This document shows, in pieces, positions 1 to 64,000 of a stretch of 64,000 nt of DNA. Both the position numbers and the translations under genes were made by a program. The number at the start of each line of letters is the position of its first letter. The stretch's first letter is position 1. The notes beneath the pieces are model-generated. The model was not told where the DNA came from, searched no databases, and worked only from the letters and a program-made list of their open reading frames with translations. The stretch comes from Dendrobates tinctorius (lineage: Eukaryota): NCBI RefSeq assembly GCF_039654945.1, contig NW_027361684.1, positions 31,682,001 to 31,746,000 of the forward strand, written 5' to 3'.

Positions 1-2313
1 CCGCTCCACCATGTGCAGGGTGGAGTTCCACCTTGTTGCAATGTCGATAATGAGGCGGTGGTTGGGAAGGTGGAGCAATCGCTGCAGCTTCTGCATACGA
101 ACGGAGTGTACAGGCGACCGGCGGATGTGCGCGCACAGTCTTCGCACCTTCTGGAGCAGGGCTGTTAACTCCGGATAATTTTTGAGGAAGCACTGCACCA
201 CCAGGTTCAAGGTGTGAGCCAAGCAAGGTATGTGGCTGAGTTTTGAAAGGGCTATGGCTGCCACAAAATTACGGCCGTTATCACTAACTACCTTGCCTGC
301 CTCAAGATGTACACTGCCCAGCCATGACTCAGTTTGTCGCTTCAAGTACTCGGCCAGCACCTCGGCAGTGTGTCTGTCGCCCAAACACATCATCTGCAAC
401 ACAGCCTGCTGACGCTTTCCACTAGCTGCTCGATAGGGGGACACATCGTGTGCAACAGTGGCAGCTGCAGATGGAGTGCTCGTACGACTGCGCTCTGTGG
501 ACGAGCTGTCGCTTCTGGAGGAGGAGGAGGAGGAGGAGGGTCGAACGCCTACAGCCAACTGTTTCCTAGACCGTGGGCTAGGCAGCACTGTCCCACCACC
601 GCTGTCCCCTGTGGACCCTGCATCCACCACATTAACCCAGTGCGCAGTGATGGACACGTAACGGCCCTGGCCATGCCGACTGGACCATGCATCAGTTGTG
701 AGGTGCACCTTTCCGCTCACTGACTGCTTGAGTGCATGGACAATGCGGTCTTTCACATGATGGTGGAGGGCTGGGATGGCTTTGCGAGAGAAGAAGTGGC
801 GACTGGGTAGGTCATAGCGTGGTACTGCATAGGCCATGAGTTCGCGGAAAGCTGTGCTTTCCACCAACCGAAAGGGCATCATCTCAAACGAGATTAGTTT
901 GGCAATGTGGGCGTTCAAACCCAGTGTACGCGGATGAGAGACTGAGTACTTTCTTGACCTACTCATAGTGTCTGGGAGGGTGAGCTGGACTTGAGAGCTG
1001 CATATGGTGGAAGTAGCGGTGGACAGGGCGGACTGAGAGAGGGTTGATGATGGTGATGGAGTTGGTGTTCTTTCTGATGGCCTAGAATCAGTCTTTCGTT
1101 GATATAACAGTGGGATTCCCTGACTGCTGTGGCCTTGCAACGACACCTCAACATTTGCTGCTGTGCTAACCGGTGTGCTTACAGTGGGGGAAACAATGTA
1201 GCGTTGCTGACTACCTTCGTTGTGATCAGTTGCACATGTGGCACTTGAGGTTTGGTGTTGTGTCCACGCTTGCAAGTGCATGCTGGTTAAATGTCTAAGC
1301 ATGCAACTGGTATTCAAATTTTTCAGATTTTTCCCTCGGCTAAAGGTCTTTGCGCACTTCTTACAGATAACCTTGGCCTGATCATGAGGATTTTGTTCAA
1401 AAAAGTGCCACACTGCACTCTTCCTACTTTGGCAGACATTTTGCGGCCTAGCACGCTGTGATCTTTTGACCCTCTGGACAAGCTGTCCAGCAACTCTTTT
1501 GATGTTTGGAACCTGTCTTTGGAGTGCTCCGGGCCTGCCAGATAACAGCTGTTGCGATGTCGATGTCTGCTGTGGATGCTCCTCATCTGAGCTATTGGAA
1601 GCAGCACCCTCTTCCCCCAATGGATGCCAATCTGGGTCAACAACTGGGTCATCCATCACCTCCTCTTCTATGTCATGTGCACCTTTCTCTGTGTCACCGT
1701 GTATGGTGGTATAGTGTGCGGGAAGGGGCACCTGAGTCTCATCAGGGTCAAAATCTGGCTCTGTACACTGCGAGGACAATGTAGTGCTCTGAGTGAATGT
1801 ACCAGCAGAATCATCCATCAGCGGCTGTGCATCAGTGCACTCCATGTCAGATTCATCTTGGCCTGGGTAATTCACCATTTGACTTGATAATCCAGGCATG
1901 GTATGTGAAAACAGCTCCATGGAGTAATCAGTAGTATGGCCTGCGTCATCCTTCAATCTTGGTTGGGGTGAAGGACACAAGGAAAGGTGTGGTTCATGAA
2001 CATGAGCCTCCAATGACGACTCAGTGCTTTTACTTTTTACAACTGAAGAAGAGGAGGCGATAGAGCTGGTGGCTGAGTCAGCAATGTAAGACAAAACTTT
2101 TTCCTGATGCTCTGCCTTTAAAAGCGGTTTGCCAACTCCTAGAAAACTAAGCGTTCGAGGCCTTATGTAAACAGACGATGATGCAGGGTCAGCACCTCCT
2201 GCATTTGGTCCTATTTTGCTCTTGCCACTACCATCAGATCCACCACCAACACCATCATTACCAGCTGCCAACCCCCGCCCAATTCCACGGCCTCTTCCAC
2301 CAGCCTTCCTCAT
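1..2313 (-). CDS. hAT-superfamily (ZBED-like) transposase, 5' 771 codons, open to the window edge
   Basis: Manual translation from ATG 2313 (MRKAGGRGRG...) finds no stop down to position 1; the ORF track omits it, presumably because the stop lies outside the window. Motifs: BED finger (SAVWHFF...VICKKC...HLTSMH, ~1275-1420), VHLTTDAWS (first catalytic D), VVSDNGRN, HIPCLAHTLNLVVQ (CxxH), IDIATRWNSTLHMVER. Confidence 0.92.
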   Translation of the reverse strand, partial: MRKAGGRGRGIGRGLAAGNDGVGGGSDGSGKSKIGPNAGGADPASSSVYIRPRTLSFLGVGKPLLKAEHQEKVLSYIADSATSSIASSSSVVKSKSTESSLEAHVHEPHLSLCPSPQPRLKDDAGHTTDYSMELFSHTMPGLSSQMVNYPGQDESDMECTDAQPLMDDSAGTFTQSTTLSSQCTEPDFDPDETQVPLPAHYTTIHGDTEKGAHDIEEEVMDDPVVDPDWHPLGEEGAASNSSDEEHPQQTSTSQQLLSGRPGALQRQVPNIKRVAGQLVQRVKRSQRARPQNVCQSRKSAVWHFFEQNPHDQAKVICKKCAKTFSRGKNLKNLNTSCMLRHLTSMHLQAWTQHQTSSATCATDHNEGSQQRYIVSPTVSTPVSTAANVEVSLQGHSSQGIPLLYQRKTDSRPSERTPTPSPSSTLSQSALSTATSTICSSQVQLTLPDTMSRSRKYSVSHPRTLGLNAHIAKLISFEMMPFRLVESTAFRELMAYAVPRYDLPSRHFFSRKAIPALHHHVKDRIVHALKQSVSGKVHLTTDAWSSRHGQGRYVSITAHWVNVVDAGSTGDSGGGTVLPSPRSRKQLAVGVRPSSSSSSSRSDSSSTERSRTSTPSAAATVAHDVSPYRAASGKRQQAVLQMMCLGDRHTAEVLAEYLKRQTESWLGSVHLEAGKVVSDNGRNFVAAIALSKLSHIPCLAHTLNLVVQCFLKNYPELTALLQKVRRLCAHIRRSPVHSVRMQKLQRLLHLPNHRLIIDIATRWNSTLHMVER

Positions 2314-2393
2314 TTTTGGTAGAAATGTAGACAAAATCCAACAAACTATATAGTAATGTAAAACAAGGTACAAGGTGTCTATAGGACAGGGGA

Positions 2394-3460
2394 GTTTTAG
2401 AATTTCTGCACACACTTGTGGACAGTGGACACTTGTGGATTGTGTGCGGCCCACTGATATCTGAGCGCTATGTGACACGCTCGATGGCACAGCTGCCTGT
2501 GACCAAAGTGACGAGAGGATAATGGAGATTTTGAATCTCTGCGTACACTTTTGGACACTGGACACTTGTGGATTGTGTGCGGCCCACTGATATCTGAGCG
2601 CTATGTGACACGCTCGATGGCACAGCTGCCTGTGACCAAAGTGACGAGAGGATAATGGAGATTTTGAATCTCTGCGTACACTTTTGGACACTGGACACTT
2701 GTGGATTGTGTGCGGCCCACTGATATCTGAGCGCTATGTGACACGCTCGATGGCACAGCTGCCTGTGACCAAAGTGACAAGAGGATAATGGAGATTTTGA
2801 ATCTCTGCGTACACTTTTGGACACTGGACACTTGTGGATTGTGTGCGGCCCACTGATATCTGAGCGCTATGTGACACGCTCGATGGCACAGCTGCCTGTG
2901 ACCAAAGTGACGAGAGGATAATGGAGATTTTGAATCTCTGCGTACACTTTTGGACACTGGACACTTGTGGATTGTGTGCGGCCCACTGATATCTGAGCGC
3001 TATGTGACACGCTCGATGGCACAGCTGCCTGTGACCAAAGTGACGAGAGGATAATGGAGATTTTGAATCTCTGCGTACACTTTTGGACACTGGACACTTG
3101 TGGATTGTGTGCGGCCCACTGATATCTGAGCGCTATGTGACACGCTCGATGGCACAGCTGCCTGTGACCAAAGTGACGAGAGGATAATGGAGATTTTGAA
3201 TCTCTGCAAACACTTTTGGACACTGGACACTTGTGGATTGTGTGCGTCCCACTGATATCTGAGCGCTATGTGACACGCTCGATGGCACAGCTGCCTGTGA
3301 ACAAAGTGACGAGAGGATAATGGAGATTTTGAATCTCTGCGTACACTTTTGGACACTGGACACTTGTGGATTGTGTGCGGCCCACTGATATCTGAGCGCT
3401 ATGTGACACGCTCGATGGCACAGCTGCCTGTGACCAAAGTGACGAGAGGATAAGGGAGAT
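2394..3460. repeat. 133-bp tandem array, ~8 near-identical copies
   Basis: Unit gattttgaatctctgcgtacac...gagaggataatgga recurs every 133 bp; the ORF track repeats at 133-bp offsets. Confidence 0.95.
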
Positions 3461-3719
3461 TGGATTGCTTTTAAAAAAGCAGTTTGCGGAGCAGTGGGTA
3501 AACAGCAATGCCAGCGTGTCAGGAAGCCTTAGAAGGCAGCCCAACAACCAACACCACTGATACACCACAATATAGCCTCCCCTTGCACTGCACACACAGT
3601 GACTTGTGTGTTGTGCAGGCCAAATCGCTAGCAGCAGAAGCAGTTTTTTTGTCTTCTTCCCTGCCTAACGCTCTCCCTACAGAATCAGCAGCAACCTCTC
3701 CCTATACTAAGATCGGCAG

Positions 3720-3872
3720 AAGTAAGATGGCGGTCGGCGTGCACGCCCTTTTATACCCCCTGTGACGCCCACCAAAGCAAGCCAATCACTTGCATGCCCT
3801 TCTGAAAGATGGTGGTGACCCGTGCCTATGTCATCACGTTGCCCACAGTGTCCGTGGATCCTGATTGGCTGA
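3720..3872 (-). promoter_or_regulatory. Putative Pol II promoter of the hAT transposase
   Basis: TATAAAA (minus, 3755-3749), YY1/initiator-like CGCCATCTT ~25 bp downstream (3732-3724), CCAAT boxes near 3782 and 3865. Confidence 0.65.
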
Positions 3873-4102
3873 AAAAGAGCGCAAAACAAACTTTTGAAAC
3901 GCGACTTTGGCGCCTAAGTCGCCGACCTCGTGGCCGACCTCATCCTAGGGTCGGGTTTCGTTTCATGAAACCCGACTTTGCCAAAAGTCGGCGACTTTTG
4001 AATTTTTTCGACCCGTTTCGCTCAACTCTAGTAATAAACAGTAATAGTATATACTTAGTAAATTTGGAGGACAATTAGAGCAGGAGCATTACCAAACCTT
4101 GA

Positions 4103-4431
4103 GGCTATGTGCACACGTAGTTTTGAGAGCTGCAGATTTTTCCCCGCGGATTTGGTCAAAAGTCCTGCGGTTTACCTGCGGATTAGCCTGTGGTCTAGCC
4201 CTGCGGTTTCACACCTCACAATGGATAAGGTGTGAAACCGCAGCGGAATCCGCACAAAGAATTGACATGCTGCGGATTGTAACCCGCAGCAAATCCGCAA
4301 CATGTGCACAGCGTTTTTGGTTTTACCATTGAAAACAATGGTACTGTACAACGCAGCAGAAACTGCTGCGGACCCGCAGGGCCAGAAACTCTGCGGATCT
4401 GCAGCAGAATCCGCAGCGTGTGCACATAGCC
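4103..4431. mobile_element. PIF/Harbinger-type MITE
   Basis: TIR GGCTATGTGCACACG / CGTGTGCACATAGCC, 3-bp TGA duplication, internal CCGCA/TGCGG repeats. Relatives at 58053-58417 and 60626-60969. Confidence 0.8.
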
Positions 4432-4685
4432 TGAAGCTGAAGGCACTGAACACATGTGCAGGTATTTGACTGACCTTTCCCATGGGAATGGTTTAGTGGT
4501 AACTGCCAAATCATCTCTAGTAAAAGACTGTAAGTGGAGGCAAATGGATGACCAAATGTGCCACCTGTGGAGTGGATTTTGGAGGTGTGTGGGGGTGTAT
4601 AGCAATGTAACAATATGAGGACTGGAGGCAAGCATGAAAAAAACAATGTTATATGCATGCAGCTGGCATGGACCAGTTTCATATA

Positions 4686-5454
4686 CAGTACTGTGCAAAT
4701 GTTTTTAGCAGGTGTGGAAATACTGCATAGTAAGAATGCTTTCAAAACTAGCAGTATTAATAGTTTAATTTTATAGATTAACAAACTGCAAAGCAAATGA
4801 ACAAAAGAGAAATCTAATGAAAAAAAAATAAATTGCTCAGGAATATGTTGGCGTTATAGAAATAAAATTATTATTTATTTTATTATTTGGTGTGTCTGTT
4901 TTCTTTCAAAACATCATCAAAGCATCAATTGCTCTTGGTAGACTTAGAGTGTTTGACGGAGTGCAGCAGGGAAGTTGTTCCAAACATGTTCGAGAACCGA
5001 CCACAAATGTTCTATGGATGTTGACTTTTGCAAATCCTTGTGTCCTACAACCAATGTCATTAAGAACTATCTGTACTGCAAAGCAGAATAAGGAGTCCTG
5101 GAAGTGAAGATATGGCCCACATAGAGCCCTGATCTCTTCATCATCAATGCTGTCTGGGATTACATGAAGAGACAGAAAGATTTGAGCAAGCAAACATCCA
5201 CAGAAGATCTGTGGTTAGTTCTACAAAATGTTTAGAAGAACCTTCCTGCAGAGAAGCTTCAAAAACTGTTTAAGGAAAATTGAATGCAAAGGGTGGACAC
5301 AGCAAATAGTGACTTGATCTGTATATATATTTTGTTTTTTCACTTTGGATTTTGTTAATTGATAAAAATAAACTATTAACGCTTCGATTTCTGAAAGCAT
5401 TTGTACTTTGCAGCATTTTTTCCCACACTTGAATAAAACTTTTGCACAGTACTA
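4686..5454 (+). mobile_element. Internally deleted Tc1-like element
   Basis: TA-CAGTACTGTGCAAA ... TTTGCACAGTACT ends; decayed WP.SPDL..I..VW transposase fragment at ~5105-5170. Confidence 0.7.
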
Positions 5455-5505
5455 TGAGTCTTGTGACTTTCAAAGGACATTTTTCAGGTCAAATAATGTG
5501 ATGTA

Positions 5506-5702
5506 GGCCGGGGTTAGACTTGCGAGAGCAATACGAGAAACTTGTTCGAGTCTCTCGCATCAATACCCGGAACGGCCGGGGACTGGAGTGTGCGGCTGCA
5601 TAGAAATACATGCTGTCGCATCCTTCAGTCTGAGTGCCAGCCACAGTTCCGGGTATTGATGCGTGAGTTTCTCGCATTGCACACGCAAATGTGATCCCTG
5701 CC
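5506..5702. mobile_element. Short palindromic MITE (Harbinger-like)
   Basis: Imperfect TIRs ggccggggttagacttgcg / cgcaaatgtgatccctgcc; internal inverted repeat cgcatcaatacccggaac / gttccgggtattgatgcg. Confidence 0.55.
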
Positions 5703-7220
5703 ATTGAGAGAGGTCCTGATCGGCAAGTTATGATGACCGTTACCTCTTATGCCTAAGTTTTCAATCGCATATTAAATCACTTCATGCCAGAATCATACTG
5801 TAGAAATATCTTTCTGTTTGCACATGGGTACAGTAGAAGCACAAGAATCATGGTATTTTAGACCATTTTTTTTACACTTATACAAATTTCATGAGATGGA
5901 AATTTGTTTTTGCAAATCTACAAAACATTTTCAGCATGTAACCACATGGCGGCACTCTTTTATCAGTATAGATCAAAAGGACTATTGGTGAAAAAGGAAA
6001 ATTATACCAGTTTACATTAAAATATGTAAATGTGCAGACCAATACTTCTGCAGGTTTGGAATAACACGCCGAGCTTGAATGGAAAAATAAACAGAGCTTA
6101 AAGCTAACAAAATAAGAGATGTTTAGGTATCGTGTTTCTGTGAGCGGCGGTATACAATATGGCATCTGAAAAGCCGTATTTTGAATATTTTAAAATGATT
6201 TTACACTTCCTTTTCAGGGCATAATTGACATTATTATCAAGTCAGAATTTCCACAGCTCAACAGTCTTTCACAGTCACAGGTGCAGATGGGCGCCAGGGT
6301 TCCGAGATGCTGAACAGATCAAATTTTCCATCTAAAAGGGCAGTGTAATTATAAGCGATTAGGCATACCTAAGCCAAAAAGGCCTTAGTAAAATAAAATC
6401 AATGGTGTAAATCCACTTACAGCACACACTTATAAGCCCGGCATTATGAGTCCACAGGGCTAAACGCTAAATATGAGCACATACTGTAGAAAACCTTGCC
6501 GTAATTATCATATTTTAAAATGAAAGCGTCAGGGATGAACGATCGTACAATTTGCTTTGTTTGGTTTTAAAGTCTCATATCACTTTGTAGATTCCTTTTG
6601 TCTGTAAGGGTTTATTTGTCCTGTATTTTTTTTTTTTTTTGGGGGGGGGGAATAAATATAAAATAATTTTGTTAAAAATCAGGTAATTGGAAATCAGGGA
6701 TTTTTTTACCTGCTATTTTATTTTAAAAAAAGTCGTGAAAAACATTTGGCACATGGGCTATAGGAACATTTTTTTAAAAACTTTCATCAAGTCCAGGTGC
6801 TAGAACTTTTATTTTTATGTTTTTGTAATAGTATAAAGAGTTGTAGGTTTTTTTAGACACCATAAAGGACATGATTACAAGAGGGCGTGCTTTGAAACCT
6901 TTCTATGTAAAAACATATAGGCGTTCATATGTTCAGTCTTTTAACTGCTTCAGATTTCTAAAGATGCAAAGGTGATTAAAAGAAGTGGCCTGACCATTTT
7001 TCAGGTCTTTCCTGCCCTGAATTTTACAATACAAGTCAATGGGAAGGCTCGAAAGACGCCCGGTGTCTTTTTTGAACGTTTTGCCAGACTTTTCTGCTTC
7101 AAAAAACACTATTGATTTCTTCATTGTTGATTGATGTTTAAAAAAAAACATACCAAAAAAAACACTAGTTCAAAATGCTCCATAAAAATACTGGGGGTCA
7201 AAAACATCTATGGCTATGTA

Positions 7221-8812
<1,592 letters not shown>

Positions 8813-9479
8813 TAGATGGAAAAATAAAAAAAGTTATGGCTCTTGGAAGAAGGAGAGGAAAGAAAACAATTGCAAATCGCCGTATCATGAAGGGGTTAAA
8901 GTTTGGTGAAAATGGCTTGAAAACATGATTCTCAGGTCAGTACAAGTAAGGTGATACCACAATTATTTAGGTTTTTTTTATACTTACAAGGTCTAAAAAA
9001 TTAATAACTTTGAAGAAAAAAATTTGATTAGTGCCACCATTTTCTGTGATCCATAAACTTAGAAATTTTCAATAGATGGAGGACTTAATTTTTTATGTGG
9101 GAAGCTGCTATTTTCATTTTTATAATTTTGGGATGCATACATGGTGCAGTATCTAAACAATGAAAGTTCTGGAGTTTCAATTATTTGCTTTATTTTTCTT
9201 TGCAGCATTCACCATACAGGTTACATATTTTTTTACAGCATAAATTGACAGGCTGTGGATCTCAAACCCACAGTTCTTGTCATTTTACACTGTGGATATA
9301 CTGTATTTTGTAGCATGACATGAGATTTCTTAAAATTACATGCAATTTGCTGACACTATAAAACACAGCAAATTTTCTGCAAGGGAATAATTTTCTGTGT
9401 TTTCATACCACGGGAACCAAGTCATACTGACGTGCACTAGGTCCTTCAAAACAATTTGCGCCAACTCTAGTGGCCATCT

Positions 9480-9672
9480 TACCTTCTCCTTCTGTATCCT
9501 CATCCATCCCTTGTAGATTGTGAGCCCTCACGGGTAGGGTCCTCTCTCCTCCTGTACCAGTCGGTGACTCGTTTTGTTCAAGATTATTTTGTTTTTGTTG
9601 TGTATATCCCCTTTCACATGTAAAGCGCCATGGAAAAAATGGTGCTATAATAATACATCATAAATAATAATA
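9480..9672 (+). mobile_element. Isolated 3' tail of an L2-type LINE
   Basis: gtagattgtgagccctc...tgtaaagcgccatgg...(aat)n tail; closely similar to 18270-18395, the end of the L2 below. Confidence 0.7.
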
Positions 9673-10054
9673 TTAAAGTTTTGGGCAGGAGCTGTACATT
9701 TAGTTTGAAGGATTAAACTGGATCCTCTCTTGGAAGATCAGCAAAGCCTTTGTCTGGGAAACATTTTCCTGAACCTTCCATTTGGGGCCGGACTCTGTCC
9801 ATGACACTAAATAGTGTCCACGTAAATGAGTCATTACACTGATCATTTCCTTTCACACAGCTTGAGCATTAAAATGTAATGTCAAAAATAATCAAATTCT
9901 TCATAGCTTCTAGACACAGCAGGAAGGCAATGTATCTTGTAAAAATGCAACTTTAACCCCTTCGTGATGTGGCCAATTTCCATTTTTTGCGTTTTCTCTT
10001 TTTCCTCCCCTTCTTCCCAGAGCCATAATGCTTTTATTTTTCTGTCCTCATGCA

Positions 10055-10772
10055 GGTACAGAATATCATCAAAAAGTGAATTTATTTCAGTTCTTCAATT
10101 CCAAAAAGTGAAACTCAGATATTATATAGTCATTACAAACAGAGTGATCTATTTCAAGTGTTTATTTCTGTTAATGTTGATGATTATGGCTTACAGCCAA
10201 TGAAAACCCAAAAGTCATTATCCCAGTAAATTAGAATACTTTGAAACATCAGCTTAAAAAAATTATTTTAAAATCCAAAATGTTGTCATGCTGAAATATA
10301 TATTCAGTACTTGTTTGGGGCTCCTTTGGCATCAATTACTGCATCCATGTGGCGTGGAATGGAGGCGATCAGCCTGTGGCACTGCTGAGGTGTTTTGGAA
10401 GCCCAGGTTGCTTTGATAACAGCCTTCAGCTCGTCTGCATTTTGGGTGTGGTGTCTCTCATCTTCCTCTTGACAACACCCCTTAGATTATGGGGTTAAAG
10501 TCAGGTGAGTTTGCTGGCCAATCAAGCACAGTGATACTGTTGATTTTAAACCAGGTATTGGTACTTTTGGCAGTGTGGACAGATGCCAAGTCCAGCTGGA
10601 GAATGAAATTTCCATCTCCAAAAAGTTTGTTGGCAAAGTGAAACATGAAGTGCTCTAAAATTTCCTGGTAGACGGCTGCGCTGACTTTGGTCTTGATAAA
10701 ACACAGTGGGCCTACACCAGCAGATGACATGGCTCCCCAAACCATCACTGATTGTGGAAACTTCAGAAAGTG
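10055..10772 (-). pseudogene. Truncated Tc1 element with C-terminal transposase fragment
   Basis: KFPQSVMVWGAMSSAGVG...LDWPANSPDFNPI in ORF 10482-10823. Confidence 0.8.
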
Positions 10773-11270
10773 TCGGCGGTGCAAGGCAGGAAAGGAGTTC
10801 CCCCTTGCACATTGATCTTCCATCTGTGGCCTTCAGGAAAATGGCTGCTGGAGGCGATTCATGCACAGGTTGAGATCTCAGCTCATCCTTGAGCAGGGGT
10901 TTCAATCTTCGCATGCGCCGACTCCAATGGCCATTTTCCTGAAGCTAACTGTGGGGAGGTCACTGTGCAGAGCAGGGACTCCACTCCTACTTCGCACCGC
11001 CAATATTTTCCTGAAGGTTACCATTGGAAGATCAATGGCTCCTACCTCGCACCTCAGGGACACCCCCTCCTCCTATCACAGGGTCTGCAGCAGTGCCCCA
11101 CTCCTGCCACCATCAGCTTCCTGCAGCAGCGACCCTGCCTTCTGTGACTTCACTGGTAGGCTATAAGATGAACCCCCATTTTCACATTAAAAAATGTTTT
11201 TCCCTATTTTCTTCCTCTAAATTTGAGGTGCATCTTGTGTTCCGGTGAGTCTTAAAGTCCAAAAATACGG
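10773..11270. mobile_element. Right part of a non-autonomous mariner-like element (CCGTATTTT end)
   Basis: Ends ...gtccaaaaatacgg-TA; same end type as the element starting at 31270. Confidence 0.55.
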
Positions 11271-11329
11271 TATGTGTATTTTATTTTTTTTTGTTATTTT
11301 TAATTTTTTATGGGGAAAAGCAGGGTGAC

Positions 11330-14300
11330 AGTGTGCTTTGCTATGCTTTACAAGCGAACAGACTGCAAAAACTGAAAGTCCTATAGTGAGGCAATGTTAA
11401 AAAGTAAATCGAAGGGAAAAAATAATAATAAAAAAAATATTTTACCTATAAATAATGTTTTTATGAAAAAAAAATAAACAAAAATAGTACACATATTTGG
11501 TATTGCTGCATCTGGAATGACCTGACCTATAAAACTGTCCCACTAGTTAATCCCTTTAGTGAACACCATAAAAAAAAAAAAATTAAAAAAAAAGGCAAAA
11601 AACAATGCTTTGCCATTGTACTGCGGAACAAAAAGTGGAATAAAACTAGATAAAAAAGAGGAATGGTATTGGTATTGCTGAATAAATGGTATTGCTGAAA
11701 ACATCATCTCGTCCTGAAAAAAACAAGCCATCATACAGCTCTAAAAGCAGAAAAATAAAAAACTTATAGCTCTCAGAGTAAAGTGATACAAAAATAATTA
11801 TTTTTTGTATAAAATAGTTTTTATTGTGTAAAAGCGCATAAAAAGAGACATAAATGTGGTATCACTGTAATCATACTGACCTGAAGAGTAAAGCTGCCTT
11901 ATCAATTTTACCACACGCAGAATGACATAAAAAAAACAAAAAAAACCCCAATTCTTGAATTGTTGTTTTTTGTTCATTCTACCTCCCAAAAATCTGAATA
12001 GAAAGTGATCAAAAAATGTCGTGTCCGGAAATGGTACCAATAAAAATGTTAACTTGTCCCGCAAAAAAACACCTCACCTGACTCTGTCAGTTGAAATATG
12101 GAATAACTATAGCTCTCAAAATATGGAGATTCAAAACTTTGCCAAAAAAAGCGTCTTTTAGTGTGTGGCAGCAGCCAAACAGAAAAACTCGGAATAAATC
12201 TCTGTAATCGCACAGACCCAAAGAATAAAGTCGTCTAATCACTTTTACTGCATGAGGAGCAGCATAAAAAATAAATAAAAACAATTCTTCACCTGCTGTT
12301 GATTTGTTCATTCTGTCTCCCAAAGATCGCAGTAAGGCTCTGCATTAAAATTACCCTGCACTGTGCGCTGAGCACTTACACTGGGGTTTTTTGTGTGACT
12401 CTCTGAAATACGTGATTGAGATGGAACCCCCTGCAGTTGATTCCCTATAATGAGGTAAATGGAGGCACTTCAGTCACCGATTGACCTGTGATCCGGCAGT
12501 GACTGTCTTTTTAGGCATACATAAAGACCCAGTCTGCCACAGTTTAGTACACTTTAAAAAAAAGGACATCGCTGAACAGAGGTAACTGCCTCATTATAGC
12601 AAATGGATTCCTCGGGAGTTTCATCTGAATCATGTCTCTCAGACATTTAGATGGAAACCCAAAAGTAAGGGCTCAGAATACAGCACAGGATAAATATGAT
12701 CCCAAAGGTTATGCAAAATGTACCCAATAAAAGCTTCAACTCAATCCACAAAAAAGCCCCCACTCAGGTCTTTCATCTATCAATGGAAATATAGGGGGCT
12801 TCCATGTTACTGGTAGCACAAAGGTTCTGAAAAAGTGAAATGGCTCCTCGCCCCCAAAAGAAATTCAGCAAATTCTGCACTCCCAAATCCAATTGCCCCT
12901 CTCCCTTCTGAGCCCCACAGTGTGCCTAAACCACATATAGCTTCCACATGTTTGGCATTTATGTACCTAATTTATGGGTGCATGTCTCCAGAAGCATGAG
13001 CTGGGCATAGCATACTGGTCATTACAACTGCAGCTTGCAATTTTTACTCAGCAATATCCACTGCTGTTTGTTTCTGGAAAACACCCATGGAGTCAAAATC
13101 GTCACTACTCTCGTACATAGATTCCCAAAGAAGTATAATTTCCAAAATGGGGTCACTTGAGGTGGGAGGTGGGATTCTGCACTTCTAGCAGTTAGGAGCT
13201 CTATATGTAGTCTGCAAACTATTCTAGGAAAATCTGTGCTCCAGGAGGCAAATAGCACTCTGTCCCTCCCTAGTCTCGCCGTGTGGCTAAGCAGAAATGT
13301 ACAGTCATATATAGGGTATTTATACATTCAGCAAAAATTGTGGGACAAATTTTGGTGCCATTTTTACCCATATTCCAGTGTGAAAATGTAAAATCTGGAA
13401 CTAAAACACAACTAATGTGGTAAAAATGTCATTATTTTTTTCTTCTCTGCCTAATAGATTAAAATTCTGTGCCTCATTTAGGCTAGTTTCACACTAGCGT
13501 TTGTTCGACGCAGCGCACGGCGCCGCTAAGCCCCGCCCCCTGCTGGCTCCCTGCCCGCCCCATCCAGTCATCGCCGCCTACTATCGCACATGGACGCTTG
13601 CGATCTGCGCACCCTATCTTTCCGCGAATCTGCGTAAATAAAACATATGGGGCTAAAAGAACATTTTTGTTGGAAAAATTTGATTTTTTTTTATTTTTAC
13701 GGCTCTACATTATAAACTTCTGTGAAGCACCTAGCAGTTCAAGGTGCTCACTACACACCTAGATAAGTTCACTGAGGGGTTTGGTTTCAAAAATAGTGTC
13801 ACTTTTGGGGGGGTTTCCAATGATTAGGCACATCAGAGGCTCTCTAAACAAGTTTTAGGGTCCATTTTCCCTTTGCCTTGGGAAAATAAAAAATATGGGA
13901 CTAAAAGAACATTTTTGAGGGGAAAATTAGATTTTTTTTATTTTCATGGCTCATTATAAAATTCTGTGAAGCACCTGGGGGTTCAAGGAGCTCACCACAC
14001 ATCTAGGGGTCTAGTTTCCAAAATGGTGTCACATGTGGGGGGGTTTCAATCTTTAGGCACAGAAGGGGCTCTTCAAATGCGACATGGCATCCGCTAAATA
14101 TTCTAGCAAATTTTACATACGAAAAGTCAAATAGTGGATTTTCCCTTCTTAACCCTGCCATGTGACCAAACAGTGATTTTCCCCCATATATGGGATATCG
14201 TCATGCTCAGGAGAAATTTCATAACACATTTTGGAATCCAAATTTTCCTGTTACCCTTGTGAAACTAAAAAAAATATTGGTTCAAAAGTAAAATTTTTGT

Positions 14301-14915
14301 GAAAAAAAGTTAAACGTTCTTTTTTTTCACATTCCAAAAATTCCCCTGAAGCACCTGAAGGATTGATAAACTTCTTGAATGTGGTTTTGAGCACCTTTAC
14401 GGATGCAGTTTCTAGAATGGTGTCACTCTTGGGTATTTTCTGCCATATAGACCCTTCAAAGTCACTTCAAATGTGATGTGGTCCCTAAAAAAATGTTTTT
14501 TTAAATTTTGTTGGAAAAATGAGAAATCACTGATCAACTTTTAACCTTTATATCTTCCTGATAAAAGAATATGTTTCAAAAATTGTGCTGATGTAAAGTA
14601 GACATGTGGAAAATGTTATTTATTAACTATTTTGTGTGACATATCTCTCTGCTTTTAGGACATAAACATTAAAAGTTTGACATTTGCAATATCTTTTAAA
14701 TTTCCACCAAATTTTTGTTTTTTTCACAAATAAATTTGTGAAATTTGAAGAAATTTGAGCACTATCGTGAAGTACAGTATGTTACGAAAAACATTCTCAA
14801 AATCAGTGGGATTCGTTGAAGAGTTAGAGCTATTACCACATAAAGTGACACTGGTGAGAAAGAAAGATAGCTTAGGAATGAAGGTGCAAATAGCCTTGTG
14901 GGGGTGGGGGTTGTA
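11330..14915. mobile_element. Old non-coding DNA-transposon relic, probably piggyBac-like, with MITE insertions (~12335-12700, ~13480-13625)
   Basis: AT-rich, with internally repeated ~250-bp blocks (ccaaaatggtgtcac...ggggtttcca...taggcac). TTAA-CCCCTT-type ends occur nearby (8890-8898, 9953-9962). No ORF. Confidence 0.4.
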
Positions 14916-15365
14916 AATGGAGTAAAAACATTTATTTTACTTTTCACTTGTTATTCCCATTAGTGGAACTGAATCTGCGATTATCTGATTGCTTGTACTA
15001 TATACAGCAGAAATAATCATGGTCTCCTTTGAAGCTCGGCCATTGGATGGGGTTCAAACTAGCTCTGTAATGGCAAGCAGATGTCTTCTACCCATCACTT
15101 CAAGGGCGTGCCAATGTGGGCATCGAATGTACATGTACCTATGCCAGCGAGTGTTAAATGCCAAAGCCAGAAGTTGACAGCAGCCTGTAACAGGTTAACC
15201 ATTGGGTTAAAATATAAATATAAAATATAAATCTGTTGCGAGCATCAAGTCTGCATGATGTAGTCTGTTCCTAGATCATGCAATTGTATCATATAAAAGT
15301 ATTGTACTGAATTAGACCAGAATTGAACCAGAAGGGAACTGAATGTAACTGGATACCTAGTCACA

Positions 15366-18300
15366 TTGTTTCTGTTTGTCTTCACTCTCACCCACATAGT
15401 CCTTCACTTCATACTAACCATTCTAATCTCTACACCTAGTAATGAACTGATTATCTCTCCCTCCATCCTCCCCATCCATCTCACCTTCTCCTCAGATTTG
15501 TTCCTCAACATGCAATCTTTTGTCTCCAAACACAGACAGCCACCTCATGCCCTCTCCAGCTCCCTCCTACTAAGACTTTCTCTGCTCCTCCTCACTGCCG
15601 GTGATATCTCTCCAAATCCTGGCCCTCGTCACCACATCCCTACAGTCACTTCTAACTCTCATCTGCGATCAATCACAAATTTCCTCAACCTTTCTAGCCT
15701 CATAGCCACTCACCCAGCCCCTACTCCCCCAATCCCTCTAACAGGAGGTCTATGGAACGATCGCTCTGCCTGTTACAAACTATCGTATATCCATCATCTT
15801 TTCCTTTCCTTCCTCAGCATCACTGAAACCTGGCTCACCCCTTATGTCTAGCTATCACCCTATATCACTTCTCCCCTATGCTTCAAAACTGCTGGAACAA
15901 GTCCATCTTGAACTGTCCTCCCACCCCTCTTCCTGCTCCCTCTTTGACCGCTTATAATCTGCCTTCTGACAGCATCATTCAACCAAAACTGCCCTCACTA
16001 ACGTCACCAATGACCTACTATCCACCAAATCCAAGTGACACTACTCTGTCCTCTTCCTCCTGGACCTGTCATCTGCTTTTGACACAGTCGACCATTCCCT
16101 TTTACTGCAGATTCTCTCATCTCTTGTCATCACAGATTTGACCCTATCTTGGATCTCTTCACACCTAACAGACTGAATATTCAGTGTCTCCCACTCGCAC
16201 ACCACCTCCTCACCTCACCCACTATCTGTTGGTGTCCCCAGGGTTCTGTTCTAGGACCCCTGCTCTTCTCCATTTAAGCCTTTGGCCTGGGAGAGCTCAT
16301 AGAGTCCCATGGCTTTCAGTATCACCTCTATGCTGATTGCACACAGATCTACATCTCTGGTCCCGATTTAACCTCCTTACTGTAACGGGCTGGCGGAACG
16401 CACCAAATAATAAAGATTGTATTTAGGTGCGTCCGCAGCCCGGGGTCCACCATGCAGAGGTGTTAACTGCTGCTCGGTAATGGTGGACGCGATATGGCAG
16501 TATAATAACGGAACACACGGGGTTAACCTCACCCAATGTGCACAGAGGCGGACTCTGTTATCTCACAGAGCTGCATAACCGCCAAATAATAAATGCCGTA
16601 GCCTGTTATTGCTCACAGAGCTCGGCAGTGTGAGCGCTAGCGTATAGTCACAGAACTCAGCCCTTAGACCGCAGGACTGAAGTCCCTCTAGACCGCTAGC
16701 ACTCGGCACAGTGACTGCGATGCCAGCAAGGGTTAAATAAATTACACGTGCAAGTATGCACAGTGCCGCTCAGGTGGATGCCACTAATCGTTCTGGTTTG
16801 GGCCAGATAAGCGCACAGGTTGCGCAAGGTGTTGCACCGGCGTGGCTGTCACTTGCCGCAGTTTGATAGTGCCCTGCAGTGGGCAACACCATGGGACGCT
16901 AGTGTGCAGACGGCTGGTATGCACTGTGGCCTATAGACTAGACACTGACAGGCGCTGACTCAGACTCTAAACCCTACCAACATATGTATCAAAAGGGAAG
17001 GGGTTTCATAATGAGTCAGTCACCAGATTCATCCATCCATCATCATACACTCCAAACTATTTGAGTCTATACTAGCGCATGGCCGAGTGGCCATGCGACC
17101 CTTTTATAGCAGCATCCTTCTGGGCCTTCCTGACCTGCCTGATGGTCCAATCCGAGCTGGAGAAGGACCTGAGCATGTGACCTTCGATCTCCAATGAGAG
17201 ATCGTCCCAAGGGCATGCTCAGTGGACCGAAAGGAGGACTTAGTCCCTGGAGTAGCTCGCTGCTCACCAGCCTGCGTTGCTATAGCTGGACCAGAGGTTG
17301 CAGCAGCAACTAAACCTACATAGCTGGTCTGAGCAGAGCGCCTGGATTGATGAGTCTGCTGAGCAGCCTCCTGTGCGGCCGGAGAGGAATGGGAGACTGC
17401 CGAATGCAAGGCTCGGGATTCCTGCTGTGCAGCGACCGGAACCCGGCGCCTAACACTTATAAACCAGTATCCCACAATGTCTATCTGCACTTTAATCTTT
17501 CTCCTCTGCTAGATTTCTAAAACTCAAGATGGACAAAACAGAATTCATCCTCTTTTTCCAATCTCGCCCAACAGCCCTATCCATTAAAGTAAATGGCTGC
17601 TCACTCTCCCCAGTCTCACAAGCTCACTGCCTCAGGGTAACCCTGGACTCTAATCTCTCCTTTAAACCACATATCTAAGCCCTTCCTGCCAACTCAAACT
17701 CAAAAATATTTCCAGAATCCGCACATTCCTTAATCAGGAATCTGAAAAAACACCAGTGCATGCCCTCATCATCTCCTGCCTTGACTACTGCAACCTCCTG
17801 CTCTCTGAACTCCCCTCTAACACGCTTGCACCCCTCCAATCTATCCTAAACTCTGCTGCCCGACTTATCCTCCTGCCCCCTGCTATTCCCCAGCCTCTCC
17901 TCTCTGTCAATCCCTTCACTGGCTCCCCCATTGCCCAGAGACTCCAGTTGAAAACCCTAGCCCTGGCATAAAAAAAATCCACAACCTGTCTCCTCTATAC
18001 ATCTGTGACCTAGTCTCCCGATACTTACATGCACGCAACCTCCCATCCGTACAAGATCTTCTCTACTCCCCTCTAATCTCCTCTTCCCACAATCGCATAA
18101 AAGATTTCTCCCATGCATCACCCCTACTCTGGAACTCTCTACCCCAATATATTAGTCTCTTACCTGGCATGAAAACCTTCAAAACAAACCTGAAGACCTA
18201 CCTCTTCTGACAAACCTGCAAACTGTAGTAAGCCTCGTTCCACCATACCGCTGCACGACCAGCTCTAATCTCACCTACTGTATCCTCACCCATCCATTTT

Positions 18301-18395
18301 ACATTGTGAGCCCTCATGGGCAGGGTCCTCTCTCCTTCTGTACTATTCGGTGACTTGTATTGTTTAAGATTATTGTACTTGTTATTTATTATACC
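15366..18395 (+). mobile_element. Decayed L2 LINE (2A-like peptide, APE fragment, RT, 3' tail)
   Basis: [62 protein letters not shown], typical L2 tail; many frameshifts and an internal deletion. Confidence 0.88.
16381..17455. mobile_element. Solo LTR inserted in the L2 RT
   Basis: TGTAAC...CTAACA ends; 5-bp TSD cttac/cttat; the L2 sequence resumes after it. Confidence 0.8.
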
Positions 18396-20550
18396 ATAAA
18401 AGTTTCATGGAAGCAATACCCATTAAAACATTAGTAGTAGATGAAAGATATACTTTGCATACACTATGTAATGGGTCTATATATGGACACAATAGGACAA
18501 TCGTAAAAAATTAATTGCATATAGAAGGAGAAAAAGGAGTGATCAAAAAAGTCCAATACAATTATATAAGAAAATACAAAATCAATTTTATTCAAATATA
18601 TCAGGGATGAAGGAAATGGTGGGCTAAAAGTCAAATGACCACAAAAAGTACATGAGCAAAACGGGGTACACACAGGGTAGCAGGACCAAAGGAATGGGGA
18701 TTAGTTTTAGCATAGCATAGTAGCATGTTACAACAGTATATTGGTTTGATAAAGAGTCACTGCACATGTAAATTTTGCTCAAGTATATTTGATGGTGAAG
18801 ATGCGACAGTTGACGTTTCGGCCTTACAACGGCCTTTATCCTATAGTCGCTGAAAAAGAAAATATATAAAGTGAAAATCAAAGAAATATATACAAAATAA
18901 ATACAGAACAAGTATCTCACAAAAGGTGCATATCTGATGAGTAACACGCCGTATGATCATTTGAGAACGTAGAGATTTTTTTCGAGACAAGAAAAGAGGA
19001 GAAAGCAGGCATGGCGGTAGATAGAACACAACTACATAGAAAAAACATTGAAGTGAGGTCATACCCCTTTAGCAAAGAGAGATTGTAGTCACCGGGTAAA
19101 TAGTTTCACTGCTAGGCAATATTTCTAAATTCTGCAGATCGTCCTGTAAGGGGGGGTTGAATAGAAGCATAGTTAGATGGGCACAAAAAATGCATATTAA
19201 CTTCATGAGGTATGGCATTCTTGCTACAATGTCTAAAGACATGAATCTCAATATCTCTATATCAGGGTAGAAAATAGTTGTTGTAGCTGAATAGAATGTA
19301 AGCCATGTAATGTGAAAAGTGCAGCACAATTCCTCAAATTGATATAGTTAATCTTATGGTTTTAGCCATAGGAACATGAAAAAAGCGGGGGATCAGTGGG
19401 AAGGATTAGATACCTCTGAGGTCAGTGGTCCTGATTCCTGAAACGCTAAAATTGTTGAGGTATGCCAAAACTGCGGTGAAATGAGAGAAGTGTCCCATGA
19501 GAACAAAAAAAGGGGGGGCTATATTGATGGTATAGCAGTCGTTCCTTTAAGGCATATATAGTATAAAAAGTGCAGCACAATATCTCAAACTGATATAGTA
19601 ACTCATATGGCTTTAGCAATGGCTAATTGTATCTAGGAACATGTAAAAAAATTGCAAAAAAATGGGAACAGTGGGAAAGGTTAGATACCTCAATGGCCAG
19701 TGGTCCTGATTCCTGAGAATCCATAATTGTGCAAGTGTGCCAAAACTACCTTGAATGAGAGAAAAGGTCCCCATAACTATACAATAAGGAGGGGGCTACA
19801 ATGGTGGTTTAGCGTTGGTTCCTTTGAGGCATATTACTTACGATCATTGGTGGCAGTGGGAGATGTAGGCACCGCCATGCCTGTGCATTGAGTGAGCGCT
19901 GTGTCTATGTTAGCGCTCTTAACAATGCTTGGGCCGGTCACCTGACCGGAAGTGATGTCAGACGCTGGTGCATGCGCTGTTAAACTCAGCCTTGTCGCCC
20001 CATATGGGGAAACCACCAAAAAAGGCGCGGGATGCCCGTGCATGCGCAGTAGCGCATGATAGAGATCCTTTATACAGAGGGGAGATGCCAAGGGGCGGAA
20101 ATATCTTTATAGTGATATCACTATGAGCGAACATATCTGAAAATGATACTGAGAATACAAGTTCTACATTATGTGAAGGACATAAATGAGCGCAAATATA
20201 CCTTGTAATATACATAATATTGAGGCACATGAAATTAGGCATGCGATATAATTACAGCAATCTATTACATAATGCTCACAGATAATAAAGGTGACATTAA
20301 TATATTGTAGGAGTCCAAACTGAAACAGAAGGGGGAGAGAAAAAAGAATAGAGTAGAAGGTATTTTTTATTATTAAGTAGAAAAAAGGAGGGAAAAAGAG
20401 AAAAAATATGAAATGGGGAGATGAATTAGTAACAGAGGACAGAGGAGGAGCGCCGAGGAGATGGCTGCTCTGGCATGAGGCTCCTGAGTTTTTTAGTTTT
20501 TTACCCCGTTTAATTGTTAATTCTCCCTTTGGTTCACTCACCATTGCATA

Positions 20551-21037
20551 GCTACAGGATTCGGCAGAGCTGGGAGTAGTGTGGAGACTGCAATCAGCTG
20601 GGACCGGTGTCTTTCTGTCCTCGTGGAGCTCCGTGCCTGGATTCAGCTGGGAGAGAGTGAAGCTGCTGGCTGCCTGCCAACTTTCCTACAACTTGTACCC
20701 ATTTCCAGCAAGCAGATGATCCCAGGATAGGAAACCTGGTGGAGTGTGCGGTGCTGGAGTTGTTCTGGAGATCTTGTGGTCCACGTGGAGCTGTAGGGCT
20801 ACAGGATTCGGCAGTGCTGGGAGTAGTGTGGAGACTTCGACCAGCTGGGACCGGTGTCTTTCTGTCCTCGTGGAGCTCCGTGCCTGGTTTCAGCTGGGAG
20901 AGAGTGAAGCTGCTGGCTGCCTGCCAACTTTCCTACAACTTGTACCCATTTCCAGCATGCAGATGATCCCGGGATAGGAAAGCTGGTGGAGTGTGCGGTG
21001 CTGGAGATGTTCTGGAGATCTTGTGGTCCAGGTGGAG
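20551..21037. repeat. 247-bp tandem duplication in the LINE 5' UTR
   Basis: gctacaggattcggcag at 20551 and 20798; two highly similar copies. Confidence 0.9.
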
Positions 21038-21217
21038 TTGAAGGGGTGAGCTGGGCAGGTTTGGATTGACTGTTGGCGTGTCCCCTGATGTCCCTGTCTT
21101 GTTGCACCCATGCCCTCCCCCCCAGCAGTGCTGGGAGCACCCTTTATGGAAAGTTGTACATTTAACTCTGCTAAGCTGTGACTGTTCAGTCTTTATAGCT
21201 ACAAGCTGAGTGTAATC

Positions 21218-24080
21218 ATGGCCACTGCACTCTGCAAACCTACTCTTATGATTTCAAGGGACGATTTATTATTCTGTAATCATCCACAATTTCTCATGGA
21301 CTCCCCTTCTTGGAGCATGATTGCTAATTCAACAATTGAGTACATAAAATCCATTACTTCTGTGAAACCTGTGGAGGTGTACTGCAAGAGAGGTAGGAGA
21401 GGAGGCGTCCTGGCACGCCTTCGGAGGAGAGGGTTCAGAACAGCTCTTCCTTCACTCCACTTGGCTAATGTCCGTTCCTTATCTAACAAAATGGAGGATC
21501 TGAGCTTACTTTGTAACATGAGATCTGATATGGCCAATTCAGCTGCTCTTTGTTTTACTGAGACCTGGTTGAATAAGACCATCCCTGATTGTAGTCTGGA
21601 TCTACCTGGTTTTGTTATCTACAGAGCTGACCGTGATTGTGTAGCTTCAGGTAAACAAAGGGGGGGTGGGGTATGTCTCTACATCAACACTAGCTGGTGC
21701 TGCGATGTTAACATACTGGGAAAAAGTTGCTCTCCAGATCCAGAGTACCTTGCACTCAATTGTAGACCATTTTACTCTCCAAGAGAGTTTTCATCTATGG
21801 TTCTGGTTGCAGTATATATTCCCCCTCAAGCATCTGTTAAAGCTGCTATTGGTGAATTAGCTTGCAAAATATCAGAATGGGAGAAAGGATCTCCAGAAGC
21901 ATTTGTGATCGTAATGGGGGACTTTAACAAAGGAAAACTCAACCTGGATCTCCCCAAATTTACTCAACATATAAACTGCTTCACGAGAGAGAACAATACG
22001 CTTGATCACTGCTATACAGTCATAAAAGGGGCCTACAGGGCAGTGAGAAGAGCAGCAGTGGGCTTTTCAGATCATTGTCTAATTCATTTAATTCCAGCCT
22101 ACAGGCAGAGGTTGAAAACATCCAAACCTACAGTTTATACAAAGAAGACATAGTCTGAGGAGGCAAAATTGCAACTACAAGCATGCTTTGAATGCACGGA
22201 CTGGGAGGTATTCCAGGAAACATGCTCGGGTCTGGATGAATGGGTTGATGCAGTGTCCTCATATATCCGTTTTTGTGAAGACACGTTTATTCCATCCAAA
22301 TCTGTCCACTTTCGGGGAAACAACAAGCCGTGGTTTACAAATAAAGTCAGGTTGATCCGTAAGAGAAAAGAGGAGGCTTATAAAGCAGGCGATATTACTG
22401 AATTCAAGAAACTTAGGAACTCGCTATCTAAAGAGATCAAGTTAGCCAAACACGAGTATGCAAAGATTCTGGAGGAAAGGTTCTCATCAAAAGATACTAG
22501 ATCTGCATGGAGAGGATTAAGAGAGGTCATCAATTATAAAAGCCACCCCACTATAGTGAACCCCAGCAGAAGTCTGGCAGCAGAGTTAAATGAATTCTAC
22601 TGCAGATTTGAGGCAAGCTCTACACACAGTGGCTATTCATCTCTAAGCTCCTCAGTCTGTTCATATAAAGATCATTCATTGTGCAACACCCAAGTAGTGA
22701 TCTCCGAGGCAGAGGTGATACGCATCCTGAAGGGACTTAAGGTCAAAAAGGCACCTGGCCCTGATGGTGTATCTCCAATGTGTCTGAAAGTATGTGCTAC
22801 CCAGCTTGCCCCTATACTGACAAATATATACAATGTGTCACTGAAAGAGTGCGTTGTACCTCAGTGTTGGAAAAATTCCACAATTATCCCTGTCCCCAAG
22901 AAAGTGGGATCCTCTGAGTTGAACGACTACAGACCAGTAGCACTCACATCTGTAGCTATGAAAGTCTTCGAAAGAATTATGATGTCCCACCTGATAAAAT
23001 TCACGCAGAAGCTATGGGACCCGCTTCAGTTTGCCTATAAGGAGAATCGTTCGGCAAACGACACTGTCAATCTGGCACTGAAGTACATTTTGGATCATAC
23101 AGATGAACTGCACTCATATGTCCGGATTCTTTTCATGGACTTTAGCTCAGCGTTCAATACCATTGATCCGAATTTACTTCATAAGAAAATGGTAGCTCTT
23201 GGAGTCCCTCTCAACTTATGCTTGTGGATTTATAACTTCCTGACAGCCAGGATACAGAGTGTAAAATTTGGACCATTCACTTCGGACACCTTGGTCACAA
23301 ACATCGGGGCACCTCAGGGGTGTGTTTTGTCCCCGTTACTGTTTTCTCTCTATACAAATGATTGCATCTCTTCAGCAGACTCAGTAAAAATCTTGAAATT
23401 TGCCGATGATATAACACTGATTGGTCTCATCAGGGGAAATGCTGAAGACTTGTATCGGAGTGAGGTGGAAAGAATATGTGACTGGTGTAAAGCCAATAAT
23501 CTTGTACTCAACACTAAAAAAACTGCTGAGATGGTTGTGGATTTTAGGAAAGATCAGCATGAGATACTTCCAATCTACATCCATGACGAAGTGGTTCTTA
23601 GGGTCACAGAGACCAAATTCCTTGGTGTTATCATCTCTCATGATCTTAAATGGGGGAAAAACGTGGATGCTGTTATAAGAAAAGCACAACAGAGGATGTT
23701 CTTCCTGCGTCAGCTGAAAAGATATGGTTTGTCTAAGAATCTGCTGATCTTATTCTTTAATGCTGTCATCAGATCTGTGATTTGTTCCTCTCTGATAGTC
23801 TGGTATGGGGGAGCCACTGCGCATGACAAACTCCGCTTACAAAGGACTTTCAGAACAGCAGAGAGAATTATAGGTTCCCCCTGCCTAAAATCCAGGATCT
23901 TTAAGATAAGAGTATTGGATCCCATGCATTGAAAATTTCATCCGATCCCTCTCACCCGGGACACTCCTCATTCCAACTACTCCCTTCAGGACGTCGCTTC
24001 AGAGTCCCCAAATGCAGCAGCAACTGCCATATGAACAGCTTCTATCCACTCTCTGTTCAACAAATAAATCGTCATGTGTA
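21218..24080 (+). pseudogene. APE-RT ORF of the Rex1/Babar element, with one nonsense codon (22151-22153) and a frameshift near 23880
   Basis: ORFs 21218-22153 and 22169-23932 share a frame. Motifs NVRSL, FTETWL, MGDFN, SDH, DFSSAFNTI, GAPQGCVLSP, KFADD. Confidence 0.9.
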
Positions 24081-27029
24081 GACTATATACTGTATCTGTC
24101 TTGTTAGATGTTACTTGTTGTATCTGTTGTTATATATTATGTTGCCTCTTTGCCACAAAGAATTCCTTGTATATATGTAATATGTACTTGGCGATAATAA
24201 ATTTGATTTGATTTGATTGATTTGTTTGATTTGATTTGTAAGGGACCTGCGGGTTGACCTAAAAAAATTTTTTGTTGAGAATCAAATTATTAGACAAAAT
24301 AGAATGGTAAATGCAGGAAAATAAGGAGAAAAAAATGTTTAAGAAAGATAAATGATTTAGGGAAGTGAGAAATATATAAATGAAAAAATAAAAAAATTAA
24401 AAATAAAAATAAATAAAATTGAAAATGAAAAAGGTAGAAGCATAAAATGATGGAAAATGGAAAAAATATAAAATAAAAGAAAAATAGAGATAAGCCAAAA
24501 CAAAAACCAAAATAATCAAAATAAAAGTAGATGGAAATGAAAAAATAAAACATGAAAAAAAATTGAAAAAATAGAATAAAAAATGAAAATATAAGGAAAA
24601 AAGGAAAAAAAGGAAAACATTCCTTAAAAGGTTGTGAAAGTAGTTTCATATCTTACCGCCATGGAAGATGTCAAAAGAAACTCATGTGAGCAAACGATCA
24701 ATGGGTCTAAAGAGGAAAAAAAGGGGGGTTATCAGATTAGCCAATCAATTTTACGGTTGAGGCCTTTGGGATGTAGGGTGTCGAGAGTATAAATCCAATA
24801 GGTCTCACGCTGCTTAAGTATGCGAACATGGTTACCACCCCTCTTGGGCCTAGGTACTCTTTCTATGAATTGGTACCTCAGCTGGGACACATTGTGTTGA
24901 GCTTCCTTGAAGTCCCTGACCGAATTTCCAGCCATAAGTCGACCATCAGGTGGGAAAAAACATGGCTCCCACTACCTGCCCACTTCAAGGAAGCTCGATA
25001 CAATGTGTCCCAGCTGAGGTACTAAATCACAGAAAGAGTACCTAGGCCCAAGAGGGGTGGTAACCATGTTCGCATACTTAAGCAGCGTGAGATCTACTTA
25101 ATAATAAAAAATACCTTCCACTCTATTCTTTTTTCTCTCCCCCTTCTGTTATTTCAGTTTGGATTCCTACAATATATTAATGTCACCTTTATTATCTGTG
25201 AGCATTATACAATAGATTGCTGTAATTATATCGCATGCCTAATTTCATGTGCCTCAATATTATGTATATTACAAGGTATATTTGCGTTCATTTATGTCCT
25301 TCACATAGAGCTTGTATTCTCAGTATCATTTTCAGATATGTTCGCTCATAGCGATATCACTATAAAGATATTTCCGCCCCTTGGTGTCTCCCCTCTGTAT
25401 AAAGGATCTATATCACGCGCTACTGCGCATGCGCGGGCATCCCGCGCCATCTTTTTGGTGGTTTCCCCATATGGGGTGACAAGGCTGCGTTTAACAGCGC
25501 ATGCACCGGCGTCTGACATCACTTCCGGTCAGGTGACCGGCTCCAGCATTGTTAAGAGCGCTAACATAGACACAGCGCTCACTCAATGCACAGGCATGGC
25601 GGTGCCTACATCTCCCACTGCCACCAATGATCGTAAGTAATATGCCTCAAAGGAACCAACGCTAAACCACCATTGTAGCCCCCTCCTTATTGTATAGTTA
25701 TGGGGACCTTTTCTCTCATTCAAGGTAGTTTTGGCACACTTGCACAATTATGGATTCTCAGGAATCAGGACCACTGGCCATTGAGGTATCTAACCTTTCC
25801 CACTGTTCCCATTTTTTTGCAATTTTTTTACATGTTCCTAGATACAATTAGCCATTGCTAAAGCCATATGAGTTACTATATCAGTTTGAGATATTGTGCT
25901 GCACTTTTTATACAATATATGCCTTAAAGGAACGACTGCTATACCATCAATATAGCCCCCCCCTTTTTTGTTCTCATGGGACACTTCTCTCATTTCACCG
26001 CAGTTTTGGCATACCTCAACAATTTTAGCGTTTCAGGAATCAGGACCACTGACCTCAGAGGTATCTAACCCTTCCCACTGATCCCCCGCTTTTTTTCATG
26101 TTCCTATGGCTAAAACCATAAGATTAACTATATCAATTTGAGGAATTGTGCTGCACTTTTCACATTACATGGCTTACATTCTATTCAGCTACAACAACTA
26201 TTTTCTACCCTGATATAGAGATATTGAGATTCATGTCTTTAGACATTGTAGCAAGAATGCCATACCTCTTGAAGTTAATATGCATTTTTTGTGCCCATCT
26301 AACTATGCTTCTATACAACCCCCCCTTACAGGACGATCTGCAGAATTTAGAAATATTGCCTAGCAGTGAAACTATTTACCCGGTGACTACAATCTCTCTT
26401 CTCTAAAGGGGTATGACCTCACTTCAATGTTTTTTCTATGTTTTTTCTATATAGTTGTGTTCTGTCTACTGCCATGCCTGCTTTCTCCTCTTTTCTTGTC
26501 TCGAAAAAAATCTCTACGTTCTCAAATGATCATGTTACTCATCAGATACGCACCTTTGTGAGATACTTGTTCTGTATTTATTTTGTGTATATTTCTTTGA
26601 TTTTCACTGTATATATTTTATTTTTTCAGGGACTATATGATAAAGGCCGTTGTGAGGCCAAAACGTCAACTGTCTCTTCTTCACCGTCAAGTATAAATAA
26701 AAATATTCCACTTGAGCAAAACTTACGTGTGCAGTGACTCTTTATCAAATCTATGCTTACGGGACTACCAGTTCCCTTTTCACTAGCACCGTATATCTAC
26801 ACCATCCAGTCGAATCCTAACCATCTCTACTATCTATTACAACAGTATATTGCACTATCCCAATTCACAGTAACATACAAAGTCAAAACATGAATTACAT
26901 TGTCCCAAGTCACAATATAACCACCAGATATGACGTACAAAAGTTGTGGAAAGGACAAGGGATAAATAGACTAGATATATATATATTACCTTTCCTGGTA
27001 TATGGATAGAGTCCACCCTGGCGTGCCCC

Positions 27030-27069
27030 CCCCCACTCACGTTTCGGCTATATGGCCTTTATCAAGGGG
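27030..27069 (-). ncRNA. Minimal type I hammerhead-like motif (variant core) in the PLE-2 3' pseudo-LTR
   Basis: CCCC-TTGATAA-A-GGC catata GCC-GAAAC-GTGAGT-GGGG on the minus strand. Confidence 0.55.
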
Positions 27070-28058
27070 TAGGAGATAGTAGGAAACAAGGGGTATTTAA
27101 AATAGAGAGTCCACCAATTGGAATGTAAGGCTTGCACACGTGATCACACACACCAATAGTGTCATGTAACTAATGACCCTCCCATAAGATGGCGCTTGTC
27201 ACCATGGAAGCAGAAATGTAAAACACATAACATCCCACCACTTTAATGTGTGCCAAATGCAGCAGGTAGCCTTAAGGGAGCAGAGCGTGGGAGGGAAGAG
27301 TTAAAGTACTATGCAACCCGGCGCTGCTATGTGCGGTTACATACAAAAAGATATAATGAAGCCGGGAGCATAGGAAAAATGAAGCCCCTCCCACCATGTG
27401 TCATAAGCGGCATCGCAGCCGCCTCTGATGACGCGCATGTAGCTGCGGCGACCAAGACAGCAGATGGCATCGGCATCATGTGTCCGGTGATGTCACGGTC
27501 ATGTGACCAGTCACCAGGGCAACGGTTGATGCCGAGAGCCGACCGATGTGAGCGAGGCGGCGGCACATGTGCGTACTGGGAGGACGCAGGCAGCCCGAGA
27601 CTGCTGTAATGGCTTGTATATGGTGCTGCCGCTGTAGTGTTATAACAGAGTATTATGGCACTGAAAATAGGTACATACAAGTAAGAATAAAATAATGTGC
27701 GCATGGAGAGAAAACCATAGATATCACAAGGCAGATAGCATATAATACTAAAGAATGAAAAACCCATATGATCATGATATATATGCATACACATAACTAA
27801 AATAACTAAGCCACATACAAACATAAACATGTTTCATCATGACAAGTGTAATGTATATAAAATCTTCGTATGCTGAAATTCCAGGAGATTGTTGTCGTAT
27901 TTCTATTTAAATATATCCAGGAGGCATCTGGTATAATCGGAAATGGAGCACGGGGACAACGGTGGAACAAACTAAATTAAAAGCAATAATGTTAAAATCA
28001 AATAATAAACACATGAACAAATGTGGTCAAAAAAGATGGTAAAGGCCACAAAAGATGT

Positions 28059-30210
28059 TCATAAAAATGGAGCAAAACTGATAGCCTCATTAAGTCTTTT
28101 AGGATGTACAGTGTCAAGAGACCAAATCCAGCGGGTTTCTCACTGTGATAATTTTTGGGTCAAATTTCCACCTTGAACCCCAGGATTACTTATGTCAATG
28201 CCCCTGACACGAAGCAGCGAACTGTCACAGCCATGTTTAAGTTTAAAATGTCGCGGCGAATACGCACCTTCAATTGCCATGTAGTCATCCCAATGTATAT
28301 GAGATTGCATGGGCATAATGCAAAGTATACCACATATCGTGACATACAGGAAATACGATTTCTGATGTCGTATGTCCTGGTTCTTGATGAATTGAAAAAT
28401 TTTTCGTGTGTTCAATGTTGGGGCAGGCAACACATCGGCCACAAGGAGCACAGCCACATCTAGGACGCCGGCATCAAGAAAACTAGACCCTGGTTCTGGC
28501 TGGTAGTGGCTATGGACAAGGTGGTCCCTGAGATTTTTCGAACATCAGATGGTTATACTAGGCACCGACAGAAGAAGCTGATTTAGAATTGGATCAGTTT
28601 GGAGGATAGGCCACGCCCTTTGAAGACATCCTTTCATCCGGGCAAATTATGCATGATAGTTAGTGATAAATCTTATTTTATCAGCGGATTTTGTCTCCTT
28701 TTTTTTGTATAATAAGGACTGGTGTGTGAACCATTTGGCACGATTATATGCTCTTTTTATGGCCCGTCCGCTATAGCCTCTCTCTCGAAACCAAGCAGCA
28801 AGATCCTCTGCCTGTAGCTCGAAATCTTGTTCAGTAGAAGAAATCCTGCGAAGACGCAAGAATTGTCCTATTGGAATAGAACCAATTAATGGTTTGCGGT
28901 GGGCAGATGAAGCATTCAGTAGCATGTTGGATGATGTCTCCTTCCTAAAGATGCTGGTTTGTAGGATGTCATCAGCATCTCTCCATACTGTGACATCAAG
29001 GAAGCTAATTTTATTAGCATCATGATTGTAAGTAATGTGAATATTTTTAACAATCGAGTTTACACCTACCATGAATTTGCATAGTTGTAAAGAGTTCCCC
29101 TGCCAGATCAGAAAGATGTCATCGATGTACCACACCCAAAAGAGGATGCGGTCCATCGACAGACATTGGTCTGACAGGGGGAGGTCCCTCTCCCACAGCC
29201 CCAGGAAAAGGTTGGCATACGAGGGGGCAAAGGAAGCACCCATCGCTGTACCCTGGAGCTGTAGGTAGAAGGACCCCATAAATGTAAAAAAATTATGAGT
29301 AAGGGAAGACTCTAGGAGCTCAAGAATCAGGAGGACTATCTCCCCTGGCAAGTTTGAGATATTAAGAAAATACCTGGTAGCTGCCAAACTGTCTGTATGC
29401 CTGATGCTGGTGTACAGGGATTCTACATCACCTGTCACCAGCATCGTGTTGTGGCCAATATGGAGACCATTTTAAAAACTCCCCTGTGTCTAGAATGAAG
29501 GAAGGAAGACTCTCAACTATAGGCTGTAGTTTTGAGTCTATCCAATGATTGACTTTTTCTAAATAATTGCCAGAACCGGAAATGATCGGAGGTCCTGGAG
29601 GGGCCTCCAGATTCTTGTGTATTTTAGGTAACAGGTAAAATGTGGAGATGGTAGGTTCCTGTACCTGAAGTGCTGAAGCCAGATCCCTTGTAATAACACA
29701 GTTTTGAACCGCTGAGTTCAGAATCTTAGTCAGCTGTGTCACAAAGGATGAAAGGGGGTTAAAAGTTAGACGCTTATAGCAAGTCTTGTTGTTAAGCTGT
29801 CTAAATGCCTCTTTCTCATAAAGAGACTTGGGCCATTTGACAACATTTCCCCCTTTATCTGCTGGCTTCAGCACAATATGAGGAAGCCCCTTCAGGACAT
29901 CCAAGCTGCAGCATTCATCACGACTCAAATTGTCCCTACCCACCCCTCATGGAATACCCAAGAAGTCCTTAGAGACCACTTGTACAAATAAATCAACCAC
30001 TGGGCAAGTAGCAAGGGGAGGAAATTCTTTAGACTTAACTCTAATGGACGGGGGGGGGGGATCTTACCTCCCTCTCCAGAATCATGCTCAGAGGATAAGT
30101 CTTCCAGATCTTGTAGTGCTAATTGTTCCTTTTCTGTAGGAAACAAATTTTGCAAGAGAGGGTCAAAGAAATTTTCTTGAAAATCAAGGACCTAGCAAAC
30201 AGATGCAGGT
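28059..30210 (-). pseudogene. Penelope RT + GIY-YIG endonuclease, frameshifted
   Basis: KPADKGG, YLLPKIHK, DVESLYTSI, QGTAMGASFAPSYANL, YIDD, PCGRCVAC linker, VVYFALCPCNLIYIGMT, ETRWIWSLDTVHP. Confidence 0.92.
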
Positions 30211-31177
30211 CCTTGATTTTAGTTATGTGTTTGCATATATATTATGATCATATGGTTGTTCCATGATTAATTATAAAATTACTTATATATGCATGTTTAC
30301 ATATATTGATTTTTTCCTATACCACCCTTTGTATATTTAATTTTGTATGTGTCATAGTCTATAATCAAAAGATCATTTGTCTCCCAATCATGAGCTGTTT
30401 CTCACCTTTCTATTGTTCATCATAGCGCCCAACATTATGTATCATCTATGTAGTTTTTCATTCTTTGATATATAAGGTTTTTCATTCTTCAGTATTATAT
30501 GCTATCTGCCTTGATATATCTATGGTTTTCTCTCCATGCGCCCACTATTTTATTCTTACCTGTATGTATCTATTTTCAATGCCATAATACTCTGTTATAA
30601 CACTACAGCGACAGCACCATTTACAAGCCATTACAGCAGAGTCTCAGGCTGCCTGCGTCCTCCCAGTATGCACATGTGCCGCCGCCTCCTTCACATCGGG
30701 CGGCTCTCGGCATCAACCGTTGCCCTGGTGACTGGTCACATGACCGTGATGTCACCGGGCACATGATGCCGACGCCGTCTGCTGTCTTGGTCGCCGCGGC
30801 TACATGCGCGTCATCAGAGGCAGATGCGACGCCGCTTATGACACATGGTGGGAGGGGCTTCATTTTTTGCTATGCTCCCGGCTTCATTATACGGTATCTT
30901 TTTGTATGTAACCGCTCATAGCGGCGCCGGGCTGCACTGCACTTTAACTCTTCCCTCCCACGTTCTGCTCCCTTAAGGCTAACTGCTGCATTTGGCACAC
31001 ATTAAAGTGGTGGGATGTTATGTGTTATACATTTCTGCTTCCATGGTGAAAAGCGCCATCTTATGGGAGGGTCATTAGTTACATGACACTATTGGTGTGT
31101 GTGATCACGTGTCAAGCCTTACATTGCAATTGGTGGACTCTCTATTTTATATACCCCTTGTTTCCTACTATCTCGTA

Positions 31178-31217
31178 CCCCTTGATAAAGGCCATATAGC
31201 CGAAACGTGCGTGGGGG
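31178..31217 (+). ncRNA. Minimal type I hammerhead-like motif (variant core) in the PLE-2 inverted pseudo-LTR
   Basis: CCCC-TTGATAA-A-GGC catata GCC-GAAAC-GTGCGT-GGGG. Confidence 0.55.
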
Positions 31218-31269
31218 CGCACGCCAGTGTGGACTCTATCCATATACCAGGAAAGGTAATATTTATATA

Positions 31270-32557
31270 CCGTATTTTTCGGACCATAAGACGCACTTTT
31301 TTCCCCCAAAATTTTGGGGGAAAGTGGGGGGTGCGTCTTATGGTCGCAATGCACGGTACCTGGTGCGCTGGTGGCAGCGGGCGAGGCTCTGCGGTGCGGT
31401 GGTGGCAGCGGGCGGCGCTCTGCAGTGCGGTGGTGGCAGCGTGCTGTGCTCCGGTGCAGGGGCGGCGGCTCCGCCGGCGTTTCTTCGCAGCCCGGAGGCC
31501 CCTGCACACCCCTTGCTGGGCGCCGCCAAGTTGCGGTGGCCTCCGGGAGCATGGACGCCGGCAAGATGGCCGCCCGTCCGGGGACGGCGTATGCGCAGCT
31601 TCAGATCTCGTGCTGAGATCTCGGGGGGCGAGATTCAAATCTCGGCAACGAGATCTCGTCCCCCGAGATCTCGGCACGAGATCTGAAGCTGCGCATGCGC
31701 CATCCCAGGACCGGCGGCCATCTTGCCGGCGTCCATGCTCCCGGAGGCCACCGCAACATGGCGGCGCCCAGCAAGGGGTGTGCGGGGGCCTCCGGGCTGC
31801 GAAGAAACGCCGGCGGAGCCGCCGCCCCTGCACCGGAGCACAGCCCGCTGCCACCACCATACCGCAGAGCGCCGCCCGCTGCCACCACTGCTGAGCCCAC
31901 TTGTCCCTGCCACAGCTGCCCCTGCCTCAGCTGCCCCTGCCTCAGATGCCCCAGCTGCCCCTGCCCCAGCACAGCTGCCCCTGCCCACCTGCCCCTGCCA
32001 CAGCTGCCCCTGCCCCAGCACAGCTGCCCCTGCCCACCTGCCCCTGCCCCAGCTGCCCCTGCCCCAGCTGCCCCTCCCACAGCTGCCCCTGCCCCAGCAC
32101 AGCTGCCCCTGCCCCAGCTGCCCCTGCCCCAGCACAGCTGCCCCTGCCCACCTGCCACAGCTGCCCCTGCCCCTGCCACAGCTGCCCCTGCCCCAGCTGC
32201 CCCTGCCCAGCTGCCCCTGCCACAGCTGCCCCTGCCCCAGCACAGCTGCCCCTGCCACAGCTGCCCCAGCACAGCTGCCCCTGCCACAGCTGCCCCTGCC
32301 ACAGCACAGCTGCCCCTGCCACAGCTGCCCCTGCCACAGCTGCCCCCTGCACAGCCCACCCGCCCCAGCCCCAGTGCAGCTGCCCCAGCACAGAGCCGCC
32401 GCCACCGCACGAGCCTGGACCACTGAATGACCCCTGTGACTACTTCTCCACCTGTGCCGGATCCCTTCCCAGGTAAGCTGAATTCGGACTGTAAGACGGA
32501 CCCCCATTTGACACATTATTATTTTTTTCCCTATTTTCCTTCTGAAAATAGGGGTGC
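31270..32557. mobile_element. Non-autonomous mariner-like element, right end cut by an LTR insertion
   Basis: TA-CCGTATTTTTCGGACCATAAGACGCAC start; internal GC-rich palindrome and minisatellite; the subterminal ...aaataggggtgc is interrupted by TGTCAC. Confidence 0.75.
31905..32390. repeat. GC-rich minisatellite (cagctgcccctgcc variants)
   Basis: 15-20 bp variant units; explains the Pro/Cys/Ala-rich ORFs in all frames. Confidence 0.9.
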
Positions 32558-33491
32558 TGTCACGTCTCCGTCAGATTTGGGGCCTGCTGTTCCGGTCGCA
32601 GCCACTAGGAGGCGCCGGGCCGCCACTTCGCCGTCAGACTCGGGGACGGCTGTTCCTGCCTCGGCCACTGGGAGGCGCCGTGGTTCTATTACGTCGCCGT
32701 CAGACTCAGGGCCTATGGTCCCAGCTTTAGCCACTAGGAGGCGCCGGTCTGTCACGTCACCGTTGGATTCAAGGCCTGCTGTTCCGGTCACGGCCACTAG
32801 GAGGCGCCAGACCGCCACTTCACTGTCAGACTCGGGGACGGCTGTTCCTGCCTCGGCCACTGGGAGGCGCCGTGGTCCGCCCGTGAGTTATGGTGGTGAC
32901 AGAGAAGTGGCTCCTGCGCAGGCATCTGGTGGGCGCAGGCTCCGCCCCTCTGTCAGTCATCAGGGGGTTACTGCAACTCCATCTGGCCTGGTCTTGGGGG
33001 CGGCCCTAATGACATCACCAGTCCAGGAACCTGTGAGGGATGACCTGATCCCTCAAATACCTTGGGACTGGTCTTGCAAGCCGCCGGATATATTCTTGGT
33101 TCCCCTGTGTGTTACTTAGTGATTGATTTCTGTTTGACTCTGACCTCAGCCTGGATTTCTGACCCCTCTTTTGCCTGACGATTCTGTACTTCTGCTACTC
33201 TCCTGGTTTGTGACCTTGGCCTGGATATTCTGACTCTGCTACTTCCTAACGATTCTGTACCTCTGCCGCCCTCCTGGTTTTTGACTCTGACCTTGGCCTG
33301 AAATTGACTCTGCTATTGCCTGCCGTTTTTGTACTTCACTCTGACGACCGTCCTGCTCTGGCCGCTGCTCCTATTCAGACAGTACCTCCTGGGCTCTGTT
33401 GTAAATCCAGATCCCTGTATAGGGGTAAAGGGTATCAGTGTTTCTCGGGGTGTTGCCTGGCTGCAGCCCAGAACCGCAGACGGACGTTACA
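32558..33491 (+). repeat. 5' LTR (934 bp)
   Basis: TGTCAC...GTTACA; apparently identical to 37049-37982. Confidence 0.93.
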
Positions 33492-33656
33492 TTATATCCG
33501 GCCATAAAATTAACTGCTTCTTGTGTATATACCCAACATATACAAAAGCAGTCTCCCTGAACTTTTTTTTTTCTTCTTCTGACTGAGCTGATTTTTAGCC
33601 TGAACACCTGTTGCAGTGCACAGCCTGGAAGATCTCTCTCATTTTCTTGGACAACT

Positions 33657-36600
33657 ATGCGGCAGTCTGGAGTCTTCAGGGAGAGAGCTGCACCTCAGAG
33701 ATCCATGCTCCTGGCACGTCGACCTCTGGGCAACTACTCTGGCTATGGTTGCCCAGAGGTTCAGGTATTGCCCGCAGATGCGGCTAAAGTTTTATTACCC
33801 ATTTCAGTTTCATGTGGTCAGAAATCGCTGTGTTTAAACGCGTATGTGGATAGTGGTTCTGAAGGAAATTTTATGGATTCCTTGACTGCTAGGAATTTGG
33901 GTGTAACTCTACTAAAACTTAATGCCCCTATTAAAACCACGGCTATTAATGGCACGTCCATTATTCAGGAGGGGGTTAAGTTTGTTACTGCCAAGGTTGC
34001 CATGTCTGTGGGAGCCTTACACACTGAGCTGGTGTCATTTTTTGTGATGGACAATTTAACCTCTGCAGTTATTCTGGGTATGCCATGGCTACGCCAGCAC
34101 AATCCTGTCATCGACTGGCACTTGGGTGACGTTGTACGCTGGAGCCCACAGTGTCAGAAAAATTGCATATCCTTGGCAGTAAACCAAGTTAAGGTTAAAA
34201 CCCCCCGCATACCGTTTGCTTTCAGAGATTTTGAGGATGTCTTTTCTATTGTAGAATCTGAAAAGCTACCCCCTCACAGAGAGTATGATTGCCCTATTGA
34301 TCTGATTCCGGATGCCCGTCTCCCTAAGGGAAGAATATTTAATCTCTCTGGCCCAGAGCGTCAGGCCATGAATGACTATATTGCAGATAGCCTAAGAAAA
34401 GGGTTTATCAGACCGTCCATTTCTCCAGTTGGGGCTGGGTTCTTCTTTGTGGAGAAGAAAGATGGTGGTCTCAGACCCTGCATTGATTATCGGGAGTTGA
34501 ATGCAATCACTATAAAAAACCAGTATCCGCTTCCACTCATCCCTGATCTTTTTAATCAGCTAACAGGAGCCCGTTGGTTTACTAAACTTGACCTCCGGGG
34601 GGCATACAATCTAGTCCGCATAAGAGACGGGGATGAGTGGAAAACGGCCTTCAATACACCCCTTGGCCATTTTGAGTACCTGGTTATGCCGTTCGGACTC
34701 AGCAACGCACCTGCCGTATTTCAGCACTTTGTTAACGATATTTTTAGAGACATTTGTGGGGTGTATGTCGTGGTGTATTTAGATGACATTCTGATTTACT
34801 CTGCTGACCCTGTGACACACTCTCAACACGTCTGTTCTGTGCTACAAAGACTACGTGAACACTCCTTGTTTGCTAAACTGGAGAAATGTGTCTTTTTTGC
34901 TGAGGAGGTACAATTTTTAGGATACATGGTTTCAGGTAAAGGCTTCCGCATGGATCCTGCCAAGGTCCAGCCTATTAAGGCTTGGGTGCAACCAAAATCG
35001 CTGAAAGCGCTGCAGCGATTTTTGGGGTTCGCTAATTATTACCGCAAGTTTATTAGAGGTTTCTCAGAGATTGCCAAGCCACTCACGGATCTGACCCGGA
35101 AAGGGGCGGACGTGGCCAACTGGAATCCTGAGGCAATTCAGGCGTTTTCTACGTTAAAAGAGAGTTTTGTGGCCAACCCAGTTTTGGTTCAGCCGGATCT
35201 GGACCGTCCATTTATTGTGGAGGTGGATGCCTCTGAAATCGGAGTGGGAGCAGTGCTATCACAAGGCACTACATCCCTCACTCAGCTTCGTCCATGTGCG
35301 TTTTTTTCCCGCAAATTCTCTCCCACGGAGAAAAACTATGATATTGGGAATCGGGAACTATTGGCAATTAAATGGGCCTTCGAGGAATGGCGTCACTTCC
35401 TCGAGGGCGCCAAACACAAGATCACGGTAATTACCGATCATAAGAATCTGACATACCTAGAATCAGCAAAAAGGTTAAATCCTAGACAAGCAAGGTGGGC
35501 ATTGTTTTTCTCTAGGTTTAATTTTATAATCACCTTCCGCCCTGGTACAAAAAATGTGAGGGCCGATGCCCTCTCTCGCAGTTTCTGCCCCTCACAAGCC
35601 GAGGACTGTGAACCAGTTCCGATATTGGCCACTGGGATCATTGTCTCCGCAGTGTCATTGGACCTTCTGGAGGAGATCCGTAAATCCCCAGAACAAGCCC
35701 CTGACACTACGCCACCCAACAAATTGTTCGTTCCACCTGCGTTTCGCCTACAAGTGCTTAGAGAATCACATGACTCTGTCTTGGCAGGCCATCCTGGTCT
35801 CAATAATACCGCCAGATTGATAACTAGGAATTTTTGGTGGCCGACGGTGGTTAAGGACTGCAAAGAATATGTCTTAGCATGTGAGGTCTGTGCCCGCGCC
35901 AAGTCCTCCCATACTCGCCCTGCCGGCTGGCTCCAGTCCTTGCCCACCCCCGAGAGTCCATGGACCCACATCTCCATGGACTTCATTACGGACCTACCGT
36001 CCTCAGATGGAAAGACGTGTATCTGGGTGGTGGTGGACAGGTTCAGTAAACAATGTCATTTTGTCCCCCTGTCGGGGTTACCTAACTCGGAAACGTTGAG
36101 TAAACTGTTTATTGTACATGTGGTACGTTTACACGGTGCCCCGGTCAATATTGTGTCTGACAGGGGTACCCAATTCGTGTCAAAGTTCTGGAGGGCGTTC
36201 TGTAAACGCATTGGTATTGAGCTATCTTTTTCCTCGGCTTACCACCCTGAAACCAATGGGCAAACCGAACGTGTCAACCAGGCTCTGGAGCAATACCTTC
36301 GTTGCTACATCTCAGAACACCAGTCCGATTGGGCAGAACATCTGCCACTAGCCGAGTTTGCCCTAAACAATCAGTATCAGGACTCCATTAAGTCTACCCC
36401 CTTTTTCTGCAACCACGGGCTGCATCCGCGCTTTGGCTCATTCTCGGCCAGAATGTCGGAGCTTCCTGGGGTAGAGAAAAATATACATCGTTTAAAAACC
36501 ATTTGGTCTGAGGTAAACTCTAACTTGAAAGGGGCCCGGGTTAGACAGACCTCGGCAGCGAACAAACGGCGATCCAAAGGACCGCACCTGGGAGTTGGAG

Positions 36601-37610
36601 ACAAGGTTTGGCTCTCCACCAAAAACATCAAGCTTAAAGTACCGTCTGCCAAACTGGGTCCCAGATTTATTGGTCCATACGAGATTATAGAGGTGATTAA
36701 CCCGGTGGCCTTCCGTTTAAAACTCCCTCAGTCTTTCAAATTTCCCAATGTCTTCCACAAGTCTCTCCTCAAGTTGTATCGCTCCCCAATTCACCCTGTC
36801 CCATCCCCTCCTCCTCCCATTTCGGTCGGAGGGTCCTTGGAGTATGAAGTCCAGGGTGTCCTTGACTCCCGCCTTGTAAGAGGGTCCGTACAGTATCTGG
36901 TACACTGGAGGGGCTACGGCCCGGAGGAGAGGTCCTGGGTCCCTGCGCGGGACATCCATGCAAAAGCACTAATTAGAAGGTTTCACCTCCTTCACCCTGA
37001 CAAACCAGGTTTTGAGGGTCCGGAGGCCCCTCTTGGAAGGGGGGGTACTGTCACGTCTCCGTCAGATTTGGGGCCTGCTGTTCCGGTCGCAGCCACTAGG
37101 AGGCGCCGGGCCGCCACTTCGCCGTCAGACTCGGGGACGGCTGTTCCTGCCTCGGCCACTGGGAGGCGCCGTGGTTCTATTACGTCGCCGTCAGACTCAG
37201 GGCCTATGGTCCCAGCTTTAGCCACTAGGAGGCGCCGGTCTGTCACGTCACCGTTGGATTCAAGGCCTGCTGTTCCGGTCACGGCCACTAGGAGGCGCCA
37301 GACCGCCACTTCACTGTCAGACTCGGGGACGGCTGTTCCTGCCTCGGCCACTGGGAGGCGCCGTGGTCCGCCCGTGAGTTATGGTGGTGACAGAGAAGTG
37401 GCTCCTGCGCAGGCATCTGGTGGGCGCAGGCTCCGCCCCTCTGTCAGTCATCAGGGGGTTACTGCAACTCCATCTGGCCTGGTCTTGGGGGCGGCCCTAA
37501 TGACATCACCAGTCCAGGAACCTGTGAGGGATGACCTGATCCCTCAAATACCTTGGGACTGGTCTTGCAAGCCGCCGGATATATTCTTGGTTCCCCTGTG
37601 TGTTACTTAG
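33657..37610 (+). CDS. pol: Intact Pol: protease-RT-RNaseH-integrase-chromodomain plus LTR-encoded tail (1317 aa)
   Basis: VDSGS, VYLDD, DASEIG/ELLAI/TDHKNL/ADALSR, HHCC, MDFI-SDRG-TERVN, GPY, chromodomain YEVQGVLDSR...YLVHWRGY. Confidence 0.96.
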   Translation: MRQSGVFRERAAPQRSMLLARRPLGNYSGYGCPEVQVLPADAAKVLLPISVSCGQKSLCLNAYVDSGSEGNFMDSLTARNLGVTLLKLNAPIKTTAINGTSIIQEGVKFVTAKVAMSVGALHTELVSFFVMDNLTSAVILGMPWLRQHNPVIDWHLGDVVRWSPQCQKNCISLAVNQVKVKTPRIPFAFRDFEDVFSIVESEKLPPHREYDCPIDLIPDARLPKGRIFNLSGPERQAMNDYIADSLRKGFIRPSISPVGAGFFFVEKKDGGLRPCIDYRELNAITIKNQYPLPLIPDLFNQLTGARWFTKLDLRGAYNLVRIRDGDEWKTAFNTPLGHFEYLVMPFGLSNAPAVFQHFVNDIFRDICGVYVVVYLDDILIYSADPVTHSQHVCSVLQRLREHSLFAKLEKCVFFAEEVQFLGYMVSGKGFRMDPAKVQPIKAWVQPKSLKALQRFLGFANYYRKFIRGFSEIAKPLTDLTRKGADVANWNPEAIQAFSTLKESFVANPVLVQPDLDRPFIVEVDASEIGVGAVLSQGTTSLTQLRPCAFFSRKFSPTEKNYDIGNRELLAIKWAFEEWRHFLEGAKHKITVITDHKNLTYLESAKRLNPRQARWALFFSRFNFIITFRPGTKNVRADALSRSFCPSQAEDCEPVPILATGIIVSAVSLDLLEEIRKSPEQAPDTTPPNKLFVPPAFRLQVLRESHDSVLAGHPGLNNTARLITRNFWWPTVVKDCKEYVLACEVCARAKSSHTRPAGWLQSLPTPESPWTHISMDFITDLPSSDGKTCIWVVVDRFSKQCHFVPLSGLPNSETLSKLFIVHVVRLHGAPVNIVSDRGTQFVSKFWRAFCKRIGIELSFSSAYHPETNGQTERVNQALEQYLRCYISEHQSDWAEHLPLAEFALNNQYQDSIKSTPFFCNHGLHPRFGSFSARMSELPGVEKNIHRLKTIWSEVNSNLKGARVRQTSAANKRRSKGPHLGVGDKVWLSTKNIKLKVPSAKLGPRFIGPYEIIEVINPVAFRLKLPQSFKFPNVFHKSLLKLYRSPIHPVPSPPPPISVGGSLEYEVQGVLDSRLVRGSVQYLVHWRGYGPEERSWVPARDIHAKALIRRFHLLHPDKPGFEGPEAPLGRGGTVTSPSDLGPAVPVAATRRRRAATSPSDSGTAVPASATGRRRGSITSPSDSGPMVPALATRRRRSVTSPLDSRPAVPVTATRRRQTATSLSDSGTAVPASATGRRRGPPVSYGGDREVAPAQASGGRRLRPSVSHQGVTATPSGLVLGAALMTSPVQEPVRDDLIPQIPWDWSCKPPDIFLVPLCVT

Positions 37611-37982
37611 TGATTGATTTCTGTTTGACTCTGACCTCAGCCTGGATTTCTGACCCCTCTTTTGCCTGACGATTCTGTACTTCTGCTACTCTCCTGGTTT
37701 GTGACCTTGGCCTGGATATTCTGACTCTGCTACTTCCTAACGATTCTGTACCTCTGCCGCCCTCCTGGTTTTTGACTCTGACCTTGGCCTGAAATTGACT
37801 CTGCTATTGCCTGCCGTTTTTGTACTTCACTCTGACGACCGTCCTGCTCTGGCCGCTGCTCCTATTCAGACAGTACCTCCTGGGCTCTGTTGTAAATCCA
37901 GATCCCTGTATAGGGGTAAAGGGTATCAGTGTTTCTCGGGGTGTTGCCTGGCTGCAGCCCAGAACCGCAGACGGACGTTACA
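37049..37982 (+). repeat. Second LTR (934 bp)
   Basis: Preceded by the PPT and followed by another PBS and internal start. Confidence 0.93.
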
Positions 37983-38974
37983 TTATATCCGGCCATAAAA
38001 TTAACTGCTTCTTGTGTATATACCCAACATATACAAAAGCAGTCTCCCTGAACTTTTTTTTTTCTTCTTCTGACTGAGCTGATTTTTAGCCTGAACACCT
38101 GTTGCAGTGCACAGCCTGGAAGATCTCTCTCATTTTCTTGGACAACTATGCGGCAGTCTGGAGTCTTCAGGGAGAGAGCTGCACCTCAGAGATCCATGCT
38201 CCTGGCACGTCGACCTCTGGGCAACTACTCTGGCTATGGTTGCCCAGAGGTTCAGGTATTGCCCGCAGATGCGGCTAAAGTTTTATTACCCATTTCAGTT
38301 TCATGTGGTCAGAAATCGCTGTGTTTAAACGCGTATGTGGATAGTGGTTCTGAAGGAAATTTTATGGATTCCTTGACTGCTAGGAATTTGGGTGTAACTC
38401 TACTAAAACTTAATGCCCCTATTAAAACCACGGCTATTAATGGCACGTCCATTATTCAGGAGGGGGTTAAGTTTGTTACTGCCAAGGTTGCCATGTCTGT
38501 GGGAGCCTTACACACTGAGCTGGTGTCATTTTTTGTGATGGACAATTTAACCTCTGCAGTTATTCTGGGTATGCCATGGCTACGCCAGCACAATCCTGTC
38601 ATCGACTGGCACTTGGGTGACGTTGTACGCTGGAGCCCACAGTGTCAGAAAAATTGCATATCCACTGCAATTGGAATTTCCCACACAGCAATGGCATAAA
38701 GTGAGACTAGGGACTTTTTTTTTTTAAGTGGCGGAGGAATACAGTGCGGAAGGATACCTACCTTCCGTCATTGGATTCCTGCAGCCAGTAGAGAACGGCA
38801 GCATCATCTGATGCTGCAGTTCTCTACTCAAGATCGTCGTGGGACACACTCGTGGACTGCTTCGGATCGTGGGTGAGTATTTTTGTGGTTTGTTATGTTA
38901 ATATTTATTCCGTAGACGACAATGGCTTCGGGGAACAATGTGACAAGTATTGGTAAGTATGTTACTCTATGTTA

Positions 38975-39710
38975 TATGTACTGTATGTCTATGTATGTAT
39001 TGTATGTAGTATGTATGTAGTATATATGTGGTATGTATGTAGCATGTAGTATGTATGTAGTATGTATGTAGCATGTATGTGGTATGTATGTAGCATGTAG
39101 TATGTATGTAGCATGCATGTAGTATATATGTAGCATGTATGTAGTATGTATGTGGTATGTATGTAGCATGTAGTATGTATGTAGCATGCATGTAGTATAT
39201 ATGTAGTATGTATGTAGCATGTAGTATGTATGTAGTATGTAGTATGTATGTAGCATGCATGTAGTATGTATGTAGCATGCATGTAGTATGTATGTAGCAT
39301 GCATGTAGTATGTATGTAGTATGTATGTAGCATGTATGTAGTATGTACGTGGTATGTATGTAGCATGTAGTATGTATGTAGTATGTATGTGGTATGCATG
39401 TAGCATGCATGTAGCATGCATGTAGCATGCATGTAGCATGCATGTAGCATGTATGTAGTATATATGTAGTATGTATGTAGCATGTAGTATGTATGTAGCA
39501 TGCATGTAGTATGTATGTAGCATGTATGTATGTAGCATGCATGTAGTATGTATGTAGCATGTATGTAGTATGTATGTAGCATGTATGTAGTATGTATGTA
39601 GTATGTATGTAGCATGCATGTAGTATGTATGTAGCATGTAGTATGTATGTAGTATATATGTAGTATGTATGTAGCATGTAGTATGTATGTAGCATGTAGT
39701 ATGTATGTAG

Positions 39711-39735
<25 letters not shown>
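38975..39735. repeat. Compound microsatellite (GTAT/GCAT/GTAGTAT/GTAGCAT) plus poly-T
   Basis: About 740 bp built from four short words. Confidence 0.95.
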
Positions 39736-39742
<7 letters not shown>

Positions 39743-39861
39743 AACACATTAGCCGGATGATGGGACTACTACTGTCCCATCATTGGCTAATGTGTCAATC
39801 ACTGTCATGGTAGCAGGCATCGCCCGATGGGACTTGTAGTCCCATCGGACGATGCTTGCAC

Positions 39862-40080
39862 AGACCCCCGGACATCAGCACAGCCCCCCGGCAGGCCGGC
39901 ACAGCCCCCCGGCAGGCCGGTACAGACCCCCACAGGGTGCACAGACCACCGGCAGGCCGGCACAGCCCCCCGGCAGGCCGGTACAGACCCCCACAGGGTG
40001 CACAGACCACCGGCAGGCCGGCACAGCCCCCCGGCAGGCCGGTACAGACCCCGGGCAGGCCGGCAGAGACCCCCGGAAGG
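39862..40080. repeat. GC-rich minisatellite ccggcaggccggcacagcccc with a 61-bp higher-order unit
   Basis: Direct repeats visible in the sequence. Confidence 0.85.
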
Positions 40081-41073
40081 CCCGAAATGACGGCGCATCA
40101 TGATGCGCACACACCGCGCATCATGATGACGTCAGTCTGTCAATCAACTTTGAATTCCGATTCCGATGCCGAATTCCGATATTGAAAAAATATCGGAAGT
40201 CGGTATCGGAATTCCGATACAGCAAGTATCGGCCGATACCCAATACTTGCGGTATCGGAATGCTCAACACTAGTCAGAATGAAAACAGCTACAACACCAC
40301 TAAATACTGAAAGGAATCATGGCAAGTACACCACCACACTCTTATGAACTGTCTAAAATAAAATCTGCTTTTGCTCTGCATAGCAACCAATCACAGTGCA
40401 GCTTTCAGCTCTTATACTACTGAGGTAAAATAGAATCAGTTCTGTGACTGGTTCCTATGGACATCATCACACTGTTATGAACTGTGACAAAGAAAATCTG
40501 TTTTTACTGCCCATAACAACCAATCACAGTGCAGCTTTAATTTCTTATACTTCTGATGTAAAATGAAAGTTATGCTGTGATTTGATACTAGGTACGCCAT
40601 CATACTCTTTGGAAGCTGGGTTAAGAAAATCTTCTCTGCCCACTGCAGCCAATCGCAACACAGCATCCATTAATTTCTACCCAATCTAATGACACCAAAA
40701 TCATCCACCAAAGGTCACGCAAAATGATCAAAGTGTGGTGCAAGAAAAGCCTATGGAGTCAGTGTTTGTGAAAAACTGCACTTGATGGATTTTTTTGACA
40801 TTTTTACTGAGTTTATTGATCAAAAGTATATAAAAATCACCTCTTACTTTTCAAACAATTTTACCCATGCAGACCTGTGTTATTAAAAAAGAACAAAAAA
40901 AACAGAAACAGCTCACCCTTCCCAGACATAATTAAAATTCATAAGCAAATCCTTAAGTGATCACAGTGGTGGTGAACGCAGGAAAAGCACTGAGCAAGGT
41001 CACAGGTATTCATGGTAAAAAGGTCCAAAATAGTTGAATATTCATGACCCATGAAAAAAAGTAAAAAGTGTTA

Positions 41074-41935
41074 CTGTATATACACTCGAGTATAAGTCGA
41101 TCCGAGTATAAGTCGACCCCCCTAATTTTGCCACAAAAAACTGGGAGAACTTATTGACTTGAGTATAAGTCTAGGGTGGGAAATGATCCATAGATTATTC
41201 CCCCATATGGTGTCCCCAGAAGAAGCTCCATAGATTATTCCCCCATATGCTGCCCCCATAAGAAGCTCCTTAGATTATGCCCCCCATATGCTGCCCCCAT
41301 AAGAAGCTCCATAGATGATTCCCCCATATGCTGCCCCCATGCTGCTGCTGCATGTAAAAATAAAAAATGACATACTCACCTCTCCGTCGCTGGGTGTCAG
41401 ATTCTCACCTGTCCTGCGTCCATGGCTGCTCCCCGCTATCTGCCACGTCATCAGTCAGTGACATTCAGACTGCAGGGGGCGCGGCGCGCACTAACCACAT
41501 CACCGCGCCCTCTGCTGTCTGAAGTCACTGACCGATGACAGACACAGACAGGAGCAAGCAGCCATGGACGCAGGACAGGTGAGTATCGCTGTACTTACCC
41601 GTCCTGACGCTGTGTCTTGAGCCCCCAGCTTCTCCACGCTCTCTCTTCCTGCCTTCAGCAGTCATGTGGTACCGCTCATTAAAACTCATGAATATGCGCA
41701 TATTCATGAGTTTTAATGAGCAGCACCACGTGACCGCTGAAGGCAGGAAGAGAGAGCATGGGGTGAAGCTGGGGGCTCAAGACACAGCGTCAGGACGGGT
41801 AAGTATGACCTGACACCCCCACTCCCCCTCCCCCTCCGACCCCCCGGTGTATATGACTCGAATATAAGACGAGAGGGGGACTTTCAGCCCAATTTTTTGG
41901 GCTGAAAATCTCGACATATATTCGAGTATATATGG
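41074..41935. mobile_element. Non-autonomous mariner-like element (C(C/T)GTATATACTCGAGTATAAG-type ends)
   Basis: TA flanks, imperfect TIRs, ~41-bp minisatellite (41188-41340), long hairpin 41595-41805. Confidence 0.75.
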
Positions 41936-42240
41936 TAATTATGATATCATTCAAAACTTAAAATTTTTTGCTTTTACTTATAAACTAGTAAGAATGTGTA
42001 AAAAATCTATATATCATCCGAAACATGTAAGATATCTGGAGTTTTTAGCATTTTTCTTTTTTGTAATTTTTTTTTTAACCATGTCCCAATTAAAGGATAA
42101 TTTTTACTTTTTTTGTAGGTGCTGGATATTATACTTTTTTGGCCTTTCTTCCTCAAACATTGACAAGTTACATCATAGTCAGAATTTCAATGAAGCTTTT
42201 AAGGAGATACCTGGAAGAAGGCTGATATCAGAAAACAATA

Positions 42241-43830
42241 CACTGTATGCAGAATTATTGGGCAATTAAGTATTTTGACTATATCATCATTTTTATGCAG
42301 ATTTTCCATCTCCAAGCTGTAAAAACTTGAATTCTTATTGGATGAAGCAGATCAAGTGATTTATATTTGTACAATATAATGAAGGAAGGTGAAGCCTGAG
42401 GATAAAACACTCTTTTTCAAGGTGGCCAAAATTATTAGGCAGCTTTTTATCCAGTTTGCCAAAATTGAAACATCTACCTATAGAAAGTAAACATTTGTTA
42501 AAAGACTTAAAAGTTTTGTTGCAAATTGTTAGCATTGTCGCAAAAAGTCTTGATAAAAAAGCAACCAGTGACCCATTATCCTCCAGTTCTGTCATATTTC
42601 GGAACTGCAATATTCCTGGAGTATGCCGAAGTACAAGGTGTTCGTTGCTCACAGACATCGCTAGGTAAGGGAGGCTCAAACCAACCACTGAACAAGACAC
42701 AGAAGGTGAAACATCAAGACTGGACCAAGAAATATCTGAAGACAGATTTTTCACAGAATTTGTGGACTGATAAGATGAGAGTGACTCTTGGTGGACCAGA
42801 TCATTGGGCCCATGACTAGATCAGTAAGGGAATGTGCATACGTTGAGTATTTGCTTGCAGAAACTTCTGCAAGTTTTTTTGCATCTCTTGGCAGCAAAAT
42901 TGCTGGGCAAAGTCCACAACGTTTTTGCATGCATTTTTTCCTCTGCATTCAATGAGTGAAAAATGCAGGCAAAACTGCACAAAGAATTGACATGCTTTGG
43001 ATTTCTTGAAAGGGAAAATACTGATCATATGCATAACACTTCAGGATTCTCATTGACTTTGCCGGCATAAAGATTTCCTAGCGTTTTTGAGCTAATTTTG
43101 AGATGAAAAAATGCCTCAAAAACTCACCATGTGTACCTAGCCTAAAAGTCAGAGACCTCCACTGTGACTCTGACACTAGCAAGGTGGAGGTGGGACACTG
43201 CTATGGATTGTTATCAAGATTATCTAGCTGAACCTTTTTGGATTGAAGATGGAATTAAATCAACTCCTGAACCTACTGCCAGTTTTCTGAAGACATTTTC
43301 CTCAAGCAGTGATACAGGAAAAAGTCTGCATCTTTCAAGAAAACCATGATTGTTATGCAGGACAATGCTACATGACAGCATCGAAGTCTCCACTGCTCCG
43401 CTGGGAGTAATGACCTTAAAGATGAAAGAATAATGACATGGCCCCTTCCTCACCTGACCTAAATCTGACCTTGAGAACATGTGGGCGCTTCTTAAATGGA
43501 AGATTTATGGCGAAAGAAAACAGTACACCCTTCTGACCAGTGTCCGGGATACAGTGGTTGGTGCTGCCCAAAAAATTTATTGGAAATAGATTAAAAAAAT
43601 AACAGACTCCACGGATGGATGGTTTATGACTGTTATTAAAAAGAATGAGGGCTGTATTGGTCAGTGCTATTTTTTTATGTATTTTTGTACATTTTGAGTT
43701 GTTTGGTTATTATTCTCATTTTAACAAATGAAAATAAAAAAATTGAGGAACATTGGAACATTTACGTTTTTCATTTAATTGCATAATAATTTTGCACACT
43801 AATAGTTGCCCAATAATTCTGCACACAGCT
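42241..43830 (+). pseudogene. Decayed Tc1 element
   Basis: CACTGTATGCAGAATTATTGGGCAA / TTGCCCAATAATTCTGCACACAG ends; LWTDKMRVTLGGPD, QDNA and WP..SPDLN fragments. Confidence 0.8.
42828..43142. mobile_element. Harbinger-type MITE inside the Tc1 relic
   Basis: TAA TSD; gggaatgtgcatacg / catgtgtacctagcc imperfect TIRs. Confidence 0.6.
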
Positions 43831-46789
43831 ATTCTCTTATGAAAGACAAAATCTCACTATAACTTTCTTATTAATATTCTTGTTTATAAACCTTTTGGAT
43901 TAGATAACCGCATTGTAGTTGTTCAATAATAAAATGAATTATCAAAAATTCAAAATGACTAAAAATCCTCTAGACAGTAGTGCAGAAGTGTGTATTCAAT
44001 TGCACAGTAAATGTAGATAGGACAGACTTTAGAGTTAATATGCTTTTAAATTAGTTTTCTGTCCTTTAAAAAGTCGGTGGCTTATCTGTAGGATAAATTA
44101 TCAATACTAAAATAGTAGGCACTGATTACAGTGGCAGGTTCGTACTTGCCTTCATGGTATTGTTTTTGTAACTGTTCAAGATTTTGCAGCATTGTTCCAT
44201 TTGCTTTAATAAATGTCTCGAACATTGAATAAAAAGGAAAAAATAAGCGCAGGCAAGTACAAGCCAGGTAACAGACGTAAGAGGTCTAATCAAAAAACTG
44301 ATCGGAGATGATGCCGATACTCAGACCTCTACCGATCTAATACTGATAGTTTACACTAAGACCCGGTTCACACAACATTATAAAAAATGGTTCAATTCTC
44401 AGCGAGAAAGATTTTTTTCTCACTTGTTATTCATGTGTAGTAAATTAGTGTATGCTGCAAGTTTTTTCCACATGTAGATTCAGCCAGTGAAAAAAATGCT
44501 CTCATCTGCACTGCCCCCTTGTATACCATTGGTCTGAATGTGGTCTCTTTTTTTAACGGGTCGCACTTGGACTGAATATACAGTTGCGAGCACGAGCCCT
44601 TAGGGTAAGCCATGAATTTTTAAAGCTTTAGGGCATATTGTATTTACTTAGTCAAATTGTTATCGCCCTGAGGAATGTAGTGTACATTGATAATTAACAG
44701 TTCTAATTAATATCAGGCAATAGCAGCACTTTTCACATACTAATGAAATTAATTTTATAACTCAAAATTAGAAACATATTTCCATTTCTTCAGTTCATGT
44801 AAATTAGACCTTTAGTTCTCAAGTAAAACAATGATTCTTCCAGCTGTTGTTATAGACTACAATTGTAGTATCACTGACTATGGCATGAACTAGTTGTGGC
44901 CTAGTTAAAGAAGCACTCCTCCTCCTATCATAGTTTGAAATCATATTATATAGCACGGTGTAGTTACAATGGATCATTTTGCCTTTCTACAGTTATTTCT
45001 CTCTTCTCTGTTCTATGTAGAAGCAGGAAGTCTCTTGACCCTGCAGAAATCATACCCCTTTTCACCTACTGATCCAGCTGCTCTGCTCCTACACCCTGCC
45101 AGGGACTTTTGTGACTCATGAATCATACAGGGAAAATTGACCTCCCGCTTCTACATAGACCTTGGAAGGATTCAGCTAGTTAGTTTTGTAATGATGTGAT
45201 GTCATGGACCTAATGGAAACCGGAAGAATTACCTGGGTAGAAAGCCAAAATGAGCAATTGTAAGTACACAGTGCCAAATAATATGATGACTGCAATATAT
45301 TAAGAGGATAAAAATAATGATGGAAGTGTTTCTTTACCTCCATGGAAGACTGATAAGTCAACGAGACGTTTCATGTTCTGAGTGATTTGAACAATGCATT
45401 TTTGTTATAAGGATTTCACAATAGTAAGGTGACCACACAAGTAGATATTACAATATCTGCTATTGAAATGATTAATGAGATACTAGTTATGTGGAAAGAG
45501 TGGAACTGCTGTCCTTCAGCTACTGGAGGGGAAAACTAAAGATCAGGGTATCCATTGTAATAGATATATATTCACACATGGTATATCTATTTAACACCTT
45601 TGAACACCTATTTTTTATAGTTCATTTGTTTCCTAAATGCAAAGTTAGGCAACTTTTGAAATAGTCTAAAATAGTCTTTATTAAATCATTTTTAGCATCT
45701 TGCCATGGCAGAGTGCCTGTAAGTCTTTTACACAGTTGAGTGCTCTGTAAAAACGATATAAATCTGTCAGAGCTCCAGCTCAGTTGTGAGGGTTCCCTGA
45801 GCTTAACCTCTCCCTTCTCTCAGACCTAGGGATAGCAGAAGGGAGTGGGTTGAACACAGATCTCCACAGTGAGGACACAGGAAAAACTATGCCCAGTCTT
45901 AGGGAGGGCATTCAGAAAAAGCTACAGGAAAGGAGGAAAGCAAAGGTAGAGGAAATAAGTGCAGGATAGAAGATGTGCTGATTTATCAGCTAACAAAGAT
46001 AGCAGCAAACTGGATCCAACCTATATTACTGGGAGTGACATTCCCAAAAGAGTACAATCTGTAACTTGGATGAAGATGCAAACTGCATATCAGGCCATTT
46101 GACATTTATTATTACCAAAAGATAAAGACTATCATACAGTATGTCAAGAGATTTTTTTCAAAGTTAAATTTGTCCTTTAATTATAATTTTGTTTAATTGG
46201 AGAACCTTTCTAACGCAAATGGAGATTAGTCTGTTGTTGTCACGTGGGGCTTAGTCCCACTAAGGCTGTAATACCCGGGGGCCCTGTGATGTCCCTATAA
46301 CTAGGGGAAACCCTGTCTGACCCTCAACCCAGGGTTTTTGCTGATGGTGCAAATGCCTGAGCCTCCAACCGTTCCTTGTCTCCTGCTCAGCCCTGCACTT
46401 AACCCTCCACCCAGTGAGGAGACACACCACCAAAGCCCCCACACAAATAAAGACAGACAGGGAGAACTTAAACTGCACTGCGCCGCACCCACACAGGAAT
46501 ATACAGTAATGTGAACAGGGCACAACTAAACACAAATATGGGAAGGAGAAAGGATAACAATGGATCATACGACACCAGATACGAATCTCTCTCTCTGCAA
46601 CACCTCCACTCCAGACCGGAACCACTTGGTATGAAACACAAGCTATAATCGGCGACGCCCATAGGCCAGCATGACTATTTAAAGACCGTGGGCGTGACTA
46701 ACCATCCAACCTGGTCTCCAGCAGGATTAACCCCCGAGAGCCTGAAGATCAGGCCGGCGCCACTGAGGCTATAGTGGCTGGAGGTGGAA

Positions 46790-49700
46790 CTACCTCTGCC
46801 TGCCGGACGCTGTGGTGTGAACAGCGCCCGACATGACATTACCCCGTCTTCTACGAGGGACCTCCGGACCCTCAAGACTCATAGGACCCGGCTTGTCCGG
46901 ATGACGACGGTGAAAAGAACTGACCAGCCGATCCGCATGTATGTCTGAGGCTGGAACCCAAGACCTCTCCTCCGGACCATACCCCCGCCAGTGCACCAAA
47001 TACTGAAGAGTACGGCGTACTACTCGAGAGTCCACTACCTTGGCGACCTCAAATTCTAAATCGCCATCCACCATGACTGGAGGTGGCATCGGCGTCACGT
47101 CCACAGAGCCTACCACCTTTTTCAATAAAGCTCTGTGAAACACGTTGTGTATCTTGTACACCGCAGGAAGTTCCAACCGATACACCACTGGGTTAATGAT
47201 GGCAGAAATCCTAAAAGGCCCAATAAACCTTGGACCCAGTTTTAAAGATGGAATTTTGAGTCTTATGTTCTTTGTAGCTAACCACACCCATTCACCCACA
47301 CTCAGGTCCGGACCTGGCACACGTCTACTGTCAGCCACCCGTTTGTACCTGGCACTCATGCTCAACAAACGCTGTTTCACCCGCCTCCAGACTGATGACA
47401 AATGGGCTCCTAGCTGATCCTCCTCCGGGACACCCCCCGAGTCACCCTGACGTAAGGTACAAAACTGAGGATGTTGACCGTACACACAAAAGAATGGAGA
47501 CTCTCCCGATGACTCTTGGCGGTGATTATTTAACGCGAATTCGGCCAGAGGAAGGAAAGTAGACCACTCCTCCTGGTTGTCGGACACAAAGCATCGTAAA
47601 TATTGTTCTAGATTTTGGTTCATGCGCTCAGTTTGTCCATTAGACTGTGGATGAAACGCCGATGAATGTGACAACTTGATCCCCAAACGTGAGCAAAAAG
47701 CTTTCCAAAACCTCGCCACAAATTGCGTACCCCTATCAGATACTATGTCCGACGGTACTCCGTGGAGTCTGACCACCTCCTTCACAAATACCTGAGCCAA
47801 CGTCTTAGCATTGGGCAAAGAAGACAACGCCACAAAATGCGCCAACTTTGAAAAACGGTCAACCACCACCAGGATGACCGTGTTGCCCGCCGAGGCTGGC
47901 AAGTCAGTGATGAAATCCATGGAGATTTCTGTCCATGGCCTATTGGGTACCCCCAGAGGCTGTAGCGTGCCAGCAGGACGGGTACGGGGTGACTTAGCCC
48001 TAGCGCACGTGATGCAAGCTGCCACGTATGAGACCACGTCCAGCCGGATTTTGGGCCACCAGAAACGACGCGATACCAGCTCTAAGGTGCCCCTCACCCC
48101 TGGATGACCAGCCAGTACCGAGTCGTGGTGTTCCTTCAACACCTTAAGCCGAAGATGCAGGGGTACAAATGATTTGTTGGCTGGAAGTCCTGGTGGTACC
48201 TCCTCTTGGGCCTCGGCAATCTCCGCCTCTACCTCCGTCGTGAGAGCCGAGACCACTACCCCTTTCTGGAGGATGGGTACCGGCTCTTCCCGAGGTTCTC
48301 CCCCCGGAAAACACCTAGACAAAGCATCCGCCTTGGTGTTTTTAGCCCCGGGACGGTAAGTCACCAGAAAATTGAAATGAGTAAAAAACAATGCCCAGCG
48401 AGCCTGCCTAGGAGACAGACGCTTGGCCGTCTCCAGATAGAGCAGATTCTTATCTTCGGTGATGATTGTGACCTGGTGAGCCGCCCCCTCCAAGAAGTGT
48501 CGCCATTCCTCAAAAGCCAGTTTGATGGCCAACAACTCCCTGTTGCCGATATCATAATTCCGTTCGCCCGGCGACAGCTTCTTGGAGAAGTAGGCGCATG
48601 GATGCATCTCGCTCAAGAACGAGCCTTGAGACAGTACTGCCCCCACTCCCACCTCCGACGCATCAACCTCCACCACAAAAGGTTTAGACACGTCTGGTTG
48701 CACCAGAATGGGGGCTGAAGCAAAACTATTCTTCAGACGCTCAAAGGCACGTATAGCCACCTCAGGCCAGTTCGCCAGATCGGCACCCTTTTTTGTCATG
48801 TCCGTGAGCGGTTTGGCGATAGTCGAAAAGTGTTTTATAAACTTCCTATAATAATTCGCAAACCCAAGGAACTGCTGGAGTGCTTTCAGACTCTCCGGCC
48901 TCTCCCACTGCAGCACCGCTTGCACCTTAGCGGTGTCCATTTTAAACCCGGCTGCGGACACAATATATCCCAAAAAGGGCAACTCCTGGACAAAAAATAA
49001 ACATTTTTCCAGCTTAGCATAGAGCTGGTTCTCCCGGAGCAACTGTAACACCTGCCTGACATGCTCCAAATGAGTGTCCCGATCGCTAGAATAAATGAGG
49101 CTATCATCCAGGTATACAATCACAAATCTCCCCAGGACATGAGCAAATACATCATTAATAAAATGTTGGAAAACGGCAGGCGCGGTGGTCAACCCAAACG
49201 GCATAACCAGACTCTCAAAATGACCCTCAGGAGTGTTAAAGGCCGTCTTCCACTCATCCCCCTGACGGACCCTTATGAGGTTATACGCCCCCCTGAGGTC
49301 CAGCTTGGAAAACCATTTCGCCCCCGCTACCTGGTTGAACAAATCCGGGATTAACGGCATAGGGTAAGGATCACGGATAGTAATCTGGTTTAACTCTCGG
49401 AAATCCAGACACGGGCGTAACCCCCCATCTTTCTTCTTAATGAAGAAAAACCCCGCTGCTACAGGCGAGGATGAAGGCCGGATGTGCTTTGCTCAGACTC
49501 TCCACGATGTAGTCTTTCAGAGCTTGTCTCTCAGGACCAGAAATATTAAACATCCTGGCCTTAGGTAATTTGGCCCCGGGTTTTAACCTGATCGCACAGT
49601 CATAGGCTCTATGTGGAGGCAGTTCTGAGCAACCCTTCTCAGAGAAAACATCCGCGAAATCCTGCAAAGCCTCCGGCAGGCTGGGCGTCACGGCGGACAC

Positions 49701-50138
49701 ACATGTGGCCAAGCAATTGTCTTGGCAAAAACCACTCCATTGTACTATGTCCTGAGTTTTCCAATCAATTACCGGGTTGTGTCTGGACAACCATGGAAAA
49801 CCCAGGACCATTTGTGCTGGGAGATTACGGAGGACCCTACATGTAACCGACTCAGAATGTAGGACCCCAATGTGGAGTTTCACCTCTGCCACAAACTCCG
49901 TAATCTCCCCTTGAGGGAGGGGAACAGCATTAATGGTCACCACCTGTATGGGGTGAGGAAGTTTTTCAATCTTAAACCCGGCGGTGTGTGCAAACTCCTC
50001 ATCTATGAGATTGGTGGCGGAACCGCTATCCACAAACACTGATATTGGTAGCTCTCTGCCCGCGATAACCTTGGCAGGGAGCATACATTGAGATACCATC
50101 ATGGAGGATATGCATACGCTCAGTTGGGTCTCCTCCAT
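46790..50138 (-). pseudogene. pol: pol (protease, RT, RNaseH, integrase, chromodomain), one frameshift near 49490
   Basis: ORFs 49437-50138 (FVDSGS) and 46790-49360 (YLDD, HHCC, DDE, GPF, chromodomain). Confidence 0.93.
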
Positions 50139-50149
50139 ACCCTCTGAGC

Positions 50150-51001
50150 TTAACAGTTTTCCGCCGATGTGACCCTCTTAGGTAGTACCGGGCAAACGTT
50201 AACATAATGACCTCTTTTACCACAGTAGAAACATGCTCCGGACTTCCGGAATCCCGGAGCGCGACGCTTAACCTGTGCCACGCCAGCAATCTGCATAAGT
50301 TCAGGGGACTCATCTACTTCAACCACACTTGCACCTCTGCTTTCCCCCAGAGGTAGCGTCTCCTGTGCCCCCTGACGAAAACGGCGATCAATACGTATCA
50401 CCAAACTCATGGCAGACTCCAACGATGCCGGAGACTCATACATCAGGAGGGCTTGTTTAACCCTCCCTGACACCCCATGCATAAACTGGCTCCGCAGCGC
50501 TGGGTCATTCCACTGTGTGTCTACGGCCCAGCGGCGAAATTCCAAACAATAGTCCTCTGCCAAGCGCTCCCCCTGGCGGAGGGCGTGGATTTTAGATTCC
50601 GCTAGAGCCAGTCGGTCAGGATCATCATAAATGAGTCAGAGGGCAGAAAAAACATTATCAACAGAAAGAAATGTAGTAGAGTCAGCTGGTAAGGAAAATG
50701 CCCATGCTTGGGGGTCACCACTCAGTAATGACAACACCAGCCCTACCCGCTGGGCCTCATTACCTGAGGAGATTGGCCGCATGCGGAAGTATAACTTGCA
50801 GGCCTCCCGAAATACGACAAATTTGCTGCGATCCCCTGAAAAACGTTCTGGTAGCGGAAACTTCGGCTCTGCACCGATACCTGCAGATGCCGTTTGCACC
50901 TTCGCTACTACCAGGCCCTGCTGCTGAACTGCCCCTTTCAACTCGGAGACCTGTAAGGACAGCGCCGCCAACTGGCGGGTTATGGAATCTAATGGATCCA
51001 T
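50150..51001 (-). pseudogene. gag: gag with CCHC knuckle, one in-frame stop at 50636-50638
   Basis: MDPLDS...LPERFSG, then same-frame ...CFYCGKRGHYVNVC. Confidence 0.92.
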
Positions 51002-52524
51002 GGACTCCTGAAAAAATGTGGGCCGATTATAATGTCACGTGGGGCTTAGTCCCACTAAGGCTGTAATACCCGGGGGCCCTGTGATGTCCCTATAACTAAG
51101 GGAAACCCTGTCTGACCCTCAACCCAGGGTTTTTGCTGATGGTGCAAATGCCTGAGCCTCCAACCTTTCCTTGTCTCCTGCTCAGCCCTGCACTTAACCC
51201 TCCACCCAGTGAGGAGACACACCACCAAAGCCCCCACACAAATAAAGACAGACAGGGAGAACTTAAACTGCACTGCGCCGCACCCACACAGGAATATACA
51301 GTAATGTGAACAGGGCACAACTAAACACAAATATGGGAAGGAGAAAGGATAACAACGGATCATACGACACCAGATACGAATCTCTCTCTGCAACACCTCC
51401 ACTCCAGACCGGAACCACTTGGTATGAAACACAAGCTATAATCGGCGACGCCCATAGGCCAGCATGACTATTTAAAGACCGTGGGCGTGACTAACCATCC
51501 AACCTGGTCTCCAGCAGGATTAACCCCCGAGAGCCTGAAGATCAGACCGGCGCCACTGAGGCTATAGTGGCTGGAGGTGGAACTACCTCTGCCTGCCGGA
51601 CGCTGTGGTGTGAACAGCGTCCGACATGACAATTGTATTCAAACTATCAGATTCTTAATAATGTGAATATGGGTCGTCCTCCCAGGGTTGTGGGGTACTC
51701 GGAGCCGGGCTTCGGTGGATTTCAATGGGAGTTGTCACGGTAGCTGTGACCCGGTCCGTGGCCCTTGGTGTCCATTGTAAAAGGGGGAATGTTGAGTGTG
51801 CAGATGATGATTAAAGTTTATTAGTGAATGATTCGTGATGCCACCTGTGGTGTTCGGCAATGAAGATGTTAAGCCGATGCTGCAGACAGATCCTCTGGGA
51901 CAGATGGTGGCGTGCAGCAATGATGGTGTAGCCCTCCACAGGCAGGGCTGTAGTCCCAGGGCAGTGTAGCTAGAGAGATCGTAGGCAGAGGAGAGCGGTG
52001 TGGTGTTAAGCACAGAGATGTAGTAGTGCTGAATGGGTTGGCGCAGGAATAAGCGGAGGACACCAGGGCATGTAGTTCCAAAGCTTTACTCACAGTCTGT
52101 TGTGCATACAGGTACCCGCCTCGATGCCGTGTCCTCCAGGTCAGGGGCTCAGCCAACCTCCAGGCAAGATGAAGTACTCCATACCAACACTCCGCCAACA
52201 TAAGTGCCTTTTCTGAACGTCTCCCTTTTGTGCCTATAGTGAAGTACTCTCAGTACTGAGTTACACTGGAGTTCCTCCTGTCAGATGATCCTAAGAACTC
52301 TACTTGTACGGCAGACAGCTGTAGCCTGCTTCAGGGACTCCTTGCTACTAAGTCCCGGCTCACTCTCGTTGCTGTTGTGCCCCCAAGTCTTGTGTGGGAA
52401 TAAAGTGTTGACAACTTCTATTCCTCCGATGTCTGCTGCAGGACCATTAGTATCCATACAACCTTGGGGACCGGACCCTGGCCATGCGCTGTGAACTTGG
52501 GAAGGGTTCTGCTCTAACCCTAAT

Positions 52525-54903
52525 TGTCACGCTCGAGCCTTGGCTGAGTGGCGCGAGCCGGGGGTTGTGGCCCCACTGTGCCACAGACCAGACTACCCTG
52601 GAAGGGGCGTGACTACGACAGCTACCTTGGTCTTCACTGGAGCCTCTGATGGTGAGGTCAGGCTTGTGCGGCAGATAGCTGTCGGGTGCCACTCCAGGGT
52701 GGTGTCTGGCTGTGGCAGCTGATCCCACTTGGAGACAAGTCAATTGGACAGATGTGACTGACAGGCAGACTGAGACACCGGGCAAGAAGGTACGACAGAT
52801 ACAGGGCAAGCAGGCGTGGCTTGGAGACACAGGACAGGCGGGCACGGCTGGAGACACAGGACAGGCGGGCACGGCTGGAGACACAGGACAGGCGGGCACG
52901 GCTGGAGACACAGGACAGGCGGGCACGGCTGGAGACACAGGACAGGCGGGCACGGCTGGAGACACAGGACAGGCGGGCACGGCTGGAGACACAGGACAGG
53001 CGGGCACGGCTTGAGACACAGGACAGGCGGGCACGGCTTGAGACACAGGACAGGCGGGCACGGCTTGAGACACAGGACAGGCGGGCACGGCTTGAGACAC
53101 AGGACAGGCGGGCACGGCTTGAGACACAGGACAGGCGGGCACGGCTTGAGACACAGGACAGGCGGGCACGGCTTGAGACACAGGACAGGCGGGCACGGCT
53201 TGAGACACAGGACAGGCGGGCACGGCTTGAGACACAGGACAGGCGGGCACGGCTTGAGACACAGGACAGGCGGGCACGGCTTGAGACACAGGACAGGCGG
53301 GCACGGCTTGAGACACAGGACAGGCGGGCACGGCTTGAGACACAGGACAGGCGGGCACGGCTTGAGACACAGGACAGGCGGGCACGGCTTGAGACACAGG
53401 ACAGGCGGGCACGGCTTGAGACACAGGACAGGCGGGCACGGCTTGAGACACAGGACAGGCGGGCACGGCTTGAGACACAGGACAGGCGGGCACGGCTTGA
53501 GACACAGGACAGGCGGGCACGGCTTGAGACACAGGACAGGCGGGCACGGCTTGAGACACAGGACAGGCGGGCACGGCTTGAGACACAGGACAGGCGGGCA
53601 CGGCTTGAGACACAGGACAGGCGGGCACGGCTTGAGACACAGGACAGGCGGGCACAGCTTGAGACACAGGACAGGCGGGCACAGCTTGAGACACAGGACA
53701 GGCGGGCACAGCTTGAGACACAGGACAGGCGGGCACAGCTTGAGAAGGAACAAGTAGGGACCTGTTCACACAGCAGGTGCAGGTATGGATGCAGGCAGGC
53801 AAGAGTGGAATATGAAGGAACAGTTTTGGACCTGTTCACACAGGAGGTGCAGGTACGGATGCAGGCAGGCAAGAGTGAAATAAGAAGGAACAGGTTTGGA
53901 CCTGTTCACACAGGAGGTGCAGGTATGGATGCAGGCAGGCTAGAGTGGAATATGAAGGAACAGGTTTGTTTCTGTTCACACAGGAGGTGCAGGTATGGAT
54001 GCAGGCAGGCAAGAGTGAAATAAGTAGGAACAGGTTTGGACCTGTTCACACAGGAGGTGCAGGTGAAGGCAGGAGTGGAGAGAGAAGCTGCAGATAGAGG
54101 TTCTGCAGCGGCAGCAGGAGTGGAGCAAAGCTGAACCACAAGGTCTGTGGAGAGATGCTGCATCAAGAGGTTCCGCAGCGGCAGCAGGAATGGAGCAAAG
54201 CAGAACCACAAGGTCTGTGGAAAGAAGCTGCAGCAAGAGGTTCTGCAGCGGCCGCAGGACTGGAGCAAAGCAGAACCACAAGGTCTGTGGAGAGAAGCTG
54301 CAGCAAGAGGTTCTGCAGTGGCAGCAAGAGCAGTGCAAACAGAGCGGCTAGAGTGCAGATGCACAGACAGGGAGGACACAAGGAAAGACACAGCAAGGAA
54401 GGGAGCCACAAACAAGGAGAAAGGGAGACTGATAGACAAAGGTAAGACTGAGTTCAGACAGAGAGACAGGGACAAAGACACCAGGATAATCCGCCTCCTG
54501 GCAGGCAGACAAGGTACAAAGCAAGACTAGGGGTAAACCTCCAGAGAAGGAGATACACAGAACAGGGCCTGGCTTCCTCAGCAGCGCGATACTAACTGAG
54601 ATTAGACATTGCACAGGCAATTTTTCCGTGGGAGTGGTGAAACTAAATAGTCAAGGGCTCCAGGTGATTGGTCAGGGACAGATTACCCAGGTGCACCCTG
54701 ACTGCATAAGAACCAGGGAGTTCAGGCACCGCCCCCCTATACACACAGTCAGGAAACATGGAGAGCAAGCAGGAAAACACGAGGCATAGCACATGGAGCA
54801 CAGGGCTGGCAACAGACAGTATTCACAGCATGGCTTGAAGCAGAAAGTAAGTTGGTGTGCGGGGGATGGGAGGCCATGTAGTGATGCCAGCAGGGTTGTT
54901 ACA
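52525..54903. mobile_element. 2.4-kb solo LTR inflated by tandem repeats
   Basis: TGTCAC...GTTACA; perfect 5-bp TSD CTAAT. Confidence 0.88.
52821..53745. repeat. 27-bp minisatellite, ~34 copies
   Basis: Unit gagacacaggacaggcgggcacggct(t/g); followed by 70-bp (53746-54065) and 66-bp (~54100-54320) repeats. Confidence 0.97.
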
Positions 54904-55349
54904 CTAATCCTTAGTCCTCCTCTTCTTACGTTCCGTACTAATTCTTCTTTCTTATGGAGAGAGTCAGGCTTTCCATCAATGTCTCTTTCCTGTGCAAGCG
55001 GACCCAGGTTACTGAGGTCGGCTGTAGCACTTCCTTCATCCATCCCACTCAGGAGATCTTCACTCTTCCACTCACTTTGTCAGACTAACCAAATACTAAA
55101 CTCTTCCCGCTCTTTTGGTGCCAACTAACTCCACCCGCCTCCCAGCACGCTTCGTGTTCCAAGCAGGGAGCCACCAAAGTGTGCTTTGCTACACTACTAT
55201 GTTGTGTGGGATGCAGGTGTTGGAGTGTGGTCAGGAGTCTCCACCTTACCCGAATGGTGTGGTACCACACCTCAGGAGGAGATGCAGTACCTCTGTTGCG
55301 ACTGAACCCTCAGGGGCGCCACAAATACATCAGCCTGCTTCAGTTTTTA

Positions 55350-55685
55350 GGGCCCAATTCATCAAGCTTGGTTGAGGTGAGCGAGCTGAATTCAAATGCT
55401 CCTAATTCATGAAGAGGCATACATGTCTTCATGAATCAGGCGCGTCGGGTGAGCAGTGTACACCTCTGTGTGCGCCTCGTCACAAAATCTATGTCAGCCC
55501 TTGCTGGAGTAAAAATTGTGAACTTGAAGGGTAACAGTGACTATGCCCTCTGTCCCACCTCAGCTGCATCCATTTTATTGCAGCTGGAAGAAACTGGTGT
55601 TGGATGTAAAAAGTTTTCGAAATTTTGGCGCATCTACAAATTGCGCATAAATTTGTGACTTTTCAAAGCTTTCATGCATCGGGCC
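55350..55685. mobile_element. Decayed MITE
   Basis: ggcccaattcatcaagc / gctttcatgcatcgggcc imperfect TIRs. Confidence 0.5.
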
Positions 55686-56604
55686 TTGTGTCTTTAGCAC
55701 TACAGTTGTAAAATGTGAAGAAGATAACACAGGGATGGCAGAATAGGGACTTCACCACTGTTATTTCAATGACAATGCAGGCATTTACTGTAACACAAAT
55801 GTCATACTGTATGTGGTGACAGGTCGGCTGTAACACATACATTGCTGGAGGATGAAATATGTAAGGCTACAAGACCTTCCACTTTCTTTCTGTGCAGATC
55901 AGTGGATGACAGGTTACATGTAATTACTATGTCTTCTTTTACAAAGCCCAGGGGGTGATGCCACCCAGACATGGCATTTATACAGCCCTATATTTGCAGC
56001 AAGAAACTTTTTTGTTACCTGTGTCTTATTAAAATCAATGGTACCCCTATGAGAACCCATTTGTTCCTTGCTTTTACCCTGCTGAAACCTGAATTAATCC
56101 ACCCCCTATCTAATCCCCACGTCTCTACTTTTACAACTGCTGGCAGTCATTGATTCTTTTATAACAATACAAATAGATTGCATTTATCATCCAGTTTGGG
56201 CTGTGACATGTTATAAAAGAGAAATTAAGTTTACTTACTCCGGGAGAGAAAAATTATATTTTTTCCTAGAAACATATTGAGGTAAATATTATGTGTCACA
56301 TTAGTTTTATATGTGGGAAGACAGTTTTTTAAGAAAAACAAGCTAATTAAATTGTGAGTACAATAGATATGTGAAGTGAAGCATTGTAAATTCTATAGAT
56401 GATTATTGGGTAGAATTAATTATACAGTAAATCTAGTCTTGGGCTTTATGTAGACACATTAGGGAGCAACAAATGAACATTTCTAAGGAAATGTCAGATC
56501 AAGGTGCAAACTGCATCGGAGCTGTAAGCATCACGTATACACTGAGACACCAAAATGTCCAAAGAGTTCAATTAGATAAAATTAAACTTTACCTTTTTTA
56601 AAAA

Positions 56605-57232
56605 TATGCTATTTTTTGATAAAAAAAAAAGTATTACTAAAAACTCTGTGTTATTTAAATTCACTTTTTTGCTTTTTATTTACAGCAGGGTTTTTTCTCA
56701 CTTTTTCTCTTGTAGGTTTTATGTTTTGTGGCCAATGTGAACATGCGTTTTAGTTATGCATGCGTACCAACTCAAGTCAAGTTCAATTTTCATGTTTTTT
56801 CTTTGCATTATTGCATTCTGTGCAAGCCGGGGTGTGGCCTCACTCTCCTGAGCTGGAAATTGTATATAAGGCTTCCCCAGACTGATGTTCCACTGGTTGG
56901 GCCCAGTCCTTTTGTCTGTCCTTATTCACACTGAGGTCAAAATTGACACATGGTAAGGTTTTAATATTAGACAGTGTAGGACTGTCCCGATCAGAATTAC
57001 CTTGTTGTGGTGGGATGGTTTTTATGCTATTTTTTGATTAAAAAAAAGTATTGCTACAAAGTTTGTGTTATTCAAATGCACTTTTTTGCTTTTTATTTAC
57101 TTAGTTACAGCAGAGTTTTTGCTCACTTTTTCTCTTGTAGGTTTTATATGTTCTGTGGCCAATGTGAACATGCATTTAAGTTCTGCATGTGTGCCAACTC
57201 AAGTCAAGCTCAATTTTTGTGTTTTTACCTTT
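56605..57232. repeat. Diverged ~200-bp direct repeat (56605-56800 vs 57025-57232)
   Basis: Shared atgctattttttgat...gtggccaatgtgaacatgc...caactcaagtcaag. Confidence 0.75.
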
Positions 57233-57609
57233 TTTAAAACGTATGGATTGACTGGGAGTTTTCAAGGTGTTGTATAAAATTAGAACAGATGGTCATGTTT
57301 TTGTCCACCAAAAGCATAATTTCTACAGTATCTATGGGTTGGCCCTGTAGTGGCAGCTCAACTACCTTTAGATTAAGTTCCTACAGTTAGTTTTTAGATG
57401 TGAAGGTGAGGGTTTATTAAGACAGAAGTATTTAGGAAGCCCACCTCCACAAACTCTCTATTACACTTTGAAAGTGCACATCCCCTACACATAAAAACGA
57501 TACCCTATAGTCAGTTTTTGAGGCTACAGAGGATTAATAATGACTTGGATCGTTTAAGAGCACAGTCTATGGATTTTTATTGAAGGTTTTCAGAGAGGGG
57601 TCACCCTAG

Positions 57610-58049
57610 GGGCAGTTTCACACGTCCAGATAATTCAGGTACCGGAAAAAACGGTACCGGAGCTATCCATGTCCGTGTGAATACGGAGGCCATCCGTGTG
57701 ACATCCGTGTACCATCCATGTGCCTTCCGTGTGCTGCCCGTGTGTTTGAAAAATTAGTTTCAATGTTAACCCTTTGACTTTTAAAAACGCACATGGATCA
57801 CACACGGACAGCATCCATGTGCGGTACATGTTTACACGGACCCATTGACTTGTATGGGTCCGTGTGATCCGTGCTGTTGCACAAAAACGGACATGTCAGC
57901 GTGTTTTGCACACTGACACACGGTCCGTGAAAACACGCTGACATCTGCATAGACACATTCATTAGAATGTGTCTACATGTGTCAGTGTCTCCGGTACATG
58001 AGAAAACTGTCACTACACGTACCGGAGACACTGACGTGTGAAACTGCCC
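57610..58049. mobile_element. Harbinger-type MITE
   Basis: 17-bp TIR GGGCAGTTTCACACGTC; TAG/TAA flanks. Confidence 0.85.
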
Positions 58050-58052
58050 TAA

Positions 58053-58417
58053 GGGTGTATGCACACGCTGCTGATCCTGCTGCGGATCCGCAGCGGATTT
58101 GGCCCTGCGGATCCACAGCAGTTTCTGCTGCGGTGTATAGTACCATTATAATCAATGGAAAATTAAATCCGCAGTGCACACGGTGCAGAATTTTTCGCGC
58201 GGATTTGCTGCGGTTTCAAATCCGCAGTATGTCAATTCTTTGTGCGGATTCCGCCGCGGTTTGGCACCTGCTCCATGGCAGGTGTCAATCTGCAGGGGAA
58301 ACCCGCAGGCTAAACCGCAGAAAATCTGCATATAAACCGCAGGTCTTTTGACCTGCGGATTTAGACAAATCCGCGTGGAAAACTCCGCAGCAGAATCCGC
58401 AGCGTGTGCACACACCC
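58053..58417. mobile_element. Harbinger-type MITE
   Basis: TIR GGGTGT(A/G)TGCACACGCTGC; TAA TSD. Confidence 0.85.
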
Positions 58418-60568
58418 TAAGAGGCTTCTAGATACGGCTCTAGAAAGAGCAACGGCTTTGGGTTTGTCCTCTGTAGGGCAAAGGTCTATTGTGGCAAGAA
58501 AAGATACTCAGATAGAAAATAAAAGGAGGAAAGAGAATTATTTTCAATTTTGAGTTTGACCCTATGGACAAACAAATCAGAGCGGCAATTAATAGGAATT
58601 GGAACAGAAAGAAGAAGGTATCTCTGAAGTAACAGCAAGGGGTCCATTAGTCACCAACAGGAGGACAAAATATTTAAAAGACATATTGGTGCATAACCGG
58701 ATTGTAGCAGAGTCTAGTAATTGGTTGAAAAAGAATATGCCAACAGGTAACTTTAGGTGCTGTCACTGCACTTTTAGTTCATTTTTTCTGACCAGCAAGA
58801 CTTTGAAAATAGGAGGAGTAACACATAAAGTACGGGACTTTATTTTGTGCTACACGCGGTTTGTTGTTTATGTTTTGTTCTGCCCTTGCTGGTTTCATTA
58901 TATTGGAAAAACAATTCACCCTTTAACATCGGGTAAAAGGGTCACCAGACTAAGTAATCATATAAGAGAAAAACATGCAGGTAATCCTGAGATATTGCAT
59001 TTTGCGGGGGTTGAAAAAGTCATCCCTGCACAAGATGGAGATCTGCATAATATGTTGCTCAGAAAAGAAGATAGGTGGATAATGCACATACGAGCGCAAG
59101 GTGCAACAGGATTTAGCGATAAAATTGATATGTCTGTTTTTTATGAAATGTTTGCTATTGTTGTTATTTTAATTGTGTGTTATAATTGTGTTTTATGACT
59201 TGGTTTTGTGAGTTGTTCACTCCGATTTGTAAAGGTGGATAAGGTCTCTAAATTACTTGGCTGAAGTCAGGTAAGGGATGGTCTCGAGCCTCTTTATGGG
59301 ACTCGTTACCTCCTCGCCACCTAAGACCCATAGAAGCACATATCAGCGCGTAACGGCTGTCGTCCGTTGCGTCTCCTCACCACGTTTCCTTGCTGTTTTG
59401 ATATGATATCCAAATAAAGGACATTTAATGGGACGGTGAGTGCCTGTGCCACTTCTTCTCTGTGTTTGGACTACAATTAGTTTTTGACCCTGTGTATTTT
59501 CGTGATGCAAAAAAGGCAGTGTCATTCTTCTGGTGCATATAGTCTTTGTGTAGGTGCACACAATGTTTTTTTCAGGTGGATACTGCTACAAAAACACCTT
59601 AAAAAGATCTAAAAAAAAAATTCTAAAGAGTGAACATATACATTTCAAACATTCACCATAAAAATGGCGTGTGAATGAGACATACATTTATGAAAAAATT
59701 GCCCAAAATACAGCAAACTTGAAATATATTTTTAGGGATCTTTTTGACTATTTAGCTGTGCATGCTTTATACAAAACTGAAAAGTTAAGGGTTGATAATG
59801 CTGTGTCAGCACCAAAATACAAACAAAATTGTGTCATTACTAGGGCTCATTCACATCTTTTTTTCTCTTTCAAGAACAAAGTTTTCATTCTGTGAGCTTG
59901 ATTTGATTTGATTCCAATTTTAGGCCTTGTATTCGTTTTTACTATCAGCGTGGCATTAATTTTTTTGGAATCTGAAAAAAAAAATTTACGAAGCTTCGCC
60001 TACCTCTTAAGCAGTAAAGAAAAATGGACGAAGCAGAGTTGTTGCTGTTTTCTCTCACATACCCATGAGCGATAAACTATTTTGGCACATACAAATTGGA
60101 TCAAAAATGGATATCACTTTTTGATTGCTATTTTTTTTGTGTGGGGTATTGATCAGATGAAAAAGCATGAGAATCGCCCCATAGACTATAAGGCCACGTT
60201 CACATTTTCAGCATTTGGTCAGTATTTTACATCAGTATTTGTAGGCCAAAACCAGGAGTGGGTGAAAACTACAGAAGTGGTGATGTGTTTCTGTTCCTCT
60301 GATTGTTCCACTCCCGATTTTTGTTTACATTTTACTGAGATAAAAAACTGATCAAATACTGACCGTGTGCTCATGGCCTAATGGGTGTATTGAGATCATG
60401 AGATCTTTGAATGCGATCATTCAGAAAAGTGGTACAAATGCACTGTCTTTCTGCCTCTAAAAACTTATAGGGAACCTGTCAGGCTATTCATGCCAGGCTA
60501 GTCTGCCGCACACCCCAAGCCAACTCTTCCCCAGCGCTGCTGCACTGATTGACAGGTCTCTATACATA

Positions 60569-61232
60569 CAGTTGTCTGAAAAAGTGCTTGCCCCCTTCCT
60601 GATATCCTGATTGCCCTCCCCTTAAGGCTGTGTGCACACGCTGCGGATTCTGGTGCGGATCCGTAGCGGTTTTGGCAGCTGCGTATCCACTGCAGTTTCT
60701 GCTGCGGTGTACAGTACCATTATTCCCTATGGGAAATGGAAACTGCAGTGCAAATGCTGCGTAATTTTCCATGCTGATTTTTTTTGCGGTTTCTAAACCG
60801 CAGAAAGAATTGACATGTCAATTCTTTCTGCGGATTCCGCAGCGGTTTACCATCTCCTCCATTGTGGAGATGGTAAAACCGCAGGGCAAAACCGCAGGAT
60901 AATCCTTAGATAAACCGCAGGTCTTTTGACCTGTGGATTGTGAAAATCCACGCCGATCAATCCGCAGCCTTAAACAAATTAACACAAATACTTGATTGCA
61001 GTTGTTGCTGCTAAGTGTGGCCCAACCAGTTATTAGGTTTAGGATGCAATCACTTTTCACACAGGACCCTGTAGGTTTGGATTTCTTTTTCTCTTAATAT
61101 AAAGACCTTCTTTTATAAACTGTATTTTGTGGTTACCCGTGTTATCTTTGTCTAATATTTGGTGATCTGAGACATTTAAGTGTGACAAACATGAAATCAG
61201 GAAGATGGCCAAATACTTTTTCCACACAATTG
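60569..61232. mobile_element. Deleted Tc1-like element containing a MITE (60626-60969)
   Basis: TA-CAGTTGTCTGAAAAAGTGCTTGCCCCCTTCCTGAT ... ATCAGGAAGATGGCCAAATACTTTTTCCACACAATTG-TA. Confidence 0.7.
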
Positions 61233-62964
61233 TATATGCAAGGCAAGGGAGAGACCTAGCAATCATCTGCAGTGGTGCTGGGAAGAATTTTTTCTCCAGC
61301 TATGGTCCTCAGCTGGATCTTCAAAGTATATTTAAAAAAAATAATATTCCTAGCTGACGTTGGGCAGCGATTTGGGCAGCATAAATTGCCTGACAGGATC
61401 CCTCTAATCATTGACAGGTAGCGACTATGTTAAAAAATGGATAAATAGAAATACAAGGTAAATCAGACAGTTGCATAATGTATGTTTTTTATACAATGAA
61501 ATACTGTAGGTTTTCTGCAATATTAAAGAGAGCTAAATCTTGAGGGCTTCAAAAAACTGATCAGATGCTTTACTTGAGGTTGGATCTTATCAATCCTTTT
61601 AATATAGCTTACTCTAGCGATATATTATAACATTGCTAGATGAAAACAGCAGCGGACATGTAATTGGGTCAACCAGTAAAGTTGCACAGGGGGGCCAAAG
61701 TAAAGGCGTCCGCTACCACCTCCAAAGCAGCAAGGAGCTTCTGTCATACAAGAATTATTGGACAGCAAGAGGCCCATATACTGTTCTTGCACAGGGGCAC
61801 TTTTCTGTCTGTGTGCGTCCCTGTATGAAAATACTATCTTAAAATTTACTTTTCAAATGAGTAGACCACCCCTAACCATGTAACTACATGATACACAGCT
61901 TGTAACCAAGGTTCACAAATCCTAGGAAACTGCGGACAGCAGCCAGAATGATCAGTCATCTTAGCACATTTGTCTTTCATTTTATAAAATAAAAACGATC
62001 TGTTCCATACTTCTTATGAAACCTGCATTTAATATTTTTGTGGCATTCAGGACATAGGTTTAGCATCTGTGATGTGGAGATGTTGGCAACACAAGATATT
62101 GTCTTCTAATTGATTTGCCCACTCCATATACAAGTGATAACCATACAATGACATGTTGTAATGAGAACGGGGGCGTCTGAGCTTTTCCCAGGCGCAGTTC
62201 CACCAGCCATGGGTTGACTTTTTTTTAAACAGTATTTTTTAGGTTTTCTCTCTAGACGTTACATTCCTCCTCACTGGAGATAGTTTACATCACGGGGAGG
62301 GGGTGGGGTATTAAGTGACTTGCATGTCTGTTCAATTTCTTTTCCAGACACATTTATAGTGTATGATGCTATTAAAATGCAGTGCTAAATCTTCCAGAAA
62401 ACTGCTAGGGTAATCACATTTGGGCTTGTGCCATCTTGGCAGATACAAATAAGCCTCAGGCATTTGGTTGACTATCAAACAGACATAGACATAAAAACGA
62501 ATGCATTGAAACAGCCATTGGCGGCAATAATAATAAATCCTTCCTAGCGTTCCCAAGTCTTGTTACACAACGCTCACACTTTTAAATCTCTGTAGGAACT
62601 GCAGCGAAGGAACAGGAAAACCATTATTTTAATTGTATAATTACTCGCATGTCACACCTAATATTTAACAGTGTTTGGATGTTCTGCTCCACAAACAAAA
62701 TGTGTCATTGTTTAATAGGATTGGCTTATAGGCTATAAACTGGTCCTACTGTTCACCAGTTATCCAGTTACGATTGTTAGTAATAATGATGATGAAATCA
62801 ATGTATTATGGAAAATTATATAAATGTATAATTTAGCATCAAGAACAGTAAAATAGTTATCTATCTACTGTATGTGTTCAGCAGCAGACTATGGGCCCTA
62901 CTCATCATTGCATGTCTGTCCAGCCTCTGCTTGAAGATTTCTTTGAAGGACTAGTACTCACCAT

Positions 62965-64000
62965 TAGTGATGGGCAAACACATGGATGTTCGGCGAGAAC
63001 AGGCAAACATCTAAAAAAAAGTTTGGTTCGGGTACCAGAATGGTACCCGAACGCAAGCCTGAACCCTTTTCAGAAGAATGGGGGGACCTGAACATCCATT
63101 GTTTTCCCACACTGTCAAGTGCATGAAAGCGAGGCAAACAAGGCTTTAATTGGCAGGAAGCTCATTACTGCCGGTCAGAGAGCTGCAGTTTTCACACTGT
63201 CAGATGGCAGCATGAGCCAGCAGTGACCTTGCACATGGACTTCTCCAGGTAGTCCGTGTTACTTTTTGTGTTCGAAACCCGAACATCAGCTGCCTCTCAC
63301 ACTGTTATGTGCATGACAGCATGAGAAACAGCTCTGATCAACTGTAAGATCATTACCACCGGTCAGAGAGCTGCAGTTCATACGCTGTGAAATGACAGCA
63401 CGAGTCAGCAGCTGTGACTGGCAGTATAAGGTTAACTCCGGTCACAGGCATCGGCTGATGAAAGAGTACTACTCCAATCAGCTTATGCTGGCTGTCGCTG
63501 ATAACAACAAGAACAGGCACCGCTGATGGAAGTATTCATCAGCCGGCACCTCTGCGCTATAAATAAATATTTAAAAAATGGCTTATTTTTAATAACCAGT
63601 GCAAGCAAAACTGACAGCTGAGGGCTGCAGACTCCAGCTGTCACCTTTATATCTTTATATTGGCTGGTTATCAAGAATAGAGGGGTCCCATGCCGTTTTT
63701 AAAATTATTTAAATAAATACATTTAAAAAAGAAAGGCCTCCTCCCCTTTTTTTGACAACCAGCCAAGCTAAAGCAGATAGCTGAGGGATGGTATTCTCAG
63801 ACTGGTAAGGGGGCATGGATATTGTCCACCCAGCCTTAAAATAGTAGCCCGCAGCCACCCCAGAAAAAGCGCATCTTTTAGATGTACTAATTCTGGAACT
63901 TTGCCCGGCTCTTCCCACTTGCCCTGGTGCGGTGGCAAGTGGGGCAATGTTTGTGGGGTTGATGTCAGCTGCTTTATGACTGCTGACATCAACCCCATAA
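62965..64000. mobile_element. Non-autonomous hAT element running off the window
   Basis: TAGTGATGGGC start with GTTCGG/CCGAAC subterminal repeats. Confidence 0.55.

Follow-up and report, generated by a model that had tools for sequence, protein, structure and literature searches.

A gag-less, Pol-encoding chromovirus family in the genome of Dendrobates tinctorius

Gag-less and self-priming LTR elements

In LTR elements, reverse transcription takes place in particles formed by Gag. The closest precedents for the gag-less chromovirus described here are two plant Ty1/copia families, Tos17 of rice and BARE-2 of barley. Tos17 is cleanly devoid of gag, and Lullaby, put forward as its helper, shares just ~57% identity with it, with the primer-binding site (PBS) as the main match; Tos17/RN304 resembles the frog element in combining clean loss of gag and continued mobility with intact LTRs, PBS, polypurine tract and long pol ORF (PMC3977881). 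Tos17 is, however, a plant copia element with a tRNA-type PBS and two copies in the reference genome (PMC3977881), whereas the frog element, a Ty3/gypsy chromovirus, is self-priming, exceeds 1,000 copies and has subfamilies diverged to a dS of about 1, with measured purifying selection. BARE-2 lacks a functional Gag and is mobile on Gag supplied in trans; it has a close autonomous partner with shared sequence, BARE-1 (PMC4350172, PMC13570524), while none was found for the frog element.

Chromoviruses of the Tf1/sushi type are self-priming, the PBS pairing with the 5' end of the element's own RNA (PMC4600332, PMC6317226). Those of the V clade share with the frog element the PR-RT-RH-IN-chromodomain arrangement, TG...CA ends, a 5-bp TSD and a self-complementary PBS, but they possess gag, with pol fused to it or expressed through recoding (PMC6317226, PMC4600332), whereas the frog lineage has its own Pol ATG. 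Foamy viruses offer an analogy only: their Pol has no Gag moiety and enters particles by an RNA-based route (PMC3705302), but they are retroviruses with a gag gene of their own and a pol mRNA produced by splicing, unlike the gag-less chromovirus. No gag-less case from a vertebrate or among chromoviruses was found in the literature, although Repbase, Dfam and the supplements of papers may hold such a family unremarked.

Layout of the locus and translation of Pol

The element occupies 32558..38663, forward strand, of the window, a 64,000-nucleotide stretch of contig NW_027361684.1, and is by sequence a self-priming chromovirus of the Tf1/sushi type. Its 5' LTR (32558..33491, 934 bp, TG...CA ends) carries 63-bp repeats in U3 and ~70-bp repeats in R-U5, and the second LTR (37049..37982) matches it with 0 mismatches over 934 bp, as the first-pass annotation had supposed. 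Since the identity extends 681 bp beyond the second LTR (32558-34172 = 37049-38663), the locus is composed of an LTR, an internal region, a shared middle LTR and a truncated internal region, the last being a partial copy (PBS, leader and protease; 37983..38663, equal to 33492-34172) with its right end missing. A TSD was looked for at the locus and none was found; the 5-bp TSD is known from 17 of 20 other copies. The 10-nt PBS (33493..33502) is the complement of the R start of the element itself (33083..33092), the predicted RNA 5' end and self-primer, and the polypurine tract lies at 37035..37045. The leader (33492-33656) measures 165 bp, as described previously, and contains a stem-loop conserved among subfamilies (33513..33552), a candidate packaging signal, with a T run of variable length 3' of it (33563-33572).

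An ATG at 33657 opens the gag-less Pol ORF (33657..37610, 1317 aa), in which the PR, RT, RH and IN motifs are all in place. Following an unconstrained N-terminal stretch of ~47 aa, Pfam locates PR (~33816-34097), RT (~34449-34928), RNase H (~35121-35519), IN (~35730-36248), SH3 (~36597-36782) and a C-terminal chromodomain (~36843-36986), the order of Tf1/sushi-group chromoviruses; the Ty1/copia order of Tos17 and BARE-2, with IN before RT, is absent. The last ~187 codons read into the second LTR. The gag of an autonomous chromovirus, with capsid and CCHC knuckle, is lacking: tblastn with 7 gag queries detected none, a 50-row gag profile run in six frames gave a best E of 1.9 as against 1e-73 in a control element, and Pfam on 17 stop-free frames of the LTR, the leader and the antisense strand returned no gag. 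The reported absence of capsid and zinc knuckle is thus borne out, and capsid homology in the LTR or leader, which would have spoken against it, was searched for and not found. The element at 46238-51631, presented earlier as a gag-bearing relative, does have gag, but is distant, with a pol ~65% identical, membership of another clade and no LTR match.

The Pol ATG, with A at -3, is preceded by no other ATG from 33083 onwards, where dinucleotide content would predict about 8.7. It is kept in 99 of 100 alignable rows (10 of them repeats), with A at -3 in 98 and variable -2 and -1 positions. Copies of older subfamilies carry 1-4 upstream ATGs in R-U5, common to both LTRs in four of the five copies checked, so strict first-AUG scanning, which had been proposed for the element, is limited to the young subfamily. 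A 16-bp stem-loop at 33721..33761, sitting where gag-bearing relatives have the gag-pol frameshift hairpin (the junction of the comparison family was read by eye), is probably a relic of the former gag-pol junction. One contig from a public run begins at 33078, although contig ends cannot show a transcription start.

A number of other features of this region were considered and set aside. In most copies the reading frame is already open at the T run, with a dN/dS of 0.5, but translation from upstream of 33657 is contradicted by an 8-nt indel that breaks the frame in one subfamily and by the varying length of the T run. An overlapping +2-frame ORF in the N-terminal stretch, where second positions are the most variable (7/18/7), meets stops in several subfamilies. 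Long-range pairing between R and this stretch appears in the MFE fold, but the whole-region z is -1.5 and the exact 8-nt complement is absent in 5 of 6 copies. A protein search with the N-terminus had no match among shorter proteins and a sole match, P0005, at similar lengths. A search for a sister element with an intact frameshift heptamer before the 33721..33761 hairpin gave three matches, all unrelated. For an origin as retroposed spliced pol RNA, there was neither a gag-bearing parent with the leader of this element nor a splice-type joint among the joints listed. Finally, the arginine-rich, LTR-encoded tail of Pol is improbable as a nucleocapsid substitute: codon positions carry no signal (17/15/18), and neither Pfam nor the ESM Atlas was informative. 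Of 18 older 3' LTRs, 13 keep the long U3 frame open over at least 115 codons, but other frames are often long as well, and among 19 older copies that were read there are 8 in which the phase of the polypurine tract brings Pol into a different frame.

Copy number, age and selection on Pol

The genome holds 640 exact LTR-end/PBS matches and 1354 RT-motif matches, and the gag-less junction is spanned at at least 99% by all 40 matches scored. Among 20 near-identical copies, picked as best matches and hence biased to young insertions, 17 have perfect 5-bp TSDs, all different, and LTR pairs with 0-4 mismatches, pointing to recent mobility in the gag-less form; the 1317-codon frame is kept in 13. No gag was present in 40 PBS-anchored copies, in 6 with an atypical leader, or in 64 RT-anchored clade members at 74-99.7% nucleotide identity; the 40 and the 64 overlap by 10, and with roughly 100 copies sampled out of more than 1,000, a rare gag-bearing member of the clade may have been missed. 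The spacing of LTRs agrees with these counts, 28 of 35 pairs among the first 100 R-start matches listed lying 4.17-4.55 kb apart, the gag-less length. The junction is also bridged by contigs from two public runs whose organism labels differ.

In a tree of 70 rows the gag-less copies form a single clade that excludes every gag-bearing row (support 100/100, stem 0.27), and the same gag-less leader is found in every subfamily. The closest relatives in the databases come from frogs and fish, and the RT groups with frog and fish gag+pol+chromo elements in a tree that leaves out sushi-ichi, Tf1 and an outgroup. The gag-less chromovirus is an old, still-multiplying family and not a one-off deletion, with gag absent family-wide and cis signals and pol intact. 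The first-pass annotation had argued for an evolved lineage as opposed to a random deletion, and multiple, recently mobile copies sharing one junction but not their TSDs uphold it; a junction unique to this locus, with gag in other members, is the reverse of what was found. Its description as young applies to the current burst, while the lineage itself is old, its subfamilies being separated by dS values of up to 1.15.

PR, RT, RH, IN and the chromodomain are under purifying selection. Pol dN/dS, a comparison proposed at the outset, is about 0.05-0.13 across copies (0.054-0.127 when only pairs with dS of at least 0.4 are taken, 36 of 45). The 47 codons after the ATG have a dN/dS of about 1, and indels among aligned copies in this stretch are only in-frame, of 3 nt or larger. 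Subfamilies are mosaic along pol, with synonymous divergence passing from 0.23 to 0.65 along one pair, which indicates that recombination occurs.

Possible sources of Gag

The lineage is probably a Pol-only one that borrows the Gag of chromoviruses of other clades, a vertebrate Ty3/gypsy counterpart of the way of life of Tos17 and BARE-2; that Gag would be borrowed in trans is inferred from general knowledge of LTR-element replication. In this reading, gag would have disappeared cleanly and a single time from an old self-priming vertebrate chromovirus lineage, out of the interval that runs from the PBS to the former gag-pol frameshift signal, and the lineage would have spread thereafter as a Pol-only element. 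The LTR transcript would serve as both genome and mRNA, Pol being translated directly from the ATG at 33657, the first AUG in the young subfamily and one that follows weak upstream AUGs in older ones. RNA and Pol would then enter particles made by one or more co-resident gag+pol chromovirus families from other clades, where the element's RT and integrase would act preferentially on their own RNA and LTR ends; such a preference would explain why Pol is kept by selection although the helper brings its own. Possible helpers include a self-priming gag+pol chromovirus family with at least 150 copies. The gag-bearing chromoviruses found in the genome belong to other clades and have unrelated LTRs, similarity to the gag-less element being confined to a U5 motif of ~50 bp, and their RT proteins are 62-72% identical to its own, a large distance for cross-packaging.

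A dedicated pair, in which a rare gag-only or gag+pol partner with shared cis signals provides capsids and the Pol-only element provides enzymes, had been suggested previously and is unlikely. Long-term selection on Pol would be easiest to explain if the capsid donor had no usable Pol, gag-only elements are described in plants (PMC4350172), and a partner with a changed LTR end would escape exact-match patterns. Nevertheless, samples and pattern searches yielded no gag-only or gag+pol element with the same LTR end, PBS or R start. ATGG within 30 nt of the PBS occurs nowhere, the three pattern rows with ATGG 25-85 nt away represent two internal deletions, and a looser pattern of LTR end plus ATGGA gave 11 matches against 21 for its control. 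The atypical-leader matches are gag-less, six of six, and of seven oddly spaced LTR pairs, four (one deletion, two insertions and one LTR without PBS) hold no gag; the other three comprise one deletion, one insertion and one truncated copy that was read in part. All 30 gag loci read have pol downstream; L176, a candidate gag-only element, proved to be a unique old deletion whose junction is in no other of 40 scored candidates, and the 870-bp junction insert of L268 is an LTR-like sequence, nested in inverted orientation, that has a short duplication of its target and no gag. It is rather unlikely, too, that a vertebrate lineage with neither a capsid gene nor a related helper has persisted over a long evolutionary span because its self-priming RNA and cis-acting Pol ride any chromovirus capsid or need none.

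Full independence from capsids, with Pol binding its RNA in cis and the resulting ribonucleoprotein carrying out reverse transcription and integration in no Gag shell at all, is very improbable. Foamy virus Pol is Gag-free and recruited through RNA, yet still uses a capsid (PMC3705302). Self-priming dispenses with tRNA loading, Pol is fully conserved, and the lineage is deep and still multiplying without a recognisable helper; against this stand the general localization of LTR-element reverse transcription to Gag particles, the abundance of gag sources in the genome, and an arginine-rich tail, the possible nucleocapsid replacement, that has no codon-position signal and, in several older copies, does not stay in phase with Pol. 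It is just as improbable that an unsampled autonomous parent carries the selection and that gag-less passengers, whose own Pol is dispensable, acquire its pol by recombination: the mosaic subfamilies and the relaxed codons after the ATG would fit, but gag is missing from 64 of 64 RT-anchored clade members, all subfamilies share the gag-less leader, and the ATG, the -3 purine and the N-terminal frame are kept, with only in-frame indels. A one-off deletion or assembly artefact at 32558..38663, to which the odd truncated tandem without TSD might lend itself, has next to no probability, given that the junction recurs in hundreds of dispersed insertions whose TSDs differ and that independent runs bridge it.

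Gag-less LTR elements with intact pol are described as single plant copia families with a proposed partner; in the frog the same design is kept over a deep vertebrate Ty3/gypsy clade of more than 1,000 copies that is currently in a burst and has its Pol under strong selection. Since a helper particle should already hold Pol, this selection suggests that a Gag-free Pol prefers to act in cis. The family offers a natural system in which to study the inter-family specificity of Gag-RNA recognition, as well as the manner in which a Pol without Gag fusion reaches the particle, and annotation pipelines that demand gag for an "intact" call would miss an actively spreading family such as this one.

Organization of the element and its surroundings

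The gag-less element at 32558-38663, a self-priming chromovirus of the Tf1/sushi type, begins with an LTR of 934 bp (32558-33491) that is identical to a second at 37049-37982, as the first-pass annotation had suspected. Its 10-nt primer-binding site (PBS; 33493-33502) is the complement of 33083-33092 within the LTR, and complementarity to an element's own LTR segment is the self-priming Tf1/sushi-type layout described in passages of PMC4600332 and PMC6317226. An ATG at 33657, 165 bp past the LTR and with A at -3, opens a frame of 1317 codons encoding protease (PR), reverse transcriptase (RT), RNase H (RH), integrase (IN), SH3 and chromodomain. Gag was detected in the element neither by tblastn, nor by Pfam across 17 other frames, nor with a 50-row gag profile that reaches E 1e-73 on the control element, a gag+pol chromovirus; the description of this locus as Pol-only is thus borne out. 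The closest database proteins are from frogs, and one of them, a dendrobatid protein by its source's label, begins at the same methionine and places within the gag-less clade.

Since LTR-to-LTR identity extends 681 bp further, as far as 38663, and takes in a second leader and protease sequence, the locus is a truncated tandem without target site duplication (TSD). Further tandems are present in the family, in which LTR-internal-LTR-internal arrays with a common LTR recur (32558-38663 here; L182, at G000:C20:37547000-37556900, with three LTRs; L081; L082); such arrays are common in plants according to part of PMC11899658. The Pol frame runs ~187 codons into U3 (37049-37610) as 21-residue repeats closing in arginine runs, while Pol of the comparison gag+pol family ends no more than about 16 codons from its LTR. 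In 13 of 18 older LTRs the tail forms a long open frame; it is a doubtful nucleocapsid stand-in, since its codon positions give no signal and, in 8 of 19 older copies, Pol runs in a different phase.

The window also holds a Tc1-type transposase frame of 354 codons with HTH and DDE domains (7426-8490, minus strand), non-LTR remnants with endonuclease and RT (21182-23932, plus; 28647-29471, minus), and tandem arrays at 2371-3468 (unit 133 bp), 31896-32389 (~15 bp), 38887-39493 (11-18 bp) and 52662-53744 (27 bp).

Gag-less copies across the genome

The gag-less junction is spanned at 99% or more by all 40 matches scored, of 3069 candidates. Among 20 copies fetched whole, which as best matches are skewed toward young insertions, 17 carry perfect 5-bp TSDs, all different (LTR mismatches 0-4); one further TSD has a one-base mismatch, and two copies are unscored. 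The 1317-codon frame is intact in 13 of the 20. Contigs of two public runs with different organism labels bridge the junction (33443-34309 at ~89%, and 33489-33791), which is therefore not an assembly error.

Exact patterns for the LTR end/PBS, RT and R start (the LTR stretch from 33083, the predicted RNA 5' end) gave 640, 1354 and 3560 matches, respectively, against 0 for each control, and copies were sampled through PBS, RT and LTR anchors. None of 40 PBS-anchored copies, taken in list order with previously fetched loci passed over, has gag (identity 85-99%). The RT sample of 70, comprising the first 30 matches and 40 of 51 later ones not adjoining a listed PBS match, shares 10 loci with the PBS sample; 64 are clade members (74-99.7% nucleotide identity), none with gag, a few being truncated or interrupted upstream. 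The six gag-bearing loci belong to other clades, with RT proteins 62-68% identical and no LTR match. Among the first 100 R-start matches, 28 of 35 LTR pairs are spaced by 4.17-4.55 kb, most being assessed from length alone; four of the seven oddly spaced pairs were fetched: two contain insertions, one a deletion, and one is an LTR lacking a PBS; gag occurs in none. Five diverged or decayed clade members (L204, L232, L243, L259, L263; 74-80%), also gag-less, show PBS variants and, in the leader, a long AT-rich hairpin. The element is a lineage, as had been proposed from the single locus.

Selection on Pol, its start codon and leader hairpins

A tree of 70 RT sequences, built without named reference or outgroup, unites the 14 clade members, all gag-less (100/100; stem 0.27). 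By Nei-Gojobori counts on non-independent pairs, dN/dS against five diverged copies is 0.17 for PR, 0.04 for RT and RH, 0.07 for IN and 0.10 for the chromodomain. Ten copies form 45 pairs: the 36 at dS 0.4 or above (up to 1.15) have values of 0.054-0.127, and the nine close ones 0.15-0.52, which is expected where post-insertion mutations dominate. This is an old lineage, with selection acting on Pol. Because every subfamily carries the same gag-less leader, their divergence would most simply have arisen after gag loss. The subfamilies are mosaic: between another locus (L073) and 33798-37000, synonymous divergence climbs from 0.23 to 0.65 along pol, and L075 apparently joins one subfamily's U3 with another's pol 5' end.

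That the Pol ATG is the first AUG of the predicted transcript, as initially proposed, holds at this locus, where 33083-33656 contains no ATG (~8.7 expected). The Pol ATG is kept in 99 of 100 alignable sequences (110 examined, 10 being repeats); 98 have A at -3, the two intervening bases differing by subfamily, and in 36 of 40 sampled copies no other ATG lies between the PBS and this one. Of the later in-frame ATGs, the first is lost in older subfamilies and the second sits beyond the protease active site; upstream, the frame is open in most copies, an 8-nt indel breaking it in one subfamily. However, R-U5 of five older copies contains 1-4 ATGs, mostly in weak context and common to both LTRs in all four copies open to comparison, which tells against a strict first-AUG model. 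The 47 codons downstream of the Pol ATG, with dN/dS near 1, form an in-frame spacer and no conserved peptide. At 33657-33728, shared variants fall mainly at second codon positions (7/18/7) with low overall divergence, possibly an RNA-level constraint.

The segment 33721-33761 forms a stem-loop with a 16-bp stem in 17 of 17 copies tried, one of them in a different register, at energies of -26 to -34 kcal/mol given without per-hairpin shuffle control. A slippery heptamer, spacer and hairpin is the layout of -1 frameshift signals, and a gag+pol family of the same genome has, by eye, such a heptamer, short spacer and hairpin at equal distance from the protease motif; a conserved heptamer is absent at this hairpin from the gag-less copies. 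The hairpin is probably a relic of the former gag-pol junction, and may now be put to other use. A second hairpin, directly past the PBS, persists with altered stems in 16 of 17 copies and is a candidate packaging signal.

Supply of Gag

The gag-only or gag+pol partner envisaged in the first-pass annotation did not emerge: searches by exact pattern or top match, which a rare or diverged partner could escape, found none with the same LTR end and PBS. ATGG does not occur within 30 nt of the LTR end/PBS, and at 25-85 nt only in two deletions; all six atypical leaders are gag-less. Where any ATG lies within 30 nt (20 copies), 18 lead on to the normal internal region, another is disrupted after 53 nt and the last meets another family's inverted pol. 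A gag-only-looking element proved unique and old. A gag+pol self-priming family comprises at least 150 close copies by gag query, with pol downstream of gag in 30 of 30 loci read; it is ~54% identical to the gag-less family over PR-RT, without LTR match. The control element (46238-51631, minus strand), likewise self-priming, groups with it, its frames broken. The PBS of the abundant gag+pol family resembles that of the gag-less family.

That the gag-less element is a real feature is well supported. Probably its genomic RNA serves as the message for its own Pol, and Gag from distant families of chromoviruses does the packaging; RT and integrase would prefer the element's own RNA and ends, a preference that would keep both enzymes under selection. 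A dedicated gag donor lying outside the samples, of the rare or diverged kind that such searches could miss, is unlikely. It is quite improbable that the copies are passengers of an autonomous parent outside the samples, given that 64 of 64 RT-anchored clade members lack gag, and replication without a capsid is just as improbable; a one-off deletion, with the same junction in 40 of 40 scored matches, is scarcely credible.

The preferred reading, packaging by distant Gag, has its closest likeness in Tos17 of rice, a mobile element that also cleanly lacks gag while retaining pol and cis signals, and for which a distant helper has been proposed (PMC3977881); BARE-2 relies on BARE-1 Gag, as stated in part of PMC4350172. 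Both are plant copia elements, whereas the present one is a vertebrate chromovirus. A pufferfish survey reports CsRN1, BEL-PAO and retrovirus families often without detectable gag, their lineage status being untreated in the portion concerned (PMC11117352); the word 'gag' is absent from a poison-frog transposable element paper (PMC6278860) and occurs once, in a legend, in a vertebrate review (PMC5381603). Searches of the open-licence full-text literature, a scope outside which subscription journals, supplements and repeat databases lie, turned up neither a gag-less lineage of chromoviruses nor an instance in a vertebrate. Compared with known gag-less elements, this family is notable for its depth, its copy number, its ongoing spread and its lack of a related helper.
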